NCBI GenBank assembly: GCA_963829525.1
Contig: CAWHIJ010000003.1
Coordinates: forward strand, 448,001-512,000
Direction of reading: 5' to 3'
Source: an uncultured Actinomycetota bacterium
Lineage (GTDB): Bacteria; Actinomycetota; Actinomycetes; JAHEKZ01
DNA length: 64,000 nucleotides
Below the pieces are notes generated by a model. That model worked only from the letters and a program-made list of their open reading frames with translations, did no database searches and was not told the origin of the DNA. Positions 1 to 64,000 of this stretch are shown one piece after another (within the stretch, counting starts at the first letter, position 1; each line of letters starts with the position of its first letter). Both the position numbers and the translations under genes were made by a program.

Positions 1-1739
1 CATCTATCGACTCTCTGCGTTTCCGTCACGAGCTGGCCCGCGCAGCGATCGAGTCGGCCCTTCCCGCGCACCGTCGGCGGTCCATGAACCGTGCAGTGCT
101 CGACGTCCTCGCAGAGCGAGGTGACGTCGACGACGCGCGTCTGGCGCACCACGCTGAGCTCGCCGAGGATGCAGCCGCGGTGCTGATCTACGCACGGCGC
201 GCCGGTGAGCAAGCTGCCCACCTGGGTTCGCACCGCGAGTCCGCCGCCCAGTTCGAGAGGGCACTGCGTTGGGGGGATGCCGCCGACCCCAGCCTGGTTG
301 CGACGCTGCGCGACCGAGCGGCTGACGAGTACGGCTTGCTCGACCAGTGGGAGCGTTCAGTCGAGCAGCGCGAGCATGCCATCGAAGCCTGGCGTGAGCT
401 GGGGAACAGAAGGCGCGAGAGCACCTCACTGCGCAAGCAGTCGCACGCACAATGGCGCCTCTGTGACGGCGAGGCCCACGAGCGTCTCGCGGTCGAGGCG
501 ATGAAGGTGCTCGACGGTGAGCCAGAGTGTCCCGAGCTCGGCTGGGCGCTCAACGTGAACGCGACCATGCTCATGGCCAACCGGCCGGAGGAGGCAAGGG
601 GCCTGGCCCAGCGAGCGGTCGCGCTGGCTGACACCTTCGATGACACCGCACTGCTGTCCGATGCCCTCAACACCGTGGCCTGCACGATGTGGGGCGAGGA
701 GGGCATCCCCCTGTTGCGCCGGTCACTGGAGGTTGCGATCGCCGGTGGTCACGAGAGCCAGACCGGGCGTGCCTACAGCAATCTGCACAGCTTCCTGGTG
801 GCGCTGTACCGGTTTGCCGAGGCGGAGGAGGTGTTCGCGGACGGGCTCACCTACTGGGAGCTCAAGGACTTCTCCACGTACGAGGCGTGCCTCAAAGGCG
901 GGCACATCCGCGGTCTCGAACGCCAAGGCCGCTGGGGCGAGGCGCTGCTGCTCGGACGTGAGATCGTCGCGCGGGTGAGGGAGCACCTGTCACCGGTCAA
1001 CCGGCTCAATTCGCTCCAGGGGGTGGGACGCGTGCTCGCCCGCCAGGGAGACCCCGAGGGTGCGGAGATGCTCGACGAGGCGCTCGGACTGGCAAGAACC
1101 TTGGGCTCGAACGACTGGCTGGCAGACTCCCTCCTCGGTTCACTCGAGTGCGCTTGGCTCACAGGTGACGAGGAAACTGCGCGTCAGCTCGCCTCGGAGG
1201 TGTTGGCTCTGATCGGGCCTCTGGACCCCGCTTTCGTCGGGGAAGTGGCGGTGTGGGTCTCCCGCCTGGGTGTTGACTCCAGGGTGGGTACGGTGCCTGC
1301 GCCCTACTTTCTGATCCTCGATGGTCAGCACGCGGCGGGGGCGTCGGAGTTCGCAGGTCTCGGGCTGCACTACGAAGCGGCACTGTCGCTGCTGGACAGC
1401 GGGGAGCCCGAGGCGATGCGCGAGGCGGTCGTCCGGCTGGACGCCCTCGGTGCCACGGCCGCGTCCGCACGAGCCCGTCAGCTGATGCGCCGACAGGGGG
1501 TTGCGGCCATCCCGCGCGGCTCGCGGGCCTCTACCAGGGACGATCCGTTGGGCCTGACCGCTCGCGAACGCGAAGTTCTGTCGCTGGTCTGCGACGGCGC
1601 GTCCAACGCGCAGATCGCCGAGCGGCTGGTGATCTCGGCCAAGACGGTGGACCACCATGTGTCGTCCATCCTCGGCAAGCTCGGCGTGACGAGCCGGGCC
1701 GAAGCCGCCCGGATGGCACTGGCGGCGTCCGCAACATAG
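1..1739 (+). CDS. Large LuxR-family (ATPase/TPR/LuxR HTH) transcriptional regulator, 5' part outside the window
   Basis: Frame is open from the window edge (FRHELARAAI motif), has a TPR-like helical body and a C-terminal LuxR HTH (LTAREREVL...SNAQIAERLVISAKTVDHHVSSILGKLG). Confidence 0.9.
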   Translation, partial: SIDSLRFRHELARAAIESALPAHRRRSMNRAVLDVLAERGDVDDARLAHHAELAEDAAAVLIYARRAGEQAAHLGSHRESAAQFERALRWGDAADPSLVATLRDRAADEYGLLDQWERSVEQREHAIEAWRELGNRRRESTSLRKQSHAQWRLCDGEAHERLAVEAMKVLDGEPECPELGWALNVNATMLMANRPEEARGLAQRAVALADTFDDTALLSDALNTVACTMWGEEGIPLLRRSLEVAIAGGHESQTGRAYSNLHSFLVALYRFAEAEEVFADGLTYWELKDFSTYEACLKGGHIRGLERQGRWGEALLLGREIVARVREHLSPVNRLNSLQGVGRVLARQGDPEGAEMLDEALGLARTLGSNDWLADSLLGSLECAWLTGDEETARQLASEVLALIGPLDPAFVGEVAVWVSRLGVDSRVGTVPAPYFLILDGQHAAGASEFAGLGLHYEAALSLLDSGEPEAMREAVVRLDALGATAASARARQLMRRQGVAAIPRGSRASTRDDPLGLTAREREVLSLVCDGASNAQIAERLVISAKTVDHHVSSILGKLGVTSRAEAARMALAASAT

Positions 1740-1839
1740 GGAACGCCCTTACCAACATGGGGAGCCGATCCCCTGCCTCCGGCTACCCGGCGTCCGTAGC
1801 GTCCTGGACGTCCGCAGTACCGCATCACGACAGGAGAAA

Positions 1840-2094
1840 ATGATGCCGCTCTACATGGATGTCCACTCGATCGACGGTGGGGTCGCGCTCGACGACGTCG
1901 CCCAGGCCCACATGGCCGACCTGCAGGAGCAGAGCAAGCATGACGTCCGTTACCTGCGCTACTGGGTCTCGGAGGACGAGGGCAAGGTCTTCTGCCTGGT
2001 CGAGGCGCCGTCACCGGAAGCCGCGTCCACCGTCCACCGCGAGGCCCACGGGCTGGTCGCCCAGGACGTGTTCCTGGTCAGGGAGGGGTCATGA
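1840..2094 (+). CDS. DUF4242 / SCO4226-like small metal-binding protein
   Basis: MPLYMDVH...AHMADL...YLRYWV...KVFCLVEAP...HREAHGL pattern; AGGAG RBS upstream. Confidence 0.85.
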   Translation: MMPLYMDVHSIDGGVALDDVAQAHMADLQEQSKHDVRYLRYWVSEDEGKVFCLVEAPSPEAASTVHREAHGLVAQDVFLVREGS

Positions 2095-2573
2095 GGCGAG
2101 CCGCCGTCGTCGTGGGTCTGGCCGCAGCGACCCTGATGGCGACCACGTTGGTCATCCCTTCCGCGTCCGGGTCGGAGTCACAGTTCGCCGGCGTTCGCCA
2201 AGCGACAGCGTCTCTGCACAGGGTGGCGAAAGCCGAGGCCGCCGGCTACGAGAAGTTCCTTCCTTGCTTCGACTCACCTGGCGTTGGCGGGATGGGTCAG
2301 CACTACGCAGATCTGAACGCCATCGACGGGACGGTTGTCGCGAACCATCCGGAGGTACTCGTCTACGAGCCGCATGGAGACCGCATGCAGCTGGTGGCAG
2401 TCGAGTACGTCGTTCCCCAGACGGCCTGGACCGGCTCTGAGGCTCCGGAGCTGTTCGGTGAGGACTTCCACCAGAACGACACTCTGGGCATCTGGGCGTT
2501 GCACGCCTGGATCTGGCGTCCCAACCCCGGGGGGATGCACGCGGACTTCAACCCGCAGGTAGCGCTCTGCTGA
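2091..2573 (+). CDS. Secreted hypothetical protein
   Basis: Signal peptide; GMGQHY, PEVLVYEP, LVAVEY and WALHAWIWRPNP motifs; ATGA overlap with the upstream gene. Confidence 0.8.
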   Translation: MRRAAVVVGLAAATLMATTLVIPSASGSESQFAGVRQATASLHRVAKAEAAGYEKFLPCFDSPGVGGMGQHYADLNAIDGTVVANHPEVLVYEPHGDRMQLVAVEYVVPQTAWTGSEAPELFGEDFHQNDTLGIWALHAWIWRPNPGGMHADFNPQVALC

Positions 2574-2748
2574 CGACGCGCGACCGGGATTGCCGACGTC
2601 CATCTTGCGCTCGGTGAGGCTCCGCGAAGGACACGCAAAACTCCTTCGCGGAGGCTCACCGTGCTGGACGTGAACGTTGACCTGGCTGCCTGTCACCGAA
2701 CTCCAGCAGCGGTTCCGGGACAGGAGCCGTCGTGGCACCGTAGGTCAT

Positions 2749-3780
2749 GTGAACTCTCCCAACATCGACGTCAGCCGCGGGATCACTGGTCTGCGGCGTG
2801 TTGCGTTCCTGCTCGAGCGCGAGCTGGCCGAGGCGCACCGGGTCAAGGCATTCCGCGCGGCGGCGAACATCCTCGGCTCGCTAGCCCCCGATGACGTCGC
2901 CGGACGAGCCCAGCGCGGCACGCTTACCGACATCGCGGGCATCGGCCCCAAGACGTCGGCGGTGTTCATCGAGAGTGCCCGCGGAGGTGCCCCCACCTAT
3001 CTCGCCGAACTCGAGGCCCACCAGGCCCCGAACCCGGGCGAGGGCGCCAGTCTGCTCACTGCGCTTCGAGGTGACCTGCACATGCACTCGGACTGGAGCG
3101 ATGGGGGAAGCCCGATCCGCGAGATGGCTGTCACGGCCGCCGAGATCGGGCACGACTACGCCGTCCTCACCGACCACTCACCGACGCTGCGAGTCGCGAA
3201 CGGTCTGTCACCGGAGCGCCTGCGCGAGCAGTTGCACGTTGTTGCCCAGCTCAACTCCGAGCTCGCCCCCTTCCGGCTTCTCACCGGGATCGAGGTCGAC
3301 ATCCTCGAGGACGGCAGCATTGACCAGGAGCCCGCATTGCTCGAAAAGCTCGATTTGGTCGTCGCCTCGGTACACAGCAAACTGCGCTCGTCCCGCGAAG
3401 TGATGACTCGTCGGATGGTCACTGCCATCGCGAATCCGTACGTGGACGTCCTGGGTCACTGCACCGGCCGCATGGTCGCTGGGAGCCGCAAACGACCGGA
3501 GTCGGAGTTCGAGGCTGACCTCGTGTTCGAGGCCTGCAGGAAGTTCGGCGTTGCCGTCGAGATCAACTGCCGGCCCGAACGCCTCGACCCGCCCCGACGA
3601 CTGATCCAACAAGCCGTCGACCAGGGGTGTTACTTCTCCATCGACACCGACGCGCACGCACCCGGTCAGCTGGACTGGCAGGCCTACGGCTGTGCGCGTG
3701 CTGCCGAGTGCGGCGTCCCGGCCGAGCGGGTGATCAACACCTGGCCAACTGACGTGCTGTTGCAATGGTGCGCCAGCTAG
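2749..3780 (+). CDS. PHP-domain protein with N-terminal PolX-like HhH domain
   Basis: GIGPKT HhH motif; PHP motifs DLHMHSDWSDG, TDHS, GIEVD, SVHS, LGH and DTDAH. Confidence 0.88.
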   Translation: MNSPNIDVSRGITGLRRVAFLLERELAEAHRVKAFRAAANILGSLAPDDVAGRAQRGTLTDIAGIGPKTSAVFIESARGGAPTYLAELEAHQAPNPGEGASLLTALRGDLHMHSDWSDGGSPIREMAVTAAEIGHDYAVLTDHSPTLRVANGLSPERLREQLHVVAQLNSELAPFRLLTGIEVDILEDGSIDQEPALLEKLDLVVASVHSKLRSSREVMTRRMVTAIANPYVDVLGHCTGRMVAGSRKRPESEFEADLVFEACRKFGVAVEINCRPERLDPPRRLIQQAVDQGCYFSIDTDAHAPGQLDWQAYGCARAAECGVPAERVINTWPTDVLLQWCAS

Positions 3781-3804
3781 AGATGGGTTCATTGGGAAGA
3801 CATG

Positions 3805-3839
3805 CAGTGGCGAGGCGTGGAATCCACGCCTCGCCACTG
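3805..3839. terminator. Perfect GC-rich hairpin between convergent genes
   Basis: CAGTGGCGAGGCGTGGA-A-TCCACGCCTCGCCACTG, 17-bp inverted repeat. Confidence 0.75.
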
Positions 3840-3884
3840 GTTGTCACACCGATCAGGCAGGTTTCTCCAGATCGGTAAGAGTGG

Positions 3885-4544
3885 TTACTTCACCAGGTCG
3901 GCGACGGTCACAACCTTGCCGAACATCATTCCACCCTCAAATGCCTTGCTCTTCAACTCACCGTTAAGCAGACTTGCGGCACCACGGGTGAGGTGAATGC
4001 CAATTCCGGCGACCCGAGCCTTCGTTGGCGCAGTTTTGTCGTTGTACGTCGGAACCAACGGCGGGTCAAAAACCTTGACTACGAAGACGGCCACAGGGTC
4101 GACTGTGTCACCGTTGATCGAGCGGGCAAAGACCTTCATGCGGTCGAAGTTCACGACGAAGTCGCCGAACTTCATTACCTTGCCGTTGTTGGTGTTGAGG
4201 ACGCGGATGGTTCCTGTGTGAGAAACTCTCCCGCCGGTAACGGCGCCAACCGTTCCTCCGATGGGGTTGTCTTCGAGCGTCAACTTGCTCGGAGTCGTCA
4301 CACTAAAGGTGAACTGCTGGCGTGCCTCGCCACCCTTGCGGATGATGACCGAAGAGGCACCGTTGGTGCCCTTCATCAGGATTCCGTCTGCGGTGAGGTT
4401 GTGCAGAACCTTCGCAGTTGTCGTGATCTCAGTTCGGCCTCCGTAGATGGGGGCAGTGCTGTCGGCCATCGCCGGTGCAGCCACAGTCCCCACGAGTAGC
4501 GTGGAGGCCCCTACGATTGCGAGTACTTTCCTGGAGAGTCTCAT
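3885..4544 (-). CDS. Secreted hypothetical protein
   Basis: Signal peptide MRLSRKVLAIVGASTLLVGTVAAPAMA; GGAG RBS; beta-rich body. Confidence 0.75.
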   Translation of the reverse strand: MRLSRKVLAIVGASTLLVGTVAAPAMADSTAPIYGGRTEITTTAKVLHNLTADGILMKGTNGASSVIIRKGGEARQQFTFSVTTPSKLTLEDNPIGGTVGAVTGGRVSHTGTIRVLNTNNGKVMKFGDFVVNFDRMKVFARSINGDTVDPVAVFVVKVFDPPLVPTYNDKTAPTKARVAGIGIHLTRGAASLLNGELKSKAFEGGMMFGKVVTVADLVK

Positions 4545-4719
4545 CTCAACTCCTTCGAAGTTGCAGATTCGTGGGCTCTGAACCCACACTCCCTGTCTAC
4601 GCCCGCACCTGCAGAGGCAACAGCCCAAAATTGGGTGGGGTCGTGACCTTGGACCCTGTCCCCGCCCTCAGCTGATCTCCTACCGTTGGGCTATCCGAGA
4701 AACTGACGGGGGCAGCCTC

Positions 4720-5472
4720 ATGTCAGAATTTCAATCGGCACGGCACAGACCACCAGCAACAGCGATCCCCGGGGAGGTCGTGGCTTATGCAGTCCGTGCC
4801 TCTCCCGACCTCATCCGGGTCGTGAACGATGAGGGGGTCGTGGTCTACGCCTCAGATGCCGCCGAGGAGATTCTCGACCGTGATCCCAAAGATCTTGTGG
4901 GACAAGGGGTAACCGGCGTCAAAGGCTCGGTTGAGGACCAGACCTTGGACTCTGCGTGCCGGAGGGCACGGGAGGGTCAAAAGACCGTACGCGTGGTCCA
5001 CCGAGCAAAGAAGGGTGACGCGGCACACCGCTGGTGTGAGACGACGATTCGCGTGCTGAGAACGGCTCGCGGCCAGTTTTCGGTTTTGGTCACTCGGCAA
5101 GCCCTGGCCCCGGTCGTTGAGCCGAAACGTGGTTTCGCTGCCAGGGGGAATGCCACGGGTGCCGAGCGCGACGTTGGGCCGAGCGCCGCGGCGGATGCGC
5201 GCCAACTCTGCCGGCACCTCACGGACCGCGAACTGCAGGTGCTCAATTGCCTGGGCGAAGGGTTGTCGGTCGGCGAGGTGGGTCAACGTCTCCACATCCG
5301 GGAGAGCACGGTGCGGGGGCACGTAAAGTGCCTGCTGCACAAGCTGCAGGTGCACTCGCAGCTTCAGGCCGTGCTCGTGGGGATGGAAGGGGGCGTCGTC
5401 CCGAACGGGTTGGCGGTCCTTGAGCGTCGCAACCAGGCGGCTGTGACAGCGTCGATGGCCAATCCACACTAG
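4720..5472 (+). CDS. PAS-domain LuxR-family regulator
   Basis: N-terminal PAS-like segment; C-terminal LTDRELQVL...TVRGHVKCLLHKL HTH. Confidence 0.8.
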   Translation: MSEFQSARHRPPATAIPGEVVAYAVRASPDLIRVVNDEGVVVYASDAAEEILDRDPKDLVGQGVTGVKGSVEDQTLDSACRRAREGQKTVRVVHRAKKGDAAHRWCETTIRVLRTARGQFSVLVTRQALAPVVEPKRGFAARGNATGAERDVGPSAAADARQLCRHLTDRELQVLNCLGEGLSVGEVGQRLHIRESTVRGHVKCLLHKLQVHSQLQAVLVGMEGGVVPNGLAVLERRNQAAVTASMANPH

Positions 5473-5523
5473 ATTCTTCGCTGCCGATCGTCGGCGACTC
5501 ACCGACCACGGCAGAGGTGACCT

Positions 5524-6252
5524 GTGGCTGCTCGACTGGAGTTCCTCGATGCACAGCAGACGCCCATGGGCGTGATCAGCCTGCGTCGCCGTCTTGACCC
5601 AGTGTCTGGTCAGATCGTCTACGAGGCCAAGCTCGACGATGAGTTCTTGATGTCCAGCCTGTTCACTGCCGCTGAGGAGGAAGTTGCTCGGTTGGCGTTG
5701 GCTGAGGTAGACGGCGACGAACTCGATGTTGTCGTTGGCGGGTTAGGCCTCGGCTACACCGCGCACACCGTGCTCACGGACCCCCGCGTTCACTCTCTCA
5801 TCGTCGTTGATGCGCTGGGCCAGGTGATCGACTGGCACCAGCGTCATCTGCTGCCGCTCGGTGATCCCCTGACTTCCGACTCGCGGTGCCGAATGGTCCA
5901 GGGTGACTTCTTCACGCTCGCTGCCGGTGACGGCTTCGACGCCGCTGAGCCCGACCGACGGTTCGACGCGGTGATCGTTGACATCGACCACTCACCCCGC
6001 GAGCTGCTGCATCCGAGCCACGCCGGCTTCTATGAGCCGACCGGCATCCGGCGACTCGCCAGGCACCTGCGCCCAGGTGGTGTATTCAGCCTCTGGTCCA
6101 ACGACCCACCGGACGCTGCATACACCGCAGAGCTCGAAGCCGTCTTCGTCGATGTGCGGGCAGAGGTGGTGCGCTTTGACGGCGCTCTGCCCGATCGCGA
6201 GGCGACGAACACCGTCTATGTCGCGCGGCGTCCGAATGATCCGAATGAGTAG
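5524..6252 (+). CDS. Spermidine synthase-like SAM-dependent methyltransferase
   Basis: VVVGGLGLGYT SAM-binding motif, FDAVIVDIDHSP, LRPGGVFSLWS. Confidence 0.85.
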   Translation: MAARLEFLDAQQTPMGVISLRRRLDPVSGQIVYEAKLDDEFLMSSLFTAAEEEVARLALAEVDGDELDVVVGGLGLGYTAHTVLTDPRVHSLIVVDALGQVIDWHQRHLLPLGDPLTSDSRCRMVQGDFFTLAAGDGFDAAEPDRRFDAVIVDIDHSPRELLHPSHAGFYEPTGIRRLARHLRPGGVFSLWSNDPPDAAYTAELEAVFVDVRAEVVRFDGALPDREATNTVYVARRPNDPNE

Positions 6253-6257
6253 TGCGG

Positions 6258-7408
6258 CTACTCCTTGACCATGGCGGGATTCGCGGCAACCGCCAGCGCA
6301 GTCAACGCCAGTGCTTTTGCCCCTTCGAGCATCGTCTTGTCGCCCTCGGGGGAGATGCAAGCAGCGGCGAACTCGTGCTGGTGGTTGACCGCTGGATAGC
6401 AGTAGACCGCCATGTCGGCGTGCAGGCCCGGCACCCGTTGGCTCACGTTGCCGAAGTCAGTGGAGCCGCCGAGCTCGTCACCCGCCGGATCGGGGTAGTG
6501 CTCGCGCCCAATGGCCTCGCAGGCTTTGGAGAACGTTTTGACCAGCGCGTCATTGCGCTTGAGGGCCTCGAACACATAGCCGTTGACGGTGATCTCAACG
6601 GTCGTTCCAGTGGCCAGGGCCGCACCCTCCAGGCATGCCCGCACCCGCGTCCGTAAGTCCTCGAGGTCTTCCATCGTCACAGCTCGCAGATAGTAGGACG
6701 CCTCGGCGCGCTCAGGGATCACGTTGGGGGCCTTGCCGCCGTCGACGATGACACCGTGCACCTGCTGCCACTTTCGGAATGACTGCCGGAGCAGTGAGAT
6801 GTTGTTGTACCCGGCAATGACTCCGTCCAGTGCGTTGAGGCCAAGCTCGGGAGAGCCAGACGCGTGGGACGCCTTGCCGTGGTTCACGACGACCCACTCT
6901 TCGCACGCCAGCGCCGCGGGACCGTAGTCGTCGAAGGGTGACGGATGCATCATCATCGCAGCATCCGCGTCATCGAAGGCGCCAGCATTAATCAGTTCGA
7001 CCTTGCCGCCGCCGACCTCCTCGGCGTGAGTGCCGAGCACTGTGAGACGCATGTTCGCGGCGTCCAGCAGCGGTGCCAGCGCGATTCCAGCTCCGAGGCC
7101 CGAGGCGGCGATGATGTTGTGGCCGCAGGCGTGCCCGACACCAGGCAGCGCGTCGTACTCAGCGCAGATGATCACGTGCGTATCACCGCTGCCCAGCCGT
7201 GCCGCAAAGCTAGTGGGTAGTCCGTAGGCGGTGCGTTCGACGCTGAATCCGTGCTGCTCCAGCAGGTCGGCACAGCGCGCCGCCGCTCGATGCTCTTCAT
7301 AGGAGAGCTCGGGGTCGGCTGACAGCTCATGGGAAAGTGCGACGAGTGGTCGGCAATCGCGGCAGTGTTGGCGGTGACTGCAGTGACATCTTCGGGTGTG
7401 AACGCCAT
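6258..7408 (-). CDS. M20-family amidohydrolase, one frameshift near 7347
   Basis: The frame of ORF 6258..7175 extends upstream as LVALSHELSADPELSYEEHRAA...AEYDALPGVGHACGHN; also AEEVGGGK and GSTDFGNVS motifs. The ATG at 7408 is in another frame. Confidence 0.82.
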
Positions 7409-7610
7409 GCGGTGATAGTGCCGCATCGACGAGTGCCCGACTGATTGGGGGTCATCCGCTGCCTGAACGCCCCGAGCGAGGACCTAAGGAAGCGGTAAAC
7501 GTTCAGACACTTTTCGTGCCCTCAGGTTACTTGGGAGGCTCGGACTGGGTTACGGTCGCACGGCGGCTCCGAGGACGAGCCTTTCACCTCCTTGGGAAGA
7601 GAACACAACG

Positions 7611-8885
7611 ATGGAACTGACACCACCTTCCGCTGTCCGCACAGTGGCCCTGCTCGGGGCGGGCGCTCTCGTGGCCACCTTGGCCGTTGTTGTTGCCCCT
7701 GCTGACGACGCAGATGCGGGGCGCCCTTGTCGCATCAGCACCAGCACCACCCTTGACTCGAAGACCCGCCTTGCTGGCGGCGCTGTCATGCGGCGCTTCA
7801 CGGCGAGTGCTCAAGGTGCGGCAAAGGGAGGGGATGACCAAAAAGCTAAAGCCATCCTGACTTCGTGGCCTACCGGCGCCTATCCGTCGCTCATCAACCC
7901 CAAGATCGGTGAGCGCATGATCACTGGTGCCATGGTGAAGAAGCAGCAGTCGCTGGCCCTAGGCGCTATCAACGGGGACTTCTTTCGCTCGACCAGTATT
8001 CGGTACGCCTCCGGGATCGAGATGTCGCGTGGGCCGATGGTGCGAGGTGGAGAGGTGATCCGTGGATCCAAGGACAAGCAGGTCGTCGTCGGTGTGGACA
8101 CCGCCGGACAACCATACGGAGCGACGTTGGGCGTTCGCGGCAGCGTTCAGCCTCGGCTCGCTACTGCCAGCCCCGTTCCCGTCGTGTCGGTCAACTGGAA
8201 CAAGCTCGTCGGTGGGGGTGTGAACGTCTACACGACCGACTGGAGCGATGCCGTGCGGACGGATGGCAGGCAGGCCACGCCACGACCGGCTGGCGCTGTC
8301 GAGTGGGTGCTGAACTCGCGTGACAAGATCAAAACGATTCGCTCGGCAACGAACAACACGAGGCAGCTCGGTGCGCCCGTGGCAGAGGGTACCCAGGTGC
8401 TCGCCTTCGCGGATAAAGTTGGGTCCCCCCAGGTTCCTACGGGCACGAGGGTCAAGGTCGATGTCAAGCAGGCCGCTGGCGGTGCGCAGCTCTTTACCGC
8501 CATCGGTCGCGGTTTCACCCTGGTTGAAGGTGGTGTCGCAGGCCCGCGCGGGTGCCGGTCCTACGACGTATCTACCGATGGCCGGCCACGCACGGTCATC
8601 GGCTGGGACAAAGACGGTCAGTGGCGCACCGTCACGATCCCCGGCACTCGCTTCGAGAGCGACGGCCTCCGGCAAGGTGGCTTCGGACTGGCCAACGTAG
8701 CCAACGTCGCCAAGAAGCTGGGCCTGGCCAATGCCTACGAACTCGACGGTGGAGGATCAACAACACTGTGGACGCGAAGCACCAGCGGAATCTGGTCACG
8801 TCGCGATCTTTTCGGAGTCGACACGAGAGTGTGTTCCTGCGAGCGACCGGTGACCAACGGTCTGGCCTTCCTGGCCGGCCCCTGA
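7611..8885 (+). CDS. Secreted phosphodiester glycosidase (NAGPA-like) family protein
   Basis: Signal peptide; AINGDFF, PRTVIG, ELDGGGSTT and RPVTNGL motifs. Confidence 0.8.
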   Translation: MELTPPSAVRTVALLGAGALVATLAVVVAPADDADAGRPCRISTSTTLDSKTRLAGGAVMRRFTASAQGAAKGGDDQKAKAILTSWPTGAYPSLINPKIGERMITGAMVKKQQSLALGAINGDFFRSTSIRYASGIEMSRGPMVRGGEVIRGSKDKQVVVGVDTAGQPYGATLGVRGSVQPRLATASPVPVVSVNWNKLVGGGVNVYTTDWSDAVRTDGRQATPRPAGAVEWVLNSRDKIKTIRSATNNTRQLGAPVAEGTQVLAFADKVGSPQVPTGTRVKVDVKQAAGGAQLFTAIGRGFTLVEGGVAGPRGCRSYDVSTDGRPRTVIGWDKDGQWRTVTIPGTRFESDGLRQGGFGLANVANVAKKLGLANAYELDGGGSTTLWTRSTSGIWSRRDLFGVDTRVCSCERPVTNGLAFLAGP

Positions 8886-8892
8886 CCACTGC

Positions 8893-9888
8893 CTAGCGTT
8901 TGGACTTATCGCCAATCCAGCGAAGCGGGCCGGTGAGCTTCCACGACGTGCTTTCGAGCAGATCGTTTTCGCGGTCCCGCAAGTGCCCGATCTCAGTCTC
9001 GAGTCGCGTGTTCTCGTCTCGCTGGTGGGTGAGGGCCCGGTGCAGGACGCCGTAACGTGCGTTTCGTCCACGAACGTCGTTTAGCCAGTCGATGTCTATG
9101 AGTCGCGAGCTGCTCCTCGGACGGTCACGTTCGTACTGCCAGTGTTCAAAATCATCGCTGTACATCGAGACAACCAGGTCGAAAGTCCGATCGGTGACCA
9201 GCTCGGCGCGGTAGGGAATCACGGTCTCGTTGATTCGTGGCGCTTCGCCGGCGTCGAGTCCACGCTGCCGCAGGTACTCGCCGATCGTTCTCAGGCCCTC
9301 CGCCATTGACTCTTGGCGGAGTACCAGACCGTCACCTGCGGGTGGGCGGGCGAGCAGCCTGAACTGCGGCCATAGGTGCACGTCGACTGCGAGGAAGCCT
9401 CGTTCGGAGACCAGCTCGTGGAGAGCTACGACGAACTCTTCGAAGAGGTCGGCTATGTGCTGTTCGCTTTCGATGGCCTCGGGCAGCTTGGGGAACCCCT
9501 CGGGGAGACGCTCTGCGTAGTAGGGCTCCCCAATGAGGTACTTGCCGGACCACGCGGAGAACAGCCGCGACAGGGGGTGCCGCACCGGCTTTACCGTCAG
9601 CACGTCGGTGGAGGTGAGGGCGTCGTCTCGCTGCTCTGCGGACAGGTCGACCCAGGTGTACACGAGGTCGATCCCCTGGTCCCAGACCGTCTGGAATGGG
9701 GCCGACTCGCCCCACCATGACTCAGCAGTGCGAGCACGCACATCGAGACCGTGGGCGGCGAGCAGCCACCACCGCAGCGTGGTGCCAGCTGCCTTGGGGT
9801 TTCCTGCGACGAACAGACGGGTGGAGGGGAAGAACATCGAGGTGTGCAGCGAGTGCCTGATGTAGGGGTCGCTGTCAATCTGCACCAT
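8893..9888 (-). CDS. Sulfotransferase family 2 protein with C-terminal coiled coil
   Basis: PKAAGTT 5'-PSB-like motif, VRHPLSRLFSAW 3'-PB-like motif, HLWPQ, YSDDFEHW; tail STSWKLTGPLR. Confidence 0.78.
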   Translation of the reverse strand: MVQIDSDPYIRHSLHTSMFFPSTRLFVAGNPKAAGTTLRWWLLAAHGLDVRARTAESWWGESAPFQTVWDQGIDLVYTWVDLSAEQRDDALTSTDVLTVKPVRHPLSRLFSAWSGKYLIGEPYYAERLPEGFPKLPEAIESEQHIADLFEEFVVALHELVSERGFLAVDVHLWPQFRLLARPPAGDGLVLRQESMAEGLRTIGEYLRQRGLDAGEAPRINETVIPYRAELVTDRTFDLVVSMYSDDFEHWQYERDRPRSSSRLIDIDWLNDVRGRNARYGVLHRALTHQRDENTRLETEIGHLRDRENDLLESTSWKLTGPLRWIGDKSKR

Positions 9889-10000
9889 GGGCTCACGCTA
9901 CCGGCCGCCCATGGGTCGTGCCGCAAGTCACGTGGTCCGAGCCGGTACCTATGCTGTCTGACGCCTATGCTGAGCACGGTTCCGATCGATAAGGAGAACT

Positions 10001-10972
10001 GTGTCGACCGACCGGGTCTCAGGAAGCGCCCCCGACGAGTTCTCTCCGTCGGTCGCGGCAGTGGTGGTTACGTACAACCGCAAGGACTACCTGGCCGATC
10101 TTCTGCCGTCCCTCCTGGCTCAGACGCGCCCCCTGCAGGCGGTCTATGTCGTCGACAATGCCAGCACCGATGGCACCGGCGAATACCTCGACAAGGAGTA
10201 CGGCACCCACCCTCTGATTCAGCGGATCAACCTCACGGAGAACAGCGGGGGATCGGGAGGATTCAACGCCGGCGTTCTTGCCGCATACCGCGCGGGCCAC
10301 GACTGGTTCTGGCTGATGGACGACGATGTCCTCGCTTTGCCTGATGGTTTGGAGGGGTTGATGCCCTTCACTGACCAGGCGGGCTGCATCCACGGTCGGC
10401 GGATCGACTTTCATGGCGGGCCCTTCTTTTGGCAACCGCGGATCAACGAAAGTCTGGGGATCCCTCTGCCATACCTCCGCGACCCCTTCGCTGACGGCCG
10501 CGACAGCTTCGAGACGAACTCGGGTGTGTTTGAGGGGATGTTGGTCTCCAGGGAGGTAGTGGAAGCCATTGGTCCCCCCGACCCTCGCTTCTTCATCACC
10601 TGGGACGACGCCGTCTACGCACTGCTTGCCTCGAGGGTGACCCGGGTGCTCTACGTCGACCACTTCGCGCTCCGGCGGCAGCGTGAACAGCGACAGGCTT
10701 CACTCGCAGTTCGGCACCTGAACGACGGATCGGACCTGTTCCGGTTCCACGTCATGCGCAACCGTGGGTACATGGCTCACTACCTGCGGCACCTTGGGAC
10801 GTACCACTCGGTTGGCTTCGGCGTCGGCACCGCCTTGACCTTCCTCAAGGAAGAGGTGCGGTTGGTGTACGTGGAGCACACAGTCAAAGGGACCGGGACG
10901 CTGCTCCGTGGCTGGCGCGAGGCTCGTCGGATCGCACGACAGCCGTGGGCTCCTGTCGAGCGGGTGCACTGA
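10001..10972 (+). CDS. GT2 glycosyltransferase, GlfT1-like galactofuranosyltransferase
   Basis: VVVTYNR, VVDNASTDGT, NSGGSGGF, WLMDDD and FFITWDD motifs; adjacent to glf. Confidence 0.82.
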   Translation: MSTDRVSGSAPDEFSPSVAAVVVTYNRKDYLADLLPSLLAQTRPLQAVYVVDNASTDGTGEYLDKEYGTHPLIQRINLTENSGGSGGFNAGVLAAYRAGHDWFWLMDDDVLALPDGLEGLMPFTDQAGCIHGRRIDFHGGPFFWQPRINESLGIPLPYLRDPFADGRDSFETNSGVFEGMLVSREVVEAIGPPDPRFFITWDDAVYALLASRVTRVLYVDHFALRRQREQRQASLAVRHLNDGSDLFRFHVMRNRGYMAHYLRHLGTYHSVGFGVGTALTFLKEEVRLVYVEHTVKGTGTLLRGWREARRIARQPWAPVERVH

Positions 10973-10999
10973 GCTCTTGCTACGTGCCCACTATCCTGA

Positions 11000-14155
<3,156 letters not shown>

Positions 14156-14163
<8 letters not shown>

Positions 14164-15388
14164 GTCAGAGGCCATCGTTCCCGAGGCATCTGGAAGGAAG
14201 CAACGTCGGGTCTTCCTGCACGTGGGTGCACCGAAGACCGGCACCACCTACATCCAAGGAATTCTTTGGTCGAACCGTTCGGCGCTGAAATCGGCTGGGC
14301 TGCACGTCGTTGGGGCCACGCGAGGAGATCACTATCGCGGTGGACATGACCTGCGCGACCTTCCGCACGATTCCAAGGACCCCAGGCCTGACTGGAAGGG
14401 TTCGTGGGATGTTCTGGCCGGACTTGCCGTAGACAGCAGTGCTGACAGTGTCGTCATCTCCGACGAACACTTGGCCGCCTTGCAGCCCGAGCAGGTCGAA
14501 CGGGCTGTGACGGCTCTGCGCGGTCGCGAAGTGCACGTGATCTATGCCACGCGTAACCTAGCGCGGCTGCTGCCGTCGGAGTGGCAGGAGTTCGTCAAGC
14601 ACGGGTCCAAGCTCACTTTCGGTGAGTGGACCGAAAGGGTCTTCAGCAGCCGCGAAAAGGGCCCAGGAAGGTGGTTCTGGAGCGTGCATGATCCGGTTGA
14701 TGTGATCAACCGTTGGTCCAGCCACGTACCGGTCGAGCGGATCCATGTCATCACATTGCCGCTGCCGGATGCCGAGAAGAACGAGCTCTGGCACCGGTTT
14801 TGTGGTGTCGTCGACGTGGACCCCGAGGCGGCCACCGAGTTCGAGGTGGCCGGAAACGACTCACTGGGTGTCGCTGAAGCCGAACTGCTCCGCCGGGTCA
14901 ATGCTGCGCTTCCGGACACCTTTCCCATCTGGCACCACCGATTCCTGGGTCGCGACGTCTTTGCGACCAAGATCCTCAGCCCGCGATCGAAGGGTGGTAA
15001 ACCGCAGTTGCCCGAGGTGGTGCGCCCGCTGGTACAGAAGCGATCCGAGCAGGCGATCGACGGCATCCGGGCCTCCGGAGTCGATCTGGTTGGTGACCTC
15101 ACCGAAGTGACTATCACCGAGGATCTAGCGTCCGGAGAACCGATGCCCAAGGATGGTGAAGTGCTGGACGCCAGCGTCGAGGCAATTGCTGCGCTTCTGG
15201 TCCGTATGGGGCGGATGCGCGATGACCGGCGACGGACCGAGGGCAAGTTGCGCCGGCAGATGCGGGAGTCAGCTCCAATGGTCCGCGCCCGCGTCCGGCT
15301 CGCTGGAGTGGCTGACCGAACGAAGCTGGGGAGCAAGACGCTCGACCGGTACCGCGCGTTCCGCATGAGGTCGAACCCGGACCAGTAG
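14156..15388 (+). CDS. Sulfotransferase-fold (P-loop) protein
   Basis: LHVGAPKTGTTYIQ, ISDEHL, RNLARLLPSEWQE, NDSLG; overlaps the glfT2 stop. Confidence 0.75.
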
Positions 15389-15448
15389 CTGCATCAGCAG
15401 CGCCTGACTCCTGTCGGCGTGCTGCCAAAGAAGGAAGGGACACCAAGC

Positions 15449-16525
15449 GTGGCAACGGTCAATCTGCACATCGGCGCTTTCAAGACCGGTACCTCGTTCA
15501 TCCAAAAGGTGCTGATGGCCGGACGCGACGACCTCGCTGACCTGGGCGTGCTTTGGCCAGGAAGCGACTGGAAGTCGGTGGTGCAAGGTGTTCAGGGACT
15601 ACGCGACGACCGCAAGGTGCCTTATGAGAAATGGTTGCACTTGGTAAGTGAGATAGACCGTTGGCGGGGTGACTCGGTCATCATGTCGATGGAGTTCATG
15701 TCGCTGCTCTCCGATGCGCAGGTCGCGAAGTGCGTCGAGTCGCTCGGTAAGCATGAGCTCCGGATCATCCTCACTGCCCGTGACCTCGGCCGGCAGATTC
15801 CCGCGCAGTGGCAGGAGTCGGTGCAGAATGCTTCGAGTTGGACCTACCGCGACTACGTGGAAGGACTTACTTCATCAGCGTCGATCTCCAATAGGTACGG
15901 TCGGCACTTCTGGGGTAAACAGGATTTCGCCGCCATTCTCAAACCGTGGAGCAGGCATGTGCAATCTACCGATATCGTGGTCGTCACAGTGCCCCCATCG
16001 GGAGCCCCGAAGGGTCTTCTGTGGGACCGGTTCTGCGAGTCGGTAGGCATCCCGTCACAGCGCTTTGACTCGACCATCCGCGCCAACGAGTCACTGGGCG
16101 CTGCCTCAGCCGAGCTCATGAGATACGTGTCGGCTGCCGCCGAGGGGGTGAAGGTCTCTGACGCCGCACGTCGTAACCTCAAGAAGGTTGTCTCAAAAGA
16201 CATTCTTGCTTCGCGCAGGTCGTCGGAGCCGACGCTGATCCTGCCGCCTGAATACCAGCAGTGGACCACTGACCGCAGTCGCACCCTCATCAAGGACATC
16301 GCCGCACTACGTCCCACCGTGGTTGGTGATCTGGAAGAGCTCATGCCGGTCTATGGGACCGAGCGCGACAACACGACGACGGATCCATCGAGTATCCCGG
16401 CCGAGCAGCTCATGCAGGCAGCCGCCTATGGGATTCTCGCCATGTCACAGCATGAGGCGCGCTTGGCCCGCGAGGGCAAGGGCAAGGGCCGCGGGGGTAA
16501 GGGAAGGTCGCTCAGCAGGGGCTAG
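15449..16525 (+). CDS. Sulfotransferase-fold protein, paralog of the upstream gene
   Basis: LHIGAFKTGTSFIQ, MSMEFM, RDLGRQIPAQWQE, NESLG; AGGAAGG RBS. Confidence 0.75.
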   Translation: MATVNLHIGAFKTGTSFIQKVLMAGRDDLADLGVLWPGSDWKSVVQGVQGLRDDRKVPYEKWLHLVSEIDRWRGDSVIMSMEFMSLLSDAQVAKCVESLGKHELRIILTARDLGRQIPAQWQESVQNASSWTYRDYVEGLTSSASISNRYGRHFWGKQDFAAILKPWSRHVQSTDIVVVTVPPSGAPKGLLWDRFCESVGIPSQRFDSTIRANESLGAASAELMRYVSAAAEGVKVSDAARRNLKKVVSKDILASRRSSEPTLILPPEYQQWTTDRSRTLIKDIAALRPTVVGDLEELMPVYGTERDNTTTDPSSIPAEQLMQAAAYGILAMSQHEARLAREGKGKGRGGKGRSLSRG

Positions 16526-16640
16526 CCCCCGAGGGGCTCCTGCTGGGTGGGTCGCGAAGTTCCATTTGACTTATCTAATGGTGGGTCGGGAGGGAAGTCG
16601 TCCATCATGAGGCGACCACAACTCCGGACAGGACTGGTGA

Positions 16641-18095
16641 ATGACGCCTCCCGACGACCCCCCCGAGGTCTTCCGCCGCTACCCCCTCAGTGAGTCCGAT
16701 CTCGATGCCATCCACACGCAGGCGATGCGCATCCTCGAGAACATCGGTACCGAGGTCGACAGCCCCAGCATGCTGCGCATGCTCGAAGATGCCGGTCAAC
16801 GTATCGAGGGCACCCGCGTCCGATGGGACAGCGGCTTCATCATGGAGCAGCTGGCCAAAGCGCCGGCGCAGTTCACTCTGCAAGGTCGTGACCCACGTCA
16901 TTCGGTGACGATCGGCGGGGGCAGCCTGGTACACACACCAACGGGGGGGTCTCCCTTCGTCTCCGACGCTGAACGCGGGCGTCGCGACGGCGACATCGAG
17001 TCTTACGTCGAACTCGTCAAGATGGCTCACGCTTCAGATGTGCTGCCAGTACTGCAGAGCGGGACAACCGAGGCACAGGACCTGTCCGACCTAAGCCGAC
17101 ACCTGGACATGGACTACGCCATCCTGCGCTGGAGCGGGCGTCCTTACATCCTCTACGGCGCTACCGGCCCGCGTACGAGGGATGGCCTGGCCCTGGCGGC
17201 GATCGCGGCTGGAGGGGAAGAGGCGCTAATGCGTCAGCCTGGTGTCATTGGCATCGTCAACCCCAATAGCCCGCTGGTGTGGGACTCTCTGATGGTCGAG
17301 GAGCTCATGGCCCTGGCCGAGTTCGGGCAGCCCGTCGCCATCACACCGTTCCTGCTGGCTGGCGCGTCGGCACCCGTCACGTTGGCCGGGGGCTTGTCAC
17401 TTCTGGTGGCCGAAACGCTGTCGGGCGTTGCGATGGCTCAGCTGGTACGGCCGGGAACGCCCTGCATCCTGGGTACTTTCCTCAACGGTGTCGATATGAG
17501 GTCCGGTGGGCCGTCTCTGGGGCTTCCGGAGTCGACTTTGGCCACTCTGGCAGGAGCGCAGCTGGCGCGCAGGTACGGCCTGCCTCTTCGCGGAGGCGGC
17601 GGACTGTGCTCGGGCCTGGACATCGATGCGCAGACTGCCACCGAGAGCACGATGTCGCTGTGGGCGACGTACCTGGCTGAATGCGATCTGGTGGTGCACG
17701 CGGCCGGGTGGCTCGAGGGCGGCCTGGTCGCGTCCTTTGAGAAACTCGCTCTCGACGTCGAAGTCTTGGCGATGTTCGAACGCATCCGCCGTGGCATCGA
17801 TGTCGATGACGACCAACTGGCATACGACGTCATCGAAGAACTTGGCCCTGGCGGGCTCTTCCTCGCCCATGAGCACACGCTGGAGCATTTCCGTACCGAG
17901 TCGTTCATGAGCCCACTCTTCCGTTCGCAGGCCTACCCGACCTGGGTCAAGCTCGGTTCGCCATCGGTGTCCAGCGTGGCGACCTCGCAGTGGAGGAAGT
18001 TGTTGGACTCGTACGAGGACCCAGGAATCGACGATGCGATCGACGCCGAGCTGCTTGCATTCATCGAGCGACGGGCCGCCGAGCTTGAGGCCTGA
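16641..18095 (+). CDS. Trimethylamine methyltransferase (MttB) superfamily protein, non-pyrrolysine
   Basis: NPNSPLVWD, LAGASAPVTLAG, DMRSGGPSLG.PE, AQLARRYGLP, HAAGWLEGGL and GPGGLFL motifs; no in-frame TAG. Confidence 0.88.
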   Translation: MTPPDDPPEVFRRYPLSESDLDAIHTQAMRILENIGTEVDSPSMLRMLEDAGQRIEGTRVRWDSGFIMEQLAKAPAQFTLQGRDPRHSVTIGGGSLVHTPTGGSPFVSDAERGRRDGDIESYVELVKMAHASDVLPVLQSGTTEAQDLSDLSRHLDMDYAILRWSGRPYILYGATGPRTRDGLALAAIAAGGEEALMRQPGVIGIVNPNSPLVWDSLMVEELMALAEFGQPVAITPFLLAGASAPVTLAGGLSLLVAETLSGVAMAQLVRPGTPCILGTFLNGVDMRSGGPSLGLPESTLATLAGAQLARRYGLPLRGGGGLCSGLDIDAQTATESTMSLWATYLAECDLVVHAAGWLEGGLVASFEKLALDVEVLAMFERIRRGIDVDDDQLAYDVIEELGPGGLFLAHEHTLEHFRTESFMSPLFRSQAYPTWVKLGSPSVSSVATSQWRKLLDSYEDPGIDDAIDAELLAFIERRAAELEA

Positions 18096-18732
18096 CCTGT
18101 TCGGCGCGCTGCCTTATCCCGAGCAGCATCTTGCGCTCCATCGCGAAGGCGATGGGCTGGATGACAGACCACATCGCGGTTTGACCTGGCGGGTAGGTGA
18201 GTCGCTGTCGGCTGATGAGGCGACAACAGCCTCCCAGCGGTTCTATCGTCCACTGCCATGTAGTGCCGGCTGGCTGTGATCCTTCGAGAGTCGAGCGCCC
18301 GGTGCGGGGATCGGCACTTACGAGGATCAGATGATGCGGTGGATCCACCTCGACAACCGAGAACGTTGGGTACCCCTCTGGGCCCATGCGGACGAGGCCG
18401 CCGCGGCGCAGTTCTTGGAACTCGGGCAGTACCCGGTTGGCGCTGTGCAAATCGCACCCGACCAGGTTCTCCAGCCAGTCGTAGCTGTAGAGCCCGCCCC
18501 GAGCATGGCCGATCTGTACAAGCCACGGCCAGACGTCGTCAGCGGGGGCGTCGATGAAGATGGCACGGGTGCTGACTCGTTGTGGTTCAGGGACTATCCC
18601 GTCGCCCGGGAGAGTGGCACGGACCTCGTCGAGGGTGGCACCCCACGACTCGTACCGTCCGCGGAGTCCGCGTTCGGCAGCCACAGCGCCCAGCACCAGG
18701 AGGCCGATGGTTCTGATTGCACGAAGACCCAT
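18061..18732 (-). CDS. SRPBCC-like hypothetical protein
   Basis: WGAT..E...LPGD, VWPWLVQIG..RGG.YSYDWLENL and MERKMLLGIRQRAE motifs. Confidence 0.8.
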   Translation of the reverse strand: MGLRAIRTIGLLVLGAVAAERGLRGRYESWGATLDEVRATLPGDGIVPEPQRVSTRAIFIDAPADDVWPWLVQIGHARGGLYSYDWLENLVGCDLHSANRVLPEFQELRRGGLVRMGPEGYPTFSVVEVDPPHHLILVSADPRTGRSTLEGSQPAGTTWQWTIEPLGGCCRLISRQRLTYPPGQTAMWSVIQPIAFAMERKMLLGIRQRAEQVRPQARRPVAR

Positions 18733-18792
18733 GACCTCACTCCACCGCGTCGTGGCGACGAGCGCCATGGACGTTGGTCCTTCCAGGAAGAC

Positions 18793-19613
18793 TCAGGAGG
18801 CTCGGTAGACCAGGGCAGTGGCTCCGGAGCCGGACACCTTCTGGGCGGTGAGGACGAGGGACTTGCCGTCGATGGAGTAGGAGACATCGCCCTGAAGGAG
18901 GCCGAGCACATCGGCCTCGATGTCTCCGGCGGGTGTAAGGCAGGCCATCGCGGTCGTGGCGATCGGGCCGATCGCGAGGGTGTCTTGCGTGGCGGTGTAG
19001 GAGCCGCTTCCGGTGTTGCAGCCCGGTGACACCATCAGCTCGCCGTCGTCACCGAACGAGAGAGTCGACTTCACTCCCCGGGAATGCTGCTGGCTGCGTC
19101 CCCGGTGATGATCGAGTCGAGCTGCCAGATCGTCCCGGTGAGCGATGCGTCGGGCACAACAACCTCCTCGTTCGTGAAGATGATGACTGTGTCATTGCTG
19201 GTCAGGGTCAGCCCCGAATCGTTCTGAAGAAGGGTCGGCTTGGACGTCAGAAGATCGGCGAACCAGTTGTCCTGCTTCATGAGGGGCTCGTCGCAGCCCA
19301 TCTCAGTCATGGCCAGGCTTTGGCCGTCGACGACTAAAGTTCCGGTGGGCCAGCGTGCGTCGCCACTCATCGAGTTGCACCCAGCGGAAGCGCCGATCGA
19401 TCCGTCCTCGAAGCTGAGCCGCAGCTGTGACCCTTTGACCAACCGGAACGGCTGATCGTTCACCGCGACCTCGTTGCTGAGGAACGTCTGGCCCACGAGG
19501 TCGAGCTGGTTGGGGTCGGCAGGCGTCTGTGCATCTTCACCACCGCAGGAGGTCAGCGACATCAAGGCGGGCAGAACCATGAACAGGGCGACACCAACGC
19601 TGCTTCGTCTCAT
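18793..19613 (-). CDS. Two-META-domain lipoprotein, frameshift in a G run near 19077
   Basis: Lipobox LTSC; AGCNSM...TEMGC in ORF 19071..19613 and PGCNTG...TAMAC in ORF 18793..19074 join as one protein if one G is restored. Confidence 0.8.
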
Positions 19614-19710
19614 GTCCGGTTGGACTCCATCCTCATCCTTGTGGTTCCTACGCTAACTGGGTGAAGGCGAACACTCCCTCACACTTTGCCCTACGGGTAG
19701 CGTGGTCGGC

Positions 19711-21531
19711 GTGAGTCATCGATTGACCGACTGGCGCGACCGGTTCCGGTATCCCTCAGTTGGATTTCCTTCGTGGTCAGCGACCGACCCCAGTCGCCTC
19801 GTCTTCGTCAGCGACGAAGGCGGCTCAAGCCAGATATGGATGACCGACCTCCGCTCAGGTGAGCGCAGAGCGGTCACCAAGCAGCGTGTCGGGGTTGAGG
19901 AGTTCGTCATGTCACCACGCGGAGATGCAGTTGCGTGGTGGTGCGATGACAGTGGTGACGGCAACGGGGAATGGGTTGCCACCTCGATCGATGGGGATAG
20001 CACGAGCGCACTCCTCACCGAGCTCGGCAACGGGTGGAGTGAGGGTCTGGCGTGGTGCGGTGGCACTGTGGCCATCGCCCTCACCGATGGTGAGTCCTAC
20101 CGTCTATACGTCGGAGGTGCCGGAGGCGAGGGTCGACTGGTGCACGAGTCGACCCGGCCCTTCGGCCTTGGCCGTGAGTGGGAGACGACACCAGGAGGGC
20201 TCTCGATCGATGGTGCTCTGCTGTGCCTGAGGCACAGTGATGCAGGTGACATGCTGCACTTCGGACTGCGGGTCATCGACGTCACGTCAGGGCACGTATA
20301 CGGCGACCTTGTGGACGAAGGACTCAGCGTTCGAGTTGCCTCGTGGTCTCCGGTCGTTGGTGACCAGCGGGTGGCACTGATCCATGAACGCGACGGCATC
20401 GACCGACCGTCGGTGTGGGAGCCGACGACCGACATCCGCCGGGACTATCCCAGTGACCTGCCGGGCGAGATAGACGTCGCCGACTGGTATCCGGACGGTG
20501 ATGCCTTGCTGGTCACGCACTGGCACGATGGACGCTCCCGGCTATACCGGCTCGATCTTGCGTCCGGTGCATACGAGTTGGTGCACGATCCCGAGGGGTA
20601 CATCTCCGCGGCGGCCGTGCGGCCCGATGGTCAGGTCTGGCTGCGCGAGGAGGCAGGGGACCGGACACCAGTGGTGCGCGCCCTCGCTGGTCAGCCTGTG
20701 CTCTCATCGCCCGGCAAGTCGCCGACGGGGGTACCACATCGGAGCATCCGCTTCGAGGGGCCGACAGGCGAGCCGACCCACATGCTGGTGGCGACGCCCA
20801 ACGGGGCAGGACCGTTCCCCACGGTGATGTACGTGCACGGCGGACCCGAGTGGGCTGATGCCGACCTTTTCGACCCATGGACGTCAACGCTTGTCGACCA
20901 CGGCGTCGCCGTCGCCAAGGTGAACTACCGTGGATCGACCGGCTTCGGGGTTGCCTGGCGTGAGTCCATCCATGACGGCAACATCGGGTTTCCCGAGGTC
21001 GCCGACGTCGTGGCTGGAATGGGCTATCTGATCGACCTCGGCATCTCAGATCCCCAGCGCTGCGCAATCGAGGGCTGGTCGTGGGGCGGCTACATCGCGA
21101 TGCTTGCCATAGGGCTGCACCCGACCGCGTTCGTGGCGGCGATCGGAGGCATCCCGGTCTGCGACTCGGTCATGACACACGAAGACTGTTCCCCCTCGCA
21201 GCAGGCATACGACCTCGCGATCATGGGTGGAAGCCCCTCGCAGGTTCCCGAGCGGTACGCGGAACGGTCGCCCTCCACGTACCTCGACGCCGTCCGTTCC
21301 CCGGTGTTGATCATCGCGGGCGAGCACGACAGCGCCTGCCCCATCAGGCAGGTTCGGTACTACGCCGACGAGTTACAGGCGCGAGGGCGCTCGGTGCGGC
21401 TGCATGTCTACGACGCCGGGCACCACGCCAACAGTGTCGATGAGAAGATCACCCATGCGGAGCTCGAGCTGGAGTTCTTGGCGGCGCACGGGGTGATTCC
21501 CGAGCAAGAGGATGCGAGCAGGGCGATCTGA
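19711..21531 (+). CDS. S9 prolyl oligopeptidase-family serine peptidase
   Basis: Beta-propeller N-terminus; VHGGP, NYRGSTGFG, GWSWGG nucleophile, GEHD, AGH. Confidence 0.9.
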   Translation: MSHRLTDWRDRFRYPSVGFPSWSATDPSRLVFVSDEGGSSQIWMTDLRSGERRAVTKQRVGVEEFVMSPRGDAVAWWCDDSGDGNGEWVATSIDGDSTSALLTELGNGWSEGLAWCGGTVAIALTDGESYRLYVGGAGGEGRLVHESTRPFGLGREWETTPGGLSIDGALLCLRHSDAGDMLHFGLRVIDVTSGHVYGDLVDEGLSVRVASWSPVVGDQRVALIHERDGIDRPSVWEPTTDIRRDYPSDLPGEIDVADWYPDGDALLVTHWHDGRSRLYRLDLASGAYELVHDPEGYISAAAVRPDGQVWLREEAGDRTPVVRALAGQPVLSSPGKSPTGVPHRSIRFEGPTGEPTHMLVATPNGAGPFPTVMYVHGGPEWADADLFDPWTSTLVDHGVAVAKVNYRGSTGFGVAWRESIHDGNIGFPEVADVVAGMGYLIDLGISDPQRCAIEGWSWGGYIAMLAIGLHPTAFVAAIGGIPVCDSVMTHEDCSPSQQAYDLAIMGGSPSQVPERYAERSPSTYLDAVRSPVLIIAGEHDSACPIRQVRYYADELQARGRSVRLHVYDAGHHANSVDEKITHAELELEFLAAHGVIPEQEDASRAI

Positions 21532-21547
21532 GTGTCAGACTGCGCCC

Positions 21548-22735
21548 ATGGATCCACGCGAACAGGTGGAGCGCTACAGCGCCCACAACTATCACCCGCT
21601 CTCGGTCGTCATTTCCTATGGTGAGGGTGCCTGGGTCACCGACACCGAGGGGAAGCAGTACCTCGACCTGTTGTCTGCCTACTCAGCGCTGAACTTCGGG
21701 CACCGACACCCGCGGCTCATCGAGGCCGCGAAGGCGCAGTTGGACCGGCTGACATTGACGAGTCGGGCGTTCCACAACGACCAGCTGGGCAACTTCGTCC
21801 AAGGCCTCTGCGAGCTCACCGGCAAAGAGATGGTCCTGCCGATGAACTCCGGCGCCGAGGCGGTCGAGACCGCGATCAAAACTGCCCGCAAGTGGGGGTA
21901 CCTCGTCAAGGGGGTGCCTGCCGACACCGCACGCGTGATCGTGGCCGATGGCAACTTCCACGGTCGGACAACGACGATCGTGTCGTTCTCGACCGACCCC
22001 GACGCTCGCGATGACTTCGGTCCGTTCACGCCCGGGTTCGACGTTGTCACCTACGGAGACCTCGACGCCTTACGCGCGGCCATCACGCCGAGCACCGTGG
22101 CCTTCCTGGTCGAGCCGATCCAGGGCGAGGCAGGAGTGCTGCTTCCGCCAGATGGGTACCTCGCCGCAGCCCGAGAGATCTGCCGCGAGAACAACGTGCT
22201 CTTCATCGCCGACGAGATCCAGAGCGGTATGGGGCGAACGGGCAAGACGTTCGCCGTCGAGTGGGAGAACGTCGTCCCCGACATGTACGTCATGGGCAAG
22301 GCCCTGGGCGGTGGGATCTATCCGGTCTCGGCAGTTGCCGCCGACGCCGACATCCTCGGCGTGTTCAAGCCGGGCGAACACGGATCGACATTCGGCGGCA
22401 ACCCACTCGGCGCCGCAATCGGGACCGAGGTGATCGCGATGCTCAAGACCGGTGAGTTTCAGGAGCGTTCGCGCACCATGGGCGAGCACATGCTTGGACG
22501 CCTGCGTGCTGAGGCGCCCGCAACCGTCGCTGAGATTCGCGGTCGGGGTCTGTGGGCGGGCGTCCAGCTGCACCCGGGACAGGAGTCAGCTCGCTCACGC
22601 TGTGAGCGACTCATGGTTGAAGGGGTCCTCGCCAAAGACACCCATGAGACGACCATTCGGTTGGCGCCGCCGTTGGTGATTGAGCAGAACGACTTAGACC
22701 TTGCCATCGACAAGCTCCTGAAGGTCCTGCACTGA
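21548..22735 (+). CDS. rocD: Ornithine--oxo-acid transaminase
   Basis: AHNYHPL, YSALNFGH, PMNSGAEAVETA, EPIQGEAG, DEIQSG.GR, GKALGGG, HGSTFGGNPL. Confidence 0.93.
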   Translation: MDPREQVERYSAHNYHPLSVVISYGEGAWVTDTEGKQYLDLLSAYSALNFGHRHPRLIEAAKAQLDRLTLTSRAFHNDQLGNFVQGLCELTGKEMVLPMNSGAEAVETAIKTARKWGYLVKGVPADTARVIVADGNFHGRTTTIVSFSTDPDARDDFGPFTPGFDVVTYGDLDALRAAITPSTVAFLVEPIQGEAGVLLPPDGYLAAAREICRENNVLFIADEIQSGMGRTGKTFAVEWENVVPDMYVMGKALGGGIYPVSAVAADADILGVFKPGEHGSTFGGNPLGAAIGTEVIAMLKTGEFQERSRTMGEHMLGRLRAEAPATVAEIRGRGLWAGVQLHPGQESARSRCERLMVEGVLAKDTHETTIRLAPPLVIEQNDLDLAIDKLLKVLH

Positions 22736-22805
22736 CGCAATTGCTGGATCGAATGGCACCGGTTTCGCCCACGTTTTCGCCTCGACACGTCATAGGGTGG
22801 CGCAC

Positions 22806-23936
22806 GTGACCACTGTCGCAGTACCGACAGAGACCCGGCCCGGCGAACGCCGGGTCGCTCTCGTGCCGGAGAGCGTTGGGCGCCTCACGGCGCTCGGCGT
22901 GGATGTGCGCGTTCAGGCGGGTGCTGGGGTCGCCGCGAACGCACTTGACCAGGCCTATCGTGACGCCGGGGCGTCGGTGGTCGATGGCGACGTGCTGGCC
23001 GGTGCCGACGTCGTCCTCACGGTCAACTCCCTCGACACCGATCGAGTGAGCACCCTGGCGCGCGGCACGACCGTCGTCTCCTTCCTTGCGCCCCTGCAGA
23101 CACTTGACAAGGTCAAGGCGGCACAGCAGTCCGGGATCACCTGGCTGTCGATGGAGCTGGTTCCTCGTATCTCCCGGGCGCAGTCGATGGATGCTCTTTC
23201 TTCGCAGGGTCTAGTCGCTGGCTACCGCTGTGCTTTGGTGGCTGCCGAACACTTGCCGAAGTTCTTTCCGATGCTGATGACGGCGGCCGGCACGGTCAAA
23301 CCAGCCAAGGTGGTCGTGCTCGGTGCTGGTGTTGCCGGGCTCCAGGCGATCGCGACGGCCAAGCGGCTCGGCGCAGTGGTGCAGGCGTACGACGTGAGAG
23401 CTGCTGCCGCTGACGAGATCCGCAGCATGGGCGCGAAGTTCATCGAGCTTGACCTCGAGTCCCTCGAGGGTGCTGGCGGTTACGCACGTGAAATGACCGA
23501 GGAGCGGTCCCAGCGCCAGCGCGACTTGCTGACGCCGTACATCTCGGCCGCCGATGCCGTCATCACAACAGCGGCGGTTCCTGGGCGCCAGGCACCACTG
23601 CTTGTGACCCGGGCAATGGTCGAGACGATGGCCCCCGGCTCGGTCGTGGTCGATCTCGCGGCTGAGACCGGCGGCAACGTCGAGGGTTCGGTGGCCGGCG
23701 AGGACGTGCAGATCGGCAACGCCATGGTCTGGGGTGGACTCAACGTCCCCTCGCAAATGCCGGTGGCCTCGTCGCGCCTCTACTCGGCCAACTTGGTAGC
23801 CATCAGCCAGCTCTTCGTCAAGGAGGGCACTGTCACCATGGACTTCGACGACGAGATCCTCGATGGCGCGTGTGTCACCCACGACGGCCAGGTGCGTTTT
23901 GGTCCGGCCCGAGAGGCACTGGAGGGTGGTTCTTGA
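22806..23936 (+). CDS. pntA: NAD(P) transhydrogenase alpha subunit part 1
   Basis: GERRVAL, PRISRAQSMDALSSQ, TAAGTVKPA, GAGVAGLQAIATA, GGYA, DLAAETGGN. Confidence 0.95.
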   Translation: MTTVAVPTETRPGERRVALVPESVGRLTALGVDVRVQAGAGVAANALDQAYRDAGASVVDGDVLAGADVVLTVNSLDTDRVSTLARGTTVVSFLAPLQTLDKVKAAQQSGITWLSMELVPRISRAQSMDALSSQGLVAGYRCALVAAEHLPKFFPMLMTAAGTVKPAKVVVLGAGVAGLQAIATAKRLGAVVQAYDVRAAAADEIRSMGAKFIELDLESLEGAGGYAREMTEERSQRQRDLLTPYISAADAVITTAAVPGRQAPLLVTRAMVETMAPGSVVVDLAAETGGNVEGSVAGEDVQIGNAMVWGGLNVPSQMPVASSRLYSANLVAISQLFVKEGTVTMDFDDEILDGACVTHDGQVRFGPAREALEGGS

Positions 23937-24232
23937 TGGACGGCATCGGGCTGCTCACGGTCTTCGTGCTCAGCATGTTCGTCGGCTTTGAGGTTGTCTC
24001 GAAGGTCTCCACCATCTTGCACACCCCGCTGATGTCGGGGGCGAATGCAATCCACGGGGTGATCCTGGTCGGCGCGATCATCGTTACCGGGCATGCTGAT
24101 ACCGATGCCGAGCTTTGGCTCGGCCTTGCTGCGGTGGTTCTGGCGACAGTCAACATGGTCGGCGGCTTCGTGGTCACCGATCGCATGCTGGAGATGTTCA
24201 CGAGGGAAGAAGTCGCCAGCGAAGGGGTCTGA
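23936..24232 (+). CDS. pntA: NAD(P) transhydrogenase alpha subunit part 2 (membrane)
   Basis: LHTPLMSGANAIHG and NMVGGFVVTDRMLEMF motifs. Confidence 0.93.
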   Translation: MDGIGLLTVFVLSMFVGFEVVSKVSTILHTPLMSGANAIHGVILVGAIIVTGHADTDAELWLGLAAVVLATVNMVGGFVVTDRMLEMFTREEVASEGV

Positions 24233-24235
24233 CGC

Positions 24236-25609
24236 GTGAACCAGACCTGGGTGCAACTTGCGTATCTTGCCGCCGCTGTCTGCTTCATTCTTGCCCTCAA
24301 GGGGCTCTCATCACCGAAGTACGCCAGACGCGGCAATCTGATCGGGGCTTTCGGCGCAACCCTTGCGGTAGTCGTGACGCTGGTCGCCGAACCGCTCGAC
24401 CACATGGTGCTGATCCTCGTGGCGATCGCGATCGGGACGGCGTTCGGTGTGCCTGCTGCGCGAACGGTTGCGATGACAGCCATGCCCCAGTTGGTAGCTC
24501 TCTTCAACGGGGTCGGTGGCGCAGCTGCCGCGATCGTCGCCATCGTTGAGTTCCTGGCCTCGGGCGAGCAGGAGTCGACGGTCACGCTGGCGGCCTCTGT
24601 CTTCACCGTCCTGGTGGGATCGGTGTCGTTCAGCGGGTCCGTGATCACCTTCCTGAAGCTGCAGGGCCTGATGACGTCGCGGCCGGTGGTTTTTCCTGGC
24701 ATGAAGTTCCTGTTGCCGCTCACCGCGGTCACTGCCGTTGCTCTGGGCGTGCTCGTCCTCACGACCACCTCGACGCAGATCGTATTTGCCCTGGCCGCCG
24801 TCTCGCTGCTGCTCGGTGTTCTCTTCGTCCTGCCTGTGGGCGGCGCCGACGTCCCGATCGTCATCTCGTTGCTCAACGCTTTCACCGGGCTCACCGTCGC
24901 GGCCTCCGGATTCGTTCTCGACAACGTGCTGCTGCTCGTAGCAGGAACGCTGGTCGGTGCGAGTGGAACCCTGCTGACACTCGCCTGATGGCAAAGGCCA
25001 TGGGACGCCCTCTTACCGGCACGCTCTTCGGTGCCTTCTCCGGTACGTCGACGCTGGGTGGCGGGCAGGCGTCGGAGCGGCCGGTGAAGTCGTTGGGACC
25101 GGCGGATGTCGCAGTGATGCTCGCCTATGCCGAGCGTGTTGTCATCGTCCCCGGTTACGGACTGGCGGTCGCTCAGGCTCAGGGTGCGCTGAAAGAGCTG
25201 GTCGACCTGCTGGGAGAGCGTGGTGTCGAGGTCTCCTACGGCATCCACCCCGTCGCAGGTCGGATGCCGGGTCATATGAACGTGCTTCTCGCCGAGGCCA
25301 ACGTGCCTTACGAGCAGCTCAAAGAGATGGACGAGATCAACCCTGACCTTCCGAGCACCGATGTGGCGCTCGTCGTCGGAGCGAACGACGTGGTCAACCC
25401 GGCGGCGCGAACCCCAGGTACCCCGATCTCGGGCATGCCGATCATCAATGTCGACCAAGCTCAGGCCGTTGTCTTCCTGAAGCGCTCCATGCGCCCCGGG
25501 TTCGCCGGCATCGACAACGAGCTGTTCTATCGACCCCAAGACTCAGCTGCTCTTCGGGGACGCCAAGGACACGCTGAGCCAGACGGTGACCGCGCTCAAG
25601 GGGCTGTGA
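24236..25609 (+). CDS. pntB: NAD(P) transhydrogenase beta subunit, two frameshifts (near 24980 and 25531)
   Basis: MPQLVALFNG, GGADVPIVISLLN, GASGTLL|MAKAMGR, PGYGLAVAQAQ, HPVAGRMPGHMNVLLAEA, GANDVVNPAA. The expected C-terminus DPKTQLLFGDAKDTL...KGL* is in a shifted frame ending at 25609. Confidence 0.9.
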
Positions 25610-25692
25610 GCCCTCGCGGGGCTTAAGGCCTAGGCAAGCCTGCCCCGCGTCTGACACCATCACGTGGGCGGGGTTGACAGGCGGAGGCTGTA

Positions 25693-26178
25693 ATGAGCGA
25701 CGAGATGGCGGCTGACTTCGCCCTGAGTGCAGCCCGCGAGGATGGCCTCTGGTCGGTTGTCGCGATGCCCCCGGCTGCGGCGGATGACCTAGACCAGATC
25801 ATTCACGCCTTGCGCCAGCAGCCGGGTGACGGCGGTTCGATAGGGCTGTTGTCGTTCTCGGAGGACTTCTTCGTCATCTTGCGGATCATGGGCGAGGAAG
25901 TCCGCATCTTGCTCAGCGACGTCACAGCGGCGTTCGACGCCCCGTTTGCCGGCCAGGTGCTCGATCGGCTCGAGCTTCCGATGCCCGACGGCGATGACGA
26001 GAACGATATCGAGCCCGCGGGCGACCTCGATCTCCTCGAAGACCTCGGTATCAGTCCGCTGCTGATGGCCGGCCTCTGTGACGATCTCGAGCTCTACCCC
26101 GACGACGTGTTCGGCCAGCTCGCTGAGCACATGGGGTTCTTCGAGCAGTACGAAGCAGCCATGCAACTCGTTGCTTGA
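25693..26178 (+). CDS. tRNA adenosine deaminase-associated acidic protein
   Basis: DFA...REDG.W, RILLSD, PAGDLDLLEDLG, LYPDD; conserved position upstream of tadA in Actinobacteria. Confidence 0.85.
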   Translation: MSDEMAADFALSAAREDGLWSVVAMPPAAADDLDQIIHALRQQPGDGGSIGLLSFSEDFFVILRIMGEEVRILLSDVTAAFDAPFAGQVLDRLELPMPDGDDENDIEPAGDLDLLEDLGISPLLMAGLCDDLELYPDDVFGQLAEHMGFFEQYEAAMQLVA

Positions 26179-26191
26179 CGCCGAGCACAGC

Positions 26192-26683
26192 ATGACTCAG
26201 GTCAACCCTCCCTATGCGGAGTTCATGCATCGAGCGCTTCTGGAAGCCCAGGTGGCGGCGCGTCACGGTGACGTCCCCATTGGTGCTGTGGTGATCGACG
26301 CGTCTGGCGAGGTGGTCGGCGCGGGCCACAATCGACGCGCGGCCGAGGGCGACCCAACCGCGCATGCCGAAGTGCTTGCCTTGCGGGACGCGGCGGCTCG
26401 TCTAGGCTCCTGGCGGCTGGACGACTGCACGCTCGTCGTCACCCTTGAGCCGTGCACCATGTGTGCCGGAGCAGTCGTGCAGGCACGGGTCGGGCGGCTG
26501 GTCTTCGGAGCGTGGAACGAGGAGATGGGTGCGGTCGGAACGCTGTGGGACGTTGTGCGCGACCGGCGGCTGCATCATCGGCCCGAGGTGGTCTCCGGAG
26601 TCCTGGCAGAGGAGTGTGGCGCCCTGCTGAAGTGGTTCTTCGCCGAGCACCGCGATTCTGGCGACGCTGACTCCATCGGGTAA
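26192..26683 (+). CDS. tadA: tRNA-specific adenosine deaminase
   Basis: DVPIGAVV, DPTAHAE, TLEPCTMCAGA. Confidence 0.93.
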   Translation: MTQVNPPYAEFMHRALLEAQVAARHGDVPIGAVVIDASGEVVGAGHNRRAAEGDPTAHAEVLALRDAAARLGSWRLDDCTLVVTLEPCTMCAGAVVQARVGRLVFGAWNEEMGAVGTLWDVVRDRRLHHRPEVVSGVLAEECGALLKWFFAEHRDSGDADSIG

Positions 26684-26693
26684 TCTCTGCGGC

Positions 26694-26783
26694 GGTGGCG
26701 TGTCCGAGCGGCCGAAGGAGCACGCCTCGAAAGCGTGTGAGGGGGCAACTCCTCCGTGGGTTCAAATCCCACCGCCACCGCCA
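26694..26783 (+). tRNA. tRNA-Ser(CGA)
   Basis: GGTGGCG/CGCCACC acceptor stem, anticodon arm CACGC-CTCGAAA-GCGTG, long variable arm, GGTTCAAATCC T loop, encoded CCA. Confidence 0.96.
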
Positions 26784-26869
26784 TACTTGCCCCGCGTCTG
26801 CATTTCTCGTGGGAGGAGCCTTCTGTTTGCTGGCTTCGCATGCCGTTGGCGAAGAGGAGGCGGGCGAGG

Positions 26870-27997
26870 ATGCGCGAAGACTTCACCTCCAGAATGCCGT
26901 CCGGGCGTCTTGAGTACCTGGACAACCTCAAGGTGCTGATGGTGGTGGGAGTGATCGTCGCGCATGCGACGTTCGCGTGGACTGCTGTGGGCAACTGGGT
27001 TGTCAAGGAGGAGCAGCTTCGTGAACCCGCGTTGACCTTAGTGACAATAGTTGCGGCAATCGCGGGTCTGTTCGGACTCGGGCTGTTCTTCCTCATTGCT
27101 GGGACTTTCACACCCCGGTCGTTCGACCGGAAAGGGCCCGCACGGTTTCTAGTAGACCGCACCGTGCGGCTTGGCGTGCCCATGCTCTTCTTCGTCATCT
27201 TCTTAAGCCCACTCGTGGAGTGGGTGGACGATGACAGTGTGGGTAAGTCCAGCGGTTTCTGGGCGTTCACGGTCGACATCTGGTGGCCCCCTGCGCCGGG
27301 ACCGACGTGGTTCTTGGGCGTGCTGCTGGCATTCTCAGCTGGGTACGCAGTCGTGCGTATGGTGCGTCCGGCGTCTCGCCGCCAGGAAACTCTGAGTTGG
27401 AAGCCCCTGATCCTGGCTGGAGCCGTCATCGCGGTGACGTCGTTTGTCGTCCGACTGGGCGTGCCTCTGGGGGAGGAGGTTTTCAGGCTCGCTCTGGGGC
27501 AGTCTCCGGGGTGGGTGCTCGGTTTCGTCGTTGGTTGCCTTGGAGGCGAGCGCGGCTGGTTCGAAATGGTCCCGCCGAAGCTTGCTCGGGGGTGCGGATG
27601 GTTGGGGTGGAGCTCGGCGGTGGCGATCGTCGGCATCATTGCTGCATCGGTGGCCACCGGAGGGGGGCCGGAGGACTTTGCAGGTGGGGCCAACTGGCCG
27701 TCCTTGCTGTTGGTGTTCGTCGAAGCGGGCCTTGTGATCGGGATGTCGATCTGGTTGATCGACCTCTTCCGTAAGCGTTTCAACCGGCAAGGGCCGCTGC
27801 TGTCGGAGATGAGCCGCGGCGCATTCGCAGCCTTCCTTCTCCATCAGGTGGTGCTGGTAGGTGCCGTCTTGGTCACCCGCGAGGTGGACTTGGGTCCGGA
27901 GCTTGAGTTCCTGCTGGCCTGCATGCTGGGGATCGCTGGATCCTTTGGGTTGGCGTCGTTGATGGTACGTATCCCAGGCGTGTCGCGATTCGTGTGA
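26870..27997 (+). CDS. Acyltransferase 3 family membrane protein
   Basis: RLEYLDNLK...VIVAH, LFFLIAG, RTVRLGVP, GPTWFL, FLLHQ; about 10 hydrophobic segments. Confidence 0.85.
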   Translation: MREDFTSRMPSGRLEYLDNLKVLMVVGVIVAHATFAWTAVGNWVVKEEQLREPALTLVTIVAAIAGLFGLGLFFLIAGTFTPRSFDRKGPARFLVDRTVRLGVPMLFFVIFLSPLVEWVDDDSVGKSSGFWAFTVDIWWPPAPGPTWFLGVLLAFSAGYAVVRMVRPASRRQETLSWKPLILAGAVIAVTSFVVRLGVPLGEEVFRLALGQSPGWVLGFVVGCLGGERGWFEMVPPKLARGCGWLGWSSAVAIVGIIAASVATGGGPEDFAGGANWPSLLLVFVEAGLVIGMSIWLIDLFRKRFNRQGPLLSEMSRGAFAAFLLHQVVLVGAVLVTREVDLGPELEFLLACMLGIAGSFGLASLMVRIPGVSRFV

Positions 27998-28121
27998 GTG
28001 GTCGGGAGGCGGTTGGGTGCTGACTCGCAGGACCGTAGACACGCAACCTCGGCGTCACCCTCATACTTCGTGCAGAGGGTTCGGCACTTCGGCCGGCCCG
28101 CCGAGGGTCGGGAGGCCAACC

Positions 28122-28433
28122 ATGTGGGCTCAACTCATCAAGATGCGCGCCAAGCCAAATCGAGAACAAGACTTGATGGAGATGCATGGTCGGATCCAGG
28201 CATTGGAAGAACCCGGATCGGGCCTGCTCCGCACCACCATCGGGTGGGACCAGAAGGACCCGCAGGTCTCCTACGTGTTGGTCGTCTTCGAGAGCGAAGA
28301 GAAAGCGCGCGCTCGCGAGCAGAGCCCACGTCGCCAAGAGGCCATGGCTGCCGTCATGAGCACTATGGGCGACGTGCTGGAAGGTCCCCCTGAGTTCATC
28401 GACCTAACTGTGGCTCAGGACGTCACCCCGTAG
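28122..28433 (+). CDS. Small hypothetical protein (ABM-like dimeric alpha/beta barrel)
   Basis: GGAGG RBS; VVFESEEKARARE...GPPEFIDL pattern. Confidence 0.7.
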   Translation: MWAQLIKMRAKPNREQDLMEMHGRIQALEEPGSGLLRTTIGWDQKDPQVSYVLVVFESEEKARAREQSPRRQEAMAAVMSTMGDVLEGPPEFIDLTVAQDVTP

Positions 28434-28472
28434 CCGGGGACGTCACGGCTTGTGGCGCGCGCGACCCAGCCG

Positions 28473-29390
28473 CTACGGAGTCACACCGAAAGTCGACAGG
28501 AAGTCGAGGTCGTCGGCTTGATCGAGGCGGTAACCTCCGGTGCCGTCGGAGCAGGTCGGGCTGATCCCGTACGACGTGACCGCGACAACGGTCGTGGAGT
28601 CTCCGCGGAAGATCGGGCCGCCTGAGTCACCGAAGCATGTGCCGCCGGTCGTGTTCGTACCCTTGTTGCTCGAGAACTTCGCTGAAGTTCCCTTGCCTGA
28701 CCCCGCGACTCCGTTGAGGTTGACGAGTCGCTGTTGCGCCTTGCGACGGGTGTCGCCGCCGAAGGAGGAGTTGAGCTTCGATCCTTCGAGCCCGTACCCA
28801 ACGGCTTCGAATGTCAGGTGCGACTTCTTCTTGACCAGGGTGTTGAGCAGTCCCTCATCTGGCAGTTGTCCATAGGTGTCGGAGTCGACCGGCTTGTCCA
28901 GGACGAGGACGCCAAGATCGTGCTTGTAAAAGAGTGCGTCGTCGTACTGCGGGTGCGCGAAGGCGGTTGCCTCGAGCCAGTTGGGGTCGGCGTTGAGCGC
29001 AGCCTTACGATCGAGATACCGCTGCTCGTTGCGGTCAGGGATGTAGTTGGCGCTCGGCGGGAACGACGAGAAGTCTGGAATCTCGGAGAAGTTAATCCAG
29101 ACGTCGTTGCCGTCTGAGCCGGTCGTCGGCCTGCCGTCCTGGCCGATACCGAACGCGCAGTGGCCGGCGGTCACGACGACGGTTGGGCTCACGAGAGTGC
29201 CGCTGCAGGTGTACCAGCTGCCCGGGTCGGTGAAGCGTGAGTCGACGGCGTCCGGGACGTAGAAGAGGAGCTCACCCACGAAGGGGTGCTCACCGTTGTC
29301 GGCCTGGCCGTTGACGATGGCTTGAGCGGGCATTGACAGGCCAAGCATCGCGAAAACGGCGACAACGGTGATCAAGATCTTGGTGCGCAT
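28473..29390 (-). CDS. Secreted trypsin-like (S1) serine protease
   Basis: Signal peptide then IVNG; CSGTL...TAGHC, HDLGVLVL and CFGDSGGP catalytic motifs. Confidence 0.9.
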   Translation of the reverse strand: MRTKILITVVAVFAMLGLSMPAQAIVNGQADNGEHPFVGELLFYVPDAVDSRFTDPGSWYTCSGTLVSPTVVVTAGHCAFGIGQDGRPTTGSDGNDVWINFSEIPDFSSFPPSANYIPDRNEQRYLDRKAALNADPNWLEATAFAHPQYDDALFYKHDLGVLVLDKPVDSDTYGQLPDEGLLNTLVKKKSHLTFEAVGYGLEGSKLNSSFGGDTRRKAQQRLVNLNGVAGSGKGTSAKFSSNKGTNTTGGTCFGDSGGPIFRGDSTTVVAVTSYGISPTCSDGTGGYRLDQADDLDFLSTFGVTP

Positions 29391-29541
29391 GCAGTGGTCT
29401 CCTTCAGATTCGTGCTGTGGACGCCAGGGGCTATCTGCGACGTGACCCTTGTCCCTTGACCGTACGTGGTGGAGCCCCCCCATGCGACCGAACCGACAAA
29501 GTCGAGCCCCAGATACCCCCAGGGCTCTCTACTCTCGGGTT

Positions 29542-29946
29542 ATGCGCACCCAGCTGATTGACGTACACACCGGCGACCGTGACATCGTGCTGGACCTCAC
29601 CCCCGACTGCGCTAACTTCGTCAGCGACCAGCCGGACGGCCTGCTGCACATCTTCGTGCCGCACGCCACGGCCGGGATCGCCATCCTGGAGACGGGGGCG
29701 GGCAGCGATGAAGACCTGCTCGTGGCGCTGCGCGAGCTGCTCCCGGCCGATGACCGCTGGGTTCATCGTCACGGCAGCCGGGGCCACGGGCGCTCACATG
29801 TGCTGCCGGCCCTGATCCCCCCTTATGCCACGGTGCCTGTTGTGGGTGGCGGCCTACAGCTTGGCATCTGGCAGAGCATCTGCATGGTCGATCTCAACGT
29901 CGACAACGCGCAGCGGCACGTCAGACTCAGCCTCATCCCCGCGTAG
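29542..29946 (+). CDS. yjbQ: YjbQ / UPF0047 family protein
   Basis: FVPHATAG, W.HRHGS.GHG..H and LGIWQSI motifs. Confidence 0.88.
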   Translation: MRTQLIDVHTGDRDIVLDLTPDCANFVSDQPDGLLHIFVPHATAGIAILETGAGSDEDLLVALRELLPADDRWVHRHGSRGHGRSHVLPALIPPYATVPVVGGGLQLGIWQSICMVDLNVDNAQRHVRLSLIPA

Positions 29947-30000
29947 GCCGAGCGCCACCAGCCGTACGGCCTCAACTCGCCCCCGACCTTGGACAGACAG

Positions 30001-30567
30001 TCACGGTTTTCGGCAGACGGGCTTGCCCGGCGGCAGGGTGACGGCTCGGGGATCGGCGTTCTCGGTCGACAGCACCCGGTCGAAGTCCGGACCCAACCAG
30101 AGGGCGACAGGTGCACCGTCGACCCGCCTCACCTGGACCAGCTCGGAACCGGCGACGTAGGACGCGACGGTGGCAGCGGCCGCCACGTCTGCCTTCCGGT
30201 AACGAACCAGAGCGACGCCCTGCTTGACCGGCTTGTCGGTATTGCGGACGCCCGAGACGACGAAGCCGCGGGCGGCGAGGGTATCGGCGGTCTCAACGGC
30301 CAGCCCGCTGCGCTCAGTGCCGTTGGCCACGGTGAGGGTCACGTCGGCGGGCGTTGGGAACTTCTTCGGCGCCTCGGGCGTCGGCGTCGTGCAGGTGCGA
30401 CTCGGCGACGCTGCGGGTGCAGACACGTCCTCCGGCCGCTGCGTGAGCCACCACCATGCCCCGTAAGCGGCGGCTGCTACGAGAGCCAGGATCGCCAGCG
30501 CAGCGAGCGCCTTGGGCCAGCGGCGAGGTCGCCGGGGCCCAGCGCCCAGTGGGGTCAGCATCGTCAC
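30001..30567 (-). CDS. LytR C-terminal domain membrane protein
   Basis: Single TM helix; V.NGT.RSGLA...L..RGF and LGPDF motifs. Confidence 0.85.
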   Translation of the reverse strand: MTMLTPLGAGPRRPRRWPKALAALAILALVAAAAYGAWWWLTQRPEDVSAPAASPSRTCTTPTPEAPKKFPTPADVTLTVANGTERSGLAVETADTLAARGFVVSGVRNTDKPVKQGVALVRYRKADVAAAATVASYVAGSELVQVRRVDGAPVALWLGPDFDRVLSTENADPRAVTLPPGKPVCRKP

Positions 30568-30656
30568 TGGGGAACCCTAACCAAGGGTCGTGACACACCG
30601 CGCCACCCTGTTGAGCGACGTTGGGAGCGGAGTCTCGGAGGCTCGGAGCCGCAGAG

Positions 30657-30741
30657 CGGAGGATGCGGGATTCGAACCCGCGAGGGCGTTAACCCAACAC
30701 GCTTTCCAAGCGTGCGCCATAGGCCACTAGGCGAATCCTCC
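30657..30741 (-). tRNA. tRNA-Ser(GGA)
   Basis: Minus strand GGAGGAT...ATCCTCC-G, anticodon arm CACGC-TTGGAAA-GCGTG, long variable arm, GGTTCGAATCC. Confidence 0.96.
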
Positions 30742-30800
30742 GCCGCAGAGATTACCGGGTGTGAGCGCTAACCCCCGCAGCGGCCGCTGATGCCGGCGAA

Positions 30801-30850
30801 TCTGCAGTAGATGCCCAGATAGCGGCGGCAGGGTGGTCATCTACTGCAGA
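30801..30850. repeat. 13-bp perfect inverted repeat with 24-nt spacer (REP-like)
   Basis: TCTGCAGTAGATG (30801-30813) and CATCTACTGCAGA (30838-30850). Confidence 0.6.
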
Positions 30851-30898
30851 CTCGACGGGGCGGGACCCCCTTGGCCAGGTCCGCGTAGAATGTCTGTC

Positions 30899-30986
30899 GA
30901 CCCCTCGTGCGGCGTCACCTCATCGAACTCCCCCAGGGCCGGAAGGCAGCAAGGGTAGGCGGGCTCTGGCGGGTGCGCGGGGGGTC
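30899..30986 (+). ncRNA. ffs: Signal recognition particle 4.5S RNA
   Basis: Helix-8 motif CAGGGCCGGAAGGCAGC, terminal pairing GACCCC/GGGGTC, TAGAAT -10 just upstream, canonical position before dnaX. Confidence 0.92.
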
Positions 30987-31021
30987 ACTTGCTGTCCGGG
31001 TCTGGGGCTAGGGTCGTCCCC

Positions 31022-32935
31022 GTGTCGACCGCCCTTTACCGCCGCTACCGCCCCGAGCGGTTCGCTGACCTGATCGGGCAGGAGCACGTCACCGGGCCCC
31101 TCATGCAGGCGCTGGCGCACGACCGCGTCACACACGCCTACTTGTTCTCCGGTCCACGCGGCTGCGGCAAGACCACCTCTGCCCGGATCCTTGCGCGCTG
31201 CCTCAACTGTGAGCAAGGTCCCACTGCTGAACCGTGTGGGGAGTGCCAGAGCTGTCGTGACCTCGCGCGCGGTGGCCCCGGAAACATCGACGTCATCGAG
31301 ATCGACGCGGCCAGCCACGGTGGCGTCGACGACGCTCGCGAGCTGCGCGACCGGGCCTTCTTCGCGCCGGCGTCGTCGCGCTACAAGATCTACATCATCG
31401 ACGAGGCGCACATGGTCTCGACCCAGGGCTTCAACGCCCTGCTCAAGGTGGTCGAGGAACCACCGCCCCACGTGAAGTTCGTCTTCGCCACCACCGAACC
31501 CGAGAAGGTCATCGGGACGATCAGGTCGCGGACGCACCACTACCCGTTCCGTCTCGTTCCGTCGCGCATCCTCGAGGACTACCTGGCCACGGTCTGTGAG
31601 TCTGAGGGCATCACCGTCGAGCCGGGTGTGCTCGCGGCCGTGGTCCGCGCCGGAGCTGGCTCGGTGCGTGACTCGTTGAGCGTCCTCGACCAGCTCATCG
31701 GAGGGGCAGAGGCCCAGCATCTTTCCTACGAGCGCACCGTCCAGCTGCTCGGCTTCACGCCGGCAGCTCTGCTCGACGAGATCGTCGACGCCATCGCCAG
31801 CAGCGATGGCGCGGCTCTCTTCGGTGTCATCGACTCGGTCATCGATGCCGGGCTCGATCCAGAGCGCTTCATGAAAGATCTACTCGAGCGATTCCGCGAC
31901 CTGGTGATCATCGCTGCGGTCGAGGACGCCTTCGAGCGGCGCCTTGTGGGCGGATCGGACGACCAGCGGTCGCGGCTTCAGTCGCAGGCTGACCGGATCG
32001 GACTGGCTGCTCTGACCAGGGGCACCGAGCTGGTCGCCACTGGAATCGCGGACATGAAGGGCCCGACACCACCGCGTCTGCACCTCGAGCTGGTGAGCGC
32101 CAAGCTGCTGCTTCCTGGCGCCCACGACGATGATCTCAGCTTGGCCGCGCGCCTCGACCGAATCGAGCGACGCCTGGCCATTGCCGGTACGTCGGAGGCA
32201 TCGGACGCCCCTCGGCGGGGACCAAGGCCGACACCATCGACATCCGGTGCCCCTCGCGCATCAGCTGGCGACACATCGACCCCGGCACCTCCGCCGCCCG
32301 CCCCGCAGCCGACGCCACCCGACCTTGCTTCGGAGGCACAAGCTGAGGTCAGAGCGCCGGCCGCCGATGGGACTGCCCAACCAGCCGGAGGGCACGCGAC
32401 GACACCGGCTTCAGGAGGCTCAGAGGTCCACGAGCTCCGCCGCATGTGGCCGAACGTGCTCAACCGGGTCAAGGACTACCGCCGAGTCACGTGGGCCCAG
32501 CTCTTCGAGAAGTCGGACGTGCTTGGAGTCGACGACAAGCAGCTGCAGATCGGTTTGCAGGACGTCGGGGCGCATCGGGCGTTCTCGCAGGGCGGCCACG
32601 ATGAGATCGTCCGACAGGCACTGATCGATGTGGTGGGGCTCGACCTCACGGTGGTCGCTGTCCTTGATCCTTCCGTCTCGGGATCGGCTCCCACCCCTGG
32701 ACCGGCGGCTGCGATGCCAGCCCCGGCAAGCGCCCCACCTGCGGCAGCGGCCCAAGCCCGCGCAGCCGCAGCAGCCGTCGACGGTCCGGTGGTGGGCAAA
32801 GAACGGGGCTCCGACGTCGACGACGCCGAGGTCGCACTCGACGACGCCGATGCCGAGGACGATGGGCTGGCCGGTCCAGAACTGATCGCCCAGCAGCTCG
32901 GTGGCACCGTGATCGGCGAGATCGACCACGCCTGA
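31022..32935 (+). CDS. dnaX: DNA polymerase III subunit gamma/tau
   Basis: ALYRRYRP, GPRGCGKTT, EIDAASH, IIDEAHM, TIRSR; Pro/Ala-rich linker. Confidence 0.97.
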   Translation: MSTALYRRYRPERFADLIGQEHVTGPLMQALAHDRVTHAYLFSGPRGCGKTTSARILARCLNCEQGPTAEPCGECQSCRDLARGGPGNIDVIEIDAASHGGVDDARELRDRAFFAPASSRYKIYIIDEAHMVSTQGFNALLKVVEEPPPHVKFVFATTEPEKVIGTIRSRTHHYPFRLVPSRILEDYLATVCESEGITVEPGVLAAVVRAGAGSVRDSLSVLDQLIGGAEAQHLSYERTVQLLGFTPAALLDEIVDAIASSDGAALFGVIDSVIDAGLDPERFMKDLLERFRDLVIIAAVEDAFERRLVGGSDDQRSRLQSQADRIGLAALTRGTELVATGIADMKGPTPPRLHLELVSAKLLLPGAHDDDLSLAARLDRIERRLAIAGTSEASDAPRRGPRPTPSTSGAPRASAGDTSTPAPPPPAPQPTPPDLASEAQAEVRAPAADGTAQPAGGHATTPASGGSEVHELRRMWPNVLNRVKDYRRVTWAQLFEKSDVLGVDDKQLQIGLQDVGAHRAFSQGGHDEIVRQALIDVVGLDLTVVAVLDPSVSGSAPTPGPAAAMPAPASAPPAAAAQARAAAAAVDGPVVGKERGSDVDDAEVALDDADAEDDGLAGPELIAQQLGGTVIGEIDHA

Positions 32936-33011
32936 CCCGGCGCCGCGTGCTGGCGCCGACCATGGTCGGTCGCTCCCCGTACAGTGGACGCAGGCGATGA
33001 CAGGAGCGATC

Positions 33012-33344
33012 ATGACCGAAGGTATGCCGGATCTCTCCGGGCTGTTGGCACAGGCTCAGCAGATGCAGGCTCAGTTGGCTGCGACGCAAGAGCAGCTCGC
33101 CCAGGAGCGCATCACCGGAAAGGCCGGCGGCGGCCTCGTTGCGGCCACGGTGACCGGTGCCGGAGAACTCGTCGGACTCTCGATCGCCTCTGAAGTTGCC
33201 GATCCCGACGACACCGAGACACTTGCCGATCTCGTTCTGGCCGCTTACCGCGATGCCTCGAACCAGGTGGCCGCCAAGCAGCAGCAAGCCATGGGCCCGC
33301 TGGCTCAGGGGCTCGGTGGCCTTGGTCTGGCGGGCAGTGGCTGA
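33012..33344 (+). CDS. ybaB: YbaB/EbfC nucleoid-associated protein
   Basis: QAQQMQ, G.AGGGLV, DPDD.ETL.DLV; lies between dnaX and recR. Confidence 0.92.
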
Positions 33345-33943
33345 TGTACGAAGGCATCGTCCAAGACCTGATCGACGAGCTCGGCAGACTCCCCGGCGTC
33401 GGTCCAAAGTCTGCCCAGCGCATTGCCTTCCACCTGCTCGCTGCTGAGCCAGAAGACGTTCGTCGGTTGGCGGAGGTACTCCTTGAGGTAAAGGCCAAGG
33501 TGCGCTTCTGTCGAGTCTGCGGCAACGTCGCCGAGTCAGAGGAATGCCGCATCTGCCAAGATCCGCGCCGCGACCTGTCCGTCATCTGCGTGGTCGAGGA
33601 GTCCAAAGACGTCGTCGCCGTCGAAAGGACGCGCGAGTTCCGTGGCCGCTATCACGTCCTTGGTGGCGCGATCAGCCCGATCGAGGGCATTGGCCCCGAC
33701 GACCTCCGCGTCAAAGAGCTCATGGTCCGCCTTGCTGACGGAACGGTCACCGAGCTGATCTTGGCCACCGACCCCAACCTCGAGGGTGAGGCTACGGCCA
33801 CCTACCTGGCCCGACTGGTCAAGCCGATGGGGTTGACTGTCTCGCGTCTGGCCAGTGGACTTCCGGTAGGGGGAGACCTCGAGTACGCCGACGAGGTCAC
33901 CCTTGGGCGTGCCTTCGAGGGACGACGCAGCCTCGAGGTGTAG
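33344..33943 (+). CDS. recR: Recombination mediator RecR
   Basis: [12 protein letters not shown]4 zinc finger, Toprim [20 protein letters not shown]. Confidence 0.97.
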
Positions 33944-33990
33944 ACAAGGATGTCGGGCATCGCAGTGAGCGCCCACGAGCAGCGAGGTGA

Positions 33991-34542
33991 GTGGTGACAG
34001 CAGCGTCAGGAAAGCACCTTTCGGACGAGGTTGATGAGTTCACTGTCGACGTCGCCGATCAGATCGAGAGCTTCCTGATCGCCCTCGGCGCGGTGGCCCG
34101 TGGCGACTTCCCCGGCGGCACCCTGTCGATTCTTCTGTTGGAGGTCTCACAGCTCCTCCTGGCGGGTGGACGGCTGGGAGCGGTCGTCGATGTCGTCCCG
34201 ACTGAGCGATACGAACCCGACGCCGGTGTCGACCCCGACGCCGATGGTCTTCGCGAGCGGCTCGCAGAGTTACTCGGACCTGCCGACGAGTACGTCGAGG
34301 TGTTCGACCCTTACATCCGTGACGGCGAGATCGTGCACTCACGACTTTCCGATGATATCTCCGATGTGGCTGCCGATCTGTACCACGGATTGGCGCACTT
34401 CAAGGCGGGCCGTGCAGACGAAGCCCTGTGGTGGTGGCAGTACTCCTACCTGGCGAACTGGGGATCGACCGCCAGCTCTGCGCTCCGCGCCTTGCATTCG
34501 GCGGTTGCGCACACCCGCCTCGCACCTTCCGCGGAAGCCTAG
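33991..34542 (+). CDS. DUF5063-like protein
   Basis: YVEVFDPY, LSDD, ALWWWQYSY...WG motifs; usual position after recR. Confidence 0.8.
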   Translation: MVTAASGKHLSDEVDEFTVDVADQIESFLIALGAVARGDFPGGTLSILLLEVSQLLLAGGRLGAVVDVVPTERYEPDAGVDPDADGLRERLAELLGPADEYVEVFDPYIRDGEIVHSRLSDDISDVAADLYHGLAHFKAGRADEALWWWQYSYLANWGSTASSALRALHSAVAHTRLAPSAEA

Positions 34543-35280
34543 CCTCCGGCAGGCAATGGGGTCGGTCGCACCGGTGGGCGGAACAGCGCCTTCCCGCGGA
34601 GATTCTTGACCTCACGCAGTTCGAGGTTCCCGCTGGGGAAAACCGCGCGTGCCAGTAGACCGATCGTCGGAGCCGGTCTCGAGAGGTAGCAGTACGTTCC
34701 GCTGTCGACGTCCTTGCCCTTGACGACGAAACACTCCGACGGGCCGAGACCATGGGGCGCTCGCCAGGTGCCGGCGCGTTTGACCGTCAGTTGCCGGCCC
34801 CCGGCCGAGATCGTCCGGGTGGCGCCGAAAAAGAGACGCTGTACCTCGGGGTCGAACAGGTCAGGCAACCCCTTCGGAGACCTCGCCACGAGGAAGCACG
34901 ACTTGTCGGCGCGCCCCGTCTTTGGCCGAACAATCTGGCAAGAGACGACGCCGCGACTTCCGTAGACCAGAGTTGCGGTGCTGCGTCCCTGCGTCACGTC
35001 TAGACGGAAACGGTCGCCTTTGACCCGCATGCGGATACGCGCGTCTGGACGTGGGCCCTTGCTGACGAGGCGATACAGTGGCGTCAAACTGTTCGGGTCG
35101 AAGCGCAGTGAGCTGCTGTGCCCGCTCGCCCGCTGTCAGCGGCTCGGGGGAGGGGATCGGCTCTGTCGTGCGGCTCGGTGAGGTGGTGGGAGCAGCCTGC
35201 TCCGGCTCGGATCCGGTGCATCCGGTCAACCCGAGCGCGCTGACCAGCACGAATGCGGTCATCGCTCGGATCAGCATCAC
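34539..35280 (-). CDS. Hypothetical lipoprotein, frameshift near 35078
   Basis: Lipobox LTGC in ORF 34861..35280; continuation YRLVSKG...CYL in ORF 34539..35087. Confidence 0.65.
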
Positions 35281-35399
35281 CCCACTGTACGAGGATGCGT
35301 GGCCGGGCTGGGCCGTGCCGTCCGAGGGCTCGGCCCAGGGCCCTCGGTAGACTTTCCGGGCCGGTGCCTCGAGTGTCGGGAACGGGAAAGGATCGTGTC

Positions 35400-36682
<1,283 letters not shown>

Positions 36683-36686
<4 letters not shown>

Positions 36687-37738
36687 GCAAGCCAACTCTT
36701 GCTGTTGTCGGTGCGACCGGCGCCGTCGGGACGGTCATGCTCGACATCCTCAGTTCCCGCGAGGACGTCTGGGGCGAGATTCGGTTGGTTGCCTCGGCGC
36801 GCTCCGCGGGCAGGGTGTTGCAGGTGCGTGGCGAGGACGTTGTCGTCCGGGCACTCTCAGCCGAGGTCTTCGACGGCGTGGACGTGGCCATGTTCGACGT
36901 CCCCGACGAGGTGTCAGGGGAGTGGGCGCCCATCGCAGCAGCTCGCGGAGCAGTGGCCGTCGACAACTCCGGTGCCTTCCGGATGGACCCAGATGTTCCG
37001 CTAGTGGTACCTGAGGTGAACGCGGCTGCGGCGCTGGTGCGTCCGAAGGGAATCATCAGCAACCCGAACTGCACCACGTTGTCGATGATCGTGGCGATGG
37101 GAGCGCTACACCGCGAGTACGGCCTTGTTGAACTGGTCGTCGCGTCCTACCAGGCGGCGTCCGGCGCTGGTCAGGAAGGTATCGACACCCTTCGTGAGCA
37201 GTACGCCAAGGTTGCTGCCTCACCAGATGCTGGAAATCGGGCAGGCGACCTGCGGGGAATCGTCGGTGGCACCGGACCGTTCCCGGCACCGCTTGCCATG
37301 AACGTCGTCCCGTGGGCCGGCTCGTTGAAGGACGACGGCTGGAGCAGCGAAGAGCTCAAGGTGCGGAACGAGTCGCGCAAGATCCTCGGGATCAAAGACC
37401 TCCGGGTCTCGGCCACCTGCGTGCGTGTGCCGGTCATCACCACGCACTCACTCGCGGTGCATGCGCGCTTTGACCGAGAGGTCGACCAGGTACGGGCGCA
37501 GGACATCTTGCGAGAGGCTGAAGGCGTCGTGCTGCTCGACGACCCGGCAGCCGGCGAGTTTCCGACACCGAATGACGTGGTCGGCACTGACCCGACCTGG
37601 GTCGGGCGTGTCCGGCGATCGATCGACGATCCGCATGCGCTCGATCTCTTCGTCTGCGGCGACAACTTGCGTAAAGGAGCAGCCCTCAACACGGCGCAGA
37701 TCGCCGAGGTCGTGGCGCGCGAGCTCAGCACCCCCTAG
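36683..37738 (+). CDS. asd: Aspartate-semialdehyde dehydrogenase
   Basis: [39 protein letters not shown]. Confidence 0.97.
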
Positions 37739-37786
37739 AGCTAATCTCGGTCGCGCTCGGCGAGGGACTGCGTCTACGGTGACGCG

Positions 37787-38461
37787 GTGATCGCTGCTCC
37801 CCGCTTGCTCAGCGTGAATCTCGCCGTGGTTCGCGACAACCCTTTCAAAGAGGCGGCCCGAACCGGCATCGACAAGCAGGCGACGGACGGGCCCGTGACA
37901 GTCAGGGCGCCAGGGAGCAAGGCTCATGGCCTTGGCAGTGGGCTCGTCGGTGACTTCATTGGCGACCGTCGTAACCATGGTGGCGACGACCAGGCGGTTT
38001 ACGCATACGCGGTGGAGGATCTGCGGTGGTGGACTGACCAGCTAGGTACGACGCTCGGGGCTGGACAGTTCGGTGAGAACCTCACGACGGAAGCTCTTGC
38101 TGTCAATGACGCTCGCATCGGAGAACGCTGGAGACTGGGCGAGAACGTCGAGCTGCAGGTCTCGGAGCCGCGTATCCCGTGTGGCACGTTTCGCGGATGG
38201 ATGAATCGGCCGGGCTGGCTCAAGACCTTCACCGCCGCCGCTCGGCCCGGTGCCTATCTTCGGGTGTTGACTCCCGGGGTGGTGCAAAGCGGTGACCTGG
38301 TTGAGATCACGCACGTCCCCGCACACGACGTCACGGTGGCTATGGTCTTTCGAGCTCTGACGACTGAGCCGTCCTTGTTGCCAAGAATTCTAGAGTCGCC
38401 GGACCTAGCAGACGAGACGCGTGAGATGGCCGAATCGGGCCGAACCTTCCACCTTGGATGA
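37787..38461 (+). CDS. MOSC-domain protein
   Basis: TGIDK, HGG.DQAVYAY, FGENLT, PRIPC and G.YLRVL..G motifs. Confidence 0.88.
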   Translation: MIAAPRLLSVNLAVVRDNPFKEAARTGIDKQATDGPVTVRAPGSKAHGLGSGLVGDFIGDRRNHGGDDQAVYAYAVEDLRWWTDQLGTTLGAGQFGENLTTEALAVNDARIGERWRLGENVELQVSEPRIPCGTFRGWMNRPGWLKTFTAAARPGAYLRVLTPGVVQSGDLVEITHVPAHDVTVAMVFRALTTEPSLLPRILESPDLADETREMAESGRTFHLG

Positions 38462-38484
38462 GCTCTGGGTGCACTCGGCCGGAT

Positions 38485-38516
38485 TGAGGGTGGAGCCAGA
38501 TCCGGCCCCACCCTCA
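38485..38516. terminator. Hairpin just outside the left att; likely the original tRNA-Pro terminator
   Basis: TGAGGGTGG...CCACCCTCA stem, 6 bp from the duplicated tRNA 3' end. Confidence 0.65.
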
Positions 38517-38522
38517 TCACAC

Positions 38523-38547
38523 GGCGTCGGGGTGGCGGGATTCGAAC
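38523..38547. repeat. att site (distal), copy of the tRNA-Pro 3' end
   Basis: GGCGTCGGGGTGGCGGGATTCGAAC is identical to 50130-50154. Confidence 0.93.
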
Positions 38548-38791
38548 TCCGAAAAGCGTGTTCGGCGGGGGTCGCCAGCGTTCTGGGATATTGCATCGTC
38601 GCAGGTGAGCGACGTGTGGAGTTCGCGCGGCCTCGGAGCGGTTCACCGAAATCCGATGCTCCCGTGACCACTTCTGTGACCACTCGAGGCCGCGAATCTG
38701 CTGGTTGACGTCGGCTGTGAGGCGCCGCCCTGGCTGCCCTGTGGGTCCGGGATTGAGCAAGTCTCAGATCGAAGGCGAGACGCATTACGAG

Positions 38792-39102
38792 GCCGCTGCG
38801 GAGGTTCCACCGAGGTTCATGCTCGGCCGTCGCCGACAGAGGTCAGTGGCATACGGAACAGTCGCGGATTTGCCCGACACGACATCAACTGAGACCACAA
38901 CTGAGACCACGATTTCAAGCGTGGAACTCCATTAGATCTCCAAGCTAACCCACTCGCTTACCTCGCCATACCACCGAGACGTGATGCACCTGATGAACCT
39001 GCTTTCCGACTGCCAACCCGTCGCAGCACAGCTCCTCATGACGCATCTCACGCACGACAATGCGCCTCGGGGGTTGATTGATAAGGCTGTGAAACGTCCG
39101 CG
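38792..39102 (+). repeat. ~310-bp internal direct repeat, copy 1 (att-like module)
   Basis: Colinear with 42911-43219; identical blocks GCCGCTGCGGAGGTTCCACCGAGGTTC, (AACTGAGACCAC)x2 and CTCCAAGCTAACCCACTCGCTTACCTCGCCA. Confidence 0.9.
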
Positions 39103-39465
39103 GTCCTGACGTTCCGTCCGATGTTCGTGGGCGCAAGTCGCCGGGCGCTGAAGGTGACGCGTCCAGATCCCCCATACCGAGACTCGGGATATGGGAGTGT
39201 CCCCGAACCCGGACAGATCTGGGGGGGGAGTATCGACCGAGGGGGGCAGCGCTTGCTACATCTTCGCCGACTGCCTCGCTGCTGCGAATGAGCCGGAGGG
39301 GAGCACGAACCAGCGTTGAGGCTGCCGATTGAAGCGCGGCCCCCCGGGGGGTAATGCGCCGTCCGTCTAAGAGCCCGGCAGTGCAACCGCGGGGCGCCCC
39401 GGCGGCGGTCGGCGCGTGCGTGAGGAGTCGGTTGCCACGCGATATTTCGAGTGGTTCAACGCGGT

Positions 39466-39732
39466 CTACGACTGGGAGAGCGCGGGCCCGATGACGGTCA
39501 TGATCTCGCGATCGTATGTAGTGCTGAGGGCTACGTAACCTACACCCTCTACGGAGACGGTCATCCCCTTGTGCGCGGAGGTCACGCCGTCCACCCACGC
39601 GCGTTGTGCCTCGGGCGAGGAAAAGGTCCGCAGCATGACTGGCGCGCTGTGTTCCGGGGTGCCAAAGTCGGTGACGTTGTCTACAAACCAGACCGAAGCC
39701 CAGTGTTCGGAGTACGCGTCAAGCACTGCCAT
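39466..39732 (-). CDS. Small hypothetical protein (element cargo)
   Basis: 88-aa ORF with protein-like composition and GAGG upstream; no recognised motif. Confidence 0.4.
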   Translation of the reverse strand: MAVLDAYSEHWASVWFVDNVTDFGTPEHSAPVMLRTFSSPEAQRAWVDGVTSAHKGMTVSVEGVGYVALSTTYDREIMTVIGPALSQS

Positions 39733-40019
39733 TAGGCCTCGACCTGCGGGCCCTGCCAGAGAGCAGGGAGTCTTTCATGGCTCTGCGAGGCGATCCACCA
39801 GGACGGACCGATGGCCCACTGCGACCACGATCTACCGCTGTCCGAAGGCTGCATCTCCTGCCAGATAGCGGGGGAACCGGTCATTGACGACAACTAGCCA
39901 TCGAGAACAGCCTTGTGCACTGTCTGAGTACGGCTCTTGTCGACACCACCCATATCCTTGACAGCGGCTTCACCCACTGATTTAGTGGCCTGCCCGTTTT
40001 GATCCGAGACTGGGGTTCC

Positions 40020-41324
40020 GTGAAACTGAGCCAAAAACTGGCGATGCCATGCCTGGCGGTGGGAGCAGTCGCCGCAGTTGCCGTATTCGGAACGACCGCA
40101 CCCGCGGCGGTGGCCGATGATTCCTCCACGCAAGCGGTCGACGCCGGTTCCGTCGAGGTCATCGAACCTGACCCAGTTGACCTTGTTCCTGAGGACCTGG
40201 CGGGGACCGCCGGGCACGCGGCCTGGCTTGTTGAGACGTACCCGCAAGACTTCGGTGGCAGTTGGTATGACGAGGCAAGGGGTTTGGTGGTCGTTCAGGT
40301 GGTTTCGTCCCAGGGACGTGAAATAGCCACGGAAATGCTTCCCATGGGTTCGATTGATATTACGGAAGTGCAGTTCTCGGCGAAGGACCTTGAAGACCAG
40401 ATCCAAGCGATTGCGACAGACCCAAACCTTGCGCCGATCGTCAACGTCGCGAGTGCCGACTACGAAAACAACAGCGTCCGCGTGGACATGGAATCTATGT
40501 CTGCGTCAAGCGCAGAAGACCTTGATGCAAGCGGGGACATCGACATCGAAGTCGACATCACTGATGCACTGAACGTTGTTAAGACCGACACTCGCGATGA
40601 CGATTCCGGCCCCGGCCATGCTGGTGGCATGCGCTATTACGCGCGAAAGCCCGACACGCAGGATTGGGGAAGCTGCACCGCGGGCTGGAGCTGGCAATGG
40701 GCGGGCGGCGATTACATGTTGACCGCTGGACACTGCTTTCCGCAGCACACTGATCGGACCCAGGCATGGACGAAACTGGGAGGCGATTGGGACGAGCGTT
40801 TTGGCGGCTGGCCCGGATACACGTCGGTCAATGACAGTGGGTATGACTCGATCAAGTTCTCAGACGACGAGTACCACGGTGACGTGAGCCTCATCAGTAT
40901 GACGGGCAGCAACAACGCCAACGCCAATATGTGGACCGGAGGTGTGGCCTCATCGGACAAACTTGACGTTACCCAATGGAGTGCGCCATTCGTGGGGCAG
41001 GGCCTGTGCGTATCTGGCGCGTATACGGGCAAGACATGTGGTTTTGTGGTGTCGCGGACCAACACACACATTCACCTCGACGCGGCGCCGTCAAGATGGG
41101 ATTCGTGGGAGTCGGTTGACGTCGCACTTCACGGCAACGATTGCCTCGCGCATGGTGACTCGGGTGGATCGGTCTATGACCCGATCGCTGGGACCAACAA
41201 TGTTCGTGCCGTGGGAGTGGTTAACTCGGCGACGACTAGTGGCTCCTGCGGCGATGCCGCCCTAGTCTTCACAGGTACAGAGGAGGCCGGACAGGCCTTT
41301 GGGGGTGCGGTGAAAACCCAATGA
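40020..41324 (+). CDS. Secreted S1 (alpha-lytic/streptogrisin-like) serine protease with acidic pro-region
   Basis: Signal peptide; CTAGW...LTAGHC, GDVSLI, CVSGAYTG and GDSGGSV motifs. Confidence 0.85.
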   Translation: MKLSQKLAMPCLAVGAVAAVAVFGTTAPAAVADDSSTQAVDAGSVEVIEPDPVDLVPEDLAGTAGHAAWLVETYPQDFGGSWYDEARGLVVVQVVSSQGREIATEMLPMGSIDITEVQFSAKDLEDQIQAIATDPNLAPIVNVASADYENNSVRVDMESMSASSAEDLDASGDIDIEVDITDALNVVKTDTRDDDSGPGHAGGMRYYARKPDTQDWGSCTAGWSWQWAGGDYMLTAGHCFPQHTDRTQAWTKLGGDWDERFGGWPGYTSVNDSGYDSIKFSDDEYHGDVSLISMTGSNNANANMWTGGVASSDKLDVTQWSAPFVGQGLCVSGAYTGKTCGFVVSRTNTHIHLDAAPSRWDSWESVDVALHGNDCLAHGDSGGSVYDPIAGTNNVRAVGVVNSATTSGSCGDAALVFTGTEEAGQAFGGAVKTQ

Positions 41325-41677
41325 CGCCGACGGAGTGGCAGACCAGCGAGGCACGTCGATCCGAAGGGGATCGGGTTACACGCCTTCATCTCGTTGGCCT
41401 GCTCATCCTTGTCGTCGGGTTAGGTCTGGCATGGTGGAAGTTCGATTCGCCGTCGTGCACTCACGGGGTCACCCTTGCGCGACTGGCCGCGGGAGCGCTC
41501 ATAGTGGTCGCCATCGCGGGACTCGGTTTCGTCTTGGCGGGAGCGCGAAGGCTTGAGTCGGGCAGAGTATGGATCGTGCTTGCAGGCGTGCTGCTAGCGG
41601 CACCGACGTTGTTTGTCGGCTTGTATGACCTACGGGAAGCATTCCGGTTGGCCGCGTGTATGACCCAACTTCTGTGA
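41321..41677 (+). CDS. Small three-TM membrane protein
   Basis: ATGA overlap with the protease stop; three hydrophobic segments. Confidence 0.6.
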   Translation: MTPTEWQTSEARRSEGDRVTRLHLVGLLILVVGLGLAWWKFDSPSCTHGVTLARLAAGALIVVAIAGLGFVLAGARRLESGRVWIVLAGVLLAAPTLFVGLYDLREAFRLAACMTQLL

Positions 41678-41841
41678 ACGTGCTCGGCGCTTCGCGTCCG
41701 AGCGGCCGCTTTGGCCAAGTATGTGCTTCAGAGGAGTCGGCTGGCGCGCTGTCGTCCGATCGCCGTGCGGTTTCATGCGGCGAGCCGTGAGGTCGGCTAG
41801 TCCGCGCACGTGACGCGCGCGTTGGTTGGCGCATCGTTCCG

Positions 41842-43008
41842 GCACGCGGCTATTGCGCTATGCACTACACACGATGGCGTCTTCACGGTGATCCCCTAGT
41901 CGTACTTAGGGCCAACAAGCAACCGGACGGTGCGGTGTGCCAAGTCGATAGTTGCGACCGGCCTGCGCAATCGCGCGGTTACTGCGGCATGCACTACGCA
42001 AGATGGCGCAAACATGGCGACCCCCTGCTCGGTGGAAGAGCTAGGCGATCAGATGCCACGGCTTGTTACGTAGAGGGCTGCAACCGGCCACAGAAGAGCC
42101 AGGGCTACTCCGGCATGCACTACAAGCGATGGCTAAAGCACGGCGACCCGCTCGTGGAGAGGACTCGCTACATCGCAGCCTCCGTGTGCAGTGTCAATGG
42201 CTGCGACAGACTCCCAAAGTCGCGCGGCTACTGCGACAAGCACTATCGGCGGTGGCTTAAGTATGGAGATCCGCTGGACGGCAAGTCTTCGCATCGCACC
42301 TACACCAAGGATGCGGTATGCAGCGTCGATGGTTGCGACGCGTCCCCGAGCTCACTGGGCTTCTGCCGTCTGCACTACGAACGGTTCCGCAAGCACGGCG
42401 ATCCACTGGTCGTACTTAGCGGCGGACGGCGCCACAAACCTGGCGAAACTTGTGAAATCGAGGACTGCGACAAGCCCATCAGAAGTCGGGGCTACTGCCT
42501 CATGCACTACACCCGGTGGCGCCAACATGGTGACCCACTGGTGGTTCTCAAGGTGGCGAAGCGACCTGAAGGGTCCGTGTGTGCCGTCGAAGGATGTGCT
42601 GACGCTGTGGCCGCCGGAGACTTCTGCAATCGGCACTACTTGCGTTGGAGGAAGCACGGTGACCCTTTGGGCGGCAAACCTGGTCCGAGCGTTCTAAGGG
42701 CCTTGGATCACGAGGACGGGACCCGAACGTGCAGCGTCTGCGAGGAACGGAAGCCCCTGGATGCGTTCCCGAAGGACAGGGCCGGCTCGCGGAGTCGAAG
42801 GGCGTACTGCAAGGCTTGTCACGTCAAGAAGATGACGGTTCGGTACAACGAAGATCCCGAACGGTTTCGCGCCGCCGCGCAGAAGCGGCTAGAAGTCAAT
42901 GGCGAGGAACGCCGCTGCGGAGGTTCCACCGAGGTTCGTGCTCGACGGTTTGCGCAGGTCAATCGCATACGGGACAGTCGCGGAACTGCCCGACACGACA
43001 TGAACTGA
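41842..43008 (+). pseudogene. Tandem zinc-finger-repeat protein (phage HNH/EndoVII-associated type), truncated at both ends
   Basis: One partial and six full C-x4-C-x9-C-x2-HY-x-R[WF]-x2-[HY]GDPL repeats (one has C to S), then CSVC...YCKAC. The frame runs into repeat copy 2 at 42911 with no nuclease domain. Confidence 0.75.
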
Positions 43009-43219
43009 GACCACAACTGAGACCACGATCTGATCCGTCGAACTCGATTGGACCCTCCAAGCTAACCCACTCGCTTACCTCGCCACACCAGCGAGACGTG
43101 ATGCACCTGATGAACCCGCTTTCCGACTGCCAATCCGTCGCTGCACAGCTCCTCTTGACGCATCTCACGTGCAACGATGCGCGCCAGGGGTTAGTTGATA
43201 GTGCGAAGAAACGTCCGCG
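42911..43219 (+). repeat. ~310-bp internal direct repeat, copy 2 (att-like module)
   Basis: Colinear with 38792-39102, with sharp boundaries at GCCGCTGCGG and GAAACGTCCGCG. Confidence 0.9.
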
Positions 43220-43254
43220 ATGCCCGAGTGGCCGTCAGGCACAGCAGGGGGCGT

Positions 43255-43770
43255 TCAGCCCCCATCGTCAGTCCACAATGTCGCCTGGTTGGCGGCAGCG
43301 ATGGCCTCGGTCAGATCCAAGGCGCAACTGTAGACGTGGTCCAAGTCTTCTCCTTCAACCGTAGCGAGGGCTGTGCCCGCTGGTGGAAGCGGCTGAAGCC
43401 ACAACTGCCACCGGATTCCGTCGGGACCTCCGTCCGATGCGAAGCAGCCCAGTGTGTAGTCGCTACTGCCGTCACGGATGGGTGAACCGTGGCTTGTACC
43501 CCACTTCGCGCTGGATCCGTCCGGCCAACTGAGCGATAGAGACAACCAATCAGGGTGGCTTGGTTCGAACCGAAGGTCCCATTCATGGCTGGGCGACCGC
43601 GCGGCCACAAGCAGGGTGAGATCCAGACGTAATCCGTCCGGGTATGCCGCTGGGCACGTGAGGGTCACAACAGCATTGTTGGCATGGGCAATTACTGCGC
43701 CGAATCCGGGGAAGCCGGGAATCCAGCCTCGGAAATCCGGCGGCCAGCCTTGCTGTTGCCCCTCGGCCAA
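43255..43770 (-). CDS. Hypothetical protein of an actinobacterial-looking family
   Basis: GGAGG RBS before TTG; WPP...W.PG, YPDG, W.DG, LWLQPLPPAG and AA..A.LW pattern. Confidence 0.65.
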   Translation of the reverse strand: MAEGQQQGWPPDFRGWIPGFPGFGAVIAHANNAVVTLTCPAAYPDGLRLDLTLLVAARSPSHEWDLRFEPSHPDWLSLSLSWPDGSSAKWGTSHGSPIRDGSSDYTLGCFASDGGPDGIRWQLWLQPLPPAGTALATVEGEDLDHVYSCALDLTEAIAAANQATLWTDDGG

Positions 43771-43813
43771 TTTTGACCTCCGTGACCCATTCCAATGAAC
43801 CGGGACAAGCAAC

Positions 43814-43993
43814 CTATGGTTGCGTATTGGGGCAAGCCCAGCCACCGTTGCGCTCACTCGGCGGCAGCTGGCACTGGTTGCTAGGCATAGCGGGTTCGTG
43901 CGCCGTGGCGGCGCGACTAGAGGCAAGACCAACGGTCAGAACTACGAAGGTCATGGCGATGAGCGCCTGGCTACGCCGGGATCTCAGGGTCAT
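43814..43993 (-). CDS. 59-aa secreted peptide or truncated paralog of the upstream secreted protein
   Basis: GGGAG RBS, signal peptide, QCQLPPSERNGGWACP matching QCSVPVDSRTGAWTCP in 44059..44871. Confidence 0.55.
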   Translation of the reverse strand: MTLRSRRSQALIAMTFVVLTVGLASSRAATAHEPAMPSNQCQLPPSERNGGWACPNTQP

Positions 43994-44058
43994 CTTCACA
44001 TACTCCCGACTCGTCACTAGCGCGACTCCCTTGGTCCCAGGCGCTTCCGTGCACTGCG

Positions 44059-44871
44059 TCACTTCCAACCGCTCCCCGCGGGGTCTTGCGGCACGCATGA
44101 ATCGCACTGCGAGTTGTACGCCCCACTCGACTGCCTTGCCAGTTTGATCGACTTCGCCCACATGTACCAAGTTCCAGGGTACTGGGATGAGTAGTCTTGC
44201 CACTGCGCCTCGTTAGCCACTGTGACGTAGGCAACCCCGTTGGTCCATGACTTACCGGGCGATGGCCATTGAGTCGACACTCCGCCTGCTGCTGATCCCC
44301 AGGACTTCTGGGCATACAAGATCGGGTCTTGGTGATTCCCTTCGGGACGAGCGGAAGACACATAGAGGTCTTCGGTGCTAATGATGATGTTGGTCGTTCC
44401 TCTGCTTGCCGAGAACCACAGCGGATAGGCCTTGATGTTGCTCCCCTTTGCCACGATCTTGAAGTGAAGCCGTCCAGTTCCAAGCATTGTGCCGCCGTAC
44501 CCGTACGTCACACTGCCGTCAAAGGTGTTGGTGGCGCTGTCAATCTTGGTCCAGCAACCATCGATCGTGCACCACCCGGTGCCAGCCGCAGCCACGTCAG
44601 CTGCCGATACCAGCTTCTTGCCGAGCGCTGCCCGCGCTGCCCGCGCAGCCCGCGCAGCCGACGTCGGTGTTGTATCTGGACACGTCCACGCCCCTGTGCG
44701 GGAATCGACCGGGACGGAACACTGGTCCGTCGAGGGATCGCTCGTTGTTGTGGCTGTGTACCCGACGGCGATCGTGGTCCGTGAGCTTGAGACTGCGCCG
44801 GACGCGGCCTGAGGCGCTATCGCCAGCATCAGGAGCACTGCACCGAGGAACGACCAGACTCTGATTGTCAT
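44059..44871 (-). CDS. Secreted Cys/Trp-containing hypothetical protein
   Basis: Signal peptide MTIRVWSFLGAVLLMLAIAPQAASG; three Cys pairs; AARAARAARAA linker. Confidence 0.7.
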   Translation of the reverse strand: MTIRVWSFLGAVLLMLAIAPQAASGAVSSSRTTIAVGYTATTTSDPSTDQCSVPVDSRTGAWTCPDTTPTSAARAARAARAALGKKLVSAADVAAAGTGWCTIDGCWTKIDSATNTFDGSVTYGYGGTMLGTGRLHFKIVAKGSNIKAYPLWFSASRGTTNIIISTEDLYVSSARPEGNHQDPILYAQKSWGSAAGGVSTQWPSPGKSWTNGVAYVTVANEAQWQDYSSQYPGTWYMWAKSIKLARQSSGAYNSQCDSCVPQDPAGSGWK

Positions 44872-44952
44872 GAGCAACGCCCCGATCGTCTCTGCAACTG
44901 CACGCCCTGTATACAGGTCTCGTATCCCGCGCACAAGAGGTCACGTTGACTC

Positions 44953-45183
44953 TGACGGGTCCCCGTGAACTGATCCACGGTGTGTGAGAGTCATTCATTG
45001 GTGGGTGCAGAGGCCGCGTAGTGGGCTGGTGTTCGCTAGCCCAACGATGAGTGCCTGCGGTGGTGGTTGTATTCGTCCTTGCAGTCGCCGATCACGACCC
45101 TGGCGTGTGCCAGGGACCAGAACAGGTTGATGTTCAGGCATTCGTCGCGCAGTCGTCCGTTGAACGATTCGATGTAGCCGAAG
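44953..45183 (-). mobile_element. IS3-family remnant (transposase C-terminus plus right end)
   Basis: GYIESFNGRLRDECLN...YNHHRRHSSLG integrase-core tail, a premature TAG, and an IS3-like terminus ...GGGGACCCGTCA. Confidence 0.8.
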
Positions 45184-45552
45184 CGGCTACGTTCACGTCC
45201 CTTCGAGCGGTGTAACTGGGGCGCTGAACCTGGTCGGCTTTGCGGTGATGCTGGTTGGACTGTCGCCCGTCGAGGGACGAGGGCGTGATCGCCCACGGCT
45301 CTCACCCGTGAACTTCGACAAGCAGACCGCTGCACTCGTCTTGCACCGTGCCTGTGACCGTTGGCCCGGCTGGCGGTAAGTGTTGCTGGAACCGTTGGCA
45401 ACTTGGATTCCGTGTTCGCGTCGGGTCGCAGTGGTGCATCCGGATCTTGTTCGCGCCGGGACTTCGTCTTGGGGGTCGTTCTGCACACCTGTTGTTGTGA
45501 GGTCGGCGCGATGTGCGTCGGCCCGTGACGGGTCAGGGCGGTGGGCGCGGTG

Positions 45553-48510
45553 ATGTCGATGCACCGCCTGTCGGCCGGGAACGGCTTCCGGTATCTGCTG
45601 AACACCACCGCCACGTCTGACGTGGAACGTACGCCCGGGCTTCCGTTGGTGGAGTACTACGCGGAATCGGGGAACCCACATGGACGCTGGGTCGGCGGCG
45701 GACTATCCGGTCTAGGTGAGGGTCAGGGCATCCCGGTCGGCACTGAGGTGTCCGAGGCAGCGATGACCGCAGTGTTCGGCCACGCGGCCGACCCGGTGAC
45801 GGGGTCCGCACTTGGTCGGCCGTTTCCCACGCGGACCGGGGTCGACGGCGTAGCCCGCCCGTCCGGTGTGGCGGGCTATGACCTGACGTTCACGGTCGTG
45901 AAGTCGGTCAGTGTGTTGTGGGCTCTGGGGGACGAAAACACACGCACTGTGGTGACGGCCGCACACCACGCGGCGGTCACCCAGACCCTGGCAGCGTTGG
46001 AGGACCGGGTGGCCGCGACCCGGGTTGGACATGGCGGCGCAAGCCGCGTGGCAACCCGCGGAGTCATCGCGGCGGCTTTCGACCATCCCGACACCAGGCA
46101 CGGTGACCCAAACCTGCACACCCACGTGGTGGTCGCCAACCGCGTCCAGGCCGCCGACGGTCAATGGCGGACTCTGGACGGCCGAGTCATGTTTGCGGCT
46201 GCGGTGGCGTTATCGGAGACCTACGACGGCCTCCTCGCCGACGAGCTCGCTCGAAGGCTTGAGGTTGGTTTCGGGTCGCGCGACCGCGGTCCCAGGCGGT
46301 CCGCGGCGTTCGAGGTCGACGGCATCGACGAGGAGCTCCTCGCGCTGTTCTCCACCCGTGCCCGAGACATCGACGGCCACTTCCAAGACCTGCTGGTCGA
46401 CTTCCATGTCGACCACGGGAGGGGGCCGTCGCGGGTCGAGGCGATCCGCCTACGGCAGACCGCGACCTTGGCTACTCGTCCCATCAAACGCGCCCGCGCC
46501 TGGGCCGACCTGCTGACCGAGTGGGGCCAACGCGCACGCCTGTTCACCGGGCGCGCCCCGAAAGATCTGCTCGCGGAAGCCCTAAATGGCACCTACGCCC
46601 GGTCGCTGCGGGCGCGCGACATCGGCCCGGGCTCCCGCCAAGACCTCGCCGGATTGGCGGTCGTGGGGGTGCAAGCCAGGAGATCAACGTGGAACGGGTG
46701 GAACCTCGAAGCCGAGGTTGCGCGTCTCACCAAGCCCCTACGATTCGCGACGCCGCGCGATCGTTTGGAGGTTCACGCCAGCCTCGTCGCAACCGCCCAA
46801 GACACCTGTGTCGCCCTTCACGACGCCGACAGCGTAGTTGACCGGTGGACCGCGATGGCGCGGCGCTGGACATCGCCGGCGATCCTGGACGCCGAGTCCC
46901 GCCTGTTGAACGCCGCGACCACCGGGGTCGGGCCAGCCGTCGATGAACGGCTCGCGTCGCGGGTGGCGGCCGCGACGACCTCAGCCCAGGACCTGCCCAG
47001 GTCGCTATCTGATCGCGGTATCGGGCGACTCTCACCCGATCAGGCCGCAGCGCTCGTGGCGGTGTGCACGTCCGGGCACGGAGTGCAGGTCCTCGTCGGC
47101 CCCGCCGGATCGGGGAAGACCACCACCCTGAAAGCCATCAAGGGCCTGTGGTCGATGGACCGTCGCAACACCGCCGGGGTCATCGGGCTGGCGCCGTCCG
47201 CGGCGGCCGCCCAAGAACTCAGCACGGCCCTGGGGGTGCGGTGTGAGACCACCGCGAAGTGGCTGCACGAGACCATCGGCCCTGGCGGGCAACAACGCGC
47301 CGCGACCCTCACCGCCTTGACTGACGGCTCTCAGCCCCGAACGACATCAGGTAGTCGGGCCGATGCCCGAGGTCAGGTCGCCTGGCGGCTACGCGGCGAG
47401 CAGGCCCGGTGGCGGCTCAAGGCCGGGCAGCTGCTCATCGTCGATGAGGCCACCCTCGCCGGCACCCTGGACCTGGACCACCTCTTGAGCCAAGCCCAAG
47501 CCGCCGGCGCCGGGGTGCTGCTGGTCGGCGACCACCATCAGCTCAGCGCTGTCCAGGCAGGCGGCGCCTTCGGGCTCCTCGCCCGCCGGACCTCCCCCGC
47601 AGAGCTGACTGGGCTGTGGAGATTCGCCGACCGTTGGGAGGCCCGAGCCACCCGCCTACTGCGCCACGGACACCCCGACGCGCTGGACGCCTACGACACC
47701 CACGGCAGGCTCCACGCCGGCACCCGTCAGCAGATGATCGAAGACGCTTACCAAAGCTGGCGAGTAGACCATGACGCCGGGCGCGAGTCGCTGCTCATCG
47801 CCGCGGACAACGCCACCGTCCTGGAACTGAACACCCGGGTTCGAACCGACAACATCACCGCGGGTCGGGCCAGCGCAGCAGGGGTCGATCTCGTCGACGG
47901 AAACACCGCCGGGGTCGGCGACCGGGTCATCACCCGAGATAACAACCGCGCCCTGCCCGATGGCAAAGGCGGGCACATCCACAACGGCGACACTTGGACG
48001 ATCACCGCCCTCGGCGACGACGGCTCAGTCACCGTCACCCCCGCCCAGTCGGTCTCGGGTCAGCCGTGCCGTCCGGTGCGACTCCCCGGTGGATACGTGG
48101 CCGAGCACGTCGACCTCGGCTATGCGATCACCACTCAACGCGTCCAGTCCAGAACCGTCGACACCACCCACGTCATCGCCACGCGCGGCATGAGTCGCGA
48201 ACACCTTTACGTCGCCCTCACCCGGGGACGAGCCGACAACCACGCCTACACCCCTCTCGATACAGGCTCCGGAGTTGACATCGAAGAGCCGCACCTGCGA
48301 GCCGACGGCGCCAGCTTGAACGAAACAGGTTGCGATGTCCTCAAGCAGATCCTCGCCACCAGCAGCGCCGAACCCTCCGCCACCGAATCGCTCGAGTCCG
48401 GGCGCTATCCACAAACCGCTCCCCGGCCCAGGCTCCGTCCACAGAATCAGCCGAACACCTTGCCGCTACCCACCTCCCCGGGTCCAGATGGACCCGGGCT
48501 CACCCGCTAA
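45553..48510 (+). CDS. MOBF (TrwC/TraI-like) relaxase-helicase
   Basis: N-terminal Y...YY (FRYL, EYYAE), GYDLTF..KSVS.LWA, HPDTR.GDPNLHTH HUH motif; RecD-like GPAGSGKTT, VDEA, GD..QL, YVALTRGR. Confidence 0.92.
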   Translation: MSMHRLSAGNGFRYLLNTTATSDVERTPGLPLVEYYAESGNPHGRWVGGGLSGLGEGQGIPVGTEVSEAAMTAVFGHAADPVTGSALGRPFPTRTGVDGVARPSGVAGYDLTFTVVKSVSVLWALGDENTRTVVTAAHHAAVTQTLAALEDRVAATRVGHGGASRVATRGVIAAAFDHPDTRHGDPNLHTHVVVANRVQAADGQWRTLDGRVMFAAAVALSETYDGLLADELARRLEVGFGSRDRGPRRSAAFEVDGIDEELLALFSTRARDIDGHFQDLLVDFHVDHGRGPSRVEAIRLRQTATLATRPIKRARAWADLLTEWGQRARLFTGRAPKDLLAEALNGTYARSLRARDIGPGSRQDLAGLAVVGVQARRSTWNGWNLEAEVARLTKPLRFATPRDRLEVHASLVATAQDTCVALHDADSVVDRWTAMARRWTSPAILDAESRLLNAATTGVGPAVDERLASRVAAATTSAQDLPRSLSDRGIGRLSPDQAAALVAVCTSGHGVQVLVGPAGSGKTTTLKAIKGLWSMDRRNTAGVIGLAPSAAAAQELSTALGVRCETTAKWLHETIGPGGQQRAATLTALTDGSQPRTTSGSRADARGQVAWRLRGEQARWRLKAGQLLIVDEATLAGTLDLDHLLSQAQAAGAGVLLVGDHHQLSAVQAGGAFGLLARRTSPAELTGLWRFADRWEARATRLLRHGHPDALDAYDTHGRLHAGTRQQMIEDAYQSWRVDHDAGRESLLIAADNATVLELNTRVRTDNITAGRASAAGVDLVDGNTAGVGDRVITRDNNRALPDGKGGHIHNGDTWTITALGDDGSVTVTPAQSVSGQPCRPVRLPGGYVAEHVDLGYAITTQRVQSRTVDTTHVIATRGMSREHLYVALTRGRADNHAYTPLDTGSGVDIEEPHLRADGASLNETGCDVLKQILATSSAEPSATESLESGRYPQTAPRPRLRPQNQPNTLPLPTSPGPDGPGLTR

Positions 48511-48535
48511 CCAACGCAACGAGAAGAGAGCCGAC

Positions 48536-48754
48536 ATGCCACGGTCCGCCGCCACCGCTGACAGCACCTGCGTCCTGCTCACCGTCGAGCAGGCCGCCCA
48601 CCGCCTCGGGATCGGACGCACCATGGCGTTCGCGCTGATCGCACAAGGGCGGCTGACGACCGTCCGGATCGGCCGCCTGCGCCGCATCCCCGTCGAGGCC
48701 CTTCCGGAGTTCGTGGAATCACTGAGTCATGGTGAGCCGTGCGACCCTAAGTGA
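48536..48754 (+). CDS. xis: Excisionase-like HTH protein
   Basis: LLTVEQAAHRLGIGRT...LI..G.L..VRIGRLRRIP pattern; directly upstream of the integrase. Confidence 0.85.
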   Translation: MPRSAATADSTCVLLTVEQAAHRLGIGRTMAFALIAQGRLTTVRIGRLRRIPVEALPEFVESLSHGEPCDPK

Positions 48755-48781
48755 CGTACGGCCGTTCAGAATGGATTGCAG

Positions 48782-49987
48782 ATGAGCCCTCCCGAATCAC
48801 AGCAACAGGGCGCGACGGGTCGCCGTGGAAGCGTGAAACAGAGCGCGAACGGCACGTGGTTCTTCGTGGTCGATACCACGCCCGAGGGCGCGCCGACTCG
48901 AGAGCAGACTCGCCGACGCGGCTTCGCAACGAGACGGGCTGCTCAAGCTGCCTTGACCAAAACCCTTCGAGACTTGAGCGACCAAACCTACGTCCTGCCC
49001 CTGAGGCAAACCTTCGGTGAATACCTGACCGCAACCTGGCTCCCGGCGATTCGCTCCACCGTTCGTCCCAGCACGTACGACAGCTACGCGCGCAACATTC
49101 GCATCCACGTGACGCCGAAGAGTCTCGCGACTGTTTCCGTGCAGCAGGTGCAGGCTCCCATGCTCAACGCCTTGTACGCAGATCTGCTCGAAGGCCAGCA
49201 CCGACGGCCGCTGTCGCCACGATCAGTGTCGTACGTGCACACGATCCTGCACCGAGCCCTGCGCGACGCCGTCCGATGGAATCTGTTGGCACGAAACCCC
49301 AGCGACTTCGCCGACCCTCCCCGGGCTCGGCCATCGGAGCAGGTCCGCGAACGAACCTGGACCAGCATCGAGGTCGCGCGATTCCTCAAGGCCACGTCCG
49401 CCAGCCGGCACTCCACACTCTGGCGCTTGTACGCCACCACCGGGTTGCGGCGCGGGGAAGCACTCGGGCTGCGATGGGACGACATCGATCTCAGCGGCGG
49501 ACGGCTGTCGGTCAACCGAACGCTCGTTCAGAGCCACGACTACGCCCGCGGGGACACCGGTCTGAACTGGGGTACACCCAAGACAGCCCGCGGCCGACGG
49601 ACGGTCGCACTAGATCCCGACACCGTCTCCGCACTGCGAGCGCACCGCGCTCGCCAGCTCGAGGAACGACTGCGGGCGGGCTCCGGCTACGACGACCAGG
49701 GCTTGGTGTTTTGCAGCCGCGCAGGGGAACCGCTCCACCCGAAAGTGATCTCCAACTTGTTCCGCAAAGCCGTGCAACGCCACGACATGCCTTACCTCTC
49801 GGTGCACGGCCTACGGCACACGTGGGCGACTCTCGCGCTTCAGGCAGGCGTGCACCCGAAGATCGTCCAGGAGCGACTCGGCCACTCGACGATCTCGATC
49901 ACCCTCGACATCTACAGCCATGTGAACCCGGCGATGGACGCCGAAGCCGCCAACACCGTCGCGGCACTCATCCGTCGCGATTCATGA
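48782..49987 (+). CDS. int: Tyrosine recombinase / integrase with N-terminal arm-binding domain
   Basis: RRRGF.T...A arm domain; catalytic R (TGLRRGE), K (PKT), HGLRH, LGHS and Y (DIYSH) all intact. Confidence 0.95.
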   Translation: MSPPESQQQGATGRRGSVKQSANGTWFFVVDTTPEGAPTREQTRRRGFATRRAAQAALTKTLRDLSDQTYVLPLRQTFGEYLTATWLPAIRSTVRPSTYDSYARNIRIHVTPKSLATVSVQQVQAPMLNALYADLLEGQHRRPLSPRSVSYVHTILHRALRDAVRWNLLARNPSDFADPPRARPSEQVRERTWTSIEVARFLKATSASRHSTLWRLYATTGLRRGEALGLRWDDIDLSGGRLSVNRTLVQSHDYARGDTGLNWGTPKTARGRRTVALDPDTVSALRAHRARQLEERLRAGSGYDDQGLVFCSRAGEPLHPKVISNLFRKAVQRHDMPYLSVHGLRHTWATLALQAGVHPKIVQERLGHSTISITLDIYSHVNPAMDAEAANTVAALIRRDS

Positions 49988-50086
49988 CACGTCCCGCACA
50001 GAGCGGGCGCGGTCACGGTCGTTTTCGGAGGGTCGCTCAGTTCCTGTGACCAATCCTGTGACCAAAGGGCCGATTTCGGCCCTAAA

Positions 50087-50131
50087 CCAGTCAGCCGGTG
50101 CCTCTGACCTGCGGAGACACCGGCTGACTGG
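50087..50131. terminator. Element-borne hairpin directly downstream of tRNA-Pro
   Basis: CCAGTCAGCCGGTG / CACCGGCTGACTGG, 14-bp perfect inverted repeat. Confidence 0.65.
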
Positions 50132-50133
50132 CG

Positions 50134-50207
<74 letters not shown>

Positions 50208-50256
50208 CCAAAGCCTGGTCAGCCTACCGAACCGTGGGCAACCGCCCGAAATCGCC

Positions 50257-51141
50257 TCAATCGGCTGGCACGAGGGTGAGCAGTGTTGCCTCAGGTGGGC
50301 AGGCGAACCGGATCGGTGCTGTCGGTGATGTGCCGAGACCGGCTGAGACGTGTAGCCAGGCGTCACCTCGCACGTGCAGCCCACTGGCTTGAGAAGTCGG
50401 CAGGTCGCAGTTGGTGACGAGCGCCCCGAAGCCAGGGAGGCGAAGTTGGCCACCGTGGGTGTGACCGGCAAAGATCAAGTCGAAGCCGTCGCCAGCCATG
50501 GAGTCTACGACGCGCAAATAGGGCGCGTGGGTGACGCCAATGCGCAGGACGCCATGCTCGGGTGCGCGGTAGGTGACATCCGCGTAGCGGTCCAGGCCAA
50601 GGTGAGGATCGTCGGTACCCGCGGCAGCGATCCTCTGTTGCCGCACCTTGAGGTCGGCATCGTGGTTGTTGAGATCAATCCATCCTCGCGAAACAAACCC
50701 ATCGCGAAGGGCCTTCCACGGCAACGGCTCTCCGAGGATCCGGCCGCCCGAATCTGGCAATAGGTATCGCGCGGGGTTCTTCCACACCGGCCCGTAGTAG
50801 TCGTTCGACCCCATGACGAAGACACCGGGGATGTCGAGCAGGGGATCAAGGGTCTTGAGCACAACCGGGACGGCGTCAGGATGTGCCAGGTTGTCACCCG
50901 TGTTGACGATGAGGTCGGGCTCGAGAGCCGCAAGTTGACGCACCCACGCCGCCTTTCCCTTCTGACGAGGGATCAGGTGCAGATCGGACAGGTGCAGAAT
51001 CCGTAGTGGTTCGGCTCCTTCGTCCAGCGTCGGAACTGTGATTCGGCGCAGACGGTATTGGTGGGCCTCCCACGCGGCATAGGCGATGCCGGCCGTCTGG
51101 GCTGCGACAGCGGCTGCGAGAAGTCTTCGGCCTCGGGACAC
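50257..51141 (-). CDS. Metallophosphoesterase
   Basis: SDLH, TGDN, GSND.Y, THAP, GHTHGGQ and VSAGLG motifs. Confidence 0.9.
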
Positions 51142-51184
51142 AGAAATAGTGTGACACCTAGGCTGTCTAGGCGAAGATGGAGGC

Positions 51185-51637
51185 ATGAGCCTCAAGGAGC
51201 AGTTGCACGCGGATCTCACCGACGCGATGCGGGCCAAGGACGACGTTCGGCGTTCGACCCTGCGCATGGTCCTCACCTCTGTTACCAACGAGGAGGTGGC
51301 AGGCAAGCAGGCTCGTGAGCTTTCCGACGACGAGGTGCTGAAAGTGCTGGTCCGCGAGCTGAAGAAGCGCAAGGAAGCTGCCACCGCATACACCGACGCC
51401 GGACACCCCGACCGTGCGGACTCCGAGCTCGCTGAAGCCGCCATCATCGAGGCCTATCTGCCAGCCCAACTTGCCGATGAAGAGCTCGCTGCGTTGGTCA
51501 CCTCGGCGATCACCGAAAGCGGAGCATCCGGCCCTCAGGCGATGGGGCAGGTGATGAAGTCAGTTCAGCCGAAGGTCGCTGGGCGCGCAGATGGCGGACG
51601 AGTTGCTGCCGAGGTCAAGCGCCAGCTCAACGGTTGA
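51185..51637 (+). CDS. GatB/YqeY domain protein
   Basis: L..AMRAKD...TLRM, KKRKEA...Y, YLPAQL, MGQVMK, GRADG. Confidence 0.92.
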   Translation: MSLKEQLHADLTDAMRAKDDVRRSTLRMVLTSVTNEEVAGKQARELSDDEVLKVLVRELKKRKEAATAYTDAGHPDRADSELAEAAIIEAYLPAQLADEELAALVTSAITESGASGPQAMGQVMKSVQPKVAGRADGGRVAAEVKRQLNG

Positions 51638-54137
51638 TCCCACAGGGGTCAGTTGTTGCCGGGGGGCCGGTGCCGTTGTTGTTTCCGGTGTTTCCGTTCC
51701 CTGGGTTACCGTCGGAGTTACCCGGAGCCGCCCCGCCGCCGCTACCCCCGGTGTCGGTTCCGCCGTTGTTCTGATCGGCCCCAGTCTGCTTCGTTTGCGA
51801 TGGCGATGGCGATGGCGAGGGAGAGGGTTCGGGCGGTGGGGGGACGCCGGTGCTCAGGTAGAGCGTCACCGTGGCCCCTGGCTGCACGCTGTACCCCGCG
51901 CTCGGACTGGTGTAGGCGACGGTCCCCGCAGGCTGGTAAGAAGCGACCTCGGTCTCGGACACGATGGACTTCAGATTCAGCGCGTCGAGCTGCTTGACCG
52001 CCTCCTCCGGCGTGAGCCCCGCGAGCGATGGCAGCGAGAGCTGCGCGCCATCGATCAGCTCGGGGTCGATGGGAACGAAGGACTCGATCGGAAGGTCGGC
52101 GATCGCGCCACGCATCGCAATCTCCCAGATCGGTCCCGGTAGCGTGCTGCCAGCCCAAGCCGACTCGTAAACGCCATTGATTGTCACGTTCGCCATGGGG
52201 TTGTCACTCGGTGCAACAGGACTCCCTGTCCAGACCGCAGCCGCCATGTTCGGCGTGTAGCCCGCAAACCAAAGGGCTTGGAAGTCGTTGGTCGTTCCCG
52301 TCTTGCCCGCTGTGGGGCGGTCGAGGTACATGTTTGCCGCCGTGCCGTTCTCGACGACTCCCACCAAGACGTCGTTGACGGCGTCGGCGACCTCAGGTTT
52401 GATCACCTGCTCGCAGTCGGGCTTGGGAACGTCGAGTTTTTCCTTGTCCAGCGTCCGAATGTCGGTGATCACCCGCGGCTCGCAGTGCAGCCCGCGTGCG
52501 GCGAAGGTGGCGTATGACTCTGCGAGCGTCAGTGGTGACATGCCGAACGATCCACCGATGACGCCGGGGGTCACCTGCATGGCCGTGCTGTCAACCGGTG
52601 CGTCGCCGGCCTCGTAGCCGTCTCCGTTGCCAGCTGCGGTAACTCCAGCGCGTGACGCGACATCCCAGATGTTGCACAGGCCAGTTCGCTTCGCCAATTC
52701 GGCGAAGTAGGTGTTGATCGACAGGGCGGTGCCCTCGTACATCGTGTAGCTACCTGCCGGTGCGGTGCTGTAGTTCGTGACCGGCCAGGTGTCTTGAGTG
52801 TTGCCGCCACAGTCCTGGTAGCTGCCGTAGGGCATCACGCGAGATGACGGCGAGACGATGACGTCGTCCATTGCCAACCCCTGCTCGATCGCGGCGGCGA
52901 TGGTGAAGATCTTGAACGTCGACCCGGGCTGGTTCCCGTTCGTTCCTGAGTACTGACTGTCGACTGAGTTGTTGATGTAGCTGGCGTCCTTGCCCGGCCC
53001 GTACTTGAGGTTCTGGGTCATGGCCGTGACGTTGCCGGTGCCTGGTTCCATCATGGCGATCGCTGCAACCCGGCCGCTTGGATCTCCGGTCGGCAGGTAG
53101 GCCTCAATCCCCTGTTGTGCAGACTTCTGGTCCTTCATCTCGAGGGTGGTGCGGATCGTCAGCCCCCCGCCGTAGAGAAGCCGGTGACGGTCGCTGCGCG
53201 TGGCACCGTACGCGGGATCGCTCAAGAATCTCTGCTCGACGTAGTCACAGAAGAACGGAGTGGGGGAGACGAGGCATCCCCGGGTGAGGTCGCTTGGCTT
53301 CAGCATCTTCTTCAGCGGCTTCTTGGCGAACTTGTCTGCCGTCGCCTGGCTGATCATGTTTTCATCGGCCATTCGCTGCAGCACGAAGTTGCGGCGCTCT
53401 TCGCTCTCCTTCGGGTTGACGAGCGGGTCGTAGAGAGAGGGGAACTTGACGATTCCGGCCAGGGTGGCGGCTTGGCCGGCGTTGAGCTGGTCGGCCGGAA
53501 TGGAGAAGTACCGCTTGGCGGCAACCTCAATGCCGTACGCCTGCGAGCCGAAGTAGGCGATATTGAGATAACCCTCGAGAATTTGTTTCTTGCTCCACTC
53601 CTCCTCCAGCCCAAGCGCGTAGCGAAGCTCACGCAGCTTTCGGGTGACGGAGTCCTCGCTTGCCGCCTTCCGTTCCTCGCGGGTGTCTGCGGTAGCGGCT
53701 AGAACATTCTTGACGTACTGCTGGGTGATCGTTGAACCACCTTGGGTGACTGCCCCGGCCCGAGTGTTGGCGATGAGCGCACGGAGCGTGCCGCGGACAT
53801 CGATACCGTTGTGTTCGTAGAAGCGAGCATCCTCGATCGCGACGATTGCGTCCTGCATCCGTTTGGAGATCTTGTCCATCGGTACGTAGATCCGGTTCTG
53901 GCTGTAGAAGGTAGCCAGGACCGTTCCATCTGCTGCAAGGAGTCGGGACCGTTGTTTCAGGGGTGGCACACTCAACTCGGCGGGAAGCGCCTCGAAGTTC
54001 TGGGCGCCCCGCTTCGCGGTCAGCCCGACCAAGCCGATCGCAGGGAGTGCGATCCCGGCGACCAAGACGCCAGCAACAGCGCTGAGCACGATGAAGAGCA
54101 GCGTCCGGGAGCCGGCGCCGTCAGACGGGGAAGCCAC
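51627..54137 (-). CDS. ponA: Class A penicillin-binding protein (PonA2-like) with PASTA domain
   Basis: AIEDARF..H.G.D, GGSTITQQYVKN, RKLRE; STFK, SIN and KTGT transpeptidase motifs; low-complexity tail. Confidence 0.93.
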   Translation of the reverse strand: MASPSDGAGSRTLLFIVLSAVAGVLVAGIALPAIGLVGLTAKRGAQNFEALPAELSVPPLKQRSRLLAADGTVLATFYSQNRIYVPMDKISKRMQDAIVAIEDARFYEHNGIDVRGTLRALIANTRAGAVTQGGSTITQQYVKNVLAATADTREERKAASEDSVTRKLRELRYALGLEEEWSKKQILEGYLNIAYFGSQAYGIEVAAKRYFSIPADQLNAGQAATLAGIVKFPSLYDPLVNPKESEERRNFVLQRMADENMISQATADKFAKKPLKKMLKPSDLTRGCLVSPTPFFCDYVEQRFLSDPAYGATRSDRHRLLYGGGLTIRTTLEMKDQKSAQQGIEAYLPTGDPSGRVAAIAMMEPGTGNVTAMTQNLKYGPGKDASYINNSVDSQYSGTNGNQPGSTFKIFTIAAAIEQGLAMDDVIVSPSSRVMPYGSYQDCGGNTQDTWPVTNYSTAPAGSYTMYEGTALSINTYFAELAKRTGLCNIWDVASRAGVTAAGNGDGYEAGDAPVDSTAMQVTPGVIGGSFGMSPLTLAESYATFAARGLHCEPRVITDIRTLDKEKLDVPKPDCEQVIKPEVADAVNDVLVGVVENGTAANMYLDRPTAGKTGTTNDFQALWFAGYTPNMAAAVWTGSPVAPSDNPMANVTINGVYESAWAGSTLPGPIWEIAMRGAIADLPIESFVPIDPELIDGAQLSLPSLAGLTPEEAVKQLDALNLKSIVSETEVASYQPAGTVAYTSPSAGYSVQPGATVTLYLSTGVPPPPEPSPSPSPSPSQTKQTGADQNNGGTDTGGSGGGAAPGNSDGNPGNGNTGNNNGTGPPATTDPCGINR

Positions 54138-54451
54138 GTCTACAGGTTAGGTCAGGGAGCTGCGATCTCGGACATTGGCGGGCCACGGTGCGCGGGGAGA
54201 CGCTCAGCTCTAGGCACTCTCTGCAACCGGCAAACTACCTAAAGTGAGAAATTTGCGGCCGTTTGGCTTGTCCATAGTCCCAATGGGCCAGGGCAGTTCC
54301 CCCATCCGGGGCCTTTTGGCGAAGGGCTTACTATCTCTACCGTGAGCGATCACACCGCGTAGCGGAATCTGGTAATGGCTCCGCAGGCAGTGACGATTTC
54401 GGTTACAGAACGTGGTGGCCCGGGGTCGGGTCATCAAGGGGGAGGGGACCC

Positions 54452-54760
54452 ATGGCGTGGATTGAGGATTGGTCGGCTCGTGCGGCTTGCCGTTCAACGG
54501 ACCCAGATGCGCTTTTCGTCCAAGGTGCAGCCCAGAACCGGGCTAAGGCTCTGTGCTCGGGGTGCGTCGTGCGCACCGAGTGCCTCGCCGATGCGCTCGA
54601 CAACGAGGTCGAGTTCGGGGTCTGGGGTGGAATGACCGAGCGCGAGCGGCGTGCGCTGTTGCGTCGACGTCCGAATGTCACGTCGTGGCGACGTCTCCTC
54701 CAGACCGCCCGCGACACCTACGAAGAGCGTGATGATCGAGGGGTTCGCGTCGCTGGCTAG
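54452..54760 (+). CDS. whiB4: WhiB4/WblA-like Fe-S transcription factor
   Basis: Four Cys, DPDALFVQGAAQNRAK, GVWGGMTERERR; divergent from ponA. Confidence 0.92.
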   Translation: MAWIEDWSARAACRSTDPDALFVQGAAQNRAKALCSGCVVRTECLADALDNEVEFGVWGGMTERERRALLRRRPNVTSWRRLLQTARDTYEERDDRGVRVAG

Positions 54761-55911
54761 TCCAGCACCGACACCGACCCGGCCAGCGCCGCTCCCACTT
54801 GCTCCAGCCCGTGTAGGTCGTGTACGTCCCCTGGCAGCGCAGGGGCCGCGACCACTGCGACGTCTGGGTGCGCTCCGGTGAAGCGGCCCAGCAGATGACG
54901 CTCGCGGTCTCTCACGCGCATCGTTGCGGCGTGCAGCCGCAGTAGAGCCGCGGTGAGTTCATGGTCGTGCGTCTCGTCGAGGTCCTCGGCCGCACCCTCA
55001 GCACGAGCCGCAGAGACGTCAGGCGCCTCGGTGGTATGGACCCGGTTGAGCACAAGACCGGCGAGCGGCATCGAGTCCTGTTGCAGGCGTTCGACGAAGA
55101 ATGACGCCTCGCGGAGGGCATCGGTCTCGGGTGCGGCCACGACCACGAACGCGGTCCCCGGATCCTGTAGGAGGGCGTAGGTGCGTTCTGCGCGCTCTCG
55201 AAAGCCACCGAAGACAGAGTCGAGTCCGGCCACCAGGGTCTGCAAGTCGTTGAGCAGCTGAGCGCCGAGAATCTTGTTCAGTGAAGAAGTCACCAAAGAG
55301 AATGCTCCCCCGAACACCTTCATGTAGGCCTTGCCTCCAGCCCTGGCTGGGGCCAGCAGAATTCGGATGAACCGACCATCGAGAAAGACGCCGAGCCGCG
55401 CGGGAGCGTCAAGGAAATCGAGCGCAGATCGACTCGGAGGAGTGTCAACGATCACCAAGTCCCATTCGCCGTTCTCGATGGCCTCGCGATGCAGCTGTCC
55501 CAGCTTCTCCATCGCCATGTACTCCTGTGTTCCCGCGAAGGAGCTGGACAGCGATTGGTACAGGGGGTTCTGCAGGATTTGTTCGGCGCGAACGGGATCG
55601 GCATGCTGCTGCACGATCTCATCGAAGGTGCGCTTCATATCCAGCATCATCGCGAAGAGCGCGCCGCCATCTTGGCCGACGTTGACGATGGCCCTCGGGG
55701 TGTTGTCGAGTTCTTTGAGTCCGAGTGACTGCGCAAGCCTTCGCGCTGGGTCGATCGTCAGGACGCAGACCCTGCGTCCTCGTTGTGCAGCCCGGACACC
55801 AAGGCTTGCCGCAGTGGTGGTCTTTCCGACGCCGCCGGCCCCGCAGCACACGATGATGGTTGTCTCCGGGTCGTGCAGGAGGGCGTCGACGTCGAGAGGC
55901 TGCGCAGTCAC
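54757..55911 (-). CDS. ArsA/Get3-like ATPase
   Basis: GAGGVGKTT, IDPARRLA, GTQEYMAME, DTPP. Confidence 0.9.
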   Translation of the reverse strand: MTAQPLDVDALLHDPETTIIVCCGAGGVGKTTTAASLGVRAAQRGRRVCVLTIDPARRLAQSLGLKELDNTPRAIVNVGQDGGALFAMMLDMKRTFDEIVQQHADPVRAEQILQNPLYQSLSSSFAGTQEYMAMEKLGQLHREAIENGEWDLVIVDTPPSRSALDFLDAPARLGVFLDGRFIRILLAPARAGGKAYMKVFGGAFSLVTSSLNKILGAQLLNDLQTLVAGLDSVFGGFRERAERTYALLQDPGTAFVVVAAPETDALREASFFVERLQQDSMPLAGLVLNRVHTTEAPDVSAARAEGAAEDLDETHDHELTAALLRLHAATMRVRDRERHLLGRFTGAHPDVAVVAAPALPGDVHDLHGLEQVGAALAGSVSVLD

Positions 55912-56894
55912 CACGGCACCTCGCTTTGTGTGTGTCCCAACAGATCGCTCAGCTCGTACAGCCCGGCAAGGTCGACACCGTCGGCGAGCCATGGCAGCTC
56001 GACCACTGGATGACCGAGGCCGGCCACCTGTTTGCGCTCGACCCGCTCGAGATCAACCCGCTCAGCATGACTGGATGCCTCACGCGTGAGTGCGTCGAGC
56101 AGTCCGTCATGGCCGGTGAGACCGGCCGCTTTCAGCCCAGCAGCGATCTCACTCTCGTCGAGCGTCCCTTTGCGCGCAGCCTGAAGCTGGGCTCGACGCA
56201 ATGCCGGACGCCGAGTCTGGTTGACGATGACTGCTCCAACGTGCAGGTCAAGCGCACGAAGCTCTGCGACGGCGTCTGTCGTCTCTTGGACCGGCATCTC
56301 CTCGAGCAGCGTCACGATGTGCACTGAGGTGCGCGTCGAGTGGAGCAGGCCCATGATCGAGTCAGCTTGTCGTCGGATCGGGCCGACCTTCGCAAGACCG
56401 GCCACCTCGGCATTGACGTTGAGGAAGCGTCCGATCCGGCCCGTCGGCGGCGCGTCCACCACAACGGCGTCGTATGTGTACTGCTGCCCCTGGCGGCGGC
56501 GGGTTGCCTCGAACGCCTTACCCGTGAGAAGAACATCCCGGACGCCAGGCGCCACGGTGGTAGCAAACTCGACGACGCCAACCTTGCGGAGCGCTTTGCC
56601 GGCGCGCCCGAGATGGTAGTAGAGATCGAGGTACTCGTAGAGCGCGTCCTCCGGGTCGATGGCCAGCGCATACACATCGCCACTACCTCGAGCGATGGCG
56701 ACCTTGCGCTCTTCGTAAGGCAGTGGTGGGACATCGAAGAGCTGGGCGATGCCCTGACGGCCCTCGACCTCGATGAGGAGGACACGCCGTCCGTTGGACG
56801 CCAGGTGCAGCGCGAGCGCCGCTGCTGCCGTTGTCTTGCCTGTGCCACCCTTGCCGGTTACGACGTGCAACCGCGTCCGACTCTGTGCTCCCAC
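55908..56894 (-). CDS. ArsA/Get3-like ATPase (partner subunit)
   Basis: GKGGTGKTT, APG.RDVLL.GK, DAPPTG, EEMPVQE. Confidence 0.9.
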   Translation of the reverse strand: MGAQSRTRLHVVTGKGGTGKTTAAAALALHLASNGRRVLLIEVEGRQGIAQLFDVPPLPYEERKVAIARGSGDVYALAIDPEDALYEYLDLYYHLGRAGKALRKVGVVEFATTVAPGVRDVLLTGKAFEATRRRQGQQYTYDAVVVDAPPTGRIGRFLNVNAEVAGLAKVGPIRRQADSIMGLLHSTRTSVHIVTLLEEMPVQETTDAVAELRALDLHVGAVIVNQTRRPALRRAQLQAARKGTLDESEIAAGLKAAGLTGHDGLLDALTREASSHAERVDLERVERKQVAGLGHPVVELPWLADGVDLAGLYELSDLLGHTQSEVPW

Positions 56895-56958
56895 GTGTCT
56901 GACACTACGCGCAGCTCGCGGCTTAGGCGCGACCTCCCGTGGCAGCTAGGGTGACGCC

Positions 56959-57117
56959 ATGACCAAGTGGGAGTACGCAACAGCGCCGTTGTTAATCCAT
57001 GCGACCAAGCAGATCCTCGACACCTGGGGCCAGGACGGTTGGGAACTGGTCCAGGTCGTCCCAGGGCCGAACGCCGAGCAGCTCGTCGCTTACTTCAAGC
57101 GGCCATTGGAGAACTGA
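56959..57117 (+). CDS. DUF4177 small protein
   Basis: Not in the ORF track; translates as MTKWEYATAPLLIHATKQILDTWGQDGWELVQVVPGPNAEQLVAYFKRPLEN. Confidence 0.85.
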   Translation: MTKWEYATAPLLIHATKQILDTWGQDGWELVQVVPGPNAEQLVAYFKRPLEN

Positions 57118-57578
57118 TGTCGACGCCGGAGCAGCGACTGGCTGAGCTCGGTCTGGAGCTTCCTGAGGTCGTGACGCCGCTGGCCTCATACGTGCCAGCC
57201 GTGCGGTCCGGCTCGTATGTGTACACCTCCGGCCAGGTGCCCATGGTGCACGGCACGATGCAGGTGACCGGCAAGGTGGGAGCCGACGTCGACCCCGAGA
57301 CCGCGAAGGACGCAGCGCGCACCTGCGCCCTGAACGCCCTAGCCGCTGTCCGATCGATCACAGGTGACCTTTCGGCGGTGACCCGCGTCGTCAAGGTCGT
57401 CGGTTACGTCGCAAGCACCCCTGACTTCACCGGGCAGCCCGGCGTTGTGAATGGCGCCAGCGATCTGCTGGGACACGTCTTCGGTGATGCCGGGGCCCAC
57501 GCCCGTAGCGCCGTTGGTGTCGTGTCGCTGCCGCTCGACGCTCCTGTCGAGGTGGAGCTCATCGTCGAGGTGGGCTGA
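57117..57578 (+). CDS. RidA-family protein
   Basis: [38 protein letters not shown]. Confidence 0.9.
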
Positions 57579-57579
57579 C

Positions 57580-58062
57580 ATGGATGTCGTAGAAACCGTC
57601 TTGCCCGGCGTCGGGCTGCGGTACGAGTTCACCCTCGAGTCGGGTCTGCACATCGCTGTCATCGCCAAGCGGAGCGAGCGGTTCGCTATCTTCTCGTTCA
57701 GCTCCGAGGATCCGGACGTGGCCACGTCTCTTCTGGAGCTCGAGGAGGAAGAGGCAGCCACGTTGGCGGAGATCCTCGGGGCGCCGCGGATCGCGGTGAA
57801 GTTCGCTGACCTCACCAGAGAGGTGCCGGGTCTGGCCTCGCAACAGATCGAGATCCTTGACGGGTCGCCGTACGCCGGTCGCACGCTCGGCGACACAAAG
57901 GCGCGCACCATGACTGGAGCGTCGGTTGTGGCACTCGTGCACGAGGACGTCGTGGTCGCGTCACCAGAGCCGTCGCAACCCCTTCGCGCAGGTGACGTGC
58001 TGGTCGTCATCGGCACTGCCGACGGCATCACCAAGCTTCGGACGTTGCTCGGAGCGTCATGA
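57580..58062 (+). CDS. KhtT-like cation:proton antiporter regulatory subunit (RCK_C)
   Basis: ET.LPGVG.RYEF, DPD, R..TGASVVA, GD.LVVIG. Confidence 0.85.
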
Positions 58063-59261
58063 ACGCAGCGGCGCCCGTCTTGGTGGCCCAGGTCTTGCCG
58101 GACGCCGCCGATCTCCTGCTGGAGGTCGGCGCCGTTCTCTTCCTCCTGGGGATCCTCGGTGGCTTTGCCCGACGCCTAGGGCTCTCACCGGTGCCGCTCT
58201 ACCTGCTTGCGGGACTAGCGCTCGGTGAGGGTGGAGCAGTCTCTCTCAACGCCTCCTCGGCGTTCCTTCAGGTGGGGGCAGAGCTCGGGCTTGTCCTTCT
58301 GCTCCTGACCTTGGGCCTGGAGTTCTCGGCGGAAGAGTTCGCCTCCAGCATGCGCCGGCACGTACCGTCGGGAGTGCTCGACTTCGTCCTCAACGCAACC
58401 CCCGGTGCGGTGGCGGGGTGGCTGATCACCGAGACCTGGTCGGGTGCTCTGGTGATGGCAGGGGTGACATGGGTGTCGTCGTCGGGAATCGTCGCGCGGG
58501 TGGTCAGTGACCTCGGCCGGCTGGCGAACCGCGAGACACCGTCGGTGCTGGCGGTCCTGGTGCTTGAGGACATCGCAATGGCGGTCTACCTTCCGCTGGT
58601 TGCGGTTGCTGTAGCTGGGGGCGGTGTCGTTGCCGGGCTGATCGGCGTGGGGGCTTCGGTGACCGCGGTTCTTGTGGTGCTGATCGGGTCCCGCTACTTC
58701 GGGGAGCGGATCGGACACCGACTCACCGACGCCGAGGACGAGCAGGTGCTTCTTCGTGTCTTCGGTATCACGTTGGTAGTGGCCGGGCTCACCACAATGC
58801 TGGATGCCTCAGCAGCGGTTGGAGCCTTCCTCGTCGGTGTGGCCCTGACTGGTCAGGCCGCCCGGCGATCGCGCGAGCTGCTCGGGCCGCTTCGAGACGT
58901 CTTCGCCGCTGTCTTCTTCGTCTCGTTCGGTCTGTCGATCGACCCGTCGACGCTCCCCCCTGCCTTGCTTGTGGCCAGCGTCTTGGCGGCGGTGACGTTG
59001 GTGACCAAGGTGCTCGTCGGGTGGTACGCCGCCTCCCGAGACGGCGTCGGACCGCGTGGCCGGATGCGGGCCGGCACTGTCCTGGCCGCCCGTGGCGAGT
59101 TCGCCGTCGTGATTGCCGGTCTTGCCGTCGCGGAGGGGATCGATGACGTCGGTGCGATCACCGCCGCATACGTGCTGATCCTCGCCATCGTCGCACCAGT
59201 GCTGTCCCGCTACGGGGATTCCTTGGCGAGGCCGTTCCTCCCGAAGGTGGTGACTGTATGA
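58059..59261 (+). CDS. CPA2 cation:proton antiporter (KhtU-like)
   Basis: LLL..LGLEFS, SSSGIV, LVLED, GAFLVG, PLRD.FAA.FF, RGEF; many TM helices. Confidence 0.88.
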   Translation: MNAAAPVLVAQVLPDAADLLLEVGAVLFLLGILGGFARRLGLSPVPLYLLAGLALGEGGAVSLNASSAFLQVGAELGLVLLLLTLGLEFSAEEFASSMRRHVPSGVLDFVLNATPGAVAGWLITETWSGALVMAGVTWVSSSGIVARVVSDLGRLANRETPSVLAVLVLEDIAMAVYLPLVAVAVAGGGVVAGLIGVGASVTAVLVVLIGSRYFGERIGHRLTDAEDEQVLLRVFGITLVVAGLTTMLDASAAVGAFLVGVALTGQAARRSRELLGPLRDVFAAVFFVSFGLSIDPSTLPPALLVASVLAAVTLVTKVLVGWYAASRDGVGPRGRMRAGTVLAARGEFAVVIAGLAVAEGIDDVGAITAAYVLILAIVAPVLSRYGDSLARPFLPKVVTV

Positions 59262-59839
59262 CCGATCCGATGCCCATCCGTCCCGCCGCCACCGTGGTGT
59301 TGCTGCGTGACGGCGCGGACGGTCTCGAGGTCTGGCTGCAGCAGCGAGCCACGACCCTGGCGTTCGCCGCCGGAATGTACGCATTTCCCGGGGGGCGCGT
59401 CGATGATGACGAAGAGGTCTCTGCGGTCGCGCACGACGTTTCTGTCGAGGCGAAGGTGTGGGGTGACGATGACCTCGCGGTGGTCCGAGCGCATCTGGCT
59501 GCCGCTGCGCGCGAGACGTGGGAGGAGAGCGGCGTCCAGCTCGACCCCGCCGCGCTGAGGCCATGGGCGCGTTGGGTGACTCCGCCTGGTGATACTCGCC
59601 GATTCGATGCCCGCTTCTATCTTGCGGCGTGCCCTCCCGACCAGAAGCCGGAGCCACTCACAGGCGAGGTGGAGACCGGCTCCTGGTTCGTCGTACAAGC
59701 CGCCGTCAATGCCTTTGCCGCCGGGACGCTCCCGATGTGGCCGCCTACCATCAGCACCCTGACGTCGTTGGCGGCGTTCGACAGCGTCGTGACCGCTTTG
59801 GCGGCTGCTCCCACTCACATCGAGGCGGTGACCGAATGA
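59258..59839 (+). CDS. NUDIX hydrolase
   Basis: RPAATVVLLR, FPGG.VD, AARET.EE.GV, WVTP...RRFD.RF, PPT. Confidence 0.88.
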   Translation: MTDPMPIRPAATVVLLRDGADGLEVWLQQRATTLAFAAGMYAFPGGRVDDDEEVSAVAHDVSVEAKVWGDDDLAVVRAHLAAAARETWEESGVQLDPAALRPWARWVTPPGDTRRFDARFYLAACPPDQKPEPLTGEVETGSWFVVQAAVNAFAAGTLPMWPPTISTLTSLAAFDSVVTALAAAPTHIEAVTE

Positions 59840-60657
59840 TCGAACCGGTTGAAGGTGTCGCACCCCAGCGGGCGAGGTGTGTCACGGCATCGAACCCAGG
59901 GCTGCTGACCTTGGCAGGCACCAACACCTGGGTGCTCTTCGAGCTCGACGCGGAGCGGTGCATCGTCGTCGATCCAGGTCCCGATGACCCCGCTCACCGA
60001 GATGCTGTCCTCGTCGAGGTGGAGCGAGCCGGGTGCGAGGTGGCGCTGATCGTGTTGACTCACGGTCACCTCGATCATTCGGGGTCAGTTGACGCATTGC
60101 ATGCAATGACCCAGGCACCGGTCCGCGCGCTTGACCCGGCGTGGTGTCGGGGCACGGTCCCGCTGCGGGACCGTGAGCAGATTGAGGTCGACGGTCTCAC
60201 CTTGGAGGTCATCGCCACTCCGGGCCACACCGCTGACTCGGTCTGCCTTTACCTCCCGCGTGACGGCGCGCTGCTCACCGGAGACACCATCTTGGGCGAA
60301 GGGTCCTCACTCATTGCCTGGCCGGATGGGCGCCTTGGCGACTACCTGGGCTCGCTCAAGCGGTTGCGCGACTTGGCGGCGGCCGGAGCCTCGCTCACCT
60401 TGCTGCCCGGACATGGTCCTCTGGTGCTGTGGGGGCTGCCCGCAATCGACACACTCATCGCGCACCGCACCAAGCGTCTGACACAGGTCACCGACGTCCT
60501 GAATGCAGGCGCTTCAACAGTTGGTGAAGTAGTGACAGCTGTCTACGGCCTTCCAGGCCCGGCGCTGCACGACGTCGTCATTGCACAGGTACAAGCCCAG
60601 CTGGAGTACCTGTCGGCCAAGGGGAACTCCCGGGCGGCCCACGCAATGCACGGGTGA
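59836..60657 (+). CDS. MBL-fold metallo-hydrolase
   Basis: NPG..TL.GTNTW, THGHLDH, TPGHT.D, TGD, PGHG. Confidence 0.9.
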   Translation: MIEPVEGVAPQRARCVTASNPGLLTLAGTNTWVLFELDAERCIVVDPGPDDPAHRDAVLVEVERAGCEVALIVLTHGHLDHSGSVDALHAMTQAPVRALDPAWCRGTVPLRDREQIEVDGLTLEVIATPGHTADSVCLYLPRDGALLTGDTILGEGSSLIAWPDGRLGDYLGSLKRLRDLAAAGASLTLLPGHGPLVLWGLPAIDTLIAHRTKRLTQVTDVLNAGASTVGEVVTAVYGLPGPALHDVVIAQVQAQLEYLSAKGNSRAAHAMHG

Positions 60658-60661
60658 CGTC

Positions 60662-61342
60662 TCAGCCAGCGCGTCGGGCTACGCGTTCGGCGTCGATGAG
60701 GATCACCGAACGGGCCTCGAGGCGGATCCACCCGCGTGAGGCGAAGTCAGCCAGCGACTTGTTGACCGTCTCACGCGAGGCACCGACCAACTGTGCGAGC
60801 TCTTCCTGGGTCAGGTCGTGGGCGACAAGGGTGCTGCCGTCTGGCTGCGGTTGGCCGAACTTGTCGGCGAGGTCGAGCAGTGCCTTGGCCACACGACCGG
60901 GAACGTCGCTGAAGACCAGGTCGGCCATGGCCTCGTTGGCGCGGCGTAGCCGTTGCGCAAGGGCCTGGAGCAGGGCTTCGGCGACCTCAGGCCGGCCGGT
61001 CAGCCACGGCCGCAGGTCCCGCTGGCTGAGCGAGAGCAACACCGAGTCGGTAACGGCCGACGCCGTTGAGGTGCGGGTGCCTGGATCGAAGAGTGAGAGC
61101 TCGCCGAACATCGCCCCGGGACCGAGGACACCCATCACCTGTTCGCGACCGTCGCCGGAAGTCTGGCCGAGCTTGATCTTGCCGTCGACGATGATGAACA
61201 GCCGGTCACCTGGCTGGCCCTCCGAGAAGACGACATCACCACGAGGAACGGTCTGGTGGCTCATGGTGGCGCGGAGCGCCGCCGCAGCCGCATCGTCGAG
61301 CGCGGCGAAGAGCGGTGTTCGCCGCAGGACGTCGTCGTCCAC
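60662..61342 (-). CDS. crp: Crp/Fnr-family cAMP receptor protein
   Basis: FGELSLFDPG.RTST cNMP site; LTQEELAQLVGASRETVNK HTH. Confidence 0.94.
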   Translation of the reverse strand: MDDDVLRRTPLFAALDDAAAAALRATMSHQTVPRGDVVFSEGQPGDRLFIIVDGKIKLGQTSGDGREQVMGVLGPGAMFGELSLFDPGTRTSTASAVTDSVLLSLSQRDLRPWLTGRPEVAEALLQALAQRLRRANEAMADLVFSDVPGRVAKALLDLADKFGQPQPDGSTLVAHDLTQEELAQLVGASRETVNKSLADFASRGWIRLEARSVILIDAERVARRAG

Positions 61343-61455
61343 GCACTCACCTCCGGGTCGATGTCAGCCGCAGGCGATCACGCTAATCCTCGGCTGACGC
61401 GCTGAACAGGCTAGGGGAGATTGTGGTGCTTCGGGAGACCGGGCGCCTCCGTCGG

Positions 61456-61986
61456 TCAGATCAGCTCATCCTGTGGAATTGGCAGAGCCGTGAGGGCAAG
61501 CCGTGGGTCTTCGCGGTAGCGGGCGATCAGCTCGCCGGTGGTCCCGGCGAGGCGTCTGTGCAAGGCGGCCCGGTAGGCCGATAGCTGCAGCTCGGCGAAG
61601 GACAGATCGCGCTTGAGCGCCTTGACCGACGACGGGTCGTCGGGGTCGGCCTCCCGAGCCCAGAGTCCGGCAAGGTCAGGGAGGGGAGGAACGTCGTCGA
61701 TCGGCATGATGTCGACAAGTGCCCCACGGCCGTTGCCAACCCTGGTCTCGGCCAAGGCGGTCCGGAGCCGGCCCAGGCGCACGCTGTCGTCGCCGCCGGA
61801 CAGCTCGATGAGGTCCATGCGTGCCTGAATCAGCCGGCGCCAGTAGGAGACGCGGTTCTCCTCGTCCCCCAGCGTGCGACGCTGCTCGCGCAGCGCCTTG
61901 AGGGTCAGGTGAGCGAACTCCTCACTGCGCTGCGGGACCTCCTTGGCCGCCGCCCGCGTTGTGCGTTCCTGTGACCGCGTGGTCAT
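61456..61986 (-). CDS. rsiG: RsiG/AmfC-like anti-sigma factor
   Basis: ENRVSYWRRLIQARMD fits E-x3-S-x2-R-x3-Q-x3-D; second helix ELQLSAYRAALH; ELIARYRE. Confidence 0.78.
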   Translation of the reverse strand: MTTRSQERTTRAAAKEVPQRSEEFAHLTLKALREQRRTLGDEENRVSYWRRLIQARMDLIELSGGDDSVRLGRLRTALAETRVGNGRGALVDIMPIDDVPPLPDLAGLWAREADPDDPSSVKALKRDLSFAELQLSAYRAALHRRLAGTTGELIARYREDPRLALTALPIPQDELI

Positions 61987-62102
61987 CTGGTCCTCTCACG
62001 ATCCCCGAAGTTCTTCATCGTCGAGATCGTCGGACTTGCCGGAACCCTTGAGGAAGCGTCACCCGTACGGTGGACGTGAGAGCTCGCGCCTAGGCTTGAC
62101 GA

Positions 62103-62834
62103 GTGACCACTCCCGGTATTCGCCGCTCGGCGGCCCGTTGGGCCGCTGAGACGCCCACGGGCCGGGTTCGCAGGGCACGGAAGATCAACAAGGAGCTCGC
62201 CGAGCTCTATCCCGATGCTCATTGCGAGCTGGACTTCACGACTCCCCTTGAGCTTCTGGTGGCCACCATCTTGTCGGCCCAGTGCACCGACAAGCGGGTG
62301 AACATGGTGACCCCGACACTCTTCGCCAAGTACCAGGATGCACAGTCGTACGCGGCGGCAGACCGCGTCGAACTCGAAGAGATCATCCGCTCCACTGGGT
62401 TCTTCAGGAGCAAGGCGAACTCGATCCGCACTTTGGGCCAGCAGCTTTGCGACCAGTTCGACGGAGAGGTTCCGGGACGGCTGAAAGACCTGGTCACCCT
62501 GCCGGGTGTCGGGCGGAAGACGGCCAACGTCGTCCTGGGGAACGCATTCGACGTGCCCGGGATCACGGTCGACACCCACTTCGGACGACTCTCGCGCAGG
62601 TTTGGTTGGACCGAGCAGAGCGACCCGGACAAGGTCGAGGCGGAGGTGGGGGCGCTCTTTCCCCGCAAAGACTGGACGCTTCTGTCGCACCGGTTGATCT
62701 GGCATGGCCGCCGCCGATGTCACGCACGAAGACCGGCCTGTGGCGCGTGCCCAGTCGCGCGGCTGTGTCCCGCGTACGGTGAAGGGCCGACCGAGGCGTC
62801 AGAGGCAGCCAAACTCGTCAAGGACGTGCCGTGA
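62103..62834 (+). CDS. nth: Endonuclease III
   Basis: [19 protein letters not shown] HhH, VDTH, C-x6-C-x2-C-x5-C Fe-S motif. Confidence 0.96.
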
Positions 62835-63451
62835 GGCTGCGGTGCTGGGCGGGATACCTCGTTGTGTTCGGTGTCCTCGTTGCGACGGCGCTCTCTGGCT
62901 GCGCCCCCGAGCAGGGCGCGGGGGAACGGGTCCAGCCGAGCCAGGGCAGCTCGCTGTCGAACGCCGCGGAGGGTGCAGGATCGGTGTCTTCCATCGATCC
63001 CTGCCCCGAGTCAGGTGATCCGGTCGGCCGTGGTGACGGGCTCCCCGAGATGGTGCTTGCCTGCCTTGGCCGGGGCGACCCGGTTCAGATGGCGGGCCTG
63101 ACCGGACGCCCACGGTTGGTCAACATCTGGGCCAGCTGGTGTGGGCCGTGCCGCGACGAGCTGCCATGGCTGCAGCAGGCGAACGAATCTGGGGAGGTTG
63201 ACGTCCTCGGGGTTGATGCTGAAGACCAAGCGAAGTCTGCCGGAGCGCTTCTGGCTGATCTCGACGTCACCTTCCCGTCGGTCTACGACCCCGAGAACCA
63301 GTTTGCCCGCGAGATCGGGATCGTCACCAAACCCACCACGCTGTTCGTGTCGAAGGAGGGCGAGGTCGTGTTTGTCCTACCAGGTGCGTTTGCCTCCTAC
63401 GATCAGATGCGCGACTTGGTGAGAACCCACCTCAACGTCGATCTGCCGTGA
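62831..63451 (+). CDS. TlpA-like thiol-disulfide oxidoreductase lipoprotein
   Basis: Lipobox LSGC; [13 protein letters not shown]. Confidence 0.9.
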
Positions 63452-64000
63452 CGGCACCGGGGTGGATGTCACCACTGGTCGACGCAGTCAGCTCCGTCAC
63501 GGCGGACGAGCTGACGCGGTTCCCGGCGCCGCCGGATGCCGAGCATCGTTCCGCGGTCTTGGTGCTGATCGGTGAACAGGACGACGAACCGGACGTGCTG
63601 CTGATCGAACGAGCGCATGACATGCGCTCACACGCCGGGCAGCCGGCCTTCCCGGGCGGACGGGTGGACCCGGGTGACGTCGACGCTGCTGCTACCGCTT
63701 TGCGCGAGGCTGAGGAGGAGACCGGGCTCGACCCCAGCGGTGTGGAGGTTGTCGCAGTGCTGCCGGACCTGTTCATCCCCCCTAGCGGATTCGTGGTGAC
63801 GCCGGTGCTCGGCTGGTGGGAGCGTCCAACACCGGTGTTCGCAAAGGATCCTGCCGAGGTCTCGTCGGTGCATCGGGTGCCGATCGCTGAGCTCGCCGAC
63901 CCGAAGAGGCGCTGCCAGGTTCGCCATCCGAGCGGATTCGTCGGGCCGGCTTTTGAAGTTCGTGGCCTTCTTGTGTGGGGCTTTACCGGGGGTTTGGTCG
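63448..64000 (+). CDS. CoA pyrophosphatase (NUDIX), runs off the window
   Basis: SAVLVL, ERA..MRSHAGQPAFPGG, ALREAEEETGLD, VWGFTG. Confidence 0.9.
   Translation, partial: MTAPGWMSPLVDAVSSVTADELTRFPAPPDAEHRSAVLVLIGEQDDEPDVLLIERAHDMRSHAGQPAFPGGRVDPGDVDAAATALREAEEETGLDPSGVEVVAVLPDLFIPPSGFVVTPVLGWWERPTPVFAKDPAEVSSVHRVPIAELADPKRRCQVRHPSGFVGPAFEVRGLLVWGFTGGLV

Follow-up and report, generated by a model that had tools for sequence, protein, structure and literature searches.

An integrative mobilizable element (IME) of 11.6 kb occupies the 3′ end of tRNA-Pro(CGG) in the window, the whole 64,000-nt stretch of DNA analysed here, and contains two direct repeats of about 310 bp, R1 and R2 (Table 1). 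It encodes a site-specific integrase and is bounded by att direct repeats, one of which lies inside the target gene. Apart from these two, the window has no copy of the tRNA-Pro core, and the element has no replication gene. The relaxase scores 237 bits with the MobF model (cut-off 100), and none of the 10 element ORFs scanned, several of them without a family, matched a T4SS or coupling-protein family. An oriT is conventionally found upstream of the relaxase gene, and the putative oriT region at that place contains no inverted repeat. A repeated arm motif distinct from the core lies on each side of the core, at the paired motifs that the initial annotation had pointed out near the element ends. 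Heterobivalent (lambda-type) tyrosine integrases with attP arms are known from lambda, mycobacteriophage L5 and the tRNA-Pro element pSAM2, and the resident att site resembles a lambda-type attP in having a core shared with the 3′ part of the tRNA and paired direct repeats on both sides, 60-115 nt away. Furthermore, as in lambda-type systems, an excisionase gene adjoins that of the integrase, which has a candidate N-terminal arm-binding-like domain, matched by Arm-DNA-bind_4 at 21.5 bits, just under its cut-off of 22.3 (E = 1.8e-4).

Table 1. Features of the element at tRNA-Pro(CGG) and of the repeats inside it
Feature	Position	Strand	Remarks
attL core, displaced tRNA-Pro 3′ end	38523..38547	.	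25-mer identical to 50130-50154; repeat search, 100%
Integrase-distal arm pair of resident att site	38662..38683	+	CCGTGACCAC tt CTGTGACCAC, 114 nt from core
tRNA-Thr-type att core edge remnant	38779..38791	+	GACGCATTACGAG, anticodon stem-loop side; also in L001
R1	38792..39102	+	putative relic integrase-distal arm of tRNA-Thr-type attP, plus ~190 nt of lineage-specific non-coding sequence
Repeat piece D7	38792-38830 / 42911-42949
Repeat piece D4	38840-38936 / 42956-43052
Repeat piece D3	38938-39102 / 43055-43219
Tandem of R1	38887..38910	+	(AACTGAGACCAC)x2
Cargo block 1	39103..42910	.
Secreted S1-like serine protease candidate	39999-41324	+	TAGHC and GDSGG motifs
Small membrane protein	41321-41677	+
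Truncated multi-repeat HNH endonuclease gene	41791/41860-about 42910	+	seven 43-aa Cys/His repeats
R2	42911..43219	+	same arm module, core remnant absent, fused directly to broken HNH gene
Tandem of R2	43003..43026	+	(AACTGAGACCAC)x2
Cargo block 2	43220..45035	.	minus-strand ORFs 43255-43932 and 44059-44934; no family match
Transposase C-terminal fragment, IS remnant	45036..45218	-	rve_3 integrase-core domain, E = 3.4e-17
Non-coding stretch upstream of relaxase gene, putative oriT region	45333..45540	+	189/208 identical to L001
MobF (TrwC-type) relaxase-helicase	45541..48510	+	TrwC E = 1.9e-79, AAA_30
Excisionase-type HTH protein	48536..48754	+	start 48536 inferred; HTH_17; TIGR01764 48 bits, cut-off 28.8
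Tyrosine integrase, N-terminal arm-binding-like domain	48776..49987	+	Phage_integrase E = 6.8e-26
Integrase-proximal arm pair	50044..50065	+	CTGTGACCAA x2, 64 nt from core
attR core	50130..50154	.	repeat search
tRNA-Pro(CGG), integration target	50133..50207	-

The cargo genes lie on both strands, and the 4.1-kb block between the repeats has at least three ORFs. The protease candidate matches the Rv1815-family model below cut-off, at only 21 bits. The HNH gene breaks off at R2, as had been noted for the start of the second repeat: five homologues of the ORF at 41860-43008 run on for ~130-150 residues through an HNH domain, and this missing catalytic half is not found in the window. The transposase fragment, which we take to be of the IS3 family, matches rve_3 at residues 133-192 of its ORF only.

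R1 and R2 are colinear in three pieces at an offset of 4116-4119 nt, as found by a repeat search of the window. Blastn within the 64-kb window aligns them at 85.6% identity across 312 columns (E = 5.7e-100) and detects no third copy; in a global alignment 266 of the 308 aligned positions are identical, with 4 further gap columns. The identical blocks described at the outset are present as runs of 31, 27, 27 and 25 nt, and four runs of at least 24 nt are blockier than 46 randomly placed differences would give (P = 0.0012, 5000 simulations). The divergence is uniform along the length, the left part being 86.9% and the right part 86.0% identical. Of the two ends, both initially called sharp, the left one is; the right end is common to R1 and R2 only, because the copy in the closest relative diverges 30-40 nt earlier. 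R as the end of an insertion sequence or MITE was considered and rejected, since terminal inverted repeats are absent and the copies seen are only two in the window and one in that relative; no copy was found in plasmid and phage collections.

Four related loci were found, and the left end is visible in two, L001 and L002, which belong to one assembly; the other two (L003 and L004) end too early, so that statements about the family rest on very few elements. L001 is the closest relative and occupies the same chromosomal site: its relaxase is 90% and its chromosomal flank 76% identical to those of the window, and its attL core and integrase-distal arm pair are identical. It has one R copy, at the border of variable cargo unrelated to that of the window. 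Between the attL core and the core remnant the two elements are 93% identical; identity falls to 75-78%, with 66 gap columns, within R, and at third codon positions of relaxase and int it is 82-85%. The divergence of R is near the neutral level, which fits decay but would also fit R moving alongside the cargo and not the backbone.

L002 is integrated in tRNA-Thr(CGT). Its relaxase and excisionase are 63% and 66% identical to those of the window, its integrase only 33%, and Arm-DNA-bind_4 is not reported for the latter. The identity block of its attL and attR terminates in ...ACGCATTACGAG, followed by GCCG as the attL continuation; at the aligned place, R1 and the L001 copy read (G)ACGC(A/G)TTACGAG and then GCCGC, and the core remnant GACGCATTACGAG matches the L002 block at 12 of 13 positions up to its final base. 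A fainter tRNA-like trace, TCGAA, occurs at 38770-38774. About 94 nt further in, L002 carries AACTGAGACCA(A/C) x2, and the same pair adjoins its integrase gene, so that its arm pairs (273-296 and 7863-7886) surround the core as those of the window do. Indeed, in an nhmmer search the profile built from R1, R2 and the L001 copy matches L002 at 190-325 (model positions 12-151, E = 6.1e-13) and at 7863-7903, beside the int stop (E = 0.0017), the remaining six matches outside R having E values of at least 4.5. Judged by sequence, R is homologous to this arm, and because the core edge is present and repeat positions 12-151 align with the L002 arm, R would be the integrase-distal arm of a tRNA-Thr-type attP. 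The att derivation initially suggested for the repeats is thereby borne out, the L002 pairs flanking a tRNA-Thr att site at the distance from the core edge found in the repeat.

From the core edge to the start of the CTGAGACCAC motif there are 97 nt in R1 and 94 nt in R2, L001 and L002. The perfect tandem that had been described in both repeats is there, letter for letter the same, and its 24 nt are the longest run invariant across R1, R2 and the L001 copy (P = 0.0002; 0.013 on ungapped columns); two further blocks, of 20 nt (AACCCACTCGCTTACCTCGC) and 14 nt, are also invariant. TG[AT]GACCA occurs eight times in the 64 kb, seven times at att-related places, always on the + strand, and once within the relaxase gene, and all four occurrences in L002 form two pairs on either side of its att site. 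These distributions support the view that a related integrase has arm-type-like sites in the CTGAGACCAC pairs. The tandem appears to be still under selection and therefore probably still binds a protein, as a putative site still in use; candidate binders would be the arm-binding domain of the resident integrase, the conserved excisionase, or a co-resident tRNA-Thr-type integrase.

We consider it probable that R is a duplicated att arm inherited from a sister tRNA-Thr lineage, through a module swap and then the joining of two elements, and that this arm of a tRNA-Thr-type attP persisted inside the tRNA-Pro element, either as a relic or in an auxiliary role. R would start exactly at the core edge of the tRNA-Thr site, with the paired arm motif of that lineage ~94 nt further in. 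In the proposed swap, the ancestor of the window element and L001 would have exchanged its integrase-plus-attP module, which in the excised circle forms one uninterrupted piece, from the int gene across the core as far as about 38791; a tRNA-Pro-specific module would have displaced the tRNA-Thr-specific one, while the final 13 nt of the former core remained, together with the former arm (R1). A second, related segment of R and cargo would then have joined the first, whether through accretion or because two related elements recombined; the internal junction and one of the mobility modules would have disappeared, leaving R2 fused to the truncated HNH gene.

This inferred route has its own difficulties. 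The window shows neither an internal core nor traces of a further relaxase, excisionase or integrase, so that accretion requires a deletion that is not observed; the tandem accretion of the initial annotation belongs to the right family of ideas, but the internal core and second mobility module are not seen. Furthermore, the R2 junction coincides with the core-arm edge, give or take a possible microhomology of ~6 nt. Few random deletions would end there, which hints at a site-specific or integrase-initiated event not accounted for by swap and accretion. The HNH side of this junction matches the core at 3 of 12 positions, by eye no likeness, and the 13 nt left of R2 match the sequence left of the R1 core remnant at 9 of 13 positions in a gapped alignment (chance ~0.08 by rough estimate), which makes the exact R2 breakpoint uncertain.

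The joining of two whole elements could be dispensed with if a circle of R, cargo block 1 and the HNH fragment, formed elsewhere by aberrant excision, had entered the resident R by a Campbell-type (homologous) event, or if R had been duplicated in place and the first cargo inserted later. Such a route, which we hold to be unlikely though worth weighing, would accommodate the missing trace of a second mobility module, the even divergence of R1 and R2 (as expected from homologous insertion of a diverged copy), and the fact that 38792-42910 is exactly one repeat period. It still requires an earlier fusion between the edge of R and the broken HNH gene, and in-place duplication with insertion needs two independent events. 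Moreover, the 14% divergence makes the donor a different, related element, which leaves only the mode of joining to distinguish this route from swap and accretion. A further possibility is that R is another cis-acting site duplicated by chance, such as a MobF oriT, a replication iteron block or a promoter or regulatory region; we regard this as highly improbable. The element does need an oriT and none was identified, the 12-bp tandem resembles an iteron, and the invariant 20-nt and 14-nt blocks stay unexplained. Against this, the same tandem flanks the L002 att site, including directly after int, which is the geometry of arm sites; the usual oriT location is taken by the 208-nt stretch upstream of the relaxase, 91% conserved with L001; the element lacks a replication gene; and we found no inverted repeat of at least 8 nt inside R, no Rfam match, no covariation support for a fold (covariation term +1.57) and no sigma-70-like promoter in 38500-43400.

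It had been proposed that R1 and R2 are working secondary modules by which the resident or a related integrase captures or excises 38792-42910 in a cassette- or integron-like manner. R is att-arm-derived and all three copies preserve its arm-type pair, the left edge of R2 is the core-arm edge, where a tyrosine integrase would cut, and the R copy of L001 likewise borders variable cargo. In addition, L001, which carries R at tRNA-Pro, and L002, whose integrase goes with the R-type motif, share an assembly, so that cross-talk is physically possible. Nevertheless, the proposal is very unlikely. The real core edge lies immediately left of R1, as a 13-nt remnant, and is missing at R2; R1 and R2 therefore share no crossover site and cannot serve as a tyrosine-recombinase site pair, and neither core is found between the copies. 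Being direct repeats of 86% identity, they allow nothing beyond homologous (RecA-type) recombination, by which the 4.1-kb block could be lost or released as a circle. The inverted repeat offered as a core, CCGAG-N7-CTCGG, is imperfect in copy 2 and not conserved in L002, and an inverted repeat of 5 bp around a 7-nt spacer is to be expected by chance, the window having 129 perfect cases (0.62 per 310 nt). A second integrase is also absent from the window, where tblastn with the L002 integrase matches only 48830-49972. The one close relative has a single R, and the 4.1-kb block ends in a broken gene and is therefore not a cassette. As to integrons, the likeness is limited to a loose notion of cargo-bounding repeats beside a tyrosine recombinase: the integrase scores far below the integron-integrase cut-offs (TIGR02249, 48.8 bits versus 265; PRK15417, 33.5 versus 435), and no hairpin-forming, attC-like sites are seen, the cargo being multi-gene, on both strands and ending in a pseudogene. 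Distinctly doubtful, too, is a functional arm module bound in trans, on which a tRNA-Thr-type integrase or excisionase such as that of L002 would act so that R and its cargo are added or removed; the arm pair would then stay invariant as the rest of R drifts, the second recombinase would cut at the core-R edge, and the R2 junction on the core-arm edge would be the scar of such recombination.

Swap and accretion have precedents in other islands. Tandem accretion of ICEs and IMEs with decay is established, as in the CIME-ICE and CIME-IME composites of streptococci described in one review (PMC5704250). As in the composites described there, related elements would be stacked at one tRNA gene with the mobility genes of one partner decayed, and att-derived sequence lies internally, between cargo blocks (PMC5704250). 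In canonical composites, the internal att site keeps its core and sub-elements can excise (PMC5704250); unlike these, the window has no internal att (attI) between att-bounded units, its blocks have no core between them, and the internal boundary is a broken gene plus an arm. The R1/R2 structure may nevertheless derive from a CIME/IME composite through deletion. Exchange of integration/excision modules in ICE families changes integration specificity, as a second paper describes (PMC4701971), and the present relatives, with relaxase and excisionase at 63-66%, integrase at 33%, and tRNA-Pro versus tRNA-Thr as targets, resemble that pattern. In contrast to that pattern (PMC4701971), the breakpoint of the proposed swap is legible to the base here, because the old core edge and arm stayed behind. 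Unlike a lambda-type attP, too, the window has an extra arm of other specificity, 245 nt inside the resident arm, which keeps a 13-nt core stump and whose second copy is coreless.

On this reading, the repeats are not a new cassette system; they are ordinary island biology in an unusually legible fossil. As a rule, incongruent gene trees are the evidence for specificity change by module exchange and for island accretion at tRNA genes; here the breakpoint of the proposed integrase/attP swap (tRNA-Thr to tRNA-Pro) is readable to the single base. Selection seems to act still on the old arm-type sites, which offers a simple test of whether one integrase lineage makes use of arm sites that stem from another. 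For annotation, att-like repeats within an island need not be active sites. If the arm module bound in trans were real, it would mean cassette-like accretion among mobilizable islands, or an island answering to two integrases. As it stands, the repeats record integrase swapping and cargo stacking in islands and leave the current understanding of such elements unchanged.

Two direct repeats of about 310 bp (R; copies R1 and R2) in this island had been interpreted in the initial annotation as integrase-driven, integron-like cassette modules. The repeats are there as claimed, recovered by repeat search as three colinear pieces, and in a blastn search of the window with the left-end region as query, the second copy came up at 85.6% identity (312 columns, E = 5.7e-100), with no other notable match. 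In global alignment, 266 of 308 aligned positions are identical, with 4 gap columns. The idea that the identical blocks of 25-31 nt are a chance outcome of 86% identity was dropped, four runs of at least 24 nt having P = 0.0012 by simulation; the longest single run (at least 31 nt) is unremarkable (P = 0.24, simulation). The 5-bp inverted repeat around a 7-nt spacer, previously put forward as a core-like feature, is uninformative, with 129 perfect examples in the window (0.62 per 310 nt), and it is imperfect in copy 2.

Features of the island, in window coordinates
Feature	Coordinates	Strand	Remarks
Island	38523-38547 and 50130-50154		11.6 kb, bounded by an identical 25-mer at these two positions
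Repeat copy 1 (R1)	38792-39102
Repeat copy 2 (R2)	42911-43219
Repeat-rich ORF	41791-42910	+	seven tandem 43-aa units (C-x2-C ... GYC-x2-HY-x-RW-x2-HGDPL), then a Zn-ribbon-like segment
Transposase stump	45036-45218	-	carries an rve_3 integrase-core domain; only the final 60 residues remain; separates cargo 2 from the conserved pre-relaxase stretch
MobF/TrwC relaxase-helicase	45541-48510		right half of island
Excisionase-type HTH protein	~48536-48754		right half of island
Tyrosine integrase	48776-49987		right half of island
Inverted repeat	50080-50138		25 nt, 84% complementary, 9-nt loop; ends inside the att core, directly past the tRNA-Pro 3' end
tRNA-Pro(CGG)	50133-50207		3' end is the right-hand 25-mer

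With a relaxase, an excisionase and an integrase, and no mating-pore gene recognised among the ORFs scanned in the island, the island is provisionally classed as an integrative mobilizable element. The cargo between the repeats (cargo 1) comprises a candidate secreted S1-like protease, a small membrane protein and the ORF of 43-aa Cys/His repeats; the protease-like ORF gave a single match among PDB sequences, far too weak for naming (E = 0.0077). To the right of copy 2 (cargo 2), two minus-strand ORFs without assignment are followed by the transposase stump, which we take to be of the IS3 family and which records another rearrangement of the variable region. The inverted repeat at the right end could serve as a terminator, either of the tRNA or of int, or could belong to the attP architecture.

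A genome scan with the relaxase as query gave 58 pattern matches, 4 of them confirmed as loci (L001-L004), and the family picture is based on two informative relatives, L001 and L002, with L003 and L004 stopping short of the left end. L001 has a relaxase 90% identical to that of the window, a homologous chromosomal flank (76%) and an identical attL core, and by these comparisons it is an element of the same kind, integrated at the corresponding site of another species. A single R copy (582-917) is followed there by ~8.8 kb of unrelated cargo, including a Mutator-family (IS256-like) transposase (4491-5513, minus strand; Pfam E = 8.6e-120), and then by a conserved block that starts 208 nt before the relaxase gene. 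L002 is inserted in tRNA-Thr(CGT); its relaxase and excisionase are 63% and 66% identical to those of the window, and its integrase only 33%. In L004, the relaxase is 64% and the integrase 34% identical. By tblastn and tblastx, the window has no cargo in common with L001, L002 or L004.

Judged by its homology to L002, R is the integrase-distal arm of a tRNA-Thr-type attP and begins at the base where the core, the att identity block, ends, because core edge, motif spacing and profile match all agree with L002. In L002, the block common to attL and attR starts outside the tRNA, past its 3' end, and reaches the anticodon loop, ending ...ACGCATTACGAG, and at attL it is directly followed by GCCG, where the element arm starts. 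In the window, R1 starts GCCGC and is preceded by GACGCATTACGAG (core stump), and the R copy of L001 is laid out likewise, apart from one mismatch. Within the L002 arm, the motif pair AACTGAGACCAAAACTGAGACCAC begins 94 nt from the core edge, and in R of the window and L001 the CTGAGACCAC pair begins at 94-97 nt; the other end of L002 has the same pair as AACTGAGACCAA x2, just before the int stop. A three-copy R profile matches L002 190-325 (E = 6.1e-13, model positions 12-151) and the int-proximal pair of L002 (E = 0.0017), all other matches outside R having E of at least 4.5. About 160 nt of R are specific to the lineage of the window and L001. The repeats are thus att-derived, as first described, through their homology to the L002 arm, and the core is not where it had been placed. 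At the attL junction of L002, ARAGORN calls an 85-nt tRNA-Pro(TGG) (135-219); this sequence joins the displaced 3' half of tRNA-Thr to element arm sequence, and the call is likely false.

Other identities for R were also considered. R as a gene was rejected, no frame being open across it in both copies, and the one short frame that R1 and R2 have in common, in their right halves, is interrupted in the L001 copy by a stop codon and two insertions (25 and 18 nt). Folding of the three copies gave a covariation term of +1.57 (RNAalifold), which is no support for an RNA fold, and Rfam matched the tRNA alone over 38000-51000 at E up to 1. No match was found in plasmid or phage collections (blastn in distant mode, query 38548-39110). 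The scan of 38500-43400 yielded 0 promoter-like sites and 4 terminator-like sites, all outside R, with 2.8 expected. Inverted repeats of at least 8 nt within 40 nt are absent from R and from 45200-45600, two short palindromes lying left of R, and this search showed no oriT-like feature in either region.

How a tRNA-Thr-type arm might have come to lie in a tRNA-Pro element is suggested by the comparison with L002, in which similarity is good in the relaxase and excisionase, collapses at int and returns at the old core edge. In the excised circle, int, the proximal arm, the tRNA-Pro core and the distal arm to ~38791 form one contiguous module. The simplest reading, which we infer from this layout, is that a tRNA-Pro int-attP module replaced the tRNA-Thr one, and that the old arm, together with the final 13 nt of the old core, would have remained in place. 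Exchange of integration modules with target change is documented in ICE families (PMC4701971). Between the window and L001, identity is 93% from the attL core to the core stump and drops at the core stump/R boundary to 75-78% (66 gap columns) in R; since third codon positions of relaxase and int are 82-85% identical, most of R seems to be drifting at an approximately neutral rate.

The second copy has no core stump and is fused to the repeat-rich ORF. The claim that it starts where a gene is cut holds: among 157 candidates, 5 homologues of the C-terminal part of this ORF were found at E <=0.001, and 5/5 run ~130-150 residues further, through an HNH domain, where the window ORF enters R. The homologues have 1-3 of the 43-aa units and an HNH nuclease domain (PF01844, PF14279), relative to which the seven units, the first cut by the frame start and without its front part, are by sequence an expansion. 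The missing HNH half gave nothing better than E = 0.03 in the window and related loci; the window holds no second relaxase, excisionase, integrase or core, and mobility-gene remnants gave nothing better than E = 0.16. R1 and R2 differ by 14%, evenly along their length and less than either differs from L001, which argues for two related elements as the source and not a fresh duplication. We attribute the R2/HNH fusion to accretion or recombination of two such elements, after which the internal junction would have been lost; accretion-type histories of this kind are among those reviewed for IMEs (PMC5704250). Campbell-type homologous insertion of a circle carrying R and cargo 1 would be equally workable. 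The R2 junction falls on the core/arm edge within a few bases, more precisely than expected from random deletion, and an integrase cut may have initiated the event; on its HNH side, the junction does not resemble the core.

Since R2 has no core and R1 a stump only, the pair cannot be a tyrosine-recombinase substrate, and the 4.1-kb block between them could be looped out only by homologous recombination between 86%-identical repeats. The integron analogy does not apply, with the resident integrase far below the cut-offs for integron integrases and the block a multi-gene segment ending in a pseudogene. What stands of the initial annotation is the origin of R (att-derived, with an arm-type motif, and accretion as an option) and not its present function.

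The perfect tandem (AACTGAGACCAC)x2 was confirmed in both copies, as were pairs differing from it by one base at 38662-38683 and 50044-50065. The 8-mer TG[AT]GACCA occurs 8 times in 64 kb; 7/8 are in the R tandems and element-end pairs, all on the plus strand, and the eighth is inside the relaxase gene. A single GTGTGAGACCACC within the relaxase coding sequence is kept in three relatives (window 47244; L001 11593; L004 2836), probably through coding constraint and not as an arm site. After int, L004 has a different tandem, CGCGAATCCGCGACTCA twice with a 22-nt period (5600-5660), with a DUF4143 ATPase gene and a tRNA-Lys downstream; its integrase being 34% identical, arm motifs appear to change with the integrase in related elements. 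All three R copies share, without any change, a block of 20 nt, AACCCACTCGCTTACCTCGC (window 38948-38967 and 43065-43084; L001 736-755), which is absent from L002.

Across the three R copies, 204/355 alignment columns are invariant, and the 24-nt tandem, to the base, is the longest stretch without variation (shuffling gives P = 0.0002, or 0.013 on the 289 ungapped columns alone); L002 keeps 23/24 nt of it. L001 and L002 (contigs JBBQAL010000073.1, JBBQAL010000080.1) come from one assembly, a MAG, which thus holds a tRNA-Pro element with a relic arm and a tRNA-Thr element with its own arms and the same motif; both integrase types may therefore coexist in one cell, although MAG binning may mix strains. 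Because it is the longest invariant run while the rest of R drifts, the tandem probably continues to act as a binding site. Its candidate binders would be the resident integrase, whose own sites are one base different, the conserved excisionase, or an integrase of the tRNA-Thr type present in the same cell.
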